Below are positions 1 through 64,000 of a stretch of 64,000 nucleotides of DNA, in pieces. The translations under genes were made by a program, and so were the position numbers. The DNA is from a virus. Its lineage: Duplodnaviria > Caudoviricetes. How positions within the stretch are numbered: the stretch's first letter is position 1; each line of letters starts with the position of its first letter. The stretch lies in the IMG/VR virus record IMGVR_UViG_3300032116_000009; one strand, written 5' to 3'. Under the pieces are notes generated by a model that was given only the letters and a program-made list of their open reading frames with translations, ran no database searches and was not told where the DNA came from.

Positions 1-132
1 TGAAGTCCGATAACGTCAGCCCAAGTTGGCCAAAAATAGTCAGTCATACTACATCCAAAAGAAAAGAATCTCTCATACTTATTAAAGTTTAGATGATCTA
101 TTTTTGGCACTTTAATAAAAATAATTTTTATA

Positions 133-303
133 TTATTTAACACATTTTACTTGGATATCCACAGACTTTGTGGCATTAGACATCTCACGATAACCCATAC
201 CAACATACACCTGACCACTCACTACGGCAATGGCCATGATTCCCCAAAAAATATAGTACCATTTAGATTTTACTTGGTGATGTTTAAGTAGATCTTTTTC
301 CAT
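133..303 (-). CDS. small hypothetical membrane protein (56 aa, MEKDLLKHHQVKSKWYYIFWGIMAIAVV...), not in ORF track
   Basis: Manual translation; one hydrophobic helix; ATG at 303, TAA at 133-135. Confidence 0.6.
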   Translation of the reverse strand: MEKDLLKHHQVKSKWYYIFWGIMAIAVVSGQVYVGMGYREMSNATKSVDIQVKCVK

Positions 304-310
304 AATTATC

Positions 311-1348
311 TTAAGTATTTGGATTAAGTATTCTTGGTTTGATTAGACCTTGATTCTTTAACTGATTATAATTTCTAACCCACTTATTAACATTAACATC
401 AATAGTACAATGACAATATTTTTTATTACAAATGACAGGCATAGTCGGCCATTTTATTTGTTCAAACTCATCTATATTTCCAATGGGTCCACCAATACCA
501 CAATTAGCTAGATATATCTGTCCAGATGAATTTACAAATAAACTTTTCAATCCAACTTCACAAACATATCCTTCAAAATTAGTCATACCACAATTAATAA
601 ATTCTATTGAATTTATATTGTTATTTGGGTCATCTAACAAAATAGATCCATCTTCAAATTGAAAATCGGATGTTATTTTTAGAATTTCCTGTTTTCCCAA
701 ATGTTTTAGTATCTTTTGGTGGGGTTTTGCAGCTTCATCAGTATGAAACCAATCTAATTGATCTTTTGTGTAGATATGAGTTTCTTTATGTTTACTACCC
801 CAATCCATAATTCTAACTGGTTCCAAAAAGCAAGTATCAATATCTTTTAATGAATTGAAAACTTCTATACAATGATCCCACTTAGAAGGAAGCATCATTA
901 GTCGCACAGTTACGAATGTGTTTAAACTTGCAGCAATTACTTTTTCTTTAAAATCTTTAACAGGAAATTCTGGGTGGTATGAAAAACAAACATACTTTAA
1001 ATACTTTGAAATATCTTCCCAATATTCTATTGGTTTAAATGCATTACTAGTTGTACCTATAGTATGACCATTAGAATTAAAAAACTTTACCAACTCAGGA
1101 AAAAAGTGACTAATACTTGGCTCACCACCAGTAACTGAACAATGAATTTTTGGATACTTTTCGAATAATAATTCTAAGAATTTTTTTGCATTCTCCCATT
1201 TATAATGATGACCTTTACCTGAGTTTAATTCTGGTAAACAATATGTGCATTTATTATTGCATATATTATTAATCATCCATGTCAAATGCATCAAAGATGA
1301 ATCTTTTTGAATTACTCGAATAATTTTTTTATCCTTTAATTCAATCAT
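311..1348 (-). CDS. radical SAM protein with C-terminal SPASM/twitch-like Cys cluster
   Basis: CNNKCTYC (CxxxCxxC), GGEP motif, C-terminal C...C...CxxxxCxC. Confidence 0.9.
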   Translation of the reverse strand: MIELKDKKIIRVIQKDSSLMHLTWMINNICNNKCTYCLPELNSGKGHHYKWENAKKFLELLFEKYPKIHCSVTGGEPSISHFFPELVKFFNSNGHTIGTTSNAFKPIEYWEDISKYLKYVCFSYHPEFPVKDFKEKVIAASLNTFVTVRLMMLPSKWDHCIEVFNSLKDIDTCFLEPVRIMDWGSKHKETHIYTKDQLDWFHTDEAAKPHQKILKHLGKQEILKITSDFQFEDGSILLDDPNNNINSIEFINCGMTNFEGYVCEVGLKSLFVNSSGQIYLANCGIGGPIGNIDEFEQIKWPTMPVICNKKYCHCTIDVNVNKWVRNYNQLKNQGLIKPRILNPNT

Positions 1349-1535
1349 ATAAATTTTGTTCTTGTTGTACTCTATCTATATGATGATAGATGGTTGAGTT
1401 TGAATATTGAAATTCTTTGAACCGTTGGGGTTTTTTCTTTTGCATTGTTATGAGCATGTTGATCCAGTCGTAACGTTTATCCACAGACCAACCATACCGA
1501 CGTTCATCGTGAAATAAATCAAAAATTGAAATCAT
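1341..1535 (-). CDS. hypothetical protein
   Basis: Tightly packed overlapping minus-strand ORF. Confidence 0.6.
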   Translation of the reverse strand: MISIFDLFHDERRYGWSVDKRYDWINMLITMQKKKPQRFKEFQYSNSTIYHHIDRVQQEQNLYD

Positions 1536-1726
1536 TATTTTAAATAGTTAGGTTTTTCAGTATCAAATGTCGTCCATTTTGCATCTTTCATTCTAAGACA
1601 CATTAACAAAGTTTGATGTTCACGATCATATAATTCCCAGTCTCCCTTACACTTGGCAAAATATCGTCTTCGATAGGCACAACACCAAACATTATAATAA
1701 ATTTTTGACTTCTCAGAAAGAGCCAT
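1535..1726 (-). CDS. hypothetical protein
   Basis: Overlapping start/stop with neighbours. Confidence 0.6.
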   Translation of the reverse strand: MALSEKSKIYYNVWCCAYRRRYFAKCKGDWELYDREHQTLLMCLRMKDAKWTTFDTEKPNYLK

Positions 1727-1967
1727 TTCCTAAACACTCAAAACAAACACTATTAAATTTACCTTCGACTCCACGAAGAATAAGTTTAGTGTGAGAAGAT
1801 TTTACAATCATTTTCTCAACATAATAAATTCCACCATAGATAAGAAGATTTTCTGGATCAGTATTATTACCCCACATAACTTGTTCTCGGGTGCATCCAG
1901 TAAATTTTACAAAGTCTCCTTCCTTGATTTCTCTAGAAATATATTTAATTTTTCGGAGGTCTTTCAT
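1713..1967 (-). CDS. hypothetical protein
   Basis: Operonic packing. Confidence 0.6.
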   Translation of the reverse strand: MKDLRKIKYISREIKEGDFVKFTGCTREQVMWGNNTDPENLLIYGGIYYVEKMIVKSSHTKLILRGVEGKFNSVCFECLGNGSF

Positions 1968-2239
1968 TTTACTACGGTTGTTTGAGTTTTGGGTTGTGTT
2001 TTTACTTTAGTCGGATCTTCATAGGGAACTTTACCATTTTTCTCATACATTAAAATGTCGTACTTAAATTTACATTCATGAGGCCTTTGATTACAGAGAA
2101 TCAAAGTGTCTTCTACAGAACGATAAGATCCAGTAGAAGATCCAATAGAACCACCAATTAAAATGGATAATCCGAAGATTCCAATGTTTTTAATGGTAAC
2201 AATACGATCAATCATGTTCAGAATATATGTTTCCCACAT
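1964..2239 (-). CDS. hypothetical membrane-anchored protein
   Basis: N-terminal hydrophobic segment; 4-nt overlap with next ORF. Confidence 0.6.
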   Translation of the reverse strand: MWETYILNMIDRIVTIKNIGIFGLSILIGGSIGSSTGSYRSVEDTLILCNQRPHECKFKYDILMYEKNGKVPYEDPTKVKTQPKTQTTVVK

Positions 2240-2273
2240 TCTACCACACTTTTGATTTTATGCAAGGTGGGTG

Positions 2274-2993
2274 TCAGTTGACTTTGGGCTTTCCAATCCA
2301 TCTAGCTTTCTTACCACTAGAAAAATTATATTCAAATATAGGTCGTGACTCTACATTTACTTCAATAAAAAACGCACAAACAACTCTAAGTTTATCAGAA
2401 GCTTTGAACGAATGCCATGTCACATCTTTTTCTGGACAAAATAAAATAGAAGAGTTTGGTTTCCACTCTACTATTTTTTGTACATCATCTTCAGATTCAA
2501 TAGAGTGTAGTATTGTTCCTATGTTATTTTCTGGTGAGAGATAAACTATAAAAGTTATAATTTTTCTACTAACATCATCATGCGGAGGAAACCAATTATA
2601 AGGAAAATCTAAGTTGATGTTTGCCTGAACAAAAACTTCTTGTTCTGGTGATGGTTTTCTACTATTAGGATACCTATCAAGGATAGACTTAGATAACTTT
2701 AAAAAATCTTGAGCAACATCAAATAATACTTCAACCACATCTTCGGACACTCCGCACTTAATTAAATCCAGAATATCAAGTACGGCTCCTCCAGGTGAAG
2801 TCCTAGCATCAAAAAATATCTTCTCCTTAAGAAAAGAATTTTTTTGAATATTTTCTTTAGTTAAAAGGAATCTTGGTATCGTCTTTAAAACTTCAAAAGA
2901 TTTTTGATCTATAGTTTGTTCTATGATCTGATGAGGCCAAGGTTCTTGTAATATTTGACCTCCAACAATAGGTTCCTCATTTAACAACATCAC
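2274..2993 (-). CDS. 2OG-Fe(II) oxygenase superfamily protein
   Basis: HxD (PPHDD), FIVYL strand, distal His (TWHSF) and Arg (LRVV). Confidence 0.85.
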   Translation of the reverse strand: MMLLNEEPIVGGQILQEPWPHQIIEQTIDQKSFEVLKTIPRFLLTKENIQKNSFLKEKIFFDARTSPGGAVLDILDLIKCGVSEDVVEVLFDVAQDFLKLSKSILDRYPNSRKPSPEQEVFVQANINLDFPYNWFPPHDDVSRKIITFIVYLSPENNIGTILHSIESEDDVQKIVEWKPNSSILFCPEKDVTWHSFKASDKLRVVCAFFIEVNVESRPIFEYNFSSGKKARWIGKPKVN

Positions 2994-3880
2994 TCTTCTC
3001 GTAGGTAGTCAAATGTCATACAATGTAGTCCCCCATCCCACAAATACCTATGCCTAAAGGGAACAATGATTGGTTCAACATTATGTTTTTCCAGAAACTC
3101 GAAAACTTGTTTGTTATATCTAGTAACCATTAGATGTTCTGAATCTAATTGAAGAGCATTAACATCAAAAAAAGTTTCTGGAGAATATCCTACCCAATCT
3201 TTATACTCATACGGAATTTGATTTGGGGACCAAACAAATTTATCTTTGGTCATATCCATAGCCTTAATGTCTTGAGTATTGTGTTCCAAGTACAAAATAT
3301 CCCACCCAGGAAAACAATGTTCCAAGTTACGACCTTGAGGTGTAGATATGATTACACCTTCTTTTACAACCACAAAGACTCCATCTGTGTGTCGTTCGAT
3401 ATTAAAATCCCTACAAGAAAATCTTTCATAAATACATTCCACTTCAGGATTTGCATTTTTAAAGTAATCGAATCTCTTTCTCGTCCATGCAACTGCATCA
3501 AAATAAACTCGATCAGCTCGGATAACACTAGGAGCACAAAGATTATCTAACGTAATATAGTTACTTCTATGATCTAACAACTCCAACCAATCAATGATAT
3601 TTTCTTCATATCTAGGACCAACATACAACTTATTATTAATATATTGTAGGTGATCTCTTGCATGTAGTAGTTGAGGTTTTTTTGTTACATCTGGATTTTT
3701 ATATGTCGGTCTTTTAACTACAACACCAAATGTTTCCAATACTTCTGAAAAGTTTTTTAGATCTTCTTCAGTTTCATCAAGAATTTCTTTGATAAAAGAA
3801 TCTTCAACGAGATCGGACGAGTAGGCCCTACCCACCCAACATTCTTTAAGTTTGTTATATTCTGGAAAATATTTACTCAT
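2990..3880 (-). CDS. amidinotransferase (glycine/inosamine-phosphate amidinotransferase-like)
   Basis: LKECWVG N-terminus, ARD motif, HTDG, C-terminal GGLHCMT with catalytic Cys. Confidence 0.85.
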   Translation of the reverse strand: MSKYFPEYNKLKECWVGRAYSSDLVEDSFIKEILDETEEDLKNFSEVLETFGVVVKRPTYKNPDVTKKPQLLHARDHLQYINNKLYVGPRYEENIIDWLELLDHRSNYITLDNLCAPSVIRADRVYFDAVAWTRKRFDYFKNANPEVECIYERFSCRDFNIERHTDGVFVVVKEGVIISTPQGRNLEHCFPGWDILYLEHNTQDIKAMDMTKDKFVWSPNQIPYEYKDWVGYSPETFFDVNALQLDSEHLMVTRYNKQVFEFLEKHNVEPIIVPFRHRYLWDGGLHCMTFDYLREE

Positions 3881-3914
3881 TGTGATATAATGTCTTTAGA
3901 AATTATAACATGAA

Positions 3915-4649
3915 ATGAAATTATTTGCAGGTCCTTGTGCTCTAGAATCCGGAGAGGTTTGTTTTGAAGTTGCAAAAACAATTTCAAAATACATCCCAAA
4001 ACACGTAGACTTTTACTTCAAAACTTCTTTCGAGAAAGCAAACAGATCAAGTCATAATAGTTTTACTGGAAAAGGTTATGGATACGCAATGGACGTATTC
4101 TCAGAACTCAGAACGTCTGGGTATAAAATTATCACTGACATACACTTACCAAATCAAGTAGATTTATTTCATGATTATGTAGATGCATTCCAAGTTCCAG
4201 CATTTTTGTGTAGACAGTCGGAACTATTAGAAGCTGTTGCAAAAAGTGGAAAACTAGTAAATGTAAAAAAAGGACAATTTATTTCTCCTAGAAATGCAAT
4301 TCTTCTTGGAGAAAAGATGGAATCGTATGGTTGTGAAGATTTTTATATTTGCGAAAGAGGAAGTTGTTTTGGATATGACAACTTAGTAGTAGACTTTAGA
4401 ACAATTGATATTCTTAAGAATGCAGGATTCAAAGTATGTTTTGATGCAACACACTCTACTCAGGAAGGAGGAGACTCTGTTACAAGTGGAAACTGGAAGT
4501 ATGCAGAAAAATTGTCCAAGAGTGCTCTCGTTTGGGGAACTGATGCACTGTTTGTAGAAGTGCATCCTAAGCCCTCTGAGGCACTCTCAGACAAGGATTG
4601 TCAGATTCCTTTATCAGAGTTTCCGAACTATCTCTCTAGCGTCTTCTAA
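3915..4649 (+). CDS. kdsA: 3-deoxy-D-manno-octulosonate 8-phosphate synthase
   Basis: AGPC, KTSFEKANRSS, PAFLCRQ, NVKKGQF, ERG..FGY..LVVD, FDATHS, EVHP..ALSD. Confidence 0.95.
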   Translation: MKLFAGPCALESGEVCFEVAKTISKYIPKHVDFYFKTSFEKANRSSHNSFTGKGYGYAMDVFSELRTSGYKIITDIHLPNQVDLFHDYVDAFQVPAFLCRQSELLEAVAKSGKLVNVKKGQFISPRNAILLGEKMESYGCEDFYICERGSCFGYDNLVVDFRTIDILKNAGFKVCFDATHSTQEGGDSVTSGNWKYAEKLSKSALVWGTDALFVEVHPKPSEALSDKDCQIPLSEFPNYLSSVF

Positions 4650-5315
4650 GTCTTCTGGGGTGTCTACAGAAAACACATCATGTTCTGTTTCATAAGAAAA
4701 AACAGAAACATCATTATCAAGAAACCGTAGTTGTTCCAACCTCTCAGTCTCTTCCAACTGGGAGGTTTTTAATTGACTAAAATTCTCTAAAAAATTTCTA
4801 GTGTATCCATATATTCCCATATGAATTTTTAGTTGATCAGTTCCAATAGGATGTCTACTAAAATATAGAACTTTTCCAGATTGACTAGTAACTAATTTTG
4901 GTTTATCTTGAGACTTTCCGTACTTACTATTTTTATCATATAGTTTATACGGAGTAACAACATCATAATTTTCTTTAAGGAGATGCTCATTCATTTCCAA
5001 AATAGCTTCTGGTGAAATGAATGGTTGATCACCTTGAACATTAATAATTTTTTCTCCAGGAATAGATGTCATCACATTAGAAATGCGTTCTGTTCCACTA
5101 GAGGCTTCGGCTTGTTGTAAGACTACTTTCACTTTAGTGTCTCTAACAGACTCATAAACTTCAAAACTATCTGTGATTACATAAGTTTCCAGACCAGTAA
5201 TCATACACTGGTTTACCACTCTCTGAATTAAGGTTTTACCTCCAATATCAGATAAAACTTTCTTCGGTAAACGAGAACTTTCAATTCTTGCAGGAATAAC
5301 AATAGTAGCGTTCAT
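4614..5315 (-). CDS. kdsB: CMP-Kdo synthetase (3-deoxy-manno-octulosonate cytidylyltransferase)
   Basis: IPARIESSRLPKK, SGTERI, NVQGDQP, LYFSR, H.GIYGY, LE..E.LEQLR, VDTPEDL. Confidence 0.95.
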   Translation of the reverse strand: MNATIVIPARIESSRLPKKVLSDIGGKTLIQRVVNQCMITGLETYVITDSFEVYESVRDTKVKVVLQQAEASSGTERISNVMTSIPGEKIINVQGDQPFISPEAILEMNEHLLKENYDVVTPYKLYDKNSKYGKSQDKPKLVTSQSGKVLYFSRHPIGTDQLKIHMGIYGYTRNFLENFSQLKTSQLEETERLEQLRFLDNDVSVFSYETEHDVFSVDTPEDLEDAREIVRKL

Positions 5316-5468
5316 AGATTATCATTAATTGTTTTATATTTAATTCTCTGGAATTCTTCTACTATTTCAAGAATTCTGCGAGAAGTTTTTTTAGCAGAGT
5401 CTTCATTCCAACTTTCATTAGAAACATTTAATAGATATATTTCATTAGAAATTGCGTCAATAACTTTA

Positions 5469-5708
5469 TCATAGTTTGTCATTATTGAACTCCTTATGTA
5501 ACTCTTCAGCGATTTTCATAGCTCGTCTCCACATCATATACTTTACTATTGGATTACGAGGGTTATGAATTAACCACCATTTAGTTTTCTCATACTGAAA
5601 CCTAAGAAGTTTAGTTGCAAGATCAACCAATCTAGCAACACTTGAATCGGTTACAATAAAATATGCAGCAAGTGCAAATAAGAAAAACCAAAAATAGTAG
5701 TATTCCAT
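5469..5708 (-). CDS. hypothetical membrane protein
   Basis: N-terminal TM helix. Confidence 0.65.
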   Translation of the reverse strand: MEYYYFWFFLFALAAYFIVTDSSVARLVDLATKLLRFQYEKTKWWLIHNPRNPIVKYMMWRRAMKIAEELHKEFNNDKL

Positions 5709-5709
5709 T

Positions 5710-5973
5710 TTACTCCCAACGAAGTGTTTTTAAATACTCAAGGACAGTTTCTCTAACATCCATAAGTTCATGGAAGCACTTCTGATCATGTGCAGCCTGT
5801 CTAAGTTCATTGTCAGGTTTATGGACACTTTCAATAAACAAATCTAGACCCCGATTCCACTTATCCTGTTTAGATTCAGCATCATAAATGTAATAAGTTT
5901 CTTTCATTTTTTTAGTTGCAATAGGACTATTCAAAAGATTGTCGATAAAAATCTTCTTTAATAATTTGTGCAT
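5710..5973 (-). CDS. hypothetical protein
   Basis: ORF track, operonic packing. Confidence 0.6.
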   Translation of the reverse strand: MHKLLKKIFIDNLLNSPIATKKMKETYYIYDAESKQDKWNRGLDLFIESVHKPDNELRQAAHDQKCFHELMDVRETVLEYLKTLRWE

Positions 5974-6324
5974 CTTGATTTTCTGGATGTTTTTCCAAGT
6001 ACATTTTCATGGCTTTATAAACAATCCTTTGTTCTGGGATAGTAAAGTACAACACTCTGTTGATAGCCGAAACCCGAACATCAGTCATACTACTTCCTCC
6101 AAACCTTCTATGTTAGAAACGGGTACTTCATAATCAGCAATTCTGTAATAATGTTCACCTTCTCTTTGACCAAGATACTCAATATCACTACAAGAGTACT
6201 CACGCATCCATGCTTGTAGTCGCATGTGCATTAAATCTGATCGACTCGGAACGTTCATAACCAAGTTTTAAACTCTCGGTTATTCTATAGTATTTAACCA
6301 CTTCGGTCAAGTGAGATTTTAAAA

Positions 6325-6397
6325 TGGAGAATAGGGGACTCGAACCCCTCACCCCTGCCGTGCAAAAGCAGTGCTCTACCAAATGAGCTAATTCCCC
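6325..6397 (-). tRNA. tRNA-Ala(UGC)
   Basis: Cloverleaf GGGGAAU/AUUCUCC with G3:U70, loop UUUGCAC, A73. Confidence 0.95.
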
Positions 6398-6405
6398 AAA
6401 GAATC

Positions 6406-6720
6406 TCAAGATTCTTGAGACAGAAATTCAACTTCGGTCTTCCATTTAAATCCTGGAGTATCCCAAGTTTGATTATTATTTAGAATTTTATTAGAATTAT
6501 CCTCAGATTCCTCAGTATTTTTTAATGAAGATATATCTTCTATTGTATTTCCTTGATAAAGTTTATTTAATTTTTCTTTACTAGGAAAATACTTTAAAAG
6601 GTACTTAGCATTTAATTTAATTTTTTCAGGAACATCTGTCAACTTTTCTAGATTTGCAAGATCTTCAAGAAAAGCTCTAGTAGCAATAAGTGAATTATGT
6701 TCTTGATGTGGCAAAATCAT
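6406..6720 (-). CDS. hypothetical protein
   Basis: ORF track. Confidence 0.55.
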   Translation of the reverse strand: MILPHQEHNSLIATRAFLEDLANLEKLTDVPEKIKLNAKYLLKYFPSKEKLNKLYQGNTIEDISSLKNTEESEDNSNKILNNNQTWDTPGFKWKTEVEFLSQES

Positions 6721-6902
6721 AATTATCTTGAATACTGTTCAATAATGAATAATACCTCATTCAGGTATTTGTCGGCAAGTTCTTTCTCGCCAGGATATCT
6801 ATCTTCTTTGATCAACTTGTTTTTTAAATTGATCACTCTGACCTTAATCTCTTCTTTAGTCAGTTCATTTCTTGGCATAAAAAAGTTCCAATGCGTTCTT
6901 AT

Positions 6903-7106
6903 TTATTCTTTATTTGAATCATTATTATGTTTTTTAGAACAAGCACTTCTAGCCCAAGCACGACTCAAACTATTAACATGAGAACATGACTTTCCCTTCT
7001 GACCGCAATGAGGGCATATTGCATCAGGTGGGTCCGCAATATATCCTTCCGGTGTATACACTTTGTTTTTCAAATTCTCCGATTGTTTATGTTTTCTGGG
7101 ATTCAT
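6903..7106 (-). CDS. hypothetical protein, possible Zn-binding (CPHC..C.H..C)
   Basis: Cys/His cluster. Confidence 0.55.
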   Translation of the reverse strand: MNPRKHKQSENLKNKVYTPEGYIADPPDAICPHCGQKGKSCSHVNSLSRAWARSACSKKHNNDSNKE

Positions 7107-7411
7107 ACCCTCACAGGTTCTGCTTGTCTGTCTGGAAGCTTAATTTGTGGTAGTTTTTCTGGTTCTTTTACTTCCCAAGAACCCCCAACACCACCATCCA
7201 TATTCACCACAATCTCATTCGTTGGCAATGCCTTTGGAATCTCAATATCAATCACTGGACTCATCAGTGTTTTGTTTTTTATAATTTCACGATTTGGTCC
7301 GTCTAAATGCATCATCATTCTTGCATCTTCAAAATTACCACAATCACAGATTTTCTTATGAGTCCTTCTTTCTCTTACTGTGAAATAATCTTCATCGTTG
7401 TACTTGTTCAT
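7103..7411 (-). CDS. hypothetical protein
   Basis: Operonic overlap. Confidence 0.6.
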   Translation of the reverse strand: MNKYNDEDYFTVRERRTHKKICDCGNFEDARMMMHLDGPNREIIKNKTLMSPVIDIEIPKALPTNEIVVNMDGGVGGSWEVKEPEKLPQIKLPDRQAEPVRV

Positions 7412-7620
7412 TAATTAAATCCTTTAGACTTACTTTTTTCTTTTTGTTTATCCAGAACTTCCACATGACTTAGAAACTGTTCTGGAGTTTGCCACCATTC
7501 TTTCCGAAGATCCTCAAAGTTATCAAAAATAGAACACTTTTTATTAGAATAAACTAATTTATAATCATGTCTATCATAGGGATGATCTGAAGTTTGTTGA
7601 AAGTTTTTTGGAAGATTCAT
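7411..7620 (-). CDS. hypothetical protein
   Basis: Operonic overlap. Confidence 0.6.
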   Translation of the reverse strand: MNLPKNFQQTSDHPYDRHDYKLVYSNKKCSIFDNFEDLRKEWWQTPEQFLSHVEVLDKQKEKSKSKGFN

Positions 7621-7719
7621 TACAATTATTTTCTTTTTTAGAAGGTCTGTAAAGTTGAGGCCAAGTGTCTCGAATAATTTCTGACAACTTATAAGGAGTT
7701 TCAGAAGAAATCATTTTTT

Positions 7720-7881
7720 TTAAAATCTACCAGGAGTATACTGCATTCCTTCCAGAAGTTCTTCCAACATTGCTCCATATTCTTTAAATCTTTTATCTCC
7801 AGCAATAAAACATCTTTGCCTCATCCAAAGAGCATCCGCAAGTAGTTTGATCTGGTCTTCTGAAAGTGATAGAGTTTTCAT
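7720..7881 (-). CDS. small hypothetical protein (53 aa, MKTLSLSEDQIKLLADALWMRQRCFIAGDKRF...), not in ORF track
   Basis: Manual translation. Confidence 0.55.
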   Translation of the reverse strand: MKTLSLSEDQIKLLADALWMRQRCFIAGDKRFKEYGAMLEELLEGMQYTPGRF

Positions 7882-7977
7882 AGTCATAGTGCAACCTTTC
7901 TATGTATTAGAGTTTTGGGTTATAGACATTATAAACATAAAAACTCCAAAGAGAATAAAAAGTGTGAGAATCAAGAT

Positions 7978-8007
7978 CATAAAAAAAGGAGTTCAGAGAA
8001 CTCCTTT
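7978..8007 (-). terminator. intrinsic terminator after psbD
   Basis: AAAGGAGTTC-TCT-GAACTCCTTT followed by T-run on minus strand. Confidence 0.8.
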
Positions 8008-8015
8008 ATTTATTT

Positions 8016-9077
8016 TTAGAGTGCGTTTCCGCGAGGTAGAACTTCCTCTGGGAACACAAACTGTTCGTGAGGTTGATCTACTGGAGCCATCCAGGCACGT
8101 AGTCCTTCATTTAGAAGAATATTCTTCGTATAAAAGGTTTCAAACTCAGGGTCTTCTGCAGCCCTTACTTCCTGACTTACGAAATCATAAGCACGGAGAT
8201 TGAGAGCGAGACCAATAATGCCAATAGAAGATGTCCAGAGCCCCATAACAGGAACGAAAAGCATAAAGAAATGAAGCCAACGCTTATTGGAAAAAGCAAT
8301 ACCAAAGATCTGCGACCAGAAACGGTTAGCCGTGACCATAGAGTAAGTCTCTTCCTCTTGGGTAGGTTCAAATGCCTTAAAAGTGTTTGATTGTTCACCA
8401 TCTTCATAAAGTGTGTTTTCTACTGTTGCTCCGTGAATAGCACAGAGAAGTGCTCCACCCAGTATACCAGCAACTCCCATCATATGGAAGGGGTTGAGAG
8501 TCCAGTTGTGGAAACCCTGAAGAAACAGTAGGAAGCGGAAGATGGCAGCGACCCCAAAGGAGGGAGCAAAGAACCAACTGGATTGACCCAGTGGGTACAT
8601 CAGGAAGACGCTGACGAATACAGCGATAGGACCAGAGAATGCGATTGCATTATAAGGACGAATGCCCACTAGACGAGAGATCTCAAACTGACGCAACATG
8701 AAACCTATAAGAGCGAAGGCTCCGTGGAGCGCCACAAAAGGCCAGAGTCCCCCAAGTTGGAACCACCTGACGATATCTCCTTGAGCCTCAGGGCCCCAGA
8801 GAAGAAGAAGAGAATGACCCATAGCATCTGCTGGAGTACTAACTGCCGCAGTAAGAAAGTTTGCACCCTCAAGATAGGAGGATGCAAGGCCATGAGTGTA
8901 CCAACTCGTAACGAAAGTTGTCCCAGTAAGCCAACCACCAAGAGCAAGATAAGCTGTGGGAAAAAGAAGAAGTCCAGACCAGCCAACAAAAACGAAACGG
9001 TCTCTTTTAAGCCAGTCATCGAGTACATCGAACCATCCCCGTTGTGAAATAGGTTGTGAAAGTGTTGAAGAAGTCAT
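8016..9077 (-). CDS. psbD: photosystem II D2 protein
   Basis: [22 protein letters not shown] ... [10 protein letters not shown]; uninterrupted. Confidence 0.99.
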
Positions 9078-9098
9078 AGCCTCCTTAGTTATTTCTCA

Positions 9099-9132
9099 TA
9101 TTTATCTTAACATTACTTAACAAGGAAGTCAA
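9099..9132 (-). promoter_or_regulatory. composite psbD promoter: sigma70 TTGACT-N17-TAAGAT overlapping T4-type late ATAAATA and an HLR1-like direct repeat
   Basis: Read directly; SD AAGGAGG precedes the psbD ATG. Confidence 0.65.
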
Positions 9133-9145
9133 TGAGTGTTTGTAC

Positions 9146-9268
9146 TCATCCCCAGTAAATCTGCCCGAGGGTGAATAAGACAAATACAAGAACAGTAAAT
9201 ACCATCATACCTACACCTGCCCAGATGACCCAGGAAGGCATAGGTTCGTAGTTGTGATTATGAGACAT
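9146..9268 (-). CDS. 40-aa single-TM peptide (MSHNHNYEPMPSWVIWAGVGMMVFTVLVFVLFTLGQIYWG), not in ORF track
   Basis: Manual translation; fills the psbA-psbD gap. Confidence 0.65.
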   Translation of the reverse strand: MSHNHNYEPMPSWVIWAGVGMMVFTVLVFVLFTLGQIYWG

Positions 9269-9293
9269 AAAAAAAGAGGGTTGTTACACCCTC
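9269..9293 (-). terminator. intrinsic terminator after psbA
   Basis: GAGGGT-loop-ACCCTC plus T-run. Confidence 0.7.
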
Positions 9294-9319
9294 CAATTAT
9301 ATCAGTTATTCAGTTTTTA

Positions 9320-10402
9320 TCAACCAATCGCAGGTGCGGTGAGAGCAACAGGAGTGTTCTCAGCAGCAGCAAGATCGAGAGGGAAGTTGTGAGCGTTACG
9401 CTCGTGCATCACTTCCATGCCCAGACCAGCACGATTGAGCACATCTGCCCAAGTGTTGATCACTTTACCTTGACCATCAACGATGGACTGGTTGAAGTTG
9501 AAACCGTTGAGGTTGAACGCCATCGTAGATACGCCCAGGGCAGTAAACCAGATACCGACAACAGGCCAAGCAGCAAGGAAGAAGTGTAGCGAACGAGAGT
9601 TATTGAAGGAAGCATATTGGAAGATCAGTCGTCCGAAGTATCCGTGAGCGGCAACGATGTTGTAGGTCTCTTCTTCTTGTCCGAACTTGTAACCATAGTT
9701 CTGAGACTCTTGCTCTGTCGTCTCGCGGACAAGGGAAGACGTAACCAGACTTCCGTGCATAGCACTAAACAGAGAGCCACCAAATACCCCAGCAACCCCA
9801 AGCATGTGGAACGGATGCATAAGGATATTGTGTTCTGCTTGGAAGACGAGCATGTAGTTAAACGTACCCGAGATTCCGAGAGGCATTGCGTCAGAGAAGG
9901 AACCTTGACCGAAAGGATAAACAAGGAACACCGCAGAAGCAGCAGCAACAGGAGCAGAGTAAGCAACGCAAATCCAGGGACGCATACCAAGACGGTAAGA
10001 AAGTTCCCATTCACGACCCATGTAAGCATAGATACCAATCAGAAAGTGGAAGACGACCAGTTGGAATGGTCCACCGTTGTAAAGCCACTCATCTAGGGAA
10101 GCAGCTTCCCAGATGGGATAAAAGTGCAGTCCAATAGCATTGGACGAAGGAATTACAGCACCAGAGATGATGTTGTTTCCGTACATGAGTGAACCAGCAA
10201 CGGGTTCACGGATACCATCAATGTCCACTGGGGGAGCACCGATGAATGCGATGATGAAACAAGTTGTAGCAGCAAGTAGGCAAGGAATCATGAGGACTCC
10301 AAACCAACCGACATAAAGACGGTTATCGGTTGATGTAACCCAATTGCAAAACTGTTCCCAAATATTCGATTGTGATTGTTGACGTGAAAGTGTAGCAGTC
10401 AT
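9320..10402 (-). CDS. psbA: photosystem II D1 protein (360 aa; start moved to MTATLS)
   Basis: [32 protein letters not shown]; no intron. Confidence 0.99.
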
Positions 10403-10419
10403 TGTTTTTTTTAAAAATA

Positions 10420-10525
10420 GTAGGACCATCAGGGAAATGGTGGTGATACTATGTTCCCGCCACCCTCAGGCAGGATATGAGAGACGTTTTTATACTCCCC
10501 ATAGGTCTCGGTTAGTGGGAGTTCG
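10420..10525 (-). ncRNA. structured psbA 5' leader, likely PhotoRC-II-type motif
   Basis: GAGAC/GTCTC and further helices in the psbA 5' UTR; position matches the motif described for cyanophage psbA; identity from recall only. Confidence 0.5.
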
Positions 10526-10562
10526 ACAATGTTACGAGAACTTTTGGTTTCGTAACATTTGT

Positions 10563-11381
10563 TTACCTATTTATCATACTACGGGTTCCCATGGGTGTCA
10601 AGGGCCTTGGGCCCCAATCAACGTTGTCATCCATTACATACTCAACATTGTCCAAAACCAACCTATCCAAAAGATTTTGATAGTCACTAAAAGTCAAACA
10701 CTTTGTAGTCATTATAACAGGATACATTCTTTTCCAAAGATCAAAATCATTTTCCCTTAAAGTCAAAAAAACTCCTGGTTCTGGTTTATCTTTTAACTCT
10801 AGTTTCTTATATTCTTCATAGGCTATTTCAATGCCAATAATTCTCTGAATATCTTTCCTATAAAAATCTAAAAACAAAGTAGAATTACTCAGATCAATAT
10901 CTTTCCAACTATCATTATTGACGATATCACTAACCAAATCCGAAAGATTATGGTTCGATTCTGGGTCATCTTTAGTTCTATTAAAAATTACATCAACTTT
11001 TTTGTCTGGGAAGTAATTAGAAATTATTAAAACTCTACCTGCACCAGAACATATATGAGTTAAATTTACGTCGGAAACAATAGGAAATCTAAAAGATTGT
11101 TCCGTTAAAAGGGCTTTATATAGATGAGGCAACTTTGTAAAATTACTTATCTTACAATGTTTGCAGGATTCCTCAAAAGTTTTATAAGGTCCATACTTTA
11201 TTTTTAAGACTAATTTTATAAAATCACACAGATAATCCTCAGTAAAAATCTGAGGAACGTTTATAGATTTTTTGTAGACATAAGAAATCTGGATATCTTT
11301 TGGATCTATTTCTCGATACTTAGAAATAGCCCAATAACTAGGATCACAATATTTCTCGTAACATAAAATATTTTTTATCAT
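10563..11381 (-). CDS. unknown protein, paralogue 1 of local family (possible ParB/Srx-like core)
   Basis: FTKLPHLY..FPIV..SGAGRVLI..YFPD..WKDIDLSN shared with neighbours. Confidence 0.8.
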   Translation of the reverse strand: MIKNILCYEKYCDPSYWAISKYREIDPKDIQISYVYKKSINVPQIFTEDYLCDFIKLVLKIKYGPYKTFEESCKHCKISNFTKLPHLYKALLTEQSFRFPIVSDVNLTHICSGAGRVLIISNYFPDKKVDVIFNRTKDDPESNHNLSDLVSDIVNNDSWKDIDLSNSTLFLDFYRKDIQRIIGIEIAYEEYKKLELKDKPEPGVFLTLRENDFDLWKRMYPVIMTTKCLTFSDYQNLLDRLVLDNVEYVMDDNVDWGPRPLTPMGTRSMINR

Positions 11382-12247
11382 ATTAAAACTTCAGTCTCCG
11401 AAATTATATTATCTAATAATTTTAGATAATCTTTTTCTTCATTAAGATTAGAATTAATTATTAATTCATAAATTGTTTTCCAGACAATATCCTTAGATAA
11501 AATCTTATCATAAAAATTTTTGTTATTTTTATTAAATTCTATACCTTCAATGTAGTAAATATCTTTCATCTTACCAAACATTTTGGCATGGCCACGTTGA
11601 AGTTCTTTTCCTATAATTATATCTACATAATCAAATTCAATATTTGATTTCAGTTGAATGTGATTACAGAGATCTTCAATTGTGTTAAAACAAATATCTC
11701 CTCTTGATTTCCCGTTAACTTTATCACTTATGGCATAGTCTACTCTAATATCTGGAAAATATAAATGACCCAATAATGCCCTAGAAACTCCAGTTATTTG
11801 ATATAGTTTTATATTATCATTTAAATCATAAACAGATGTCATTAAAAAAGGCATCATAAATTTACCAAAATTTTTAAGATCTCGATAAAGATATGGTAAT
11901 GTCATCAAAAAAGATCTCATAAAACCCGTCTTATCGGTGATACAAGTTTCATGAGGAAATCTAGTAGGCACAATATAATTGGAACCCATAGAATACTGCA
12001 TAGTTTGTTCGAAGTATTCAGATATTCCATATTTTTCTGAATTACTTTTCACATCATTTATATCGGTAACAAAAGTATTCCACGATCTATTAAAAACTAT
12101 TGGAGAAATCTTAACGTTTTCTATGTAGTTTACTCGGATTTCTCTATTTGATATCTCTTCAAGATGTTCTTCTATGTCAGGATCAATATCATCAAATATT
12201 TTGTTCTTAGAGCTATCATTAAATTGATAATAATAATTGATATTCAT
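11378..12247 (-). CDS. unknown protein, divergent paralogue 2
   Basis: LPYLYRDL..FMMPF..TGVSRALL..YFPD. Confidence 0.75.
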   Translation of the reverse strand: MNINYYYQFNDSSKNKIFDDIDPDIEEHLEEISNREIRVNYIENVKISPIVFNRSWNTFVTDINDVKSNSEKYGISEYFEQTMQYSMGSNYIVPTRFPHETCITDKTGFMRSFLMTLPYLYRDLKNFGKFMMPFLMTSVYDLNDNIKLYQITGVSRALLGHLYFPDIRVDYAISDKVNGKSRGDICFNTIEDLCNHIQLKSNIEFDYVDIIIGKELQRGHAKMFGKMKDIYYIEGIEFNKNNKNFYDKILSKDIVWKTIYELIINSNLNEEKDYLKLLDNIISETEVLI

Positions 12248-13053
12248 TTAAATTTCCAAGTATATAATTTTTTAGTTAGAGAAAGATTATCAAAAATTAT
12301 TTGATCCAATAAAACTACAAGATCATTGTAGTTATTGACATCAAAATTGATAATGGATTCTTTAATACTATTCCAAAGTTCTATGTTTGCACTTTTTTCA
12401 ATAAAAGATTCGGGTATTCTAGCTTTATAATTATTGAAATAATCTTCGTCAGTAATGTCTATTGATTTAATATAATACAAATCCTGAAAATTTTCAATAG
12501 TCATAATAATAACTTTGTTGGATAAATCAAAATCTTTCCAATATCGATTTTCTAAAACTGAATCTATAAACCTATGACAAATTTCTTCAGACCCTACCCC
12601 GTAATCTGAAGAATGAACTGAGATATCAAATTCAAATTCTGGAAAATATCTATATGCAATAAGTGCTCTACCATGTCCACCAGCTTGTAATTGATTCTTA
12701 GATCTCAAAGTATGTGGAGTGTAGATGAATGGGTACATGTAAGACTTATGTTCGATCAAATCCAAGTAAAGGTATCCCAACTTTGTGAATATATCAAAAT
12801 ATATTGGCTCAAAAATTCCAGGGGGACCACCATATGGAACTCCATTTACATATTCTTTTTCATAAGAAGAATCAACATATGTCTTTTTCACATCCAAAAC
12901 ATCACTCATAAAGACTTTGAGAGATTCATTAAACCTGTCCTCAACAATCTTTTGGTTTCTACGATATTCAAAATTCATTACCTTTAATGGATTTGTTTTA
13001 GAAAAAAACAATCTCTCACCGGTAACGTCATCAAAATATTTTATATCATACAT
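12244..13053 (-). CDS. unknown protein, paralogue 3
   Basis: MYDIKYFDD..FTKLGYLYLDL..MYPF..GGHGRAL..YFPE..KKLYTWK. Confidence 0.85.
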   Translation of the reverse strand: MYDIKYFDDVTGERLFFSKTNPLKVMNFEYRRNQKIVEDRFNESLKVFMSDVLDVKKTYVDSSYEKEYVNGVPYGGPPGIFEPIYFDIFTKLGYLYLDLIEHKSYMYPFIYTPHTLRSKNQLQAGGHGRALIAYRYFPEFEFDISVHSSDYGVGSEEICHRFIDSVLENRYWKDFDLSNKVIIMTIENFQDLYYIKSIDITDEDYFNNYKARIPESFIEKSANIELWNSIKESIINFDVNNYNDLVVLLDQIIFDNLSLTKKLYTWKFK

Positions 13054-13056
13054 AAC

Positions 13057-13851
13057 TCATTTCCATGTATAAAGTTTTTTAGCAAGAGGTAGAGTATCAA
13101 ATATTACGTGGTCAAGTATTTCAAAAAATCCATCAATATTATTTTGAAGTTTATAATTAATGATCACATCTTTCATGCGGTGCCATATTTCTATCTTACA
13201 AGAGTTTTCCAGAAAATAATCTGGTCTAATATTCTGAAACGTTTGATAGTAATTATCGTCTACGAATTCTATAGACTTAATAAAAAATAAATCTCTATCA
13301 TTCAATTTATAGTCTTCAACATTTTCAATATTGAGAATTATTGTTTTATCCGAAATATCAATATTTTTCCAATATGTTCCGTTCTTAACTTTGTCCACAA
13401 AATCTTGCATTAATTCTTCCGACCCTATCCCAAAACTGGTTGAGTTAACAACGAAATCAAAAGTTTTCTCTGGAAAATATCTCCAGGCCAATAATGATCT
13501 ACCATGACCAGATTTAATAACATCATCGTTTAGAACGATAGGATACATAAAACTCTTCTCAAGAAGAAGATCCAGATACAAATAAACTAATTTAGTAAAT
13601 CTATCAAAGTAAACTTTATTTTGTCGTTGACCTTCTAATCTTTCGATATATGAAATCTCACTACAAAATGGTCCATCCATATCCCTACACTCTAAGACAT
13701 CCTCCATAAAAACTCTGAGGCCATCTTTATACATTTCCTTTGTTATTTTTTCACTTTCTCTATATTCAAATCCCATTATTTGTAAAGGATTTTCTTCCGT
13801 AAATATTAATTCCTCTCCCGACTGATCATGAAAATATTTTATATCATACAT
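13057..13851 (-). CDS. unknown protein, paralogue 4 (start moved to MYDIKYFHD)
   Basis: FTKLVYLYLDL..MYPIV..SGHGRSL..YFPE..KKLYTWK; ATG overlaps the GT8 stop region. Confidence 0.85.
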   Translation of the reverse strand: MYDIKYFHDQSGEELIFTEENPLQIMGFEYRESEKITKEMYKDGLRVFMEDVLECRDMDGPFCSEISYIERLEGQRQNKVYFDRFTKLVYLYLDLLLEKSFMYPIVLNDDVIKSGHGRSLLAWRYFPEKTFDFVVNSTSFGIGSEELMQDFVDKVKNGTYWKNIDISDKTIILNIENVEDYKLNDRDLFFIKSIEFVDDNYYQTFQNIRPDYFLENSCKIEIWHRMKDVIINYKLQNNIDGFFEILDHVIFDTLPLAKKLYTWK

Positions 13852-14515
13852 TTGACATCTCTCCAAAATATTTTTTCCAAATTTCAGAATACTCACAATC
13901 TCTATAATTTTCAAACCAAGGACCACCCTCAGTATAATGTAATGCTTTTGGATTACCCTCCTTATACCAACCAACTAACCAATTCCATTCCAAAGGCAAC
14001 TCCCCAATCTCATCATCTTTTAGCCAAGTAAATCTATGCAGTTCTTGAGGAGATAACTTATTAACGGTTTCTACATTTAGATTTTTATTGGATGGATGAT
14101 TACAGTTCCACAAAATAAGAGAACTCCAGTTCTTTCTGGGATAATTCACTTGCAATTGTCCATCCATTTTAATTTTATTTATTGGGTTGTATTCGTGTTT
14201 GACAACTAAAACTGCATACTTATCGTCTCTGAATTTAAACAGTTCTTCTATATCAGATAGCCATAAAAAATCACAATCACAAAAAACAGACCAACCAGAA
14301 TAATTAGATAAGTGTGGAGTTAAAAATCTTGTATATGAAAATTCAGTTGAGGATGGCTCATCAAAAGGTCTATAATAACAACCAGATGATCTTAAATCCG
14401 ATTGTATTAAAGGTATAACTTCTACCTTAGATTGATGTTTTATAAGACTATATTTACAAACCTGATATGCAACATCTTCTCTAGAATCATATCCAATAAA
14501 AACTTTCATTACCAA
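13844..14515 (-). CDS. GT-A fold glycosyltransferase (GT8-like)
   Basis: VFIGYD, STEFSYTRF, DCD (DxD), KNWSS, HYT.GGPW. Confidence 0.85.
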   Translation of the reverse strand: MVMKVFIGYDSREDVAYQVCKYSLIKHQSKVEVIPLIQSDLRSSGCYYRPFDEPSSTEFSYTRFLTPHLSNYSGWSVFCDCDFLWLSDIEELFKFRDDKYAVLVVKHEYNPINKIKMDGQLQVNYPRKNWSSLILWNCNHPSNKNLNVETVNKLSPQELHRFTWLKDDEIGELPLEWNWLVGWYKEGNPKALHYTEGGPWFENYRDCEYSEIWKKYFGEMSNV

Positions 14516-14553
14516 TAATCAATCTATATAATTTAATTATTCTATTATTTAAC

Positions 14554-15357
14554 ATGTATGATATAAGGTATTTTGATGATGATAGAGGAAATGAAATAGA
14601 ATTGCCGTCAAAGATAATGAGATTTAAAACTGAATCTCAAAGAGTATTGCCAAGTAATATTTTAATAGACTCCTATAAATCCTTCAAAGATAATATGCAA
14701 CAAGCGATAGAAGATTATGAGACATTCTTTAATACCGATGAGTATGAAGATAGAACAAATGAAAAGTTTTCTATAAAAATACAAAAATTTACAAAATTAG
14801 TTTACTTGTACTTGGACTATTGTGAAGATGATTGTTTTATGTATCCTTTTATTCTTGTGAAAGATCCTACAACCACAAATGAAGACAAATGGATTTCAAT
14901 GGCAGGTCAAGGTCGAATACTAATTAAATGGAAATATTTCCCAAAATCTTTTAGTGATGTATCATATCATTCTATTGATTATGGAATAGGATCAGATGAT
15001 GTAATAAAAGAATATATTGATTATGTTAAAAACACAAAATTTTGGAAAGACAAAGATATCTCAGATAAAACTATAAGGATAACATTTGAAAAATTTAATG
15101 CAAGAGAAAAAATTTATAATATAAAACATTTAGAATTTGCACCTAAAGAATACTACAATAACTATAGAATGCAAAGACCAGATTATTTTTTAGAGAATGT
15201 TTGTGATTTGGAAATATCAAAAAACATAAAAAATCTTTTCTTAAATTCTGGGATACAAAAAGATTCTCCAGCTTCAGATTATATACAACTACTAGATGAC
15301 TTTATTAAAACAAGCACGAATATTGCTAAAAGAAAATATACCTGGAAAATGACATAA
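14554..15357 (+). CDS. unknown protein, paralogue 5 (inverted orientation)
   Basis: MYDIRYFDD..FTKLVYLYLD..MYPF..AGQGRIL..YFPK..KRKYTWK. Confidence 0.85.
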   Translation: MYDIRYFDDDRGNEIELPSKIMRFKTESQRVLPSNILIDSYKSFKDNMQQAIEDYETFFNTDEYEDRTNEKFSIKIQKFTKLVYLYLDYCEDDCFMYPFILVKDPTTTNEDKWISMAGQGRILIKWKYFPKSFSDVSYHSIDYGIGSDDVIKEYIDYVKNTKFWKDKDISDKTIRITFEKFNAREKIYNIKHLEFAPKEYYNNYRMQRPDYFLENVCDLEISKNIKNLFLNSGIQKDSPASDYIQLLDDFIKTSTNIAKRKYTWKMT

Positions 15358-15388
15358 AAAAAGAGAGGAGAATTCTCCTCTCTAAAAT
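15356..15388. terminator. bidirectional hairpin between convergent genes
   Basis: GAGAGGAG-AATT-CTCCTCTC flanked by A-rich runs. Confidence 0.7.
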
Positions 15389-15389
15389 A

Positions 15390-15923
15390 TCAGACTACTA
15401 CAGGAGTCTTTGATTTTACATATGAAAGAACTTTGTCTGGAGTAGAATATTCATATGGATCGGTATCCGCATTATCTCGTTTACCATCTTCCATAAACAA
15501 CTGTTCAATTACTCCGTCATTAATGACAGCAGCGTATCTCCAAGAACGTAGGGCAAATCCCAAATTACGTTTTTGAACTAACATGTCCATGCCTTGAGTG
15601 AATTCACCATTACCATCTGGAATCAGTTTAACTTTCTCGATTCCTTGATCTTTGGCCCATGCATTCATTACAAATGCATCATTAACGGAAAGACAATACA
15701 CTTCGTCAATACCAGCTTCAATAAATTCAGAGTAGTTTTCCTCAAATCCAGGAAGTTGATATGCACTGCATGTAGGAGTAAATGCACCAGGAAGTGCGAA
15801 CAACACTACTTTTTTTCCACCGAAGAGTTCTTCAGTAGATCGAGTTACAAATTCACCATTTTCGCGGAACATGAAGTTCACAGATGGAATATTTACGATT
15901 TCTTCAGGAATTAGTTGGGGCAT
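15390..15923 (-). CDS. peroxiredoxin (Prx5/redoxin family; start moved to MPQLIPEE)
   Basis: PGAFTPTCS, SVNDAFVM.AW, PDGNGEF, RSWRYA. Confidence 0.95.
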   Translation of the reverse strand: MPQLIPEEIVNIPSVNFMFRENGEFVTRSTEELFGGKKVVLFALPGAFTPTCSAYQLPGFEENYSEFIEAGIDEVYCLSVNDAFVMNAWAKDQGIEKVKLIPDGNGEFTQGMDMLVQKRNLGFALRSWRYAAVINDGVIEQLFMEDGKRDNADTDPYEYSTPDKVLSYVKSKTPVVV

Positions 15924-16188
15924 GATTATAAGGGTGTTTTTGTTTAAGTTCAGGATTTGGTTGTGAAGGAACAACTGGGTTCCTTGATTTGTTTTTAATT
16001 ACAATAAATGCATCATTTTGATAGGATACAGTTCCAAAGGGTTTTGCCCATTTTGGATTTGCATCTGGGTGAGTAGCAGTTCCTGTGACTGCAACTCCGC
16101 CAATCTCTACAGAGATTTCATCATCAGCAGTCCATTCTAATTTTTGAAGAGCAATGGAGAGTTGCCCCAACCAGTCAGCACTTCTCAC
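15904..16188 (-). CDS. conserved hypothetical protein
   Basis: Overlaps petF stop and the peroxiredoxin start. Confidence 0.7.
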
Positions 16189-16478
16189 AGATTCTCTTCC
16201 TGTTCAGTCAGAATCACACAATCGCTGGTGGGGTATGCAACACAAGTGAGTACCCAACCCTCAGCAATCTGATCATCATCAAGAAACGATTGTTCCTCGT
16301 TATCTACAGTTCCACTAATCAGTTTGCCAGCACAAGCAGAGCAAGCACCTGCTTTACAAGAAGAAGGAAGGTCTACACCTGCTTCTTCAGCAGCTTCAAG
16401 AATGTATTGGTCATCAGGACACTGAATAACAGTTTCGGTGCCATCAGGAGATTGGAGAGTAACGTTATAAATTGTCAT
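16185..16478 (-). CDS. petF: plant-type 2Fe-2S ferredoxin
   Basis: [13 protein letters not shown]...VLTCVAYP. Confidence 0.97.
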
Positions 16479-16535
16479 GAAGTTAATTTGAGTTACTTGT
16501 AGAGTTTACCAAAAATTTTTTAATCAGTCAACTAG

Positions 16536-16655
16536 TCACCAAATACCAGGAATGATTTGACCAGTAGTGAGATAAGTACCAACAGCAATGACGAAACCGA
16601 GCATTGCCAAACGAGCATTGAGGATTTCTGCCTCAGGGGTAAAACCAAATTTCAT
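16536..16655 (-). CDS. hli: high-light inducible protein (39 aa), not in ORF track
   Basis: MKFGFTPEAEILNARLAMLGF (ExxNxRxAMLG); SD AAGGAG. Confidence 0.95.
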   Translation of the reverse strand: MKFGFTPEAEILNARLAMLGFVIAVGTYLTTGQIIPGIW

Positions 16656-16667
16656 TTTTGTTCTCCT

Positions 16668-16856
16668 TTATTTTACTTTAGAATAGATAGAAGTTTCACC
16701 ATAATCGCGGTGAGTTTTATAACCAACAACTGCACCCTTTGTATTCATCAAAGCGGGCATAAAAGCAATTGTAAAAAATACTGCTGGTGCTCCAATAAAG
16801 AGAGCAGCAACGATTACATAATAAGTCAGCAGTTCAATTAGTGAGTGTTCCATCAA
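16668..16856 (-). CDS. small single-TM protein
   Basis: Hydrophobic helix YYVIVAALFIGAPAVFFTIAF; lies between the hli genes. Confidence 0.7.
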   Translation of the reverse strand: MMEHSLIELLTYYVIVAALFIGAPAVFFTIAFMPALMNTKGAVVGYKTHRDYGETSIYSKVK

Positions 16857-16939
16857 TAAGTTTCAGAAAGTTTTTCTACAGAAACTGCCAACAGTACGAA
16901 GAATGCGACAGAGGTAAGAGTAAAGATTAATTCAGTCAT
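16853..16939 (-). CDS. 28-aa membrane peptide (MTELIFTLTSVAFFVLLAVSVEKLSETY), not in ORF track
   Basis: Start and stop overlap both neighbours. Confidence 0.55.
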   Translation of the reverse strand: MTELIFTLTSVAFFVLLAVSVEKLSETY

Positions 16940-17133
16940 CAGAAGATACCGAAGAAAAGTTTACCTGTGAGAGAATAAGAAATAGCCCCAGCAATAATGC
17001 CGAGCATAGCCCAACGTCCATTGTACTTCTCCTTTACTTGGTTAGGTGTATCCATACCATAATTTTCGTAGTACATGGTAGGTTCTTTCGCCCACATATT
17101 TTGTTGGCCGCGATCATTAGTTGTTACAGTCAT
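16939..17133 (-). CDS. hli: high-light inducible protein (64 aa; start moved to MTVTTND)
   Basis: EKYNGRWAMLG motif; N-terminal TTNDRGQQNMWAKEP. Confidence 0.95.
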   Translation of the reverse strand: MTVTTNDRGQQNMWAKEPTMYYENYGMDTPNQVKEKYNGRWAMLGIIAGAISYSLTGKLFFGIF

Positions 17134-17142
17134 TGCACATTC

Positions 17143-17189
17143 GTTAAGAATTGTTACACAATTATATAGGAAAAAGAAAGGGGTGTCAA
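17143..17189 (-). promoter_or_regulatory. hli promoter TTGACA-N17-TATAAT with HLR1-like repeat at the start site
   Basis: Perfect sigma70 consensus 17161-17189; GTTAAGAA-TT-GTTACACA at 17143-17160. Confidence 0.8.
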
Positions 17190-17229
17190 GCACCCCCCGT
17201 AGTCATTTATACTTAATTTTGTTAGGAGA

Positions 17230-18699
17230 TCAGAACTTAAAAGTAGTCTGAATCACACCACCCCAGTTAGAGGAGTTGTCGGCAAGACGTTGGTTATCAC
17301 TTCCGTAGATGATTGCAGGAGTGACACTGATGTTATCCGAGACTTGATACTTGTAGAAGATTTCAAGCATCGTTGATTTCTCAAGGTTCTCACCAGTAGG
17401 TGCCTGACCGATAGCAACACCAGCGGAATTACCACCAACAAACACATCTTCCCACTGAAGACCAGCAAACCAAGACTGGCTATCAGTAGCATCGCTAGGA
17501 GTACCACTTACAGTATTCCATCCATAACCAGCGGAAATAGAAGGAACAATACCCGATTTCTGAGGTTGCCAGTAAGCGTTCAGAGCATAACCATTAGAGG
17601 TTTGACCAGGAACCAGAGTACCAGAAGCACCATTCAGACCGTTATAGGTGCGAACACGAGTTCCTTCAGTACCATAACGGTAACCAAATGCAGCACCCCA
17701 GTTAGTACCACGATAACCAATTTGTGCAAGAGTATTCAGAGCACCAGTCTCATCAAATACTCCAGTCTCACTATCGTTACCACTTTGAGCAACGTAGTTT
17801 ACACCAGCAATAAGACCTTTCTTACCATACTGAGCACCGAAACCAGCACCAGTTGCTTTGTTATAAACACCAGGAGTACCAGCAACAGCAAAGAAGTCAA
17901 GAATACCAGACTTATAAGCAGAAGGCATCCAAGCAATCTCAGTGTTACGAACTGCGGCACCTGCAGTCAGAGTTGCTTTGTTATTAAAAGCAGGGAATGA
18001 ATAATACAGACGATCGATAACTACATTGTTACCAACTTCACTGGTAGTGTTGTCTGCTTTATCCAGTTTGAACAGAGAAGAACTAGAACCGAAAGGATCG
18101 CCACTGAAGTTGGATGAGCGCAGACGGGTACGGAGCAGATCCTTACCAGTAAATGAAGTATCCAGATTCAGGCGAAGATCGTAGTTGAATGCGGTGCGGG
18201 TTGTATCACCACCTTTGGTACGATAGTCATCAACACCACCAAGAACAAAGTTTGCTTCACCACGAAGTTTAGTAGTAGTAGAGAATTGAGTTGCCCCAAG
18301 AGAACCAACCACTCGTTCTAGTCCATCTACACGACCTTGAAGAACGGTCAGTTCATCACGGAACTCATTAGCAAGACGCTTGAGTTCATCAGTTTGTTCA
18401 GTTACACGGTCAAGACAGGCATTCAGAAGTGCGGCTGCTTCATAACGAGTCATTGCACGGCCACCACCAAAGGTTCCGTTTGCATAACCAGCAACACAAC
18501 CATAACGTTCTACAAGGTTGCTGAGTGCTTGATATGCCCAATCAGTGGGTTGCACGTCAGAGAGTTGTTTGATGCTTGAGACTTGTTCCGAGGAAGTATA
18601 CTGGTTGACTGCTGCCATATTGAGGTCTGCGGCATTCGCAGCAACAGGAGCAACCATACCCAGAGCAACGGGTGCAAGCATCAGTTGTTTGAGTTTCAT
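17230..18699 (-). CDS. cyanobacterial outer-membrane porin (SLH domain + OprB-type barrel, SomA/iron-uptake-porin-like)
   Basis: Signal peptide, SDVQPTDWAYQAL..LVERYGCVAGY, TRYEAAALLNACL, FSTTTKL.GE, C-terminal TTFKF. Confidence 0.95.
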   Translation of the reverse strand: MKLKQLMLAPVALGMVAPVAANAADLNMAAVNQYTSSEQVSSIKQLSDVQPTDWAYQALSNLVERYGCVAGYANGTFGGGRAMTRYEAAALLNACLDRVTEQTDELKRLANEFRDELTVLQGRVDGLERVVGSLGATQFSTTTKLRGEANFVLGGVDDYRTKGGDTTRTAFNYDLRLNLDTSFTGKDLLRTRLRSSNFSGDPFGSSSSLFKLDKADNTTSEVGNNVVIDRLYYSFPAFNNKATLTAGAAVRNTEIAWMPSAYKSGILDFFAVAGTPGVYNKATGAGFGAQYGKKGLIAGVNYVAQSGNDSETGVFDETGALNTLAQIGYRGTNWGAAFGYRYGTEGTRVRTYNGLNGASGTLVPGQTSNGYALNAYWQPQKSGIVPSISAGYGWNTVSGTPSDATDSQSWFAGLQWEDVFVGGNSAGVAIGQAPTGENLEKSTMLEIFYKYQVSDNISVTPAIIYGSDNQRLADNSSNWGGVIQTTFKF

Positions 18700-18759
18700 A
18701 AAGATTTGTTTTTAGTACTAAACTACAAAAAGTCTTAACAATTTCGTAAGACTTGAGAT

Positions 18760-18788
18760 ATACTATAACCTTTTTTTCGTTTTGTCAA
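18760..18788 (-). promoter_or_regulatory. porin sigma70 promoter TTGACA-N17-TAGTAT
   Basis: Read directly; followed by inverted repeat AAGTCTTA-N9-TAAGACTT in the UTR. Confidence 0.7.
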
Positions 18789-18799
18789 CTAAGAAAAGG

Positions 18800-19597
18800 T
18801 TATGGAGTTGGTTGTTGAGCTTCTGAAGTTCTTCCTAGATATGGATCATAATCCATCAATCTATCCAATTCCAAATCAGAACCTCTAGTTTTCCACAAAT
18901 CAGTCAATCCATTATGACTTCCCCTGTGGAATATTTCAATATGTTCTGGATGAATAGAAGAACCCAGTTCAATTTTATAAAGAAAAATTGGAATAGAAAA
19001 TGTATTACCTGAGTTATAAATTAAATCATCAGCAACAGCTCTAGGTTTAATTTGATAATCAAGTTTATACTTATCTCCACGGCAGTGGAACCTTACGATT
19101 TTTTCCGCATGATGACGAGTAATCATGTAGCAAGCGGTTGAAAAATCATTTACAAATCTTTTGTGTAGATTTACATGCAGAGTTCCTGGACAAATGATAG
19201 CAAGTTGAACTACATCATAATCATACGGAACTCTAGCAAAAAATTGACTCCAAGTAAAACTCCAATGATGGACTGTACTTAGATCGATGTCATCTTCCAT
19301 GACAACACAATATGGGGAATCAGAATTTTCAAGAAAATGTTTGAGTATTTTAAGATGAGATGTTACGCAACCGATTTCTCCAGAACTCATATTTTCTGGA
19401 TAACGGCCATGAATGATGTCACTTAGATCATCATCTCTACCATCGTATGCAGAGATTCTCTCATAGTTTTCAATTTCCCAATACTTAAATTGATCCTCCA
19501 TGTACTCTTTTCTATCTGGTTGACCATCAAGATTCAAGTAATAGACAGGTCCAATTCCCTTAAGTTTGTAAGCAGCTTTATTCTTGTCCAAAGTCAT
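18800..19597 (-). CDS. glycosyltransferase family 25-like
   Basis: YYLNLD..PDR, ISAYDG, GEIGC..SH, MEDD. Confidence 0.9.
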   Translation of the reverse strand: MTLDKNKAAYKLKGIGPVYYLNLDGQPDRKEYMEDQFKYWEIENYERISAYDGRDDDLSDIIHGRYPENMSSGEIGCVTSHLKILKHFLENSDSPYCVVMEDDIDLSTVHHWSFTWSQFFARVPYDYDVVQLAIICPGTLHVNLHKRFVNDFSTACYMITRHHAEKIVRFHCRGDKYKLDYQIKPRAVADDLIYNSGNTFSIPIFLYKIELGSSIHPEHIEIFHRGSHNGLTDLWKTRGSDLELDRLMDYDPYLGRTSEAQQPTP

Positions 19598-19605
19598 TGT
19601 TCAAA

Positions 19606-20460
19606 TCACATTACAATCCAGTTTTCAGGATAAAGATCTTTAGTATCTTTATCGGAATATGCAGGTCCAAACCAATTCTTGGGAGCAACTACTTTACCGG
19701 ACCCGTTTTGCAACCAAGCGCCCCACCAAGACAGTGTTGAGTTAGCGGTGATTCCACCCTTACAGTTAGCCATAATACAAAGGTCAACATAAGGAGTATA
19801 GGATCCATCTGGATATTTTTCTTCAGGAGTAGAAACATAGAATCTATCTGGTTTAAAGAGTTCTTGTTCCATAACCCACTCCGGAGAATCCGAGACAACA
19901 ACAACTTCTTGATCATCTGGGAAAAGTTTTAGAGCTTCTTCATAATATTCCAGAGTTTGTGGAGGATGCATAGAAGAACATTCGGTATAAGCCCACTTAA
20001 ATCCTCTAGCATCAACCAAATTAGGATCACCACGACGAACGTGTAGGAAAATAGGATCTTTAAGTTCTGAAAGAAATCCCGTAACTGGTTCTAAAAGATC
20101 ATCATGGAACGTAAAGTCTTTACGAATATCTTGTTCAATGTGTTTGAAATACTTTTCAGACTGAAAGAATCCATGAATAGAGACATCATTTGGACAAAGT
20201 TGTAGAAGTTCTTCATCAAAATGGAAATGTTTTTCCATGACGATAGGAGCGAATCCACGATCCAAAATATAAAGGTTTGTGGATTTCACACTATCAAGAG
20301 TAAAACAATTAGCTAAACTATAATTATCAACCCTTGGTACTTTATATGGAGGAATACACCAATCATATCCTTTATTAGCAGCTATACCACGAAGAGCTGC
20401 ATATTGAAACATTTGGTTCCCTAGACGACCAATGTTACCCAATTCATTAAACGCTAACAT
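19606..20460 (-). CDS. GT11 alpha-1,2-fucosyltransferase-like
   Basis: GRLGNQMFQYA, GFFQSEKYF, HVRRGD, NSTLSWWGAWL. Confidence 0.92.
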   Translation of the reverse strand: MLAFNELGNIGRLGNQMFQYAALRGIAANKGYDWCIPPYKVPRVDNYSLANCFTLDSVKSTNLYILDRGFAPIVMEKHFHFDEELLQLCPNDVSIHGFFQSEKYFKHIEQDIRKDFTFHDDLLEPVTGFLSELKDPIFLHVRRGDPNLVDARGFKWAYTECSSMHPPQTLEYYEEALKLFPDDQEVVVVSDSPEWVMEQELFKPDRFYVSTPEEKYPDGSYTPYVDLCIMANCKGGITANSTLSWWGAWLQNGSGKVVAPKNWFGPAYSDKDTKDLYPENWIVM

Positions 20461-21268
20461 CTAATTGTTTCCTCCTTTCTGCGATATAAGATTGTTGTTG
20501 ATAATAAGAGAATAGTTTTTGAGAATCCCAAGTTCTAATGTTTTGCCAAAGATTATGATTATCCATAAATTTGGGATTGTGATAATGTGAATTAAAAGTT
20601 CTACCATGTTCAAAGTGGTAGACATCTCTATTTACTCTGCCAACTTTTCGACCAAATGCATTTAGTCTATAGTAAAATTCACAATCTTCTGCACCCCAAG
20701 AAATAAAATTTTCATTCCAGAATCCAATTTCAATCTCAGTTTGTCGTTTAATCATTTGACCCCAACCAATGGAAGAAGCAACTCTAAATTTAGATTCTTC
20801 CAAAACACTAAAATCAAAATTAGAATCTAAAAATTGATTGAAAGTATTTTCAGAATAGTTTACAGCCCACTGATAAACACCACACCCAAATGGATATACT
20901 GCATCTGCAGTTCCATCTTTGATGTATGCATATGCAATTTCGTAACTAGATTTTGGTAATACAATATCTACATCATGATTATAAACGATCTCAGTCTCAG
21001 AAGCAACTAAAAGATCGTTGAGAATTCTAGTTTTATGGAAAAACTTATCATCATTCTCTTCAAAGATATGTGTTAAATTATCAACTGCAACATACTTTTT
21101 AATTACAGGTAGAGCCCTGAACTTAAAATGAGAATGTGTATCGACTTCTTTTATAATTACTTTGGACTCTGGGAAATTTTTTAAGAGATAAGTAACGGAA
21201 GTAATTACATTTTTTAGTCTATCTTCAGACTCAATTCTACATGGTAGAAGAAATGTTAAATCTTTCAT
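20447..21268 (-). CDS. GT2/GT7-like glycosyltransferase
   Basis: DVD (DxD), ENFISWGAEDCEF..R, YHFEH. Confidence 0.85.
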   Translation of the reverse strand: MKDLTFLLPCRIESEDRLKNVITSVTYLLKNFPESKVIIKEVDTHSHFKFRALPVIKKYVAVDNLTHIFEENDDKFFHKTRILNDLLVASETEIVYNHDVDIVLPKSSYEIAYAYIKDGTADAVYPFGCGVYQWAVNYSENTFNQFLDSNFDFSVLEESKFRVASSIGWGQMIKRQTEIEIGFWNENFISWGAEDCEFYYRLNAFGRKVGRVNRDVYHFEHGRTFNSHYHNPKFMDNHNLWQNIRTWDSQKLFSYYQQQSYIAERRKQLDVSV

Positions 21269-22161
21269 GATTCAGCGGGTATTGGAGATGGATCGTTGTG
21301 AATTTTGATCCACCTTTCAGGGATCATGTCTTTCATATTGTAATGAGCGTAAGCAGGCCCAAACCAAGGATCTGGAGCAACGACTTTACCAGAATCTCCT
21401 TGTAACCAAGCTCCCCACCAACTCAGAGAAGAATTAGCAATAATTGCACCTCCACATAGACTCATGAGGCAGAGATCGATGTAGGGGACGGCCGCACCAT
21501 CTCCGAAGGTTTCATAGGAAGAGTCGGAGAAGTGGAACCTATCTCCCTGCAACCAAGATTGACGTTTACACCAATCAATAAGATCTGAAACAACAATCAC
21601 ATTCTTGTCTTCTGGAAACTCTTTTAAGGCTTGAATATAATAATCTTCTTTACAGAGTGGGTGATATTCCTGCACCATTTGATAAGACCACTTCTCACCT
21701 CTCCTACCAGTGAGATTGGGAGAACCACGGCGAACATGAAGAAAAATACAGTTATCTCTTCCACCAAGGCTGTCAACAAATTCTTGACAAGGTTCTAAGT
21801 AGTCTTTTTTGAAAACAAAATCTTCACGAATAGATGAAGCAATTGACTCAAAGTATTTTTCTGTTTGAAAATTACCAGAAAAATTTGTATTATCTTCACA
21901 ATTATTGAAGATCTCTTCATTGAAGTGCATGTCCCTATACTCTACAGTTCTGTAGAAGGGTTCTCCAGTATTCTTACTTAGATCACAATTAGTAAGTTCA
22001 AAGGCATCAAACAACCCATAATTGTCTAAACGATCTGCGTCTGGAGGTGGAATAATCCAATCAAATCCACGATTGGAAGCAAGTCCACGAATAAATGCGT
22101 ATTGAAACATTTGATTTCCGAGGCGCCCCTCATTACCAAGTCCTTTAAATGATACAGCCAT
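21265..22161 (-). CDS. GT11 alpha-1,2-fucosyltransferase-like
   Basis: GRLGNQMFQYA, HVRRG, ANSSLSWWGAWL. Confidence 0.92.
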   Translation of the reverse strand: MAVSFKGLGNEGRLGNQMFQYAFIRGLASNRGFDWIIPPPDADRLDNYGLFDAFELTNCDLSKNTGEPFYRTVEYRDMHFNEEIFNNCEDNTNFSGNFQTEKYFESIASSIREDFVFKKDYLEPCQEFVDSLGGRDNCIFLHVRRGSPNLTGRRGEKWSYQMVQEYHPLCKEDYYIQALKEFPEDKNVIVVSDLIDWCKRQSWLQGDRFHFSDSSYETFGDGAAVPYIDLCLMSLCGGAIIANSSLSWWGAWLQGDSGKVVAPDPWFGPAYAHYNMKDMIPERWIKIHNDPSPIPAES

Positions 22162-23021
22162 TACTTACTCCACTCTTGAATAATCCAACGATCAGGAACA
22201 ATGTCCGAAGTATCTAGGTGAGTCATTGCAGTACCAAACCATTTCTTAGGATCTGGAGCAATTACTTTACCTCGATCATTTTGCAACCATGCTCCCCACC
22301 AGGAGAACGATGAGTTTGCAATGATAGCACCAGAACAAAGACTCATCAGACACAGATCAACCTGCGGTAGAAGAGTGTTTTGCATTTTTCCAGTACCATC
22401 AATAGTACGATATGTATATCTACCATTACTATCATTAAACAAGAAACGATCTTGTTTAAAAAATTCTTGAGACTTACACCACTCCATATCGTCAGTAAAA
22501 ACGAAACAAGGAGTGTCCTCAGGAAATTCTTTCAACGCATCTTCAAAAAATTGTATCGGGAGGATGGGATGATACTGTTCTCTTCCGATATTATCACTCT
22601 GGCGAATATGAAGGAAAATAGGGCTAGAAGGTAAACTATCAATATACTCCTGGCAAGGAGTGAGATAGTCTTCTCTAAATGTGAAATCTTCACGGATTTC
22701 TTTTGCGATGTGACTGAAATATTTTTCAGTTTGGAAATATCCATCAAGACTCACATTGTCTGGACATTCTTCAAAAAACTCTGGAATAAAACAGTGATCA
22801 TTCTCTTGTATGTATTCACCATTAACAAATCCAATGTTGGATTCATTAACATTTGTCAATTTAAATGTTTCAAAGAGACCATAATTATCTTTATGATCAT
22901 AAGTATCTGGAGGAATAACCCAGTCGTATCCTCGTTTTGCAGCAATACCTCTGAGTGCTGCATATTGGAACATCTGATTTCCTAGACGCCCGTTACTTCC
23001 TAGCCTATTATATCCAATCAT
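22161..23021 (-). CDS. GT11 alpha-1,2-fucosyltransferase-like
   Basis: GRLGNQMFQYA, GYFQTEKYF, HIR, ANSSFSWWGAWL. Confidence 0.92.
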   Translation of the reverse strand: MIGYNRLGSNGRLGNQMFQYAALRGIAAKRGYDWVIPPDTYDHKDNYGLFETFKLTNVNESNIGFVNGEYIQENDHCFIPEFFEECPDNVSLDGYFQTEKYFSHIAKEIREDFTFREDYLTPCQEYIDSLPSSPIFLHIRQSDNIGREQYHPILPIQFFEDALKEFPEDTPCFVFTDDMEWCKSQEFFKQDRFLFNDSNGRYTYRTIDGTGKMQNTLLPQVDLCLMSLCSGAIIANSSFSWWGAWLQNDRGKVIAPDPKKWFGTAMTHLDTSDIVPDRWIIQEWSK

Positions 23022-24163
23022 AGTTTAATTGCAAATGTATTAATTGTTTCTGGTGGCTCACCAAAGTGTATTTTATCACCATATAGATTGGTTAACAAGA
23101 CTTCAACCTGTTTAATGATGTGTGGGTTATCGGATACATAGACTTCATATCCAGCTTCTAAAAGATCCAAACAAAGTTTATATTGTTGACTTTCAGTTAA
23201 AATATCAGTCCCTCTCTTATAAGAAATATATTCAAAATGGAATGGGAGATTTTCTGTATTTTTATTAATGAAATAACCTTTCAAGAATTTAGAATGTTCA
23301 TTATTGAAATCATCAGTGGTTGTCCCTAGATTATATTTCAATCCCAGTTTTTCTGCATATTTACCAAAAGCTCTATTGTCCCTAGGTAAACAAGGTCCAC
23401 CAAATCCAAATCCATATTTCAGATATTTACTACCAATTCTAGTGTCGCTAGCAATAGATGAAAGAACTGTCTCAATTTCATCTTCGAGACCAGAAAGAAC
23501 AAGGACTTGTCCTATCATATTTGCAAAACTAATTTTAGTAGTCATATAACAGTTAATTGCAATCTTAACTATTTCCGCAGAAGTAGCTGACATTACAGAA
23601 ATAACTGGTTTATTCACTTGAATTTTTTTATAAATTTGAGATAGAACTTCTAAAACTTCAGAGTTATCTCCACCAAGTAGAACCATATCCGCATGAGTTA
23701 GATCCCTAATAATAGATCCCTGTGCAATGAATTCTGGATTGTAAATAACACTTACACCATAAGACTTAAGTTGTTCTTGGAATCTCGAACAATCTCCAGG
23801 ATTAGTAGTGCATCCAACTACAAGAGTTTTTCCTTGAACATTTTGACTTTCTTGGAAGTCACGAATGACGTTCCATACAGAACTAACATCGTAGGAGCCA
23901 TCATCTAAAGATGGAGTAGCAACTAAAGTAAAAATAATGTCACATTCACTAATGACTTTTTTATTATCAGTAGTCGCTTCTAGATACTTAGCTTGTTTTA
24001 AATGTTCTTGTACAAATGGTTCTGTACTAGAAATAATTTTTTTATTGAGGTTTTCTACATAATCCTCACGAATGTCAGAAACAAGAACATCATATCCTGC
24101 ATTTTCCATTAGAAGTGCAAGACAGATTCCTAGTCTTCCCGCTCCAATTAGTCCGATTTTCAT
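23018..24163 (-). CDS. UDP-glucose/GDP-mannose 6-dehydrogenase family
   Basis: GAGRLG, VATP, NPEF..G, AE.VK..N, GFGFGGPCLPRD. Confidence 0.92.
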   Translation of the reverse strand: MKIGLIGAGRLGICLALLMENAGYDVLVSDIREDYVENLNKKIISSTEPFVQEHLKQAKYLEATTDNKKVISECDIIFTLVATPSLDDGSYDVSSVWNVIRDFQESQNVQGKTLVVGCTTNPGDCSRFQEQLKSYGVSVIYNPEFIAQGSIIRDLTHADMVLLGGDNSEVLEVLSQIYKKIQVNKPVISVMSATSAEIVKIAINCYMTTKISFANMIGQVLVLSGLEDEIETVLSSIASDTRIGSKYLKYGFGFGGPCLPRDNRAFGKYAEKLGLKYNLGTTTDDFNNEHSKFLKGYFINKNTENLPFHFEYISYKRGTDILTESQQYKLCLDLLEAGYEVYVSDNPHIIKQVEVLLTNLYGDKIHFGEPPETINTFAIKL

Positions 24164-24948
24164 AGCTTAAATGTTGGAATAGATTCCATTTTGTGTTTAT
24201 TTTGAATGTGAAACTTTTGATATACATTGATCGCATTTGTTTCTTCCTCATTATGGAACATAGGATCTTCTGACAATCCTTTTTCCATAACCCACTCAAG
24301 TAAAGAGTAAGAAGTTCCAATTTGATCTTCATCTGTTCTACCATCATCCCACAAACCATCAGTGGGTGCTGCAGAAATAATTCTTTCATCAATACCCAGA
24401 TGTTCTCCAAGCATCCATACTTCAGTTTTATAAAGATCTGCAATAGGTGCAATATCTACACCACCGTCCCCATATTTAGTATAAAATCCTACACCATAAT
24501 CTTCAACTTTATTTCCAGTACCAACTACAATACCACCAACAGATCCAGCAATTTGATATAAAGTTACCATACGAACTCTAGATCTTGTATTGGCTTGTGC
24601 AAGTTTATTTGTTGCAAACTGTTCCCCCATATCACTTGCAATGGTTTGCAAAAATGAATCATAAACCTGACTCATATCAGTTTTGATAAACTCAACGTTG
24701 TAGAATTTTTCAGATAACCATATACCATGAGCATCAGAAAGAGATTCTTGATTTTCAAGTTGATTAATAGGCATACCCACAACGTAGGTTTTGATACCAG
24801 TCAAAGCACAAAGAGTAGAAACTACGGAAGAATCAATACCTCCTGAAATTCCTACTACAAGACTTTTAATATTATAATAGATACAGTAATCAGAAATCCA
24901 TTTAACAATACGATCTTCTAAGTCACTATAATCTTTGATTCGATTCAT
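24160..24948 (-). CDS. nadE: NH3-dependent NAD+ synthetase-like
   Basis: GISGGIDSS, N.RSR.RM, GTGNK.E..GFYTKYGDGG.DI.PI.DLYKTEV, PTDGL...DE. Confidence 0.9.
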   Translation of the reverse strand: MNRIKDYSDLEDRIVKWISDYCIYYNIKSLVVGISGGIDSSVVSTLCALTGIKTYVVGMPINQLENQESLSDAHGIWLSEKFYNVEFIKTDMSQVYDSFLQTIASDMGEQFATNKLAQANTRSRVRMVTLYQIAGSVGGIVVGTGNKVEDYGVGFYTKYGDGGVDIAPIADLYKTEVWMLGEHLGIDERIISAAPTDGLWDDGRTDEDQIGTSYSLLEWVMEKGLSEDPMFHNEEETNAINVYQKFHIQNKHKMESIPTFKL

Positions 24949-25724
24949 TGATCTTTTACCTTAGCTAGAATTACAGTATTTTCATAATCTTTAGAAGTAG
25001 TAAACTCAAAACGTTCACTCATTCTATCGGTAAACTTATTATAATAGAAATCGTTAAAGTTGACAAGATTATAAATGATGTAAGCAAACTTAGAATTTGC
25101 AACTAACTTATCATAGTAATTAATTTGAGTATCATAATCACACTCAGATAGAGCATAATTACTAATAAAAAGGTCTACATCTTTTACTTCCTCAAGGTCA
25201 TCACAACTAATGAACTTGCATTTTTTTGCGAGTTCAGGAAAGTTATTGATATATTTTTCTTGCACTTTGACTGCTTCAGGCAAGTCAACAAGAATATACT
25301 CGTCAAAATCACAGACAACACTAAGAGTCTTACAAAGTCCGCCATACCCGCCACCAACTTCTACTACACGACTAATAGGAGACTCACCTAGAAGAGTCGC
25401 CATCTCAAATACATTTTTAATGTATCTAATTGTAGTGGGAGAGATTTTACCCGTTTCTGGATAAGAAAACTTATCTGGAGTACCAATAAGATCGTTTTCT
25501 TTAAAAGCCTCCAAATTTTCAAGTAGTGCATCTGAAGCCATTTCCATGGCTAGTTGTAGATACTCTGAACCTTGACGAGGAGTTACGTGTTCAAGAATAT
25601 TTTTATATCCTTGAAGTGATTTAAATTTTGCAAAAACTTCATCATCTTCAACTGCACTGCGACAAGTTTCAAGATAATCAATTGCAATTTTTTCTTCAGC
25701 TTCCCAGCCCTTATAAGTACTCAT
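24945..25724 (-). CDS. putative sugar O-methyltransferase
   Basis: VEVGGGYGG SAM motif, DLPE, FISNYALSE. Confidence 0.8.
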   Translation of the reverse strand: MSTYKGWEAEEKIAIDYLETCRSAVEDDEVFAKFKSLQGYKNILEHVTPRQGSEYLQLAMEMASDALLENLEAFKENDLIGTPDKFSYPETGKISPTTIRYIKNVFEMATLLGESPISRVVEVGGGYGGLCKTLSVVCDFDEYILVDLPEAVKVQEKYINNFPELAKKCKFISCDDLEEVKDVDLFISNYALSECDYDTQINYYDKLVANSKFAYIIYNLVNFNDFYYNKFTDRMSERFEFTTSKDYENTVILAKVKDQ

Positions 25725-26521
25725 TTCCAGTAAGTTTCGTAGAGGTGATCTTCTGCCACTGGCAGATTGTTGGCACGTTCAAAGTTATCTTTAATCGCAT
25801 CCATTTTAGAATAATAAAGTTCTTCTGTCAATGTAGAAACATCAAAGTTGTCATCCAAGAATATAATACCATCCTCGTTGAAATACTCTGTTACTCCTCT
25901 ACAACCGTAGAAGATGGGGATTGTCCCTGTTGCGAAACAGTCCGTTAGTTTCTCTGTAAAGTATGTATCATAGACGGCATTCTCTACGGCAATAGAGAAC
26001 ATATAATCTCTAAGTCCATCTTCTTTTCTATTAAGATCACGAAATCCACGACCATAAAGATCAACTTGATCCTTGAATTTATCTACAAATTCTAGTCTTT
26101 TACGGTGCCCAGGAACCATAGACTTGTTTGATGAGATCATTGAAACAAGTTTAGTCTTTTTAAATACCTGTCTATCTTCTACCCAAGGAGCTGCGTTTGT
26201 AAGTGCATATTGAAACTTAGGGTACTTCTCACAAAGTTCTTTATCTGGAGAAAGAATACCATCAACTCTAGATGCAACAAACTCATAGTTTGCGAGAATC
26301 CAATCATAAACTCCTTGAATAATTTGTTTGGATTCAAGAAGCCAAATATATTTGGGTGTACTAGAGACATCTTGAAAAATGTCAAGAGATCTCTGATTTA
26401 CATATAGACTTACAGATCCAGAACCATCATAAACCCATTCAGTATACTTGGAAGTATTTTTATCTGAGGTAGAAGGAAGAAGAGAGTCGTTACAATAAAG
26501 ATTAATTTTGAACTTGCTCAT
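25721..26521 (-). CDS. GT10 (alpha-1,3-fucosyltransferase-like) protein
   Basis: K..GL.DY.FSIAVEN....YFTEKL.DCFA.GTIPI..G. Confidence 0.8.
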   Translation of the reverse strand: MSKFKINLYCNDSLLPSTSDKNTSKYTEWVYDGSGSVSLYVNQRSLDIFQDVSSTPKYIWLLESKQIIQGVYDWILANYEFVASRVDGILSPDKELCEKYPKFQYALTNAAPWVEDRQVFKKTKLVSMISSNKSMVPGHRKRLEFVDKFKDQVDLYGRGFRDLNRKEDGLRDYMFSIAVENAVYDTYFTEKLTDCFATGTIPIFYGCRGVTEYFNEDGIIFLDDNFDVSTLTEELYYSKMDAIKDNFERANNLPVAEDHLYETYWK

Positions 26522-27359
26522 TCTTCATTGCCTCAAATACTTTAGCGATACCTTGATCAATTGTCGTTTTCGGAGTCCACCATTTCATTAAGTAAGTATC
26601 TGGTCTATTTCTCTTATCCATTTGAACACTATCTTTTTCTGATGATGGTTGTATTGTCACATCATATCTACCAATCAAATTAAACTGTCCACAAATTATG
26701 TTCGCAACATCAAGGATCTTTGTAGAGTGGAAGCTGGTGATGTGAAGATTGTCTTCAGAAGTAAAATCATTGTAATTTTCCATGATCGTTTCAAGTGCTT
26801 CACAGCAGTCTTCTGCGTATAGAAACTCTCTTTCCTCTTTACCATCAGTAAGCATGTCAATAACACCAGTTTCAAAACCCTTGCGGATGAAGTCCGTAAT
26901 GACATGGGATTTTTCGTGATCTTTTTCAATTCCATAAACATTCCAAAACTTTACGATCAGACCATTCAATGATTTGGTATAGAGTTCTCCAACATTTTTA
27001 AGTACACCATACGGAGAATAACTCATGTTACTCATTTGAGATGATGCAAATACAAACTTCTTATTATATTTTTTAAGAAGTCCAAAAGCATTAGCCATCA
27101 GACGAGTGTTGTTATCAATAAACTGGAAAGTATGTTGATACTTTTTCAGATAACGAGAACCACCGACATCAAATGCAAGGAAGAATACAAAATCAGAATC
27201 AGAAATTCTTTCTTCCAAAAGAGGATTAGGGATGAGCGTCATATCCTCATGAGGATTGTTTACTACGTCAAATTCATAGACATAGTGACCCTTAGAACGC
27301 AAATAATCTGTAAGGTAGGCACCAATTTGCCCACTAGAACCGAGTACTGTAATTTTCAT
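26502..27359 (-). CDS. NAD-dependent epimerase/dehydratase
   Basis: GSSGQIG, ASS, YG..K, NVYG, REF.YAED. Confidence 0.9.
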   Translation of the reverse strand: MKITVLGSSGQIGAYLTDYLRSKGHYVYEFDVVNNPHEDMTLIPNPLLEERISDSDFVFFLAFDVGGSRYLKKYQHTFQFIDNNTRLMANAFGLLKKYNKKFVFASSQMSNMSYSPYGVLKNVGELYTKSLNGLIVKFWNVYGIEKDHEKSHVITDFIRKGFETGVIDMLTDGKEEREFLYAEDCCEALETIMENYNDFTSEDNLHITSFHSTKILDVANIICGQFNLIGRYDVTIQPSSEKDSVQMDKRNRPDTYLMKWWTPKTTIDQGIAKVFEAMKNEQVQN

Positions 27360-27943
27360 CAGACAATTGTGATTTCGTGTGCATTTCCAAAGTTGACAAT
27401 ACCAGTACCACTCATATGAGCAATCTCAGTAACATCAAACTTTTCTTCAGGAATTTCATCCCACATTAGTTGAATATCAGGCCAGTCAGGTCCAATATCA
27501 TCATGAATCATGATACCTTTCCAACCTTTATCACGTAACCAGTCCATCATGACACGTTCTTGTGAACCATCATGTGGATCTACATCGATCATTACAATAG
27601 AAACATTATCCCAGTCGATTGTATCATCTTGCATAAAGTCCTGAATCTTCCAAGTAATATTTTCTCTTTTAATATTACTTGCACCTTGTTCAACTAGATC
27701 ATAACTAATTACCTTATTGGTTGGATTATATGAAAGTGCAAGACCAGATCCTCCAGTACGAGTTCCAATATCTAAGATAGTAGTTTTATTAAAAAATGTA
27801 GATAAGTAAGCATAAAGACGATACTCACTTTGACCTGCAGGGAGCCAATCATTTTGATTTAGAGACATATCTCTAAGATGACTAACATCCAGATTCTTTA
27901 CATGTTCTTTAATTATTTCAATTTTCATTATTCTTCTCAGCAA
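27359..27943 (-). CDS. class I SAM-dependent methyltransferase
   Basis: LDIGT..GGS, IDVDPH, HDDI. Confidence 0.75.
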   Translation of the reverse strand: MLRRIMKIEIIKEHVKNLDVSHLRDMSLNQNDWLPAGQSEYRLYAYLSTFFNKTTILDIGTRTGGSGLALSYNPTNKVISYDLVEQGASNIKRENITWKIQDFMQDDTIDWDNVSIVMIDVDPHDGSQERVMMDWLRDKGWKGIMIHDDIGPDWPDIQLMWDEIPEEKFDVTEIAHMSGTGIVNFGNAHEITIV

Positions 27944-28976
27944 TTTGTTCAGAAATCCATGCGTATGTTTTACGAATACCTTCTTCTAGAGTCTGTGAAT
28001 AATCCCATCCTAGTTCCCTACGAACTACATCATTATTAGAATTACGACCACGGACACCAAGGGGACCATCAATATGATTCTTCTCTACTGTTTTACCTGA
28101 TACTTTAGCCGCAGTATCCACAAGTTGATTAATGGTAACCATTTCTTCAGAACCAATATTTACAGGTCCAATAAAATCACTATCCATTAGTCTTCTAGAC
28201 GCTTCAATGCATTCATCAATGTACAAGAAGGAACGAGTTTGTAGGCCATCTCCCCACACCTCGATGGATCCACCTTCTTTCGGGAGGTAAGCGACTTTAC
28301 GGCAGATTGCAGCTGGAGCTTTTTCTCTTCCACCTTCCCAGGTTCCTTCTGGGCCGAAGATGTTGTGATAACGAGTAACACGAACAGGAATACCGTAATT
28401 ACGGTGATAAGCGAAGTAAAGTCTCTCCGAGAATAATTTTTCCCATCCATATTCAGAATCCGGATTAGCAGGATAAGCAGACTCTTCACGACAATCTGGA
28501 TTGTCAGGATCTAGTTGATTGTGCTCTGGATACATGCAAGCAGAACCAGAGTAGAAAATTTTAGTTTTAGTAGTGCCAAGTTTTTCATTCATCTGACGTT
28601 GCATTTCAAGAACGTTCAGATTAATAGTAACAGAATTATGCATAATATCTGCATCGTTCTCGCCAGTGAAAACGAATCCAGCACCACCCATATCAGCAGC
28701 AAACTGATAGATCTCATCAAATGACTGAATATAACGATAAGGAACTGACTGATAAAAGTTTCCCCTATCTCCTTTATATTCAAGGACACGACGAACAAAA
28801 TCTACATCACGCAGATCCCCTTGAATAAATTCGTTTGCTTCAGTTGGAGAATACTCAGGATACTTAAGGTCTACACCACGAACCCAGTAACCTTCGGAAC
28901 GAAGTCTACGAACCATATGACTTCCAATAAAGCCACCGGCACCAAGCACAAGTGCCTTTTTAATATATTGACTCAT
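27918..28976 (-). CDS. GDP-mannose 3,5-epimerase-like SDR (start moved to MSQYIKK)
   Basis: GAGGFIGSH, AADMGG.GF, SACMYP, YGWEKL, HNIFGP.G.W.GGREKAPAA.CRK as in plant GME. Confidence 0.85.
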   Translation of the reverse strand: MSQYIKKALVLGAGGFIGSHMVRRLRSEGYWVRGVDLKYPEYSPTEANEFIQGDLRDVDFVRRVLEYKGDRGNFYQSVPYRYIQSFDEIYQFAADMGGAGFVFTGENDADIMHNSVTINLNVLEMQRQMNEKLGTTKTKIFYSGSACMYPEHNQLDPDNPDCREESAYPANPDSEYGWEKLFSERLYFAYHRNYGIPVRVTRYHNIFGPEGTWEGGREKAPAAICRKVAYLPKEGGSIEVWGDGLQTRSFLYIDECIEASRRLMDSDFIGPVNIGSEEMVTINQLVDTAAKVSGKTVEKNHIDGPLGVRGRNSNNDVVRRELGWDYSQTLEEGIRKTYAWISEQIAEKNNEN

Positions 28977-29018
28977 TTTTTGATCAAAAATAATAATCTC
29001 AATAGTATATATTATACT

Positions 29019-29048
29019 AAAAAAGGTGGGTTTATGCAACCCACCTTT
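29019..29048 (-). terminator. intrinsic terminator inside the leader of the glycan operon
   Basis: AAAGGTGGGTT-GCAT-AAACCCACCTTTTTT. Confidence 0.75.
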
Positions 29049-29051
29049 GTA

Positions 29052-29180
29052 ACTCAGGCTCGCCACCTATTCTTTTTGACGAACGGAAAAATAGGAAACC
29101 GTTGCAGATGCTCCGCACCAGTTGGCATATTTAAAGACCCTTACCAACGGGGTCAGAATGGGTCATTGACTCCACCACCT
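29052..29180 (-). ncRNA. structured leader resembling the wcaG RNA motif
   Basis: GGTGCGGA...GGTTTC...GGTGGCGAGC upstream of an NDP-sugar epimerase; identity from recall. Confidence 0.5.
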
Positions 29181-29415
29181 AGTTTACCAAACTAGGAAAA
29201 GTTAGTTGAATTAATTTTGGAATTTCAATTGCGGCATAGAAAGCACACAATACAAGAATATCCCAAAACTTATACTTGATTGCAAAAGGAACGACAAAGA
29301 CATTGCCGATACATTTTACAAGTAATCCAACTTTAGGATCTCCCCATAACAGAACAAAATATCCTGAAAGAAGGAGGAGATTTCCAATGTATCGAAAAAG
29401 ATTCGATTTAGACAT
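29179..29415 (-). CDS. small multi-TM hypothetical protein
   Basis: Hydrophobic throughout. Confidence 0.65.
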   Translation of the reverse strand: MSKSNLFRYIGNLLLLSGYFVLLWGDPKVGLLVKCIGNVFVVPFAIKYKFWDILVLCAFYAAIEIPKLIQLTFPSLVN

Positions 29416-29441
29416 AAGGGGTTTGCTCCCGACCAGTGCTG

Positions 29442-29702
29442 TTATAGACCATCCGTGTCTTCATCATCCCGAACATAACAGGGAACTCGATCTGGATCTA
29501 ACCATTTCGCATACTCAATGTCTTCCATTGCAGTAGTACATTGTAGACCATTATCAAAAAGATAAATGTCATTCCAGCGTTTGGTATAAGAATCCTTTTT
29601 TTGCATTCTATAATCAGGCATACCATTGAGTTCAATGATACCTTTTTGAACAAACCTATATCCTTCTCTTTCAAGAAGAACTTTAGGGAGTGTTTCGATC
29701 AT
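29442..29702 (-). CDS. conserved hypothetical protein
   Basis: ORF track, operonic. Confidence 0.7.
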   Translation of the reverse strand: MIETLPKVLLEREGYRFVQKGIIELNGMPDYRMQKKDSYTKRWNDIYLFDNGLQCTTAMEDIEYAKWLDPDRVPCYVRDDEDTDGL

Positions 29703-29920
29703 TATGCAAGAACTCCTTCAGCTTCCAGATCATTATAAATGTATTCCATCAAGATTTCATAATCATCAAGAGGATCACCTGAAAACATTGCACCATTAGA
29801 TTCATAAAACCTACGAACTTTTTTGTAAAGTTTCGGATTCTTCACATCGAGATAAGATTCTCCATTCGCAGCAGACTTCAGGGTTTGAAGATCTTTTTTG
29901 AATTTAGCAGTGAGTGACAT
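29702..29920 (-). CDS. conserved hypothetical protein
   Basis: ORF track, operonic. Confidence 0.7.
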   Translation of the reverse strand: MSLTAKFKKDLQTLKSAANGESYLDVKNPKLYKKVRRFYESNGAMFSGDPLDDYEILMEYIYNDLEAEGVLA

Positions 29921-29997
29921 TTTTTTTGTTTTGTTTACCTTGTTATTATAGGGGTTAGACTTAGAGAAGTCAAGATGGACGGTTTAAAAACTGTCCA

Positions 29998-30070
29998 TGC
30001 TGGTTGAGGGGATCGAACCCACCTGAGACCGATTATGAGTCGGGCGCTTTCACCAGATAGCTAAACCAGC
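29998..30070 (-). tRNA. tRNA with CAU anticodon (Met or lysidine-type Ile2)
   Basis: GCUGGUU/AACCAGC, loop CUCAUAA. Confidence 0.9.
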
Positions 30071-30073
30071 AAG

Positions 30074-30145
30074 TAGGACTGCAGAGAATTGAACTCTGTT
30101 CACACCGTTATAAGCAGTGGGCCTTAACCAATAGGCGACAGTCCC
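30074..30145 (-). tRNA. tRNA-Ile(UAU)
   Basis: CACUG-CUUAUAA-CGGUG anticodon arm; A73. Confidence 0.85.
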
Positions 30146-30180
30146 ATAAAAACCCAGTTTAGTTTGGGTAAGTAAACTTG

Positions 30181-30393
30181 TCAAGTACCTTCTTCGTGGT
30201 CGGTATGTATTCGTATGAGTTCTTCATCCGAAGGAAGATCTTCAAATATTTTTACAACTTCTTTGTGTGGCACAATAATTGCGGTTCCGTGTTCACTAAC
30301 AATTCTAAAAGATTCACCATCTTCAACTCTATTAAAGAGTTCGTCGAATCTATTTTGGAATTCCTCAACCGTGAATTGTTCCATTGATTTCAT
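30181..30393 (-). CDS. Phd/YefM-like small protein
   Basis: TVEEFQNRFDELFNRVEDGESFRI resembles the Phd N-terminal pattern. Confidence 0.55.
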   Translation of the reverse strand: MKSMEQFTVEEFQNRFDELFNRVEDGESFRIVSEHGTAIIVPHKEVVKIFEDLPSDEELIRIHTDHEEGT

Positions 30394-30430
30394 TTCGTTA
30401 GACTTATTTTAACTTAGATTTTTACCGTTG

Positions 30431-31672
30431 TCAAGGGGCCTTTCTGATTTTTATTGCATCCCATATTCGTTGGAATTCTGGGAATGTTTCTATAACACTT
30501 TCATTTCTTAATTTATCAAACTTTCTCATCGATCTTAAGAAATCTGGTATCAATAATTGTTCTTGGTACAAATCTATGTAAGTTATTAGACTTTCAAAGA
30601 AAATTACACTCCTAGTAGATCCATTCGGTATTAAGAAATTATCAATATGATTTCTAATATTTTCTTTTGCAGCTTGTTTGGTTTTTTTATCCAATACCCA
30701 AACAGTCATTTCTCTTGGACCTTGCATGAAATTTAAGAAGAAGTAATCAATATTCTTCATTAGTCCACTATTATAAAGATATTGATGTAATGTAACAACA
30801 TCAAAAATATTCAATGCTTGGACTGTACAATCAAAATGCAATTCATGAGTATGTTCCTTATCTTTGAATCTTTCTCTAAATTGTTTTGCATGTGAAAGAA
30901 ACCTGTCCCACTTAAATCCTTTCCTAATCAATTCACCTCTTTTTCCTACACCATCAACACTTATATGCACTTCTACAGCGTTATTAAACTTATCCCACAA
31001 ATCGAAAATATGTCTTCCTTTATAAATTAGATTACTAAAGTTACTATTATAAGCAAGAGTAACTTCATCATTTTTACCTAGTTCAACTAATTTGTCTAAG
31101 ATTTTCCAATGTTCATCTATGATTAATGATTCTCCACCAGAGAAATATAAATGTTTAGCAACACCTAGATAAGGTTCTACTTCTTCATATGCTTTCTCAG
31201 ATGCGTTCCACCTTCCAGAAATCTTACCAGTTTGTTCTAATTCAAAACTAGAACTGGAGGTTACACTACACATCCTACACTTGAAGTTACATTTACTACT
31301 CAGTTTTACATCCCATTGAACAAATCCAGGTTCTGTAACTGAGTAATCATCATTTGTTTTATAAACAAATTCAGGATAATCTCTAAACAAACTACCATTT
31401 AAGTCTTGTCTGAGGGAACTCTTTCCAGCCTTTTCATTAACATAACATACCTCACAATTTTTATGAGGTACTCCATTAAGCATGTTTTCTCTAAGTTTCT
31501 TTATGGGATCATCATTCCAAATTTCCCATAAAGATTTTTGTTTGATATCTCCATAAAGATATTCAGAAACACAACAAGGCTTCACTTCACCATCTTGACG
31601 AATATCTAGATTCATCCAAGGTGCAACACAAAAAACTTTACCGTTTACATTAATTCTACTTGTATCAATCAT
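30431..31672 (-). CDS. twitch/SPASM-domain radical SAM protein
   Basis: N-terminal C..PW..G.VKPCC...C..C, then CNFKCRMC and SGGE. Confidence 0.9.
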   Translation of the reverse strand: MIDTSRINVNGKVFCVAPWMNLDIRQDGEVKPCCVSEYLYGDIKQKSLWEIWNDDPIKKLRENMLNGVPHKNCEVCYVNEKAGKSSLRQDLNGSLFRDYPEFVYKTNDDYSVTEPGFVQWDVKLSSKCNFKCRMCSVTSSSSFELEQTGKISGRWNASEKAYEEVEPYLGVAKHLYFSGGESLIIDEHWKILDKLVELGKNDEVTLAYNSNFSNLIYKGRHIFDLWDKFNNAVEVHISVDGVGKRGELIRKGFKWDRFLSHAKQFRERFKDKEHTHELHFDCTVQALNIFDVVTLHQYLYNSGLMKNIDYFFLNFMQGPREMTVWVLDKKTKQAAKENIRNHIDNFLIPNGSTRSVIFFESLITYIDLYQEQLLIPDFLRSMRKFDKLRNESVIETFPEFQRIWDAIKIRKAP

Positions 31673-32963
31673 TGCCCAGAACTCTCTCTAATTCAGGAAA
31701 AACTTCTAAAGAATTTTCATTCCGTATACTATCTAGTGCAGACATATAAGCTTTAAAATGCGGAATTAGATTATCTTTCTTATCTGTAGATAAAAGTTTA
31801 AGAATCGATATGTATTGTTTAATTGATTCTTGTGCCTTTGCTGGTACAAGATAATTTTCTATATGATATTTAATCTTTTCTCCAAGTAGTTTTCTTGACT
31901 TAGAATCAAGAATAAGAACTGACATGAAATCTGGATTATGCAAAATACACAAAGAAAATTCATCCCAACTCTTAATTATTCCTCTGAGGTAAAGCTCTTT
32001 ATGAGCATCCATAACATGGAAACAGTTCATTGCCTGAACAACAAAATTAATTCTCACATTATTATGAGGAAATCTACTTCTAAAAAGTTTGAAGTTATTT
32101 AGAAACTTTTGCCAATCAAATCCTTTACGGATTAACTCACCTCTTTTTCCAATTCCATCCAAACTAATCATAATATGAACGTCTTCAAATTTATCCCACA
32201 AATCAAGAACATTAGTCCCTTTATATATGAGAGTACTGAAGTTGGTATTATATCGAATAGGAACATTAGTCTTACCTTTTTCGATTAGTTTGTTCAATAT
32301 TTCGTAGTGGTGATCAGCAATTAGAGGTTCTCCACCGGCAAAATATACTTCTTCAACAATATCATACAATGGTTCAATATCATGACGAACCATGTCCATA
32401 TCAATTTTTGGAAACTCCCCCTTAATATCAAATTCTTTTCTCATTTCTTGTTCCCAGGCACTACTGCAACCAGGACCGCACATTCTGCATTTAAAGTTAC
32501 AGATATTGTTTAATCTAAAATCCCAATATACAAGATTGAACCTTTCAAAAGTACCATCCTCTTTAGTTTCTTTGACATACTTATAATGTTTTGAATAATT
32601 ATTATTCATAGTATTTCTCAAAGAAGAATGTCCAACTTCTTCTTCTTTATAACAAGATGTGCAGAAACTGGATTTTTTTCCTGCCATCATATTTCTACGA
32701 AGTTCTCGCATCTTATCATTGTTCCAAATCTCCTGAAGAGACTCATTCATCAATGAACCAACACGAAAATCTCTAGGATGACCTTCGCATTCAGAAGCAA
32801 TATACTTTAATGGATTTTCTTGTTCATATACATTATCTTCTTGACCATCAATACTTGTATCACTTTCACATATGGGCAATAGACAACATGGATATACATC
32901 ACCATTAGGATTGATGTTCATATGAACCCAAGGAGCCATGCAAAAAGTTTTATTCTTATTCAT
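31665..32963 (-). CDS. twitch/SPASM-domain radical SAM protein (paralogue)
   Basis: CMAPW..GDVYPCC...C..C, CNFKCRMC, AGGEP. Confidence 0.9.
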   Translation of the reverse strand: MNKNKTFCMAPWVHMNINPNGDVYPCCLLPICESDTSIDGQEDNVYEQENPLKYIASECEGHPRDFRVGSLMNESLQEIWNNDKMRELRRNMMAGKKSSFCTSCYKEEEVGHSSLRNTMNNNYSKHYKYVKETKEDGTFERFNLVYWDFRLNNICNFKCRMCGPGCSSAWEQEMRKEFDIKGEFPKIDMDMVRHDIEPLYDIVEEVYFAGGEPLIADHHYEILNKLIEKGKTNVPIRYNTNFSTLIYKGTNVLDLWDKFEDVHIMISLDGIGKRGELIRKGFDWQKFLNNFKLFRSRFPHNNVRINFVVQAMNCFHVMDAHKELYLRGIIKSWDEFSLCILHNPDFMSVLILDSKSRKLLGEKIKYHIENYLVPAKAQESIKQYISILKLLSTDKKDNLIPHFKAYMSALDSIRNENSLEVFPELERVLGND

Positions 32964-32994
32964 AACAATTTTGAATTTGATGAATCAAAATTAA

Positions 32995-33068
32995 TCCGAG
33001 TTGAGGGATTTGAACCCCCGGCCCTCTGCTCCCAAAGCAGATGCGCTACCAAACTGCGCTAAACCCGG
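32995..33068 (-). tRNA. tRNA-Pro(UGG)
   Basis: UCUGC-UUUGGGA-GCAGA. Confidence 0.93.
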
Positions 33069-33181
33069 TTACCTATTTCTATGTATAAACATAATACCAG
33101 CAAATGGCACGATTGTCAAGCCACATCCACATAAAAAAAGAAATAAAGAACTAGATGCAAGTGTCTCTACAATATGGAAAA

Positions 33182-33466
33182 TCATCTTCCTCTCCAATTT
33201 TTATACTCGTAGTAAAAATATTGGTCTGCCTCATCTAGACCACTCAAAGGTGCGTGAACATCCCAATAGGACCATTCGATACAAAACTGTTTGATATGCA
33301 TATCATTCATTGTAGTTTTTACTCCAAGCATCCTTGAAAATGAAGATGAAGCAAACCAATATCTCTGCCTAATGTGCGGTTCCATTTCCCTTATAGTCTT
33401 TGGAGTCATAGTATCCTCCTCTTGTTCCGAAATAGAGTGTTGATAAGACAAAAGGAATAGCAACAA
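33182..33466 (-). CDS. hypothetical protein (true start probably MTPKT)
   Basis: ORF track. Confidence 0.6.
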   Translation of the reverse strand: MLLFLLSYQHSISEQEEDTMTPKTIREMEPHIRQRYWFASSSFSRMLGVKTTMNDMHIKQFCIEWSYWDVHAPLSGLDEADQYFYYEYKNWRGR

Positions 33467-33477
33467 ATAAAAGTGCT

Positions 33478-34512
33478 TTACCTAACATGATGACCTCCAA
33501 ACATATAACGCATACCGTTTAAAATCTTGGCTCCGAAAGTACCGAGATTGCGCGAATTAAATCTTTCAAAAAGGGCAGTAGTAATAACAGGAGCGGGAAC
33601 CCCCAGGTCCACAGCGGCAGAAACAGTCCAACGACCCTCACCGCTATCGGATACGCCTCCAGAGAACTGTTTAAGGCTACCATCCCTGCGTAACACATCA
33701 GCAGTAAGATCAAGTAACCAACTACCAACAACGCTACCGCGACGCCATAACTCAGCCACCTCAGCAACGTCAATATCATAGCAATAACTTTCAGGATCCG
33801 ACATTGGAGCGACTTCTGCATCTCCCTCTCTAACATACTTTGCACCTGCATTGGCGTTCTTAATAATATTAAATCCCTCAGCATATGCCTGCATTATTCC
33901 GTATTCTATTCCATTATGAACCATCTTCACAAAGTGTCCTGCACCTGGACCACCACAATGCAACCAACCATATTCAGATGAAGTTATAGGTGAGTCAAAT
34001 TGAGTCCTGGGGGCAGCATTGATTCCTGGGGAGAGTGCATCAAAAATGCGCGAACAAGTGGAGACCGCAGTATTTCCGCCACCAACCATAAGACAGTATC
34101 CACGATCCAAACCATAAACACCGCCGCTAGTACCACAATCAATATATTGGATACCAAGTTTTGCCAGACGTTCTGCTCTTTTCCGACTGTCTTTAAAATT
34201 GCTATTGCCATGATCAATAATAATATCTCCTTCACTACAATATCGTAGTAACTCATTGATCGTCTCCTCTACGGTTTCGGCAGGGACAACCATCTGAAAG
34301 ATTCCTGGTTGTGTTCCACCATTTTTATTTTGTTTAACTACTTTAACAAGGCTTTCAATATTAGTTGCAATTCCATTAACAAATCCCTTTTCAAAGGTTT
34401 CGTTTGCTTTTTCATAATTTCTACGATATCCCCAAACTTCAATACCTGCTTTCATCATACGGCGAGACATACCTTCGCCCATTCTTCCAAGTCCGATTAG
34501 TCCTACTTTCAT
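33478..34512 (-). CDS. gnd: 6-phosphogluconate dehydrogenase (short form)
   Basis: GLGRMG, IDHGNS, DCGTSGG, GAGHFVKMVHNGIEY, DSGEGRW, FGGH. Confidence 0.97.
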   Translation of the reverse strand: MKVGLIGLGRMGEGMSRRMMKAGIEVWGYRRNYEKANETFEKGFVNGIATNIESLVKVVKQNKNGGTQPGIFQMVVPAETVEETINELLRYCSEGDIIIDHGNSNFKDSRKRAERLAKLGIQYIDCGTSGGVYGLDRGYCLMVGGGNTAVSTCSRIFDALSPGINAAPRTQFDSPITSSEYGWLHCGGPGAGHFVKMVHNGIEYGIMQAYAEGFNIIKNANAGAKYVREGDAEVAPMSDPESYCYDIDVAEVAELWRRGSVVGSWLLDLTADVLRRDGSLKQFSGGVSDSGEGRWTVSAAVDLGVPAPVITTALFERFNSRNLGTFGAKILNGMRYMFGGHHVR

Positions 34513-34600
34513 ACTGTTTTCCTAGTAAGCGTGTGTAAGTCCCCAATAAATCCACAACCCTATAAGGGTTGCATATATCAGTGATAGTGCAAATATTGTC

Positions 34601-34891
34601 TTAATCATCTTCTTCATCCTCGTAAGTAGATGGTTCTTCAAAGAGTTCTTCCATTTTTTGTTGAAAAACTCTTTGATGTAGTTCTTGCAAATCTTCTTCT
34701 GTGAATCTAACCACTAGTAATGGATCTCCTGCCTTAACGTCGTTTAATTCTGGATGTTTAACTTTTGGACTTTTTGAATACCCATGATGAGCATTCATAA
34801 TCATCCAACCTTGTACAAACATAGAAAGAGAAATAACCAAAAGAACAAACCACGGAACCAAAAAAATTAATTCAGAGTGATTTTGAGCCAT
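34601..34891 (-). CDS. hypothetical membrane protein
   Basis: TM helix plus HPEL..VK.GD.LLVV. Confidence 0.65.
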   Translation of the reverse strand: MAQNHSELIFLVPWFVLLVISLSMFVQGWMIMNAHHGYSKSPKVKHPELNDVKAGDPLLVVRFTEEDLQELHQRVFQQKMEELFEEPSTYEDEEDD

Positions 34892-35070
34892 GGTAGTAAA
34901 GGAGGAATAACTCCAACCAATCTCAAAAGTCCCTCAGCAAATAAAGCAAGAACCACCCAACCGACGCACATACTAATGATAGAAGCATTACGGTTGTGTC
35001 GTCGTATTGCTGCATCGATCATCTCCTGAACTTCAGAACGTGTAATTAATTCATCTTGTTCGTGCATCAT
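34867..35070 (-). CDS. hypothetical membrane protein
   Basis: C-terminal hydrophobic helix. Confidence 0.6.
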   Translation of the reverse strand: MMHEQDELITRSEVQEMIDAAIRRHNRNASIISMCVGWVVLALFAEGLLRLVGVIPPLLPWLKITLN

Positions 35071-35330
35071 TTTTCATCTCCAAAAAACTTTGCAAGAGGG
35101 TCTCTTTTAGTTTTTACAATCTCACATGCTCTTTTATAAAACATATTGTCAAGATTTCCAGAAGCCTCAAAGGTCTCTTTGATCTTTACCCAATTATTAT
35201 AGGTATGATCGTCCATGTTATTATTGAGTTGTACATGGCTATATACTAATCACCCAGCCTTTATTGTCAACGTTATGTGTTGATTTGCAAAAAGTGTTTA
35301 AGTAATTGTTAAATTTGTAACTATTCTAAA

Positions 35331-35415
35331 CGGAAAGGGTGGGATTCGAACCCACGGAGGCTTTCACCTCGGCAGTTTTCAAGACTGCTACCTTAAACCA
35401 CTCGGTCACCTTTCC
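35331..35415 (-). tRNA. tRNA-Ser(UGA)
   Basis: Long variable arm, loop CUUGAAA, G73. Confidence 0.95.
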
Positions 35416-35418
35416 AAA

Positions 35419-35510
35419 CGGAGGATGTTGGATTTGAACCAACGGATGCACTTAAAGTACATCGGGGGATTAGCAATCCCCTGCATTAAACCTAACTCTG
35501 CCAATCCTCC
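35419..35510 (-). tRNA. tRNA-Ser(GCU)
   Basis: GGGGA-UUGCUAA-UCCCC, long variable arm. Confidence 0.95.
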
Positions 35511-35761
35511 TATCGGATTTCAAAATCCAGTTTACGAACCTTACGGGCCCTTCTGGACTCTTGATATGCAAGATCTGACGCACTAAGTACACCAGAATTC
35601 TTAGTTTCCTTAACTGAGTTTAACATGACTACTTGATTTAAGTCAACAGCAGTAATAGTATCTCCTTTTACAAGAGTCATATTATCACATCCACAACACA
35701 CGGCTTTAGTTGGATGAGACTCCAACTCGGTGTTACACACCTTACATCTTACTCTTAACAT
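35510..35761 (-). CDS. hypothetical Zn-ribbon-like protein
   Basis: CKVC...CCGC. Confidence 0.65.
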   Translation of the reverse strand: MLRVRCKVCNTELESHPTKAVCCGCDNMTLVKGDTITAVDLNQVVMLNSVKETKNSGVLSASDLAYQESRRARKVRKLDFEIR

Positions 35762-35781
35762 TGTACTATACCTTTAATTAA

Positions 35782-36318
35782 TCAATCTTCGGTAGGTTCC
35801 TCTACTATTTCTTCTGTAGTTTCTTCTACAATTTCATCTTCTAACTCTTCAATCTCATTTACTTCTTCTTTTAATCCAGGAGAAGACTCCAAATAAGACC
35901 TCAACATCCAAACAAATTTACCATGAGATTCGTTTAGATCATCTGCAAGATTTGAAGTTGCTCTTGACTTCTGTTCATCAGCTTCTTCAGCAACTTCAGT
36001 AAGAAGATCACAAAGATCTTGATTTGATTTTAACAGATCTTTAACCATCTTATGGCAATCTGTTGTACTTTGACCCGTTTTGACTTTTGATACTTCTAAA
36101 ACTCTCTCTAGACTGTTAAGAGGTTTTACATTTAAGAACCTCATATGTTCAGAGATGCGATCAATTTCTTCAAACATTGTTTCATATTGACCACCAAAAA
36201 GGGTATGAAGTTGTGGAAAATCTTCTCCTACTACATTCCAATGATAGGCCCAGGTCTTATGGAATAAGACAAAAAGTGATGCCTGAGCATCACTCAATAG
36301 TTTAAAAAGTTTTTCCAT
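35782..36318 (-). CDS. dps: Dps/ferritin-like DNA-protection protein with acidic tail
   Basis: HWNVVG..F..LH.LF..QY.....ID.ISE, H.KF.WML. Confidence 0.92.
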   Translation of the reverse strand: MEKLFKLLSDAQASLFVLFHKTWAYHWNVVGEDFPQLHTLFGGQYETMFEEIDRISEHMRFLNVKPLNSLERVLEVSKVKTGQSTTDCHKMVKDLLKSNQDLCDLLTEVAEEADEQKSRATSNLADDLNESHGKFVWMLRSYLESSPGLKEEVNEIEELEDEIVEETTEEIVEEPTED

Positions 36319-36350
36319 TATATCAAAAATACTTTAGAAGTATTTAGTAA

Positions 36351-36422
36351 TGGGAGATACTGGATTCGAACCAGTGACTTCACACTTGTAAGGAGCGCAC
36401 TCTACCGCTGAGTTAATCTCCC
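36351..36422 (-). tRNA. tRNA-Val(UAC)
   Basis: Loop CUUACAA, A73. Confidence 0.92.
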
Positions 36423-36630
36423 GTTAGGGGTGGGGGGTGAGAATTGGCTTTACTCACAACCGGGAAGGTTTCACTAGCCTAACGTTATTCCCAGTACTTA
36501 GGTTCTCTCAGGTAGAGAGTTCTATACCTTTGATTTCTCAACGATACAGCGGGCACCACCCCTAACCTACTACATTACTCCGTACATAACCACAGGAGTT
36601 ATTCTGTCACACCCAGAGAACTTCCGTCGA
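36423..36630 (-). ncRNA. about 200-nt structured RNA between tRNAs, resembling the manA RNA motif
   Basis: Perfect 11-bp long-range helix 36423-36433/36556-36566; no ORF; family identity from recall. Confidence 0.55.
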
Positions 36631-36640
36631 AATTCTCAAG

Positions 36641-36712
36641 AGCGGAATACCGGATTCGAACCGGTGACATCCAACTTGGAAGGATGGCGTTCTACCACTG
36701 AACTAATTCCGC
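36641..36712 (-). tRNA. tRNA-Gly(UCC)
   Basis: Loop CUUCCAA, U73. Confidence 0.93.
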
Positions 36713-36750
36713 ATGTACCAATTATAAACTATGTAGTTTAGATTGGCAAG

Positions 36751-36832
36751 TGTCGGTGAAAGGACTTGAACCTTCACGGATTACTCCATATGGGCCTAAA
36801 CCATACGCGGCTACCAATTACGCCACACCGAC
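36751..36832 (-). tRNA. tRNA-Leu(UAG)
   Basis: UAUGG-UUUAGGC-CCAUA, long variable arm. Confidence 0.93.
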
Positions 36833-36892
36833 AGTTGGTGACTTCGGATATGATGATCCCGAAGTCTTATGAAAGAACTTATGTCCTTTCAA

Positions 36893-36965
36893 CTCCCCCA
36901 CCTGGACTCGAACCAGGAACCCCAGAGTTAACAGCTCCGTGCTCTGCCAATTGAGCTATAAGGGA
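36893..36965 (-). tRNA. tRNA-Asn(GUU)
   Basis: Loop CUGUUAA, G73. Confidence 0.93.
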
Positions 36966-36970
36966 ATGTG

Positions 36971-37047
36971 TGCCGTTGTGGGGGAATCGAACCCCTACTT
37001 CTCTAACTCCCTTGTCGGGGTGTCCTGACCACTAGACTACCAACGGC
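36971..37047 (-). ncRNA. aberrant tRNA-like element without a canonical anticodon loop
   Basis: Intact acceptor (GCCGUUG/CAACGGC-A), D-arm and T-loop UUCGAUU; central arm CCCCGACAAGGG. Confidence 0.7.
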
Positions 37048-37050
37048 ATT

Positions 37051-37125
37051 TGGTGGCGGGGGGAGGAATTGAACCTCCTTCCTGAAGCTTATGAGACTTC
37101 TGTGCAACCGTTACACTTCCCCACA
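37051..37125 (-). tRNA. tRNA-Met(CAU), 1:72 mismatch (initiator-like), CCA encoded
   Basis: GAAGU-CUCAUAA-GCUUC; lacks the three G-C anticodon-stem pairs typical of fMet. Confidence 0.85.
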
Positions 37126-37139
37126 ATGATAGCAGCATT

Positions 37140-37365
37140 TCACTGCTCGTAACACTTTCTTTACAGGGCTGTTATCACCCCGTCTCTCTAAACTAGGGCA
37201 GTAGACTTACTGCGAGAGAATGCAACGATGTTGTTTGCGTTTGTTTTTTGTCCCGTCAACAGATACAACCTTACTACCCCGTCGAAACCTTGGCAACCCC
37301 TTGCAATGGAGTTGTGGGGAGTCGAACCCCAGTCCGAAGCAACAGAATTTGCATCCTCTTGAACA
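37140..37365 (-). ncRNA. ssrA: circularly permuted two-piece tmRNA; tag ANNIVAFSRSKSTALV* at 37238-37188
   Basis: T-arm and 3' acceptor strand (UGGGG-UUCGACU-CCCCA-CAACUCC-A, ends 37307) precede the 5' strand GGGGUUGCCAAGGUUUCGAC (starts 37300); G3:U70; cyanobacterial-type ANNIV tag. Confidence 0.9.
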
Positions 37366-37371
37366 TAGTAT

Positions 37372-37400
37372 ATAGTATCAGAAAATTGTTCGGTTGTCAA
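37372..37400 (-). promoter_or_regulatory. sigma70 promoter of tmRNA, TTGACA-N17-TACTAT with extended -10 TG
   Basis: Read directly. Confidence 0.75.
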
Positions 37401-37487
37401 CGGAGAGAGAGGGATTTGAACCCTCGGTGAAATTACTCCCACACAGACTTTCCAGGTCTGCTCCTTAAGCCACTCGGACACCTCTCC
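37401..37487 (-). tRNA. tRNA-Ser(GGA)
   Basis: CAGAC-CUGGAAA-GUCUG, long variable arm. Confidence 0.95.
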
Positions 37488-37525
37488 AGTAGAAACATCA
37501 TACCATAGACATGATGTTTGTCAAG

Positions 37526-37996
37526 TCATACAAAAATATATTCTTTCCATTCTGCAACTCTACTTTTCTGAAGATCTAAAACGACTTTACTAAAAGGAGC
37601 ATGAGGAATCTTTTTTAAAGCCATGTTAGTTTCTTTAAGAAGAAGATTTCCTTTTTTGGAATTACATGATGCACAACAAGTTACTAAATTTTCCCAAGTA
37701 TCTTCTCCACCTCTGGACCTAGGAATAACATGATCTATTGTTAGATTAGTTTTAGATCCACAGTATTGACACTCATTATCGTCTCTTTTATAGATCATAG
37801 ATCTAGTTGGATAATCAGTTTTACCGTGTGTGAAGGGCAATTTTACATAATTAACTAAACGAATAATTCTTTTTGTAATTAGTTTTGCTTTTTCTTTGAA
37901 CAAGAGTACTATGGCTCTTTTCCAATTTGTAAAGTGAATTGGTTCATAGGAGCTGTTCAGAACCAATATTGTTGAATGTGGTTCTACTATTTCCAT
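37526..37996 (-). CDS. HNH endonuclease
   Basis: RD...CQYCG....[26 protein letters not shown]. Confidence 0.95.
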
Positions 37997-38034
37997 CTTT
38001 ACATACCTATACCTCTGATATTTAGATTTTTAAA

Positions 38035-45234: not shown

Positions 45235-48200
45235 ATGGCTAAACTCGGGATCAACACTGGTAGCAACCCTAATGATGGTCAGGGAGATCCATTGAGAGTT
45301 GCAATGGGTAAAATTAATAGTAATTTTACCGAAATTTACAGTGTAATTGGGGATGGAAATAATCTAATAAGTTATGCAAGTACTGCAGGAATTTCAACAC
45401 TTGCAAAAAATCTAACAGGTTCTCCAAGAATTAACGTCAGTGGAGTACTCAATACAGGAATTACAACCACAGAACATTTAGAAGTAAGAAATATAACATC
45501 TACCGGAATTATTACCGCAGTTCAATTTATTGGTGATGGAAGTCAATTAGAAAATGTAGTTGCAACAAGCGCTGGTGTAGAAGTCTTAGATGATAGTGTA
45601 CGAAGAGGCGTAGCACAAGAATTAAACTTTGGTGAAAATATTGTATGTAGTGGTCCAGATGGTGCTGGAAGGGTTACGATTTCAGTTGGAAATAATGTAA
45701 TTGTTGGATATGCAGCTACATATGCACAAATTTCTGGAGTTTCTACTTATGCCGTAACATCTGGAGTATCAACTTATTCTGGTTTATCTGGTGTTTCAAC
45801 TTATGCAGGTGTAGCTGGAGTAGCAACTTATGCAACTAATGCGGGAGTATCTAGTCTTGCAACTTTTGCTGCTAATGCAGGTGGAGCCACATATGCAGCT
45901 CTGGCAGGTGTCTCAACTTATGCGGGAGTTGCGGGTGTTGCAACTTACTCTGAAGTATCAGGAGTTTCTACTTACTCTGTTTTAACTGGCGTTTCAACTT
46001 ATTCTGGTGTAGCTGGTGTTGCTACCTATGCAACTAATGCTGGTGTTTCTAGTTATGCAGTTTTAGCTGGAGTTTCTAGTTATGCAGTAGTATCCGGAGT
46101 TGCTACCTATGCGACAAATGCTGGAGTTTCTAGTTATGCAGTTTTAGCTGGAGTTTCTAGTTATGCAATTAACTCAGGAGTTTCTACTTACGCTGGAGTA
46201 GCTGGAGTATCCACAGCGTTACAAAACTCAAGAACATTCCAAATAACTGGAGATGTTGTCGCTTCTTCAGTTAGTTTTGATGGAACTGGTAATGTATCTC
46301 TAGCAGCGACAATTCAACCAAACTCCGTTGGTCTTGGAACCGATACTACTGGAGATTATGTAAGAGACCTGACTGGAACTGCAAATCAAATTACAGTTAC
46401 TAGTGGAACTGGTGAAGGTTCTTCTCCTATAGTTTCCATTGCAAACAATCCCACTATTCCTGGAAACGTAACTATTGGTAATGACTTACAAGTTAACAAT
46501 AACCTGAACGTAACCGGAAATATTACTATTGGAGGCACATCTGCATATGTGATATCCGATGAATTTAGGGTTAAAGACGCAGATATTGTTCTTGGATTTA
46601 CCACAAATATTTCAGGTCAAGACGCTTCTACTGATAATACTGCAAATCATGGTGGCATAGCAGTTGCATCAACAGAAGGAACTCCCCTTGTCAGTCTTTT
46701 CATCGCTGGTATTGAAACCAATCCTCCCACATACAAAAAAATTATGTGGTTTAAGTCTGGAAGTTTTGCTGGACTTAATACGGATGCATGGTTGAGTAAC
46801 TATGCAGTTGGTATCGGTAGTACCCAATTCCCTGTTGGAACAAGATTAGCTGCAGGTTCTGTTCAGTTTAATGATAGAGACCTTACTGTTGTTAGAGGAG
46901 TAAATGCTTCTGGTATTGTAACAGGTTCTTCTTTTAGACCTTCTAGTGGATATATTCAAGCATCAGATGGAACAAACTCGTTCTTTATTTACAACTCAAC
47001 AGGAAACGTAGCTTTCCAAGGAACTATTGGTGCAAGTCAAATTAATAATGCATCGGGATTTAAAGTAATTGGATTTGCAGGGACTGATATAACGTTTGAA
47101 AATAATGCAAGAATATCTGGAGTTACTACTTCTGTTGGTGGTTTTGTAGGAAATCTTACAGGTACTGCAACAACTGCAACTAACTCTGGATATGCAAGTT
47201 TAGCCGGAGTTGCAACTTATGCAGGAGTGTCTGGAGTTGCAACTTATGCAGGAGTGTCTGGAGTTGCAACTTATGCAGGAACATCTGGAGTTTCTACTTA
47301 CTCAAACTTAGCTGGAGTTGCAACTTATGCAGGAGTGTCTGGAGTTGCAACTTATGCAGGAACATCTGGTGTTTCCACAACATCTGGATATGCAACAACT
47401 GCAGGAATCTCCACACTATCACAAGGACTTACTGGAACTCCAAATATATCAGTAAATCAAGTAGGAATTTCTTCAAATCTTTCTGTTTCAGGTATTACAA
47501 CTTTCTACAATGATGTTCATATTGAAAGTAATAGATCACTATTAATTGGATCTGGTAATGAACTTCAACTATTCAATAGTGGCCTAGATAGTTACATTGA
47601 AAATACAAGTGCGGGCAATCTCATCATTAGAGATGGTGGAACAGGAATACAACTTAGAAAGAGTGGTGGTGGACCTGGTGCTGGATTAATGGCAGTATTT
47701 AATACTGATGCTGGTGTTGAATTATATTATAATAGTGTAATTAAATTGCAAACATTCCAAAATGGAGTTGCTATTAATGAGTCCGTAGGTATTGGAAGTA
47801 CTGCATCCAATCCACCATATAGACTTACAGTAAGTGGAGTTGGTGCAACAATAACTCAAGGTCTCGCCAATGCTATTGCAGATCTTACATCAAGTGTAAA
47901 TGGATATGGGCAAGTTAATATCAGAAACTCACTTTCTGGTACAAATGCTTCTGGTGATCTAGTTATTACTGCAGATTCTGGAACCGATACTTCAAATTAT
48001 GTTAATCTTGGCATTAATAATACTGGATTCACTACATCATCTTGGACCATTAGTGGACCTCTTGATGGATACTTGTATACATCCGATGGCAACTTAGCTA
48101 TTGGTGCAGGGGCCTCAGCAAAGTATATTTCTCTATTTGCTGGAGGAACTCTTGCAGTAAATGAAGTAGTAAGAGTGAGTGATCTTGGAGTAGGTATATA

Positions 48201-49863
48201 CACGACAGTCCCTCAAGCTGCATTACACGTTTCTGGAGATGGTATTTTTACGGGTATTGTAACTGCAGGATCAGTTATCAGTGGTATTGCTTCAGTATCA
48301 CAATTGAATGTTTCTGGTGTAGGAACCTTCCAATCATCAGGATTACAAATAAGAAACCCAGCGAACACTTTTGGGTATACAATTACTGGTGGTGCAATTG
48401 CTGCTGATAGAACTCTCAACCTACCTGTAATCACTGGAACTGCTACACTTGCAGTTCTTAATATATCACAGACATTTACTAACACACAAACATTCAACGG
48501 AACATTAAGTGCTGCAGCTTTATTATCATTAAGTGGTAATACTTCAGGCACTCACGTTTTTGGAACTAACCAAACAACAGGAACACTAACATTTGGTGGA
48601 ACTTCTGGAACTGGAACAATCACATTTGGTCGTTCAACTGCTTCACAACAAACTGATATCCAAGCAGGTGCTTCTGGTGTAGGAACAACCAAAACAATCA
48701 ATTTTGGAACTGGTGGTCTTTCTGGTTCATTTACTCAAATTAATATTGGCCCAACTGCTGGTCTTGGAACTGTTGCAATTAACTCTGGGACTAACTTATT
48801 AGTAGGAACTACAACCTCAACAGGAACTGCATCACAACTACTTCAAGTAACTGGTGGTGGATATGTTTCTGGTAAATTTGGAGTAGGAACAACACTTCCA
48901 ACAAGTAATGTATCAATTGCTGGATCCTTTGCTGCTGGCATATTTGCAGATACTTTTGCAGTATCAAATGATGGGGATGGAATTGTAAGAGCAGGTTCTA
49001 ATATTATTGGTGGATCTGTTGGAACCTCAAGAGTTAATATTCAGGATAGGGCTGGATCACTCTTATCTTTTTATTATTCAACTGGACTAATTGGAAGAAT
49101 AAATGTTGCAAACACAACTGATCTTTCAGTAGAAGTTGGTGGAAGTGAAAGAATAAGAATACACAATTCAACTGGTAATGTTGGTATTGGAACAACAATT
49201 GCAACCGAAGCATTATCAGTTCTTCCTAAAATACAGATACTCAATAATTCAAGTGCAGACGGCAGACTTATTTTTAGAGCAAAGCCAGGTAATGCATATC
49301 GTTGGAATATTGATAATGATGGTGATACAAACAACTTTAGATTTTTCAGAGAGGATGATGCGAATGCTGCAAATGGAACAGCGCCCTTCCAAATTACACC
49401 AACAGGTAATGCAATATTATCTGGTAATCTAAATGCTGCCGGAAATTATTATGTAAAACTAGCAAGAACCTCAAACCAAACTATAACTAGTCTTTCCGAT
49501 ACTTTGATAGGATTTTCTGCAATTAGTGATGGTAATAATTGGTTCAACTCTGGAAATAATCGTATCACCCCAACTGTTGCAGGAAACTATTGTATAAATG
49601 CAATGGTAAAATGGGAAGCAGGTGCAGCAACGAATACTGTCCAGTCAAATATTCAGATAAGAAGAAATGGAACTACAGCTGCACTTTCTGTATGTGGCGT
49701 ACAAACACACACATACACAATGAATGTTTCTGCTATTGTAACTCTGAATGGTAGTACTGATTATGTTGAACTTACTGCTTATACTGGAAATCCAACCAGT
49801 CAAGATATTGGTGGAGACGCTGGTGGAACTTTAACTAAGTTAGAGATGTTCAAACTCAATTAA
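45235..49863 (+). CDS. large virion fibre/structural protein (1542 aa)
   Basis: GINTG..PNDG.GDPLR.A..KIN.NF.EIY N-terminus typical of cyanomyovirus fibre proteins; YAxxxGV(S/A)T repeats; VGIGT motifs; C1q/beta-sandwich-like C-terminus. Confidence 0.85.
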   Translation: MAKLGINTGSNPNDGQGDPLRVAMGKINSNFTEIYSVIGDGNNLISYASTAGISTLAKNLTGSPRINVSGVLNTGITTTEHLEVRNITSTGIITAVQFIGDGSQLENVVATSAGVEVLDDSVRRGVAQELNFGENIVCSGPDGAGRVTISVGNNVIVGYAATYAQISGVSTYAVTSGVSTYSGLSGVSTYAGVAGVATYATNAGVSSLATFAANAGGATYAALAGVSTYAGVAGVATYSEVSGVSTYSVLTGVSTYSGVAGVATYATNAGVSSYAVLAGVSSYAVVSGVATYATNAGVSSYAVLAGVSSYAINSGVSTYAGVAGVSTALQNSRTFQITGDVVASSVSFDGTGNVSLAATIQPNSVGLGTDTTGDYVRDLTGTANQITVTSGTGEGSSPIVSIANNPTIPGNVTIGNDLQVNNNLNVTGNITIGGTSAYVISDEFRVKDADIVLGFTTNISGQDASTDNTANHGGIAVASTEGTPLVSLFIAGIETNPPTYKKIMWFKSGSFAGLNTDAWLSNYAVGIGSTQFPVGTRLAAGSVQFNDRDLTVVRGVNASGIVTGSSFRPSSGYIQASDGTNSFFIYNSTGNVAFQGTIGASQINNASGFKVIGFAGTDITFENNARISGVTTSVGGFVGNLTGTATTATNSGYASLAGVATYAGVSGVATYAGVSGVATYAGTSGVSTYSNLAGVATYAGVSGVATYAGTSGVSTTSGYATTAGISTLSQGLTGTPNISVNQVGISSNLSVSGITTFYNDVHIESNRSLLIGSGNELQLFNSGLDSYIENTSAGNLIIRDGGTGIQLRKSGGGPGAGLMAVFNTDAGVELYYNSVIKLQTFQNGVAINESVGIGSTASNPPYRLTVSGVGATITQGLANAIADLTSSVNGYGQVNIRNSLSGTNASGDLVITADSGTDTSNYVNLGINNTGFTTSSWTISGPLDGYLYTSDGNLAIGAGASAKYISLFAGGTLAVNEVVRVSDLGVGIYTTVPQAALHVSGDGIFTGIVTAGSVISGIASVSQLNVSGVGTFQSSGLQIRNPANTFGYTITGGAIAADRTLNLPVITGTATLAVLNISQTFTNTQTFNGTLSAAALLSLSGNTSGTHVFGTNQTTGTLTFGGTSGTGTITFGRSTASQQTDIQAGASGVGTTKTINFGTGGLSGSFTQINIGPTAGLGTVAINSGTNLLVGTTTSTGTASQLLQVTGGGYVSGKFGVGTTLPTSNVSIAGSFAAGIFADTFAVSNDGDGIVRAGSNIIGGSVGTSRVNIQDRAGSLLSFYYSTGLIGRINVANTTDLSVEVGGSERIRIHNSTGNVGIGTTIATEALSVLPKIQILNNSSADGRLIFRAKPGNAYRWNIDNDGDTNNFRFFREDDANAANGTAPFQITPTGNAILSGNLNAAGNYYVKLARTSNQTITSLSDTLIGFSAISDGNNWFNSGNNRITPTVAGNYCINAMVKWEAGAATNTVQSNIQIRRNGTTAALSVCGVQTHTYTMNVSAIVTLNGSTDYVELTAYTGNPTSQDIGGDAGGTLTKLEMFKLN
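45700..46215 (+). repeat. 9-aa coding repeats (YAxxxGV(S/A)T), block 1
   Basis: Roughly 18 degenerate 27-nt units. Confidence 0.85.
47190..47420 (+). repeat. 9-aa coding repeats, block 2, with near-identical 27-nt units
   Basis: ggagttgcaacttatgcaggagtgtct repeated. Confidence 0.85.
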
Positions 49864-49938
49864 ATAATAATGGTTTTATTGAATCTTAAATTAACATAAT
49901 TTAATACTAAATAAGCCGCCCAAAAAATCATAAGAACA

Positions 49939-50400
49939 ATGAAAAGACTATTATTGGCCTTTTCGTTATTCTTCGCTATCCCAGTTAATGCTGCTGAAAT
50001 TACATCAAGAATTACTGATTCCGTACAATTGAAAGTTGATGGTGCTGCAGTTCAATCAACCAGAATCGGTGCTTCATATTCAGCGTCAGGAACCAATATC
50101 CAATCCTCATCCTTTGGTGGTGTAGGTGGTGCTGGAACCTACGACATTAATACTCCAGGTCAAGCATTTACTTTCTCAGAAAGTTTTAATGCTGCGGATA
50201 CTCCTGTTACCACTCAAACAGTAACGAATGGTGTTATCGGAACTCCAAATCTTTATGGAGATACTGTAACTCAAGTTGGTGGTGAGAAGGGATCCCTCGC
50301 AGGTACTCTCTCTCCAACTGGCGTTCCTACTATTACAGCTGGTGGTGCTGGAACTACCGCAACAGGTCAAAGAGCCATTGAACTAAGCGTATTCAAATGA
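49939..50400 (+). CDS. secreted hypothetical protein
   Basis: Signal peptide MKRLLLAFSLFFAIPVNAA. Confidence 0.75.
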   Translation: MKRLLLAFSLFFAIPVNAAEITSRITDSVQLKVDGAAVQSTRIGASYSASGTNIQSSSFGGVGGAGTYDINTPGQAFTFSESFNAADTPVTTQTVTNGVIGTPNLYGDTVTQVGGEKGSLAGTLSPTGVPTITAGGAGTTATGQRAIELSVFK

Positions 50401-50762
50401 GACATTTAACTCCCGCTTTGCTTTTAGCGGCGGGAGTCATCTGTACTCCCGTTTACGCTGAGAGTGTTGTGCCCAATTTTACGAGGGGTACAATCAATGC
50501 AACCACAGAATCTACTACAAAGATTATAGAGACAATCCGCCAAGTTGAATATACAACTGGTGAATCTTATACTGTAACTGGTACGAACATCAACATTCCT
50601 GGCGTTCCTCAAAGGGGTGCTGGTTATTCGATTATGACGCAAGGTGCTCCATTCCAGTTCAGCGAAACCTACCTCGGACCTGGAGTGGCAAAAGAAACAT
50701 GGATAGACCGTACTACAGAAACCCAATCAACCACTACATCAATCTCTGTCTTTACGCAGTAA
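50397..50762 (+). CDS. secreted hypothetical protein
   Basis: Signal peptide ending VYA. Confidence 0.75.
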   Translation: MRHLTPALLLAAGVICTPVYAESVVPNFTRGTINATTESTTKIIETIRQVEYTTGESYTVTGTNINIPGVPQRGAGYSIMTQGAPFQFSETYLGPGVAKETWIDRTTETQSTTTSISVFTQ

Positions 50763-51283
50763 TCTCAACAGGAACTGCATTTGCTCAAACTGCCCCAGCA
50801 CCAAGTAATACAAACATTGCTGGACCTTCAGCATCTGCTACTGGTAATGTAACTAACCAGGCAGTTCAGGTACTTCAAGGCCCTTTTGCTTTGAATACTT
50901 TTGGATCTGGAGTTTCATGTCAAGGCCCCACATTTTCCATATCACCATTTATTATTGGTAATGGAAATGCAAGTCAAGATCCAGAACAATTTCCATCTTA
51001 TTCTGGAAATGCTGGATTATCCATGGGTTTTAATATTCCTCTAGATGGTTCTTTGCAAGAACTATGCAAATCAAGAGCCAAAGTTGAAATCTCAAGACAA
51101 CAAGCAGAAGCAGACAAAGCACGTTTAGATTTTGAACTTGTAAGACTTTTAAAATGCGGTGAAGCATACAAGTCAGGAATTATGTTCCATCCGGACAGTC
51201 CTTATCACAAAATTTGTGCTGATGTTGTTGTGAAATATCCAAGAGTTGGGGATGTGGTCAATGGAACCAATACAATCAATTGA
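50699..51283 (+). CDS. secreted hypothetical protein
   Basis: AFAQ cleavage-like site; Cys pairs; start overlaps the upstream gene. Confidence 0.7.
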   Translation: MDRPYYRNPINHYINLCLYAVISTGTAFAQTAPAPSNTNIAGPSASATGNVTNQAVQVLQGPFALNTFGSGVSCQGPTFSISPFIIGNGNASQDPEQFPSYSGNAGLSMGFNIPLDGSLQELCKSRAKVEISRQQAEADKARLDFELVRLLKCGEAYKSGIMFHPDSPYHKICADVVVKYPRVGDVVNGTNTIN

Positions 51284-52139
51284 TAATCCAAATCTAAGAA
51301 CAATAATCGGAAATAATCCGATCAATGTACCAAGTGCAAACATAAATCGAATATCTGGTCCATCTGTAATTTCAACTATAGACAGACCAAATGTTCGTTC
51401 TGTAGAAGCGCCTGTTGTTCGTGGACTGGAAGTTCCTATCATTGATGTTCCGAATACTGCAATAAAGTATCCAGTCATTAATGTTCCAACTCAAGCAGAG
51501 TTTGATGCTGCAGTAAAAGCAGAACGTGAAAAACAGGCACAAGAACAACAGGAAAAATCAAGGGGGTTACCTGATACTACTCCCCCTCCTCAACTGCCCC
51601 AAGTTAACGAAACTCCTCTGTCTCAAACTGTACCTACAGTTGCAGAAGTTCCAGTAGATAAACCTCAACCTACATTTTCCGTTTATGGAGTCGATATTAA
51701 TTTACCTGACCCTTCTCTTGTTGCTACGGCTGGTGCTGTAGCTGTAGTTACAACTGCAGCTACAATAGCATCAACCGCAGTTTTTAATGGTCTAAGAAGT
51801 GCAGCAGAACCATTTTTAAAAGAAGCTGCAAAAAATAAATTCAAAATTAAGATCAAACAAGTTAAACCTGTTCTCCATTATGTAATGGCTGAATCAGGTC
51901 ACATTGATATTTTTGAGTACTCATCTGAAGGTACACGATTAGTTGCTCAAGTTGATAATGTAGAACAATACATTAGAGATCAAGTAGAGAAAAATACACT
52001 TTATGAAATTGAGAATAAAGTAATCATTGATGAACCCGTAAAAGAAAAATTCACAAAAGAAGGGCAAGAAAGATTTAAATCTCTCTACGCCCCTCCTAAG
52101 AAAATCGCTAAAAAATTATCAGCTAGATTGTCTTTCTAA
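51246..52139 (+). CDS. hypothetical protein with Pro-rich region and TM helix
   Basis: ATAGAVAVVTTAATIASTAVF helix; start uncertain. Confidence 0.7.
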   Translation: MGMWSMEPIQSIDNPNLRTIIGNNPINVPSANINRISGPSVISTIDRPNVRSVEAPVVRGLEVPIIDVPNTAIKYPVINVPTQAEFDAAVKAEREKQAQEQQEKSRGLPDTTPPPQLPQVNETPLSQTVPTVAEVPVDKPQPTFSVYGVDINLPDPSLVATAGAVAVVTTAATIASTAVFNGLRSAAEPFLKEAAKNKFKIKIKQVKPVLHYVMAESGHIDIFEYSSEGTRLVAQVDNVEQYIRDQVEKNTLYEIENKVIIDEPVKEKFTKEGQERFKSLYAPPKKIAKKLSARLSF

Positions 52140-52894
52140 TATTTTCCTTCTGTACAATACTCTACTTTTTTATTTGGATAATAAGGATACTTACCCTCTT
52201 GTGGTTTCATAAATCCACAACCAATTAACCAATCCATAGTCATTGGAGTTGGTCTCATCTGATCCCACAGTGGACCTTTAGCACACATCTCTAACTTCTC
52301 AGCAGTAACATTCGATTGTTCTTCTGCCCAGTTAGCATCTGCTTCCCAGGGAACAGCACGACTCTGCATCATAGATTCATAGGTCAATCTAGTATTCTTC
52401 ATAATCCAAGCAGGGATTTCTGAATCCTGATGAACCTGGGCCATGAATGATGTCTGAATCCCACCACCCATACAATCTTGTACGGCATGCCATCCTTCAT
52501 GTCTCATCGTTCCAAGAAACTCTCTTGGATCTTTGAGAAGTTGTTCGTTCACAAAGAAACGATTGTAGTTTGGTTTATATAATCCTACTGTCCTTGGAGT
52601 AAAATATCTTTCTGGTGCAACATAAACGGGAACATTTACACCATCAAGAGCAGTAATAATTCTTGTTAGTTCTTCTCTGAATGGATCAAAGTCTGGATCC
52701 TTTAGTAGTTCAGAATCTACTGTGAGTTTTTCTACTCCTTCAGTGCATTCTAGGAGAATCATACAACCCATTGCTGCTGGACTGTATGGTTTTACTGTTG
52801 GTTGTGTTGGCGCTAGTGATGACGCCATAGCAGGAAATGCTAAGGATAAAACTAAACCAACTGAGGTGAGTAACTTTTTCATTCGTTCCACCAA
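52136..52894 (-). CDS. secreted zinc metalloprotease-like protein
   Basis: Signal peptide; MRHEGWHAVQDC (HExxH). Confidence 0.65.
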   Translation of the reverse strand: MVERMKKLLTSVGLVLSLAFPAMASSLAPTQPTVKPYSPAAMGCMILLECTEGVEKLTVDSELLKDPDFDPFREELTRIITALDGVNVPVYVAPERYFTPRTVGLYKPNYNRFFVNEQLLKDPREFLGTMRHEGWHAVQDCMGGGIQTSFMAQVHQDSEIPAWIMKNTRLTYESMMQSRAVPWEADANWAEEQSNVTAEKLEMCAKGPLWDQMRPTPMTMDWLIGCGFMKPQEGKYPYYPNKKVEYCTEGKY

Positions 52895-53079
52895 CCTTCT
52901 TGTTTATGAATCCAGACTTTCAAATCTTTTACATACTTTCTCAAGATCTGGGCCTGTTCTTCATGCCAAAAATCACCCGTCTCCATGTGAAGACGGGTGT
53001 GATTATCTATAGCTTTAAGTATTTGATGGATGGGAGCATTCCAACACTCCCTTTTTGGAGTGTTCCATTCTCTTGGCAT
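52879..53079 (-). CDS. hypothetical protein
   Basis: ORF track. Confidence 0.6.
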   Translation of the reverse strand: MPREWNTPKRECWNAPIHQILKAIDNHTRLHMETGDFWHEEQAQILRKYVKDLKVWIHKQEGWWNE

Positions 53080-53298
53080 GGTACAACCAGCGAGTGTATT
53101 TCATTATATCTAAAATATTCAAGTTGGCATTGTCCTGGACTAATCTCAGTGTAACCAACAATCATAAAAGCAATCAATTCCATCATTTTTTCTTTCCACC
53201 ATTCTTTGCTTTTTTGGCAGTGGCATTACCTTGATTCTGTTTAGAGTTTTTTTGTCCTCCAGAAGAACCTTTCTTGCCTTTGTTTGCAGACTTAGACA

Positions 53299-53637
53299 TT
53301 ATGCTCCACCGGTACGGGGTTGAACTTGGCCCTCTAGAACTTCAACTCTTTCCTCAAGGGTTGGTTCTGCGGCAGCAACTTCTGGTGCTGGTAGTTCAGG
53401 GAGAGATTCTACGACATCTTCCCTTTTTGGTTCTTCCTTCTTTTCATCATCATCACCACCCTTCTTCATTGTGTTAATACCAAAGGTTGCAGCAGAAGCA
53501 GTGAATACGGTTGCAATAAAGGTAGGATCCATTTTAGCGAGAGCACCAGCGTAACTTGCTGTCAATAGTGCGGCAGACCAACCCAAAATCGCAATACGAA
53601 TAATCTGACTCATACATTTTTCCCTTTTGTTTTCCAT
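53299..53637 (-). CDS. two-TM membrane protein with acidic tail
   Basis: Two hydrophobic helices. Confidence 0.7.
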   Translation of the reverse strand: MENKREKCMSQIIRIAILGWSAALLTASYAGALAKMDPTFIATVFTASAATFGINTMKKGGDDDEKKEEPKREDVVESLPELPAPEVAAAEPTLEERVEVLEGQVQPRTGGA

Positions 53638-53673
53638 CAGTTCCTAGTGATGATGTCTTTGTTATTTAGGATT

Positions 53674-55767
53674 TTAGAACTTAAATTTAAGTTTTGCAGA
53701 AACTGCTGTATTGGAAACACCATCATTGATTTGATGTATCCCTTCAATAACTACCATCTCTTTATAATCAACAGAAGCAGATACTTCAATCAATCCACTA
53801 GTCTCATAAGAACCACCAACAGTTACTCCAAATAAATCCTTTTTCTTTCCACCAAAACGGTGTGAAATATTTAGACCTACCTCACCAGAATGTGAAGTTT
53901 TGTTTATAGTATCAACAGTTCTTCTGGATTGAATAGAACCTTTCTCAGTAAATCCATCTCTCTGGTAGTTACCAACAGTGTATCCAACAAATGGTCTTAA
54001 ATTCTTATTAAGATGCCAGAATAGTCTGTTATTTACAAACCACTCTTTTCCTTGTGTTGAACTTTCATTGTTGAAGACACCCTGAACATTTCTGGATACG
54101 TTATATTTGTTCTGTGCAAATCCAGCATTTGTTAATAGTGAGAATGTATTGCCACGCAACATATTGAATATTCCATAATGATTTTTCAGGAGTTTAGAAG
54201 TACTATCAACACCACCTAAATCAATATTCATATTATTATATTGACCACCAATCGTCCAGGTTGGTTTAATATCAATCTCTAATCCACCACCAATAATTAA
54301 AGTCTTACCATCGTATCCATTCTCACCAGAAGACCAAGCATAATAGTTATTACTGAATACTCTTACTTTATCAGTGGTTGGTTTAGATGGTTCGTGGATA
54401 AGAAGATTTTGTAATCCACCACCAATCTTATCTAAAACTTCATACTGGTCAGTGCGTCCAGAAAGAACATCGTGAGTATTTTCAGTATCAACAGAAAGAA
54501 GTAATGAACTTACGACGGTTCCATCACTATAAGTATCTTGCTTCAATAATGGAGTCTGACTTGTAGTTGCAAAGTCTCTTCTAATCTTCTGAACTCCATC
54601 CTTCTCAGATGCCTTATGTGTTACTTCTGTGGTAACAACAACTGGAAGTCCTGGTGCAGGAACAGTCACAGAGTTTAATAATGTTGGTGGTTCTGGTTCT
54701 GCTGTAGGTTCAGGAGTTGGCTCTGGTGTTGGTTCAGGAGTGGGTTCAGGAGTTGGCTCTGGTGTGGGTTCAGGAGTTGGCTCTGGTGTTGGTTCAGGAG
54801 TTGGCTCTGGTGTGGGTTCAGGAGTTGGTTCTGGTTCTGGTGTGGGTTCAGGAGTTGGAGTTGGTGCTACCTCATCAACAGATGGTGCATCTGGATTGTT
54901 TGGAGCAACAGGAGTGAATGCCTCACCATTTGCTGTTGTAGTTCCAGGTTGACTATCAACTAAAAGAACTGGTGATAATGCTGTATCTCCAAGGTTGAAT
55001 ACTGCAAATCCCAAGAGATAATCACCATCAGCGCCTACTTGATAAGTTGAATACTGCCATCCAGTAGAACCAAAAGAACCTGTTGAATAATCACCTGTTC
55101 CTGGATTGGTAAATCCAAGTAATGCATAGTTTTGAAGTTGGTTATTAACTGTTACTGATGGGGAAGTTCCAGATCCCTGATAAACAAGTGAAGTGATAGA
55201 ACCATCATTGAAAGGAACATAATCAGTTCCAATATAGTTCCAAGACATCGTATAAACTTTTCCAGTCTCCAAAGTGACTGATTTTGTAATCCAAGAAGCA
55301 TCGGTTGGGTTTGGATTTCCAAGTCCTGATGCTTGTTGTTGTTGAGTGAGAAGATCTCTTATTGCTTGATTTTGCTCTGGAGTTAAACCAAGTGCTTCTG
55401 TTGCTTGGTTAAATGTTTGTTGACCGTTTGGTTGTAGTGCGGCACCAGCAGTTCCATAAGGAGCAAACTCCCAAGTGGTTGGTGTTACTGCGGGTGCGTG
55501 ATATGGATTAGGAGAACCGTCTTGTAGTGTTGGGCTTCCTACTGCGGGGAAAGATCCAGCATTAAAAATAACTGGATTATCGACAACACTCACACCAGTT
55601 CCATTTCCACCGATTGTGGCATCTAGTGTTCCAGTTTGAGTTCCAGTATTCCATCCTGAAGTATCTCCAGTCTCGAAATCTGTACCAGAAATTGTATCTG
55701 CGAATGCTGTTGGTGCCCCCATTAAAAGAGCAGACGCTACAGCAAGCGCCCTTGTAGCGTAAGACAT
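53674..55767 (-). CDS. autotransporter-like outer-membrane protein with PEPT linker
   Basis: Signal peptide, passenger-like domain, (PEPT)n linker, amphipathic beta strands ending KLKFKF. Confidence 0.75.
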   Translation of the reverse strand: MSYATRALAVASALLMGAPTAFADTISGTDFETGDTSGWNTGTQTGTLDATIGGNGTGVSVVDNPVIFNAGSFPAVGSPTLQDGSPNPYHAPAVTPTTWEFAPYGTAGAALQPNGQQTFNQATEALGLTPEQNQAIRDLLTQQQQASGLGNPNPTDASWITKSVTLETGKVYTMSWNYIGTDYVPFNDGSITSLVYQGSGTSPSVTVNNQLQNYALLGFTNPGTGDYSTGSFGSTGWQYSTYQVGADGDYLLGFAVFNLGDTALSPVLLVDSQPGTTTANGEAFTPVAPNNPDAPSVDEVAPTPTPEPTPEPEPTPEPTPEPTPEPTPEPTPEPTPEPTPEPTPEPTPEPTPEPTAEPEPPTLLNSVTVPAPGLPVVVTTEVTHKASEKDGVQKIRRDFATTSQTPLLKQDTYSDGTVVSSLLLSVDTENTHDVLSGRTDQYEVLDKIGGGLQNLLIHEPSKPTTDKVRVFSNNYYAWSSGENGYDGKTLIIGGGLEIDIKPTWTIGGQYNNMNIDLGGVDSTSKLLKNHYGIFNMLRGNTFSLLTNAGFAQNKYNVSRNVQGVFNNESSTQGKEWFVNNRLFWHLNKNLRPFVGYTVGNYQRDGFTEKGSIQSRRTVDTINKTSHSGEVGLNISHRFGGKKKDLFGVTVGGSYETSGLIEVSASVDYKEMVVIEGIHQINDGVSNTAVSAKLKFKF
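54697..54865. repeat. coding tandem repeat (PEPT)n, 12-nt unit
   Basis: ggttcaggagtt/ggctctggtgtt units. Confidence 0.9.
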
Positions 55768-55772
55768 AAGAA

Positions 55773-55853
55773 TCCTCTGTGAGTTCAGTGTGTACTAAAC
55801 AAAACAAACCGAAGTTATGTTTAAAAGTAAAGTATTCACCGAATCACAGAGGA
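55773..55853 (-). promoter_or_regulatory. long hairpin sequestering the SD of the autotransporter-like gene
   Basis: TCCTCTGTGA/TCACAGAGGA 10 bp plus TTCGGTG/CACTGAA; the 3' arm contains AGAGGA just before ATG. Confidence 0.65.
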
Positions 55854-55911
55854 CTCGGACTATGTAGATTCAGACCATTTAAGATCAAGAATCAGTTATG
55901 ATTGTAACTAT

Positions 55912-56583
55912 TTATCCCTTCTTCCAGGCTTCACCCTCTGCCTTTCTTCTACGTGCAAGACCTGCTTCCACATTTGAACCAGGATTGCGGTAGAGATAAA
56001 GAGCGTCAGGAACTAAATCCCACTCTTTATTTTTCAGGCGTTTAGTAATAGTATTAAAGTTATCACCACCGTAAAAACCGGCACCAAGATTATAAGCAAA
56101 GCTGAGCAGAGCGCCTCTTTTTCCATCAGACATTTCACTCCAATGAGGGATTTTACGCAAGGCAGGAAGGAATTCTTTCTTACATTGTTCGATAAGAAGT
56201 TCATCTGCTTCTTGCTGAGTTAAAGTATCACCAAGTTTAAATGACGAACCATCTTTCTTACGGGTTGATCCCCAACCAATTGTGATTGGAAGTCCACCTG
56301 TGAGAGGATCGGGATATGCCTTTAAGTGACATCCTTCAAACTCTTTGATTAATTTAAGACCCATCATCGGTAGATCATCTCCACCAGTTACTGGAGCTGC
56401 AGCAGCGGGAGTAGATGCTGGTGCAGCACTAGTCTTTTTTCCACGATAAATCTCAGCCCACTCTACGTTATCGCCAAGATACTCAACAGGAAGATTATCT
56501 TCCAACCACTGAACAGCTTTGACATGATTAGGATTTCTTTCATCATAGAATTGAAAGAAGTTATGTAAATCTACTCTTGCCAT
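55912..56583 (-). CDS. GH24 lysozyme (endolysin-like) with N-terminal accessory domain
   Basis: IKEFEG..L.AY.D...TIGWG, ALLSFAYNLG, GLARRR.AE. Confidence 0.92.
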   Translation of the reverse strand: MARVDLHNFFQFYDERNPNHVKAVQWLEDNLPVEYLGDNVEWAEIYRGKKTSAAPASTPAAAAPVTGGDDLPMMGLKLIKEFEGCHLKAYPDPLTGGLPITIGWGSTRKKDGSSFKLGDTLTQQEADELLIEQCKKEFLPALRKIPHWSEMSDGKRGALLSFAYNLGAGFYGGDNFNTITKRLKNKEWDLVPDALYLYRNPGSNVEAGLARRRKAEGEAWKKG

Positions 56584-56601
56584 GATTGTTCTCCTTTTGT
56601 A

Positions 56602-57273
56602 TCAGTCAAAAATACGACCCCAACCATCGTTGCCACCTGGGCACCAACGATGCTTAAGAACTGCTTTGGTGTAAATGGTCTTCTTACCATTTGTAACTGG
56701 ACCAGTATAATTATCGTTCAATGAACCATAAGGATCATTGACATAGTATCCTTTACCATCTGGAGTCTTACCAATTACAACACACATGTGCCCACCAGTA
56801 GGTGCAGAAAGAGAACCCCTGTGAAGGATACCAATAACGACAGGCTTCCCAGCATCGAGACTTTTATCAATATCAGCGAAAGAAAGATTGTAACTAAAGT
56901 GTGACTTAACTCCATAACCTGCAAGTACCTTTGTCTGTACCGCATGGTCAGTAGTGTCACCAATCGCAAATACTTTCTTAACGTATTCGTCGTCGCCTTT
57001 GATGCTTCCTGGCTTGAGGAAAGCAAGACACATAGCACATGACGAACTGTTGCAAGTTCTATGTGCATCTCTGTAGTTATCTACTTGGTTAAAGTATGGA
57101 ACATTGAGAACTGCTGGAGTTGGTGGTTTAGTTCTAAAAATACCAATCCAATCAGTCTCTGCATCGTCTAGGAATTTTTCTGGAAGTTTATCTTCCAACC
57201 ACTGAACCGCAGCAACGTGATTTGGGTTCTTCTCATCATAAAACTTAAAAAAGTTATGAAGATCTAGGGTCAT
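56602..57273 (-). CDS. C39-like peptidase with the same N-terminal domain
   Basis: LNVPYFNQ.D, RTCNSSSCAM, GGHM.VV.G, V.DPYG. Confidence 0.88.
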   Translation of the reverse strand: MTLDLHNFFKFYDEKNPNHVAAVQWLEDKLPEKFLDDAETDWIGIFRTKPPTPAVLNVPYFNQVDNYRDAHRTCNSSSCAMCLAFLKPGSIKGDDEYVKKVFAIGDTTDHAVQTKVLAGYGVKSHFSYNLSFADIDKSLDAGKPVVIGILHRGSLSAPTGGHMCVVIGKTPDGKGYYVNDPYGSLNDNYTGPVTNGKKTIYTKAVLKHRWCPGGNDGWGRIFD

Positions 57274-57311
57274 AGTACTATTTTTTCGACACCTTGTTAT
57301 TTAGGATTTTA

Positions 57312-57875
57312 TTACCTGTTTCCCCACTGAATGTCAGGATATGCATCCGAAACATTTTGTTTAGTAATATTATACTTAGTTTGTAGTTTCTTATCTTTTA
57401 CTAACATGAGAATCTCAGCCTCAAGAGGATGGAGACCTTCAAGGATACTGATAAACATTGTTTCCCTCTTCATGCTAGAGAGACGATCATTACCACCCTT
57501 TACAAAATTATAAAAGTAAGTGTATTCTTTACGGATAGAAGTTCTTCCTTGATCCTGAGATCCAATAGAATTGGATTCCAAATCACTCATCATTTCTACA
57601 GCCCTACTAATGTTATCGCTTAGATTACCAGAACGTACATTTTGTTGTCCTACACTTGCATAAGGAACTAATCCTTCTGGAAGCATAGAAATTATACTTT
57701 CATCAAAGTTCCAGATAAGGATAGTTTTTAATGATGGATCTGCATACTTTTGAAGAACCTCAACTTTTTTTGCATTCGATTTTTGTTTTGATGCAAGTGC
57801 AAGAACTTCAAAAGAAAAAGGATTAGAGGGTAGTTCTTCAGACACTACCCTCGGAATTTTAGTTTGAGTAGTCAT
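57312..57875 (-). CDS. conserved T4-like hypothetical protein
   Basis: KRETMFI.ILEGLHP.EAE.L..VKDKKL. Confidence 0.75.
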   Translation of the reverse strand: MTTQTKIPRVVSEELPSNPFSFEVLALASKQKSNAKKVEVLQKYADPSLKTILIWNFDESIISMLPEGLVPYASVGQQNVRSGNLSDNISRAVEMMSDLESNSIGSQDQGRTSIRKEYTYFYNFVKGGNDRLSSMKRETMFISILEGLHPLEAEILMLVKDKKLQTKYNITKQNVSDAYPDIQWGNR

Positions 57876-57912
57876 AAAACTTAGTTCAATTCAGTTGTTA
57901 TTAATATTTAGA

Positions 57913-59058
57913 TCACAGTTTAAAACCAGCAAAAGCGTCTTTCTTCAAATCTTGTTTAATACCACCAACAACATAAGATTCAACTTCCGTTTCTTGAGGT
58001 GCAACTTGAAGACCCTTAGAAGAAATCCAATGCTCAGTCCAAGGAAGAGGATTGTTCTTTGCGGGAATATCATAAAGTGTTTTCAAACCAATCGCCTTCA
58101 TACGACGATTTGCAATCCACTCAACATAGTTATTCAAAAGTTTGTCATTAAGACCAATCATTGAACCATCTTTGAACAAATACTTTGCCCAGGCCTTTTC
58201 TTCATTAACACAATTTTCAAATGCAGAAGTTACCCAAGGTTCTTCTTCTTTAGCAATTTGTTGCATTTCAGGATCATCTCCTTCACGCCACTTATTGAGG
58301 ATGTTTTGAGTAATGACAAGGTGCTGATTTTCGTCTCTTGCGATGAGAGAGATAATTTTAGCGGATCCTTCCATAAGTTTGAGTTCACCAAACGCAAAGC
58401 TGCAAGCGAACGAGACGTAAAACCTGATACCTTCGAGAATATTGACATTTGCGACAGCACGGTAAAGTTTTCTTTTAAGTTCAATACGTTCTTCTCTTGC
58501 ATATCCAGCACCCTCTTGTGCAAATTTCCATGCAGAGGAAGTACCGTATTCTTGTGCGGAATTGATAAAGTCATCATAAGCACCCGTGACATTTGTTGCA
58601 CGACTCATAATTTTTTCATCATCTAGAATTGTATCAAAAACTTCTGCAGGATCTGAATACACATTCTTAATAATGTATGTATATGAACGACTATGAATCA
58701 TTTCCATAAATCCCCACACTTCCATACAAGCCTCTAGTTCAGGAAGAGAACAGTATGGAATAAATGCCATACCAGGACCACGGCCTTGAACGGAATCAAG
58801 CATGATCTGATACTTCAAGTTGGAAGTGAAAATATGTTTTTGTTCTGGACGAAGTTGTGCATAATCTGCACGATCCTTTTGGAGGGAGACCTCCTCAGGT
58901 CTCCAGAAATACCCCAATTGTTGTTGAGTAAGTTTATCAAAAACTGGATACTTATAATGATCGTATCGTTGCAAACCTAGTGGTTGACCGAAGAACATTG
59001 GTTGTTTACGAGTATCTACATCAGTACTCGTATTAAAAACTGTCATTCCTTGTACCAT
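57913..59058 (-). CDS. nrdB: ribonucleotide reductase class Ia beta subunit
   Basis: FWRPEE, LDSVQ, E.IHSRSY, EGIRF, RDE..H, QVAPQE.E. Confidence 0.97.
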   Translation of the reverse strand: MVQGMTVFNTSTDVDTRKQPMFFGQPLGLQRYDHYKYPVFDKLTQQQLGYFWRPEEVSLQKDRADYAQLRPEQKHIFTSNLKYQIMLDSVQGRGPGMAFIPYCSLPELEACMEVWGFMEMIHSRSYTYIIKNVYSDPAEVFDTILDDEKIMSRATNVTGAYDDFINSAQEYGTSSAWKFAQEGAGYAREERIELKRKLYRAVANVNILEGIRFYVSFACSFAFGELKLMEGSAKIISLIARDENQHLVITQNILNKWREGDDPEMQQIAKEEEPWVTSAFENCVNEEKAWAKYLFKDGSMIGLNDKLLNNYVEWIANRRMKAIGLKTLYDIPAKNNPLPWTEHWISSKGLQVAPQETEVESYVVGGIKQDLKKDAFAGFKL

Positions 59059-59077
59059 TTGAATCTCCTTGTCTTAA

Positions 59078-61399
59078 TTAAATTTTGCAACTTTCACAAT
59101 CTTCTTCGCTAGAAGACATAATTTCATCTAGTAGTTTATCCAACTGTTGTCTGGTAGTGTCCTCTTTTACTTCATCAGTTTTATGATCATATGTATTTTG
59201 ATAGTATGAAGTCTTCCATCCATACTTATATGTTCTCAATAGATCACTAGCCATTACTGATGTTGGAACTTCGTTGTCTGGATAGTTTTCTGGGTTGTAG
59301 GACCAGTTTCCACTGATGGCTTGGTCAAAAAACTTTTGCATGACGGCAACGATGTTAATATAACCAGTGTTATCAGACATGTCCCATAGAAGAGTATAAT
59401 TGTTTTTGAGTGATCCATATTGGGGAACAATTTGTTTGAGAGGACCTTTCTTTGATTTTTTAATAGACAAATATCCTCTTGGTGGTTCAATTCCATTTGT
59501 TGCGTTTGACACAACGGAACTGCTCTCCGATGGCATCTGTGCGGACAGTGTTGAGTGTCGTAGTCCAAATGTTTGAATCTCGGAACGTAGAGTTTCCCAA
59601 TCATGTTGGTAAGGAATAGAAGAAATTTCGTCTACGTCCCTCTTATAGGTATCAATGGGAAGTAAACCATCATGATATTTTGTACGGTTAAAATCTGTAC
59701 AAGCACCTTTTTCTTTTGCAATTTGATTAGATGACTTCAAGAGATAATATTGGAAAGACTCCGTAAGTTCATGAATCAAATCCCAAGCCTCTTGGGAATC
59801 ATACTTAAATCCATGACGTGCAAGATAATGTGCAAGTCCGATATAACCAACACCAAGAGATCTACGAGCCTTAGTTGCAAGTTCTGCAGCACGGACAGGA
59901 TACTCTTGATAATCAATTAGTTCCTCAAGACCACGAACAGAAAGATCACAAAGTTCTTCCATTTCATCAACATGTTTGATCTTGCCGATATTAATGGCAG
60001 AAAGAATACATAGAGCAATTTCACCATCAACATCGTCGATATGTTGGATTGGATCTGTAGGAAGAGTAATTTCCTGACACAGGTTACTCATCCATACTTT
60101 ATCAATAAATGAACTATGAGAATTACAATGATCGATATTCATAATGTAAATACGACCAGTCTCTGCACGTTCTTTGAGAATATCTAGAATAAGTTCCTGA
60201 GCTCGGACAGTTTTTCTTGGAATAGACTGATCTCGTTCTGCAGCCACATAGAGATCATCAAACTCAGGAAGCCCGAAAGCATCAGAAACTGACGGAACAT
60301 CGTGAGGTGAGAAGAGGGACATTTCCTCATCATTAATGAATCTTTCATAAAAGAGTTTGGAGAATTGAATCGAATAGTCTAGTTTACGTACACGATTATC
60401 TTCAGTACCTTTATTATTTTTCAGTACGATAATATCTTCTATTTCTTTGTGCCAGATTGGGAAGTGGACAGTTGCTGATCCACCTCTGATGCCATTTTGA
60501 GTGCAGCATCGGACAGTTGCTTCAAACTTTTTGAGGAAAGGGACAACACCTGTGTGCTGAACTTCTCCACCTCTGATTTTACTGTTGATACCACGGATTC
60601 TACCTGCGTTGATGCCGATTCCCGCCCTTTGTGCAACGTATCGACCAATAGCCATATCAGAGCTAAAGATAGAATCGAGGGTGTCATCAACATCAACAAG
60701 AACACAACTAGCAAATTGTCTAAGTGGAGTTCGCACTCCCGCCATGATGGGAGTGGGGATGTTGATTTTGTGTTTGGAGATTGCATTGTAGTATCTACGG
60801 ACGTAATCCAGTCTAGTTTCTTTTGAATATTCTGCAAAAATTGTCGCAGAAATCAACATATACATGTATTGTGGAGTTTCGTAAAGATTAGAGGAACTCC
60901 TGTCTTGTACCAAATACTTATCTACAACTTGACGAAGGCCGGCATAAGTAAACAAAAAATCTCGATCATGGTCAATCCACGAGTTGATTTTATCCCACTC
61001 CTCCGTAGAATACTTTGCAGGGAGATGTTTATCATAAATTCCACTGCAAGCACCATGCATCAAGTGATCGTAGATGTGAGGAAATCCCTGATTCCATGAA
61101 GGACCGAATACCTGTTTGTAAAGTCCAAACAGAAGAAGTCTGGCCGCAACAAATTGGTAATTAGGGGTCTCAAGATCAATAAGATCGGATGCAGAACGAA
61201 TCAAAATCTCTTGAATCTCTGCAGTGGTAATACCGTCATAGAACTGAATACCGGATTGCATTTCAACTTGAGATGCAGAAACTCCTGCAAGGCCTTCACA
61301 GGCACTCTCTACCATTTTATGAATCTTGTCCAGGTTCAGATGTTCAGTATTTCCGTTTCTTTTTACAACTTTAGTCCCGTTACTCATGTTTTCTTCCAA
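59078..61399 (-). CDS. nrdA: ribonucleotide reductase class Ia alpha subunit
   Basis: ATP cone, PTPIMAG, ASCVL, SNLCQEI, ALCILSA, MPSESSS, TSYY, CESC; no intein visible. Confidence 0.98.
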   Translation of the reverse strand: MEENMSNGTKVVKRNGNTEHLNLDKIHKMVESACEGLAGVSASQVEMQSGIQFYDGITTAEIQEILIRSASDLIDLETPNYQFVAARLLLFGLYKQVFGPSWNQGFPHIYDHLMHGACSGIYDKHLPAKYSTEEWDKINSWIDHDRDFLFTYAGLRQVVDKYLVQDRSSSNLYETPQYMYMLISATIFAEYSKETRLDYVRRYYNAISKHKINIPTPIMAGVRTPLRQFASCVLVDVDDTLDSIFSSDMAIGRYVAQRAGIGINAGRIRGINSKIRGGEVQHTGVVPFLKKFEATVRCCTQNGIRGGSATVHFPIWHKEIEDIIVLKNNKGTEDNRVRKLDYSIQFSKLFYERFINDEEMSLFSPHDVPSVSDAFGLPEFDDLYVAAERDQSIPRKTVRAQELILDILKERAETGRIYIMNIDHCNSHSSFIDKVWMSNLCQEITLPTDPIQHIDDVDGEIALCILSAINIGKIKHVDEMEELCDLSVRGLEELIDYQEYPVRAAELATKARRSLGVGYIGLAHYLARHGFKYDSQEAWDLIHELTESFQYYLLKSSNQIAKEKGACTDFNRTKYHDGLLPIDTYKRDVDEISSIPYQHDWETLRSEIQTFGLRHSTLSAQMPSESSSVVSNATNGIEPPRGYLSIKKSKKGPLKQIVPQYGSLKNNYTLLWDMSDNTGYINIVAVMQKFFDQAISGNWSYNPENYPDNEVPTSVMASDLLRTYKYGWKTSYYQNTYDHKTDEVKEDTTRQQLDKLLDEIMSSSEEDCESCKI

Positions 61400-62388
61400 C
61401 TAGTAAGTTTTGTTTTAGCTTGTAATCCACTATAGACATTGGATTCTATCACAGATTGAACGTTAAGTCCAGATAAAATCATGTCATTGATATCTTTTTG
61501 TTGTATTGTATCAGGCCAAATAACTATTGGAAATTTCCAATCTATCGCCTTCTCCATTCTATCAACAATTTGTTTGTTTCGTTTTTCATTATCATAAACC
61601 ATGACAAAATTAGTTTCAAAGTTTGTAATGAAAAAAGTCTTGTCTATATCTGCACCGACCATTGCGATAGAGTTATCGATAAACATACTATCAAAAGGTC
61701 CTTCTACAATATAAACTGTTTTATTCCAGTCAACCTTATCCAAACCGTAGATCTTGGGGTGGTGGTCATCCAAAATAATTGTAATGTATTTTAATTTTGA
61801 TTTTGGATTGAGCGATCTCCCCTGAAACCCGAATATCTTTCCATTATTCTTTAAGGGAATTATGATCCTTGGTTCATCATTATCTAAATTATCAAAAGTA
61901 TATTTTTGAGAATTAGTCCATTCCTTGAACTTTTCGGCGAAATAAAGTTCGCCCAGATACTTACTCGGGATTCTTCGGTTGTCTAAAAATTGTCTTGCGG
62001 GGTGTGTTGTATTTAGTTCTGAAATTTTTGACAGATCAAAATCCTTTTGAACGAAAACTGGTTTTTCGAATTTGAAATCAACTGGTTCTGGGGTATTCGA
62101 TCCTCTACCCGTGGCACCAGCCTTGTACCTCTCAAAGACGTATTGATCATGCAATGCGGGGTCAACATCCTTCAAGAAGTTTGTGAAGGTTCTGGAGACG
62201 CCACAGTTGTGACATTTGAAATTATGATCATTCTTCAGTTGATACAAATATCCCCTAGCTTTATTCTTATGTCTCTGCGAGTCACCGCAATAGGGGCATC
62301 GAAAGTTATATAAACCTACCTTTTTCTTTGCAAATTTTTGAAGTTTAACCGAAACTAATCCAATGTATTTGCTGTCAATAAGACTCAT
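61384..62388 (-). CDS. T4-like DNA primase (gp61)
   Basis: CPYCGDS, CHNC Zn finger, TOPRIM EGPFD, YDNE, KDIND. Confidence 0.95.
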   Translation of the reverse strand: MSLIDSKYIGLVSVKLQKFAKKKVGLYNFRCPYCGDSQRHKNKARGYLYQLKNDHNFKCHNCGVSRTFTNFLKDVDPALHDQYVFERYKAGATGRGSNTPEPVDFKFEKPVFVQKDFDLSKISELNTTHPARQFLDNRRIPSKYLGELYFAEKFKEWTNSQKYTFDNLDNDEPRIIIPLKNNGKIFGFQGRSLNPKSKLKYITIILDDHHPKIYGLDKVDWNKTVYIVEGPFDSMFIDNSIAMVGADIDKTFFITNFETNFVMVYDNEKRNKQIVDRMEKAIDWKFPIVIWPDTIQQKDINDMILSGLNVQSVIESNVYSGLQAKTKLTSWKKT

Positions 62389-62813
62389 TTTTTAGTATTT
62401 TGGATCTGTGTTGATCCATTATACCCCTGTGAAGCCTTGCTTGTCAAGGAAGTTACTGTAGGAATTATTCCGATTAAGAAGACGGCAAAAGCAACCACTG
62501 CACTAATTTGCCATCTAAATCTAGATAACTCTTCCAATTTAACATTTATCTTATCAAACTTATCTGCAATTTGTTGATGTTCTTTATCGTTATCTTCCTT
62601 CATCTCATCAATCATCTTTACGATAAGATCATCATTCTTCATACTTTGTTCAATTCTCTCATCGTGTTTTGCAAGAATCGTAGCGATACGAGAATTACCT
62701 TCGGATATTTTATCAACCGCTGATTCTAACTTTGCAAGCATTTCGCGGGATAGGTCTTCATAAATACCGAGTTTAGATTCAAGAACCGCCAGCTTTGATT
62801 CTTGGGAAAACAT
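62385..62813 (-). CDS. coiled-coil protein with C-terminal TM helix
   Basis: Heptad-rich region, then hydrophobic helix. Confidence 0.7.
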   Translation of the reverse strand: MFSQESKLAVLESKLGIYEDLSREMLAKLESAVDKISEGNSRIATILAKHDERIEQSMKNDDLIVKMIDEMKEDNDKEHQQIADKFDKINVKLEELSRFRWQISAVVAFAVFLIGIIPTVTSLTSKASQGYNGSTQIQNTKK

Positions 62814-62814
62814 T

Positions 62815-63063
62815 TTACTTTCTCTTTTTCTTAAAAGATCTTAAAAGTTTACTATATGATGGTGGTAATCTTCTCATAATTTTAGATCTACCATCAGGAA
62901 TACCTATGATTGGGTCAAATCCAGCAACCGGTCCTTTTGGATCTGCGGAACCCGTAAACCCTCCAGTACCAACAACCATACCTTCTTCCATAAGATTTTT
63001 GATAATCTTAATTGAATTTTGTAGAATGTGGTCTTTCATATTCGATTTAACTCTCTTAGACAA
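62815..63063 (-). CDS. hypothetical protein
   Basis: GFTGSADPKGPVAGFDP; operonic. Confidence 0.6.
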   Translation of the reverse strand: MSKRVKSNMKDHILQNSIKIIKNLMEEGMVVGTGGFTGSADPKGPVAGFDPIIGIPDGRSKIMRRLPPSYSKLLRSFKKKRK

Positions 63064-63407
63064 TCTTCATCTGAAGGTACTTGATGTAATGCTGATACTG
63101 GATATTCAGGAAGTCTTCCGAGATATACTACAAAACTTTTAACAACAGGCCACAAATCTCGATCTATTTTAAAAAATAATAACGGAGTAGTAGCTTCCCC
63201 AAAAACATTATAAAGAATAATAAAGTGATTTATAAGTAGATGAGACTTCAAAATACCAGTACTTTTATACCTTTTTAGAAGTCTCTTTATCCACTTAAAT
63301 CTTTTTAAGTCTTCATAAAAATCATCTTGCGTTACCGCATGAGGATTTTCATAATGTTTTATTGCAAACATTATATAATTATCTTCGTTCAACTCATCAA
63401 ATCTCAT
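63036..63407 (-). CDS. conserved T4-like hypothetical protein
   Basis: FAIKHYENP..EF.EDLKRFK, HL.INH.I.LYNVFG. Confidence 0.8.
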   Translation of the reverse strand: MRFDELNEDNYIMFAIKHYENPHAVTQDDFYEDLKRFKWIKRLLKRYKSTGILKSHLLINHFIILYNVFGEATTPLLFFKIDRDLWPVVKSFVVYLGRLPEYPVSALHQVPSDEDCLRELNRI

Positions 63408-63422
63408 AATCTATTACAACTA

Positions 63423-63986
63423 TCAAGTGGTTGTAACGCCAACAGTGGTTGTGATTCCACTACCACCAGCACCAGTTACTTCGGTGGAAACAAAGATCTT
63501 ATCGGAAGCGACTGAAGTTGAAGTATCAGTGATAACACCAACGATTGTTTGACCAGGAATTACAAGAGTTTCTGCAACGGCACCTGTCGTAAATGCAAAT
63601 CCAACGGTCTTGTTTGCAGTAGCTGTAGTAGCGTAAGCAACTAAAGTACCAGAAACTGAACCAGTTACGTTAAGGGTAGCAGCTAGATTCTTAACATCTA
63701 CTTTCTCGTTGTACTGAACATAAACGGTTCCAGTAGAAGATGTTGAATATCCAGTTGCACCAAAGTATACGCGAACGATAGTTGCGTTACCAAGACCAGC
63801 AGTTGTACTACCAGCACCAGCTAGTCCACCGATTGCACAAAGCACCTCTTCATTACCATCTGCGTGTCTGATAACCCAACCTCTTTCATCAGCAAAACAC
63901 TCATTGAGATCATTAGCTGGTTTATCGCCTGCGCGTAACCACTTAGGTCTTGATTCGTCTGAAGTAGAATTTCCCCAAAGAGGCAT
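63423..63986 (-). CDS. hypothetical, probably virion structural protein
   Basis: MPLWG..RGWV..EVL.AI.GL pattern; Thr/Gly-rich. Confidence 0.7.
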   Translation of the reverse strand: MPLWGNSTSDESRPKWLRAGDKPANDLNECFADERGWVIRHADGNEEVLCAIGGLAGAGSTTAGLGNATIVRVYFGATGYSTSSTGTVYVQYNEKVDVKNLAATLNVTGSVSGTLVAYATTATANKTVGFAFTTGAVAETLVIPGQTIVGVITDTSTSVASDKIFVSTEVTGAGGSGITTTVGVTTT

Positions 63987-64000
63987 CGGTTTTCTCCAAA

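Follow-up and report, generated by a model that had tools for sequence, protein, structure and literature searches.

A freshwater cyanophage, represented here by a 64,000-nucleotide stretch of DNA (IMG/VR record IMGVR_UViG_3300032116_000009; hereafter the window), carries five diverged paralogues that flank a GT8/GT24-like glycosyltransferase (GT) gene, with psbA just downstream and one of the copies inverted. Structure models and profile comparisons place these proteins in the ParB/sulfiredoxin (ParB-CTPase fold) superfamily, as a far-diverged branch restricted to phages. Our preferred explanation, held tentatively and with somewhat less than even confidence, is that the paralogues are NTP-dependent tailoring enzymes, probably phosphotransferases, that act together with the GT on a glycan or small-molecule precursor.

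The paralogue family and its array

The five-member family proposed in a preliminary description of this DNA proved to be real, and all five open reading frames are present together with every motif quoted there. In a MAFFT alignment of the five paralogues, identity to paralogue 3 (12244-13053) is 46, 35, 27 and 23%, and 19 columns are invariant, including L92, L95, Y96, P108, G126, R129, Y136-F137-P138 and D143. The signature WK(D/N)xD(L/I)S is shared by four of the five copies, and MYDI(K/R)YF and YTWK by three. The most distant pairs still find each other by BLASTP with E values of 1e-14 and 7e-15, which speaks for homology rather than chance.

A minus-strand operon opens with the GT gene (13844-14515, 223 aa), for which an ATG at 14509 is the likelier start. 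It continues through paralogue 4 (13057-13851, minus strand; 264 aa from its MYDIKYF start; motif KSGHGR), paralogue 3, or P0001, the copy used for modelling (12244-13053, minus strand; 269 aa; AGGHGR), paralogue 2, the most divergent copy (11378-12247, minus strand; 289 aa; ITGVSR), and paralogue 1 (10563-11381, minus strand; 272 aa; CSGAGR). Paralogue 1 is the final gene of the array, and psbA (9320-10429, minus strand) comes directly after it. The minus-strand junctions are overlaps of 4, 4 and 8 bp or a gap of 3 bp, as fits one operon, the 8-bp overlap lying between the end of the GT gene and the start of paralogue 4. The listed open reading frame of paralogue 4 opens at a TTG (13974), its MYDIKYF start being at 13851. 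Paralogue 5 (14554-15357, plus strand; 267 aa; MAGQGR) is the inverted copy and is divergent from the GT gene, with about 40 bp between them. RNA cover from two RNA runs is absent over most of the array, which has no bearing on its expression.

The family also appears to be undescribed, as the preliminary description had suspected. The paralogues gave no meaningful match in Pfam, PHROGs, NCBIfam or PADLOC, and no description of the family was found in the literature on ParB, sulfiredoxin, glycosyltransferases and cyanophages. It is rare, with 60 clusters among 1.84 billion representatives, and is found in none of the 301 cyanobacterial genomes searched. The one cultured phage with the family, S-SCSM2R (host Synechococcus WH7803), has five copies, ORF40, 262, 263, 268 and 270, which its authors list as hypothetical (PMC12801897). 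Longer members of 351-407 aa, found on short contigs, have N-terminal extensions without a Pfam domain match.

Orthologues in other phages exist for four of the five copies in the window, and well-supported subfamilies of orthologues cut across different phages. Paralogue 1 is the orthologue of S-SCSM2R ORF263 (support 100/99), the orthologues of paralogue 2 lie in the metagenomic arrays L009, L010 and L012, and paralogue 5 clusters with those copies of L002, L003 and L004 that adjoin the GT, while paralogues 3 and 4 are recent duplicates of each other. The orthologues are under purifying selection, with dN/dS values of 0.10-0.16 in five orthologue pairs and 0.30 in a sixth, more diverged pair; the corresponding value for the GT is 0.12.

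This history bears on the alternative that the array encodes host-takeover or anti-defence effectors diversified in an arms race, for instance by binding or degrading host nucleotide signals or by modifying host proteins, so that adjacency to the GT would reflect a shared hypervariable island only. The orthologous subfamilies are instead old and held under purifying selection without rapid turnover, neither PADLOC nor PHROGs yields a match, and in seven phage contexts the GT is the lead gene of this operon, in which stop and start codons overlap. On these grounds an effector array appears quite unlikely.

The ParB/sulfiredoxin-like core

The possible ParB/sulfiredoxin (Srx) core named in the preliminary description is borne out, in divergent form, by the models, by the pattern of Foldseek matches and by hhalign. 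DSSP assigns strands to residues 109-111, 123-125 and 142-147 of the models and a helix to residues 127-136, with G126-x-G128-R129 at the helix start. The predicted core thus consists of a strand with P108, a second strand, the G126-x-G-R129 motif opening a helix, and a strand with D143, while K91 and Y96 sit on the preceding helix. The C-terminal part is modelled as a small acidic helical domain, and helices at residues 38-69 and a beta-hairpin at 180-202 form elements additional to those of the serine kinases SerK and SbnI.

When the family core was compared by hhalign with ParB_N domains of cyanobacterial genomes, P values of 1.9e-4 (105 columns) and 1e-3 (96 columns) were obtained, against 0.13 at best for column-shuffled controls and 0.08-0.24 for reversed ones. 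In the alignment the PilV proline falls opposite P108 and the G-x-x-R of ParB opposite GxGR, so that GxGR occupies the position of GERR in ParB and of GCHR in Srx. The ParB_N domains compared come from cyanobacterial proteins of ~420-510 aa, presumably methyltransferase fusions. The relation is detected by profile-profile comparison alone: none of 49 family members matches PF02195 (ParB_N) at E <= 1, three related phage records yielded no PF02195 hit at E <= 10, the window has no ParB_N-bearing gene, and a search of PDB sequences with the family profile gave no real match. Foldseek searches of PDB, BFVD and AFDB clusters returned nothing at E <= 0.001; their lists are nevertheless enriched in ParB-type proteins, with ParB, Noc and Spo0J dominating, and were counted as a supporting pattern only. 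Sulfiredoxin is one of the best structural matches, and the weak matches include GmrSD/BrxU, SspE and Osa. The model offered by ESM Atlas itself was poor (pLDDT 0.32), and its structural neighbours were uninformative. Because PF02195 fails to detect the family, a recent survey based on that profile (PMC12704722) could not have found it.

The ParB-CTPase fold is a versatile NTP-binding module with roles well beyond chromosome segregation, and its orphan homologues bind CTP, ATP or GTP, a specificity that reportedly can be predicted reliably neither from sequence nor with AlphaFold 3 (PMC12704722). In SerK, SbnI and Srx the fold works as a catalytic unit that binds ATP/ADP (PMC12704722; PMC5120207). 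SerK (Thermococcus kodakarensis TK0378, PDB 5x0b, 241 aa) and SbnI (Staphylococcus, PDB 5ujd, 254 aa) share with the family, whose members measure 240-290 aa, the plan of a ParB/Srx domain followed by a helical C-domain. However, a profile search of PDB sequences detected no sequence similarity between them and the family, and the DGxxR motif of the SerK/SbnI/DndB type places an Asp before the Gly, whereas the family motif takes the form [ST]GxGR without a conserved Asp. The conserved acidic residues of the family are D98, D143 and E199. It further differs from SerK and SbnI in being phage-encoded, in reaching five to seven paralogues per genome and in its link to a GT rather than to amino-acid metabolism. 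The Arg of GxGR is replaced in roughly 8 of the 49 members, and nucleotide binding may therefore be missing from some copies.

Canonical ParB, Noc, KorB and VirB clamps differ in organization: the family has no HTH_ParB or ParB_C match and no ParA or parS, and the third ParB motif (ENLQR-type, for CTP hydrolysis) is absent from it in the hhalign alignment. The comparison matters for a second alternative, namely that the paralogues serve without catalysis as NTP-gated switches or adaptors, in which nucleotide would, like in ParB clamps, shut the ParB/Srx domain or make it dimerise, and which would regulate the GT or other enzymes of the island or target them to different substrates. The fold is indeed best known as a nucleotide-dependent switch (PMC12704722). 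Between phages, moreover, the GT retains 55-57% identity and the paralogues typically 20-35%, a disparity in keeping with a single catalytic subunit whose partners vary. The missing ENLQR-type motif, the lack of an HTH or dimerisation domain and the location of some copies away from the GT weigh on the other side, and we consider a purely regulatory role unlikely.

A short (~108-aa) 'ParB-like CTPase' of S-SCSM2R-like cyanophages (alignment A3, EDGVHR) is likewise of ParB/Srx type and occurs in the same large cyanomyovirus group. It is, however, a single-domain, single-copy protein with the classical DGxHR motif and is absent from this window, and hhalign detected no profile similarity between it and the family.

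The glycosyltransferase, its island and a possible tailoring pathway

The GT matches phrog_28018 (E 3e-55), a family without a functional name. Its score against Pfam GT8 (PF01501) is 15.1 bits (E 0.018) and that of the L002 orthologue 18.5 bits (E 0.0016), both below the gathering score of 24.3 bits. Two motifs are invariant in four orthologues, D80-C-D82 (DxD) and H193-Y-T-x-G-G-P-W200 (HYTEGGPW in the window), and the combination of DxD with a C-terminal motif of the H-x-x-G-x-x-x-P-W type is what we take to be the mark of GT8 / GT-A retaining enzymes. Homologues elsewhere are annotated as GT24, galT-like or nucleotide-diphospho-sugar transferase.

Linkage between this gene and the family is tight. 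Orthologues of the GT, 55-57% identical, head arrays in other phages, and the order of a GT followed by one to seven paralogues recurs in seven phage contexts (the window, L002, L003, L004-6, S-SCSM2R (L007), L010/11 and L013). The earlier picture of paralogues surrounding the GT holds for the window lineage, in which the GT is flanked on both sides, but not for the others, in which all copies lie downstream on one strand. Two copies in S-SCSM2R are interleaved with 2OG-Fe(II) oxygenases, and a GNAT gene lies within the L010 array. The coupling is not obligatory, as one S-SCSM2R copy lies far from the GT and as a pelagiphage and Caulobacter jumbo phages have homologues of the GT without the family. 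The idea that one orthologous subfamily always adjoins the GT was rejected, being true in four contexts and failing in S-SCSM2R, L010 and L013. Co-folding of the GT with the inverted paralogue scored 0.00, which gives no verdict and is evidence neither for nor against a complex.

The island around the array contains KdsA/KdsB, GT25, GT11 (three copies), GT2, GT10, sugar epimerases and dehydratases, and a UDP-glucose dehydrogenase. Where the preliminary description had imagined a modification or anti-defence system, no defence-related model matches, and this island of sugar and metabolite functions favours glycan or metabolite tailoring above either DNA modification or anti-defence.

The same neighbourhood weighs on the proposal that the paralogues act on DNA, as a nuclease, a partition or silencing factor or the partner of a DNA-modification system, with the GT glycosylating DNA bases. 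ParB-like domains are often found in phage DNA-modification and nuclease contexts, GmrSD/BrxU, SspE and Osa are among the weak matches, and the S-SCSM2R authors raise the speculative possibility that the many glycosyltransferases of that phage shield its DNA (PMC12801897). Yet the surrounding genes encode sugar-nucleotide and LPS-type enzymes without a hydroxymethylase or base-modifying genes, and the paralogues have no HTH, HNH or methyltransferase domain. They are, in addition, acidic (median pI 5.6, and 4.8 for the C-domain), which argues against DNA binding. An action on DNA is accordingly judged improbable.

If the paralogues are instead tailoring enzymes, as we prefer, the GxGR/Lys pocket of each would bind a nucleoside tri- or diphosphate and phosphorylate (or nucleotidylate) an acceptor, be it a sugar, a glycan or a small molecule, that would differ from one paralogue to the next. 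Acceptor specificity may be set by the variable loop before GxGR, and the paralogues would share a pathway with the GT, whose product could be a phage-directed change to a host cell-surface glycan or possibly to a virion glycan. In its broadest form, which we regard as possible though doubtful, the proposal is that large cyanomyoviruses encode an unrecognised class of ParB/Srx-fold phosphotransferase (or nucleotidyltransferase) comprising several old subfamilies, which with one conserved GT8/24-like GT builds a variable phospho-glycan or modified sugar on the surface of the infected cell or on the virion.

To our knowledge, no ParB/Srx-fold enzyme acts on sugars, and such an activity, if true, would add chemistry on sugars or glycans to the ParB-CTPase fold for the first time. 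A phage-only branch with five to seven selected subfamilies per genome, always within glycan-tailoring islands, would bring carbohydrate or metabolite tailoring into the range of the fold. It would likewise provide a way into the large 'cell-wall modification' islands of big cyanophages, which are unexplained and are believed to change host surfaces, the availability of receptors and grazing. With its five copies and its growth in culture on Synechococcus WH7803, S-SCSM2R makes the hypothesis directly testable.

The neighbouring peroxiredoxin gene

A peroxiredoxin gene (15390-15974) is convergent with paralogue 5, and in S-SCSM2R one lies two genes upstream of the GT. This proximity, the presence of sulfiredoxin among the best structural matches and the fact that, among bacteria, Srx is known from cyanobacteria alone (PMC12704722) could suggest that the paralogues are sulfiredoxin-like repair enzymes for the adjoining peroxiredoxin. 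The lack, in most members, of the catalytic Cys that Srx (PDB 6ky4, 1yzs) carries in GCHR argues strongly against it: that position is Cys in two of the 49 family members, with His the commonest residue (about 10 of 49). Nor do the proteins resemble Srx in build, being ~2.5 times larger with an extra C-terminal domain, and hhalign found no similarity between the family and two cyanobacterial sulfiredoxins (FSGCHR; P 0.49). The arrays L004, L010 and L012, moreover, have no neighbouring peroxiredoxin. A repair function of this kind is therefore highly improbable.

The number of promoter-like sites (37) shows no excess over shuffled sequence (33 ± 5), and a single hairpin stood out. It is a perfect, GC-rich 22-nt palindrome at 15362-15383, in the gap where paralogue 5 and the peroxiredoxin gene converge, and it resembles a terminator serving both sides.

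An array of five paralogues flanking a glycosyltransferase gene

The five open reading frames located in the preliminary description are true paralogues. Four lie on the minus strand (copies 1-4: 10563-11381, 11378-12247, 12244-13053 and 13057-13851) and one on the plus strand (copy 5: 14554-15357). They align to copy 3, the source of residue numbering below, at 46, 35, 27 and 23% identity with 19 invariant columns, and even the most distant pairs are recovered by BLASTP (E = 1e-14 and 7e-15). Copy 4 starts at the methionine of MYDIKYF (13851) and not at a TTG further upstream. On the minus strand, a glycosyltransferase gene (13844-14515) is followed by copies 4, 3, 2 and 1 and then by psbA (9320-10429). 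Because neighbouring genes of this array share 8, 4 and 4 bp at their junctions, or stand 3 bp apart, the glycosyltransferase and the minus-strand copies are predicted to form one operon. Copy 5 diverges from the glycosyltransferase gene across about 40 bp. At its end is a perfect 22-nt palindrome, AGAGAGGAGAATTCTCCTCTCT (15362-15383), a hairpin common to the convergent peroxiredoxin gene (15390-15974) that could act as a terminator for both.

The paralogues belong to an unannotated, phage-restricted family. None of those in the window is matched in Pfam, PHROGs, NCBIfam or PADLOC. Searching 1.84 billion representative proteins with the family profile recovered 60 clusters, of which 41 reached E <= 1e-10, and a word-indexed search over 5.8 billion proteins recovered three. 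Synechococcus phage S-SCSM2R is the only carrier among 50,697 phage records, and none of 301 sampled cyanobacterial genomes gave a credible match. A literature search found no published description of the family, the S-SCSM2R copies being given as hypothetical (PMC12801897).

A maximum-likelihood tree of 41 family sequences places most copies in well-supported subfamilies that are shared between phages. Copy 1 clusters with S-SCSM2R ORF263 (support 100/99), copy 2 with members from the metagenomic relatives L009, L010 and L012 (100/99), and the inverted copy 5 with the glycosyltransferase-adjacent copies of L002, L003 and L004 (83/84; 96/98 in a smaller tree). Among the window copies, only 3 and 4 arose by lineage-specific duplication. 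Comparing L002 copies pairwise with their L003 orthologues gives dN/dS of 0.10-0.16 (glycosyltransferase, 0.12), with a sixth, more diverged pair at 0.30. Both the cross-phage subfamilies and the low dN/dS values indicate that the array consists of distinct genes that have long been maintained, and not of recently amplified or decaying copies.

Fold of the family and its relation to ParB/Srx proteins

The AlphaFold2 model of copy 3, built with a 49-sequence alignment, is confident (pLDDT 92.1, pTM 0.90), and a further model, restricted to residues 24-205, matches it in quality (pLDDT 91.5). The predicted core comprises a strand (28-34), two helices (38-58 and 63-69), a long helix with the TKLPYLY motif (85-102), strands after P108 and at 123-125, a helix starting at G126-x-G128-R129, a D143-bearing strand, one more helix and a long beta-hairpin (180-202). 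C-terminal to this core is a small domain of helices (203-269). K91, Y96, D98, G126, G128, R129, Y136, D143, W172, E199, W227, D244 and D250 are the most conserved polar positions. The P108-G126 loop varies so greatly in length among subfamilies that it is a candidate specificity element.

A sequence test independent of the models, hhalign against 26 ParB_N domains (PF02195) from cyanobacterial genomes, aligned the core over 96 columns (P = 1e-3). A nine-sequence subset, drawn mostly from proteins of ~420-510 aa that we take to be methyltransferase fusions, aligned over 105 columns (P = 1.9e-4). The best of 30 column-shuffled controls per set reached P = 0.13, and reversed controls P = 0.08-0.24. 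In this register, P108 falls on the conserved 'PilV' proline and G126-x-G-R129 on the ParB G-x-x-R. Comparison with the controls and the motif register therefore show the core to be a very divergent ParB/Srx domain with GxxR in its canonical place, in keeping with the suspicion raised in the preliminary description. The fold is known and the family core lies below detection by the Pfam ParB_N model; what is new is a detail of the architecture, the tandem multi-subfamily arrays and the association with a glycosyltransferase and glycan islands.

In overall plan, the family comes closest to two free-serine kinases, SerK and SbnI, which are likewise stand-alone proteins of similar size in which a ParB/Srx domain precedes a helical domain. 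In both kinases, the fold is a catalytic module that binds ATP/ADP (PMC5120207; PMC12704722). Since stand-alone members of the fold have known chemistry, we read the family as nucleotide-binding, and each paralogue would bind nucleotide at its GxGR/K91 site. Such proteins might also be NTP-gated regulators or adaptors with no catalysis of their own, which we consider unlikely.

Kinship with ParB raises DNA-directed roles, which are improbable here; the DNA clamp form was rejected, as the family has no HTH, no dimerisation domain and no ParA and is acidic (median pI 5.6; C-domain 4.8). Peroxiredoxin repair of the sulfiredoxin type is more improbable still. The family is not a sulfiredoxin: GCHR has lost its catalytic Cys (a Cys occupies that position in 2 of 49 members), and the family profile gave no hhalign alignment to two real cyanobacterial Srx sequences. 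A separate cyanophage family of ~108-aa proteins annotated 'ParB-like CTPase' (S-SCSM2R ORF34, 3927-4265 of region L001) is well conserved and carries EDGVHR as an invariant motif. Pfam does not match it, its profile shows no similarity to that of the paralogues, and the window lacks it.

Gene context and proposed function

The glycosyltransferase matches phrog_28018 (E 3e-55) and scores below the cut-off of Pfam GT8. Its DCD and HYTxGGPW motifs are both invariant, and homologues have been labelled GT24, galT-like or nucleotide-diphospho-sugar transferase by other annotators. In seven distinct contexts, this glycosyltransferase is followed by one or more family copies. Downstream of the gene lie four copies in the window, in addition to the inverted one; five in L004-L006, again in addition to an inverted one; and six and seven in L002 and L003, which have no inverted copy. 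Three copies are found in L010/L011, where a GNAT acetyltransferase gene interrupts the series, and L013 has one. S-SCSM2R has two directly downstream. Two more are interleaved with 2OG-Fe(II) oxygenases and adjoin an amidinotransferase and KdsA/KdsB, and its fifth copy adjoins a SPASM protein, an aminotransferase and another oxygenase. The interleaved pair, ORF268 and ORF270, lies within ORF266-270 (region L007, S-SCSM2R 200814-219479), where it alternates with two oxygenases downstream of the glycine amidinotransferase. ORF266, the amidinotransferase, and ORF269, one of the oxygenases, were found in the proteome of the virion, and one unnamed protein of unknown function was also reported (PMC12801897).

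Three relatives (L002 6136-8526; L003 5343-7784; L007 6629-9004) have a full-length glycogen-type carbohydrate phosphorylase (Pfam Phosphorylase, ~1040 bits) directly upstream of their GT8/24-like gene; it is absent from the corresponding place in the window. The coupling between family and glycosyltransferase is not absolute: homologues of the latter occur without the paralogues in pelagiphage Mosig and Caulobacter jumbo phages, and on the short contigs L009 and L012 family arrays are present with no glycosyltransferase visible. In L010 (8748-9287 and 10850-12174), besides the GNAT gene within the array, genes for a Peptidase_C39_2 protein and a phage lysozyme come between array and psbA.

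The tailoring island of the window is very large (18800-29066 and 311-5315), encoding KdsA, KdsB, GT25, three GT11, GT2, GT10, UDP-glucose dehydrogenase, NAD synthase, epimerases, dehydratases, methyltransferases and radical-SAM/SPASM proteins, and is syntenic with S-SCSM2R and several metagenomic contigs. The family is co-operonic with the GT8/24-like gene in such glycan/metabolite tailoring islands, with several selected subfamilies per genome. The most probable activity of the paralogues would be phosphoryl or nucleotidyl transfer to differing sugar, glycan or small-molecule acceptors belonging to a pathway that includes the glycosyltransferase. We offer this model of enzymatic tailoring tentatively, at somewhat less than an even chance. 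That these phage-restricted proteins are anti-defence or host-takeover effectors is quite unlikely.

Phage, habitat and transcription

The window comes from a large T4-like cyanomyovirus that also carries psbD (8016-9077), petF (16185-16478) and a full-length SLH/OprB porin (17230-18699), all on the minus strand. The paralogue array is AT-rich (GC 0.29-0.33, versus 0.47 for psbA/psbD). At least 19 metagenome runs from freshwater or lakes, belonging to many studies (2017-2025), contain its exact DNA (10555-15969), although the window itself may derive from some of them; the array is spanned in full by 5.1-5.4-kb contigs with zero differences. The similarity of the porin is a useful host pointer, its nearest genomic relatives being Cyanobium and Prochlorococcaceae MAGs (48-49% identity). 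From these relatives and the metagenome matches, the phage is taken to be a freshwater picocyanobacterial phage, and the identity of its DNA across runs and years makes it appear widespread and stable in freshwater.

In a freshwater metatranscriptome run, exact-match contigs (depth 2.5-5) at 13674-13857, 14617-14797 and 10379-10633 cover parts of copy 4, copy 5 and the copy 1/psbA junction. Since DNA carry-over is possible, they hint only weakly at transcription of the array in nature, perhaps with read-through into psbA. The only cultured relative with the family, S-SCSM2R, is marine, in contrast to the freshwater phage of the window.

What the first reader, a model, noticed from the sequence alone, without database searches (positions are those of the whole stretch)
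37140..37400. Phage-encoded circularly permuted (two-piece) tmRNA with a non-canonical degron
The acceptor piece precedes the coding piece, separated by only 6 nt (TTGCAA), with G3:U70 and a dedicated sigma70 promoter. This permuted layout is known from picocyanobacterial hosts, supporting capture from such a host. The tag begins like cyanobacterial tags (ANNIV) but ends in -ALV rather than the usual -AA recognised by ClpXP. The phage may rescue stalled ribosomes while changing the fate of tagged proteins. I am not aware of a characterised permuted tmRNA in a phage.
Basis: partly seen in the sequence, partly recalled or inferred. Interest (0 to 1): 0.85.

Follow-up and report, generated by a model that had tools for sequence, protein, structure and literature searches.

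The report
Cyanophage two-piece tmRNA, altered tag end
A freshwater cyanophage carries its own intact split ("two-piece") ribosome-rescue RNA; such phage genes were already listed in a 2022 survey, but its peptide tag ends in Leu-Val instead of the Ala-Ala found in nearly every host, a change that recurs and is conserved across cyanophages.

Summary
On the minus strand, 37131-37381, lies a circularly permuted tmRNA gene (ARAGORN; Rfam cyano_tmRNA 116.6 bits against a cut-off of 70). It sits inside a tRNA array of about 30 genes in a freshwater T4-like cyanophage. The 6-nt spacer, the G3:U70 pair, the sigma70-type promoter and the tag ANNIVAFSRSKSTALV are all as described.

Permuted tmRNAs in phages are not new. 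A 2022 survey (PMC9004378, Table S1) lists S-CAM1, S-CAM3, S-CRM01 and S-SSM7, and this scan has noted cyanophage tmRNAs on other DNA before. The 6-nt spacer is also the commonest host form.

The tag end appears undescribed in the papers I could search:
- 344 of 345 evaluable host-family genomes, and 120 of 120 host loci, end in Ala-Ala.
- Only 7 of 37 distinct cyanophage tag frames do. The rest end -LV, -AV, -TV, -TA, -PA or -AAL.
- These endings are held by synonymous codon changes (Leu CTA/TTG/TTA; Val GTT/GTA/GTC).
- They arose several times: the AU test rejects a single clade.

Related complete phage genomes encode no SmpB, ClpP, S41 peptidase or PDZ protein. Metatranscriptome contigs cover the gene.

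Best reading: a working phage tmRNA that uses host factors and carries a selected, probably weakened or re-aimed, degron. Processing, charging, tagging and proteolysis remain untested.

The parts
37372..37400 (-). Sigma70-type promoter: -35 TTGACA (37400-37395), 17-nt spacer, extended -10 TG-n-TACTAT (37377-37372). The predicted start is near G37364.
   Evidence: Consensus scan, 10 of 12 matches with TG. Both boxes are conserved in position across the window clade and the S-CAM1/3 clade, while the spacer sequence varies. The start site is inferred.
37307..37364 (-). Acceptor piece (first in gene order): 5' strand of the inter-piece helix, T-arm (37330-37316), 3' acceptor strand CAACUCC (37314-37308), discriminator A37307. 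CCA is not encoded.
   Evidence: Covariation in 21 phage homologues: T-stem and acceptor pair 5 change on both sides, and G3:U is kept in 21 of 21.
37301..37306 (-). Intervening spacer UUGCAA, predicted to be removed on maturation.
   Evidence: It is hypervariable among relatives 92-93% identical overall (TTCCGA, TGACAA, TAACAA, TAACTA) while its flanks are invariant. A relative's RNA contig, by my reading of its listed differences, has TAACGG.
37131..37300 (-). Coding piece: 5' acceptor strand GGGGUUG (37300-37294), D-loop-like GGUUUCGACG, 3' strand of the inter-piece helix, tag frame, pseudoknot and terminal hairpin.
   Evidence: Rfam alignment. 12 of 35 predicted pairs have compensatory double changes.
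37188..37238 (-). Tag reading frame: GCA resume codon to TAG stop, encoding ANNIVAFSRSKSTALV.
   Evidence: The identical peptide is kept in 4 IMG/VR contigs through synonymous changes (ATC/ATT, GCA/GCT, TCT/TCC, GTT/GTA).
37150..37183 (-). H-type pseudoknot after the tag: hairpin ACGGGG/CCCUGU whose loop UAACA pairs with downstream UGUUA.
   Evidence: Read. The second stem covaries in relatives: CGAC/GTCG, AAGTT/AACTT, GATCA/TGATC, AGTCT/AGACT, AGTTAT/ATAACT.
37132..37146 (-). Terminal hairpin that closes the coding piece. No U-tract follows it.
   Evidence: Compensatory GCAG/CUGC versus GCCG/CGGC in relatives.
37400..37488 (-). Upstream neighbour tRNA-Ser(GGA). Its 3' end abuts the -35 box.
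37054..37125 (-). Downstream neighbour tRNA (anticodon CAU by reading), 6 nt after the tmRNA hairpin. RNase P cutting here may define the 3' side of the coding piece (inferred).
   Evidence: Rfam tRNA 48.8 bits. Not listed by ARAGORN.

Best explanation
This is a working, phage-lineage two-piece tmRNA gene. It is transcribed from its own sigma70-type promoter inside the phage's tRNA island. Host tRNA-processing enzymes are expected to mature it: RNase P at G37300, then 3' trimming of the 6-nt spacer and CCA addition, which would leave an acceptor piece and a coding piece held together by a long helix. Host AlaRS should charge it through G3:U70 and A73. It should then act with host SmpB to free ribosomes stalled on broken mRNAs during infection of freshwater picocyanobacteria, adding ANNIVAFSRSKSTALV to the nascent chain. 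The hydrophobic Leu-Val end replaces the host's near-invariant Ala-Ala and is itself under purifying selection. It most likely acts as a degron of altered strength or protease preference, so that ribosome rescue is kept while the proteolytic fate of tagged proteins is retuned. Shown: gene identity, structural and peptide-level conservation, the host-phage contrast, recurrence of the change, and coverage of the gene by contigs in RNA libraries. Inferred: processing, charging, SmpB dependence, tagging, and any effect on proteolysis.
For: Identity: ARAGORN and two Rfam models score well above their cut-offs. Structural constraint: G3:U is invariant in 21 of 21 phage homologues. The acceptor stem, T-stem and inter-piece helix show compensatory changes (12 of 35 pairs), and the pseudoknot stem has six different complementary versions. 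Translation-level constraint: the window clade keeps the same 16-aa tag with four synonymous site changes against one Ser-to-Thr change. Subclades only 67-75% identical keep terminal Leu-Val with CTA/TTG/TTA and GTT/GTA codons and with TAG or TGA stops. The -ATV clade uses GTT, GTC and GTA for the last Val. Host contrast: 120 of 120 host loci end -AA. In an even sample of the host family, 344 of 345 evaluable genomes end -AA, and the one exception ends -VLA. Only 7 of 37 distinct cyanophage tag frames end -AA (Fisher p about 1e-36, not corrected for relatedness). Scans with one near-identical pattern (one gap range differs) gave hosts 120 of 120 and viral loci 2 of 29. Control: proteobacterial-type phage tmRNAs from the first IMG/VR scan keep -AA in 32 of 37 distinct tags, and all end in Ala. 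Recurrence: with the tag columns removed, the tree needs 6 changes, and the AU test rejects one clade for non-AA rows (p 0.005) and for Val-ending rows (p 0.0005). The last residue is only ever A, V or L, never polar or charged. Host dependence: no SmpB in five related phage genomes (three IMG/VR genomes rated 100% complete by CheckV and two isolate records). Promoter boxes are conserved. RNA: metatranscriptome contigs from two studies cover the gene with -ALV intact. In one run the tRNA/tmRNA contig has word depth 408, against 13 for the adjacent coding contig. Prior: in Synechocystis, Val-ended ssrA variants (AAV, ASV) leave more reporter than LVA (PMC2860132).
Against: There are no raw reads, so neither the two pieces nor their ends are shown, and contigs in an RNA library can stem from DNA. 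One RNA contig spans 36886-37791 at the same depth as its flanks; it may be a long precursor or DNA. Charging, SmpB binding and tagging are untested. The single-sequence fold is not more stable than shuffles (z -1.39). The effect of -LV on any cyanobacterial protease is unknown, and the AAV/ASV data come from E. coli-derived tags in a distant cyanobacterium. The diversity of endings between clades would also fit relaxed constraint on proteolysis.
Confidence: 0.6

Rival explanations
1. The tmRNA works in ribosome rescue, but the tag end is merely drifting. In a cell that lyses within hours, proteolysis of tagged proteins does not matter, so the Ala-Ala degron decays and -LV has no function of its own.
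For: Seven different endings occur among cyanophage clades. No phage-encoded protease or PDZ reader was found. From my own knowledge (Withey and Friedman 1999): growth of a lambda-P22 hybrid phage needs charged tmRNA but not tag-directed proteolysis.
Against: Within clades the ending is held through synonymous changes at both last codons and through changes of stop codon. The terminal residue is only A, V or L, although single-step changes of an Ala codon also give Asp, Glu, Gly, Ser, Thr and Pro. Ala-to-Val at the last position recurs independently. Tag length stays constrained.
Confidence: 0.25
2. The RNA acts mainly as a decoy that soaks up host SmpB or competes with host tmRNA. This would block host trans-translation rather than perform it, as proposed for the tRNA-like-domain-only molecule of mycobacteriophage DS6A.
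For: The phage encodes no SmpB. PMC4131195 reports that a DS6A-like molecule inhibits tmRNA.
Against: A full coding piece is kept, with a conserved in-frame tag, synonymous-only variation, a pseudoknot and a stop codon. That is not expected for a pure decoy.
Confidence: 0.07
3. It is a non-functional remnant: a captured host gene decaying in the phage, or a piece of an integration site.
For: tmRNA genes are common integration sites, and fragments of them occur in prophages (PMC9004378).
Against: The gene is complete and scores 116.6 bits. It is conserved with covariation across dozens of phage contigs. It lies in lytic T4-like cyanophage genomes next to tRNAs. The phage copies form old lineages outside the host clade.
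Confidence: 0.03

Closest known systems
Two-piece (circularly permuted) tmRNA of marine and freshwater picocyanobacteria (Prochlorococcus, Synechococcus, Cyanobium; Rfam RF01851)
   Same: Same permuted order, a short spacer (6 nt is the commonest host length), G3:U70, T-loop and GGUUUCGACG motifs, an Ala resume codon, the tag core ANNIVxFSR, and a tag of about 16 aa.
   Different: Hosts end ...APVAA (344 of 345 genomes), while this tag ends ...STALV. The window gene lacks about 10 nt upstream of the resume codon relative to the Rfam consensus. Phage copies fall outside the single host clade. This gene has a TTGACA/TACTAT promoter inside a tRNA array.
Permuted tmRNAs of the cyanophages S-CAM1, S-CAM3, S-CRM01 and S-SSM7, listed in Table S1 of Buchholz et al. 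2022 (PMC9004378)
   Same: Homologous genes: 76-79% identity over the core, in T4-like cyanomyoviruses beside tRNAs, unannotated or overlaid by 'hypothetical protein' in the records.
   Different: That paper only lists them as 'Permuted' and does not discuss their tags. Tags found here: S-CAM1/3 ...STVAA (canonical), S-CRM01 ...LVAAL, S-SSM7 ...ELVTA, Sf-FS3 ...ELATA, AG-345-P14 ...QLATA. The window's -ALV clade has no cultured member among the records searched.
Two-piece tmRNAs of the OM43 phage Melnitz and pelagimyophages (alphaproteobacterial type)
   Same: Phage-borne permuted ssrA in aquatic T4-like myophages, proposed to sustain hijacked translation.
   Different: A different tmRNA lineage (ANDxxxALAA tags) that keeps the canonical -LAA end. 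Melnitz has a glutamine riboswitch at the gene's 3' side; none is seen here.
One-piece tmRNAs of mycobacteriophages (Bxz1 group) and Bacillus phage G; the tRNA-like-domain-only RNA of DS6A (PMC4131195)
   Same: Phage-encoded ssrA without a phage smpB reported.
   Different: Those genes have the standard, unpermuted order, and DS6A lacks a tag frame. In 2014 the tmRNA Website listed no cyanophage entries.
Engineered ssrA tag variants LVA, AAV and ASV (Andersen et al. 1998; tested in Synechocystis by Huang et al. 2010, PMC2860132)
   Same: Changing the last residues, in particular to a terminal Val, tunes reporter stability: ASV > AAV > LVA in accumulation. The phage endings -AV, -TV and -LV resemble such tuned tags.
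   Different: Those are laboratory variants of the E. coli tag. The phage endings are natural and selected, and they have not been assayed.

Membership tests
Two-piece (permuted) tmRNA, cyanobacterial lineage (Rfam RF01851 / RF04321) | Scores above the curated Rfam gathering threshold | tested here: met
   RF01851: 116.6 bits against 70. RF04321: 80.1 bits against 47.
Two-piece (permuted) tmRNA, cyanobacterial lineage (Rfam RF01851 / RF04321) | Permuted gene order: T-arm and 3' acceptor strand lie upstream of the 5' acceptor strand and tag frame | tested here: met
   ARAGORN 'tmRNA*'; direct reading.
Two-piece (permuted) tmRNA, cyanobacterial lineage (Rfam RF01851 / RF04321) | Alanine identity elements: G3:U70 pair and A73 discriminator in a 7-bp acceptor stem | tested here: met
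   G:U is invariant in 21 of 21 homologues, while pair 5 shows four pair types.
Two-piece (permuted) tmRNA, cyanobacterial lineage (Rfam RF01851 / RF04321) | Inter-piece helix and pseudoknot supported by covariation | tested here: met
   12 of 35 pairs have double changes. Six complementary versions of the pseudoknot stem.
Two-piece (permuted) tmRNA, cyanobacterial lineage (Rfam RF01851 / RF04321) | Short tag frame with an Ala resume codon and an in-frame stop, conserved as a peptide | tested here: met
   GCA...TAG, 16 codons; synonymous-only variation in close relatives.
Two-piece (permuted) tmRNA, cyanobacterial lineage (Rfam RF01851 / RF04321) | Tag ends in Ala-Ala (typical of the lineage, though not required for being a tmRNA) | tested here: not met
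   Ends Leu-Val. Hosts: 344 of 345 end Ala-Ala.
Two-piece (permuted) tmRNA, cyanobacterial lineage (Rfam RF01851 / RF04321) | The precursor is cut into two RNAs; CCA is added; it is charged with Ala; it binds SmpB | not testable with these tools
   Only assembled contigs of RNA runs were available. The spacer's hypervariability fits removal.
Phage-encoded tmRNA (survey of PMC9004378) | The gene lies in a phage genome, not in host DNA or a prophage remnant | tested here: met
   The window carries the cyanophage RNA motifs PhotoRC-II, manA and wcaG, cyanophage gene matches, and tail lysozyme, HNH and 6PGDH neighbours. A relative with a 93% identical tmRNA lies on a 248,835-bp IMG/VR genome rated 100% complete.

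The most novel reading that the evidence does not exclude
Cyanophage tmRNAs, as a group, have repeatedly swapped the host's ClpX-type Ala-Ala tag end for Val-ended or Thr-Ala endings, and they hold these under purifying selection. On this reading the viruses deliberately uncouple, or re-aim, the proteolysis arm of trans-translation while keeping ribosome rescue. That would be a natural reprogramming of a host quality-control pathway by a virus, and a ready-made series of tuned degrons for picocyanobacteria.
Probability: 0.4. Interest if true: 0.7.

Novelty: new variant of a known kind. Interest (0 to 1): 0.55.

Why it matters
tmRNA tags are a textbook case of a nearly universal C-terminal degron. 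Here a whole viral branch of one tmRNA lineage departs from it in a patterned, selected way, while its hosts stay almost invariant. If the phage endings change how fast, or by which protease, tagged proteins are removed, that would show phages tuning host protein quality control as well as supplying tRNAs. It would also separate the two functions of trans-translation, ribosome release and proteolysis, in a natural system. The question can be tested directly. Cultured pairs exist with non-canonical tags (S-SSM7 on WH8109, Sf-FS3 on WH8102, S-CRM01 on LC16) and with a canonical tag (S-CAM1 on WH7803). The gene is also missed or mis-annotated as a hypothetical protein in the GenBank records I inspected.

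Tried and rejected
- No whole genome is held for the window, so searches of its own genome failed. No near-identical record exists in the phage collection.
- I looked for a phage-encoded partner or reader of the new tag in five related phage genomes (three IMG/VR genomes rated 100% complete and two isolate records). SmpB PF01668, ClpP PF00574, S41 C-terminal peptidase PF03572, PDZ_2 PF13180 and CCA-adding enzyme PF01743 gave no match, while the control genomes did match.
- The single-sequence RNA fold gave z -1.39. The minimum-energy fold mispairs the tag region, so it is uninformative, and I relied on comparative data instead.
- RNA runs are held only as assembled contigs. They cannot show transcript ends, strand or the two pieces. 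The end of a high-depth contig at 37353, near the predicted 5' end of the acceptor piece, is at most a weak hint.
- The idea that the 6-nt spacer is unusual is rejected, because it is the commonest host length.
- Other reading frames of the tag region do not give an -AA ending (read).
- The literature search for 'phage-encoded tmRNA' returned nothing. Cyanophage genome papers that contain the word tmRNA do so only in their reference lists.
- I did not run a complex prediction, because no protein-protein claim is made.

Full report
**1. What is there**

ARAGORN finds 29 RNA genes in the window, all on the minus strand. One is a permuted tmRNA at 37097-37396 with tag ANNIVAFSRSKSTALV. Rfam confirms it independently:
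- cyano_tmRNA RF01851 at 37131-37381, 116.6 bits against a cut-off of 70, E 6.6e-31;
- tmRNA_permuted RF04321 at 80.1 bits.

ARAGORN's 3' limit overruns a tRNA at 37054-37125 that only Rfam reports, so 37131 is the better end.

Reading the minus strand gives this order:
- promoter-like TTGACA-17-TACTAT (37400-37372);
- a leader that starts the inter-piece helix;
- T-arm 37330-37316;
- 3' acceptor strand 37314-37308 and discriminator A37307;
- spacer UUGCAA 37306-37301;
- 5' acceptor strand from G37300;
- GGUUUCGACG and the return strand of the helix;
- tag frame 37238-37188;
- a pseudoknot 37183-37150;
- a closing hairpin 37146-37132.

G3:U70 is present and CCA is not encoded.

**2. Context**

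The window is a cyanomyovirus:
- It carries the cyanophage RNA motifs PhotoRC-II, manA and wcaG.
- Its best DNA matches are Synechococcus phages DSL-LC03 and S-SRM01.
- Genes around the RNA island encode HNH endonuclease, a Dps/ferritin-like protein, tail lysozyme, carbamoyltransferase and 6-phosphogluconate dehydrogenase.

The exact stretch occurs in freshwater and lake metagenomes. No whole genome is held for it. A relative whose tmRNA is 93% identical lies on a 248,835-bp IMG/VR genome rated 100% complete.

**3. Is it a constrained, working RNA?**

In an alignment of 21 phage homologues:
- the G3:U pair is invariant;
- acceptor pair 5 takes four pair types (UA 12, AU 6, CG 2, GC 1);
- the T-stem changes on both sides;
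- 12 of 35 predicted pairs, mostly in the long helix joining the two pieces, show compensatory double changes.

The loop of the hairpin after the tag pairs with a downstream stretch. In relatives this second stem has six different but complementary sequences.

The spacer differs in almost every close relative while its flanks are identical. That is what removal during maturation predicts.

The -35 and -10 boxes keep sequence and spacing across the window clade and the S-CAM1/3 clade, while the DNA between them varies. Other phage clades place the gene directly behind a tRNA with no promoter.

**4. Is the tag translated?**

Four IMG/VR contigs, 92-93% identical overall, encode the same 16 residues. 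They differ in the tag frame only by synonymous changes. A fifth has one Ser-to-Thr change.

Subclades only 67-75% identical (tags ...SKVATLV...TS[LV]PSLV) keep the last two residues, Leu-Val, through CTA, TTG or TTA and GTT or GTA codons and through TAG or TGA stops.

So the peptide matters, and specifically its C-terminus, not only the RNA.

**5. Hosts against phages**

Hosts:
- A pattern scan of one genome per species returned 120 picocyanobacterial loci. All 120 tags end in Ala-Ala, mostly ...APVAA.
- In an even sample of 401 genomes of the host family, 348 hold the tag start and 344 hold the canonical ...Ala-Ala-stop.
- Of the four exceptions, two are chance hits without a tmRNA, one is cut by a contig end, and one is a real variant ending -VLA.

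Phages:
- Cyanobacterial-type tmRNAs in IMG/VR contigs and phage isolates give 37 distinct complete tag frames. Their endings are LV 9, TA 8, AA 7, AV 6, TV 5, AL 1 and PA 1.
- Scans with a near-identical pattern, differing only in one gap range, gave hosts 120 of 120 and viral loci 2 of 29 ending -AA.
- Fisher tests give p between 1e-14 and 1e-37. These ignore relatedness.

Control: proteobacterial-type phage tmRNAs caught by the first IMG/VR scan keep -AA in 32 of 37 distinct tags, and all end in Ala.

Tags of isolates:

| Phage | Tag end |
|---|---|
| S-CAM1, S-CAM3 | ...STVAA |
| S-CRM01 | ...LVAAL |
| AG-345-P14 | ...QLATA |
| S-SSM7 | ...ELVTA |
| Sf-FS3 | ...ELATA |

**6. Evolution**

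All 104 distinct host sequences form one clade (support 99) on a long branch, and every phage copy lies outside it. The phage genes are therefore an old phage-borne lineage, or fast-evolving copies, and not recent captures.

With the tag columns removed, the non-AA state needs six changes on the tree. The AU test rejects a single clade for non-AA rows (p 0.005) and for Val-ended rows (p 0.0005).

The terminal residue is only ever Ala, Val or Leu. Endings such as ...APVAV differ from the host ...APVAA by a single C-to-T change. Recurrent changes filtered towards hydrophobic residues argue against plain decay of the degron.

**7. Partners**

Five related phage genomes (three IMG/VR genomes rated 100% complete and two isolate records) encode none of the following, although the control genomes matched:
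- SmpB;
- ClpP;
- S41 C-terminal peptidase;
- PDZ_2 domain;
- CCA-adding enzyme.

The RNA must therefore rely on host SmpB, AlaRS, RNase P, CCA-adding enzyme and proteases. This is an inference.

**8. Expression**

Metatranscriptome contigs from two studies cover the gene, and the -ALV codons are unchanged in them. In one run the contig carrying the tRNAs and the tmRNA has word depth 408, against 13 for the neighbouring coding contig. This suggests abundant stable RNA rather than carried-over DNA.

Contigs cannot show ends, strand or the two pieces, so processing is not shown.

**9. Mechanism proposed**

The phage supplies tmRNA along with about 30 tRNAs to keep ribosomes available while host mRNA and the host translation apparatus decay.

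The tag core ANNIVxFSR is kept as in hosts, but the end is retuned. In Synechocystis, Val-ended ssrA variants are weaker degrons than LVA (PMC2860132). A weakened degron, or one aimed at another protease, is therefore the most likely effect.

The main rival is neutral drift of a degron that no longer matters. The within-clade conservation speaks against it.

**10. Novelty**

Buchholz et al. 2022 (PMC9004378) found 53 permuted tmRNAs among 18,146 phage genomes. Their Table S1 lists S-CAM1, S-CAM3, S-CRM01 and S-SSM7, but they did not analyse tag ends. The 2014 tmRNA Website paper lists only mycobacteriophage and Bacillus phage G entries.

This scan has noted cyanophage tmRNAs before on other DNA, including tags ending ...TTALV and ...AVAV.

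The gene class is therefore known. I did not find the systematic, selected, recurrent departure of cyanophage tags from the host Ala-Ala end described in the papers I could search.

Noticed in passing
window 36427-36634 (-): A full-length manA RNA motif (100.2 bits) sits inside the tRNA array, between tRNA-Val and tRNA-Gly. No gene lies downstream for it to regulate, which is odd for a motif filed as cis-regulatory.
   Followed up: no
window 38569-38653 (-): ARAGORN calls a 'tRNA-???' with a two-base anticodon, and Rfam's tRNA model gives 46 bits. The anticodon stem CCGCC/GGCGG encloses about 19 nt instead of 7, so it may hold a small insert or be a tRNA-like RNA.
   Followed up: partly
window 36972-37047 (-): A tRNA-shaped stretch between tRNA-Asn and the CAU tRNA matches only the tRNA-Sec model, at 30.5 bits and below its cut-off. 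ARAGORN does not call it.
   Followed up: no
window 37054-37125 (-): A tRNA with anticodon CAU (Rfam 48.8 bits) that ARAGORN misses. As I read it, the first acceptor pair is a U-C mismatch, which recalls initiator tRNAs.
   Followed up: no
window 36788-36886: A high-depth metatranscriptome contig replaces these 97 bases with 202 other bases. This looks like an indel polymorphism between tRNA-Leu and tRNA-Asn among strains of this phage.
   Followed up: no
L252 (host genome G065): This is the only host-family genome, of 345 evaluable, whose tmRNA tag does not end in Ala-Ala: ANNIVRFSRQPAPVLA.
   Followed up: partly
L001, L002, L248 (S-CAM1, S-CAM3, S-SSM7 records): In the GenBank records the tmRNA genes are unannotated or overlaid by 'hypothetical protein' CDS calls, for example SSSM7_025 and BOW87_gp053.
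   Followed up: partly
L021-L025, L248, L249 and relatives: In the marine clade ARAGORN starts the tag seven codons upstream (AK[TS]SDTA + ANNIV...), and many tags carry an internal insert (...ILTREFARTDE...). An earlier follow-up in this scan described the N-terminal extension.
   Followed up: no
window 37526-37996 (-): An HNH endonuclease gene lies inside the tRNA island, directly upstream of tRNA-Ser and the tmRNA. S-CAM3 also has an HNH gene in its tRNA/tmRNA region.
   Followed up: no
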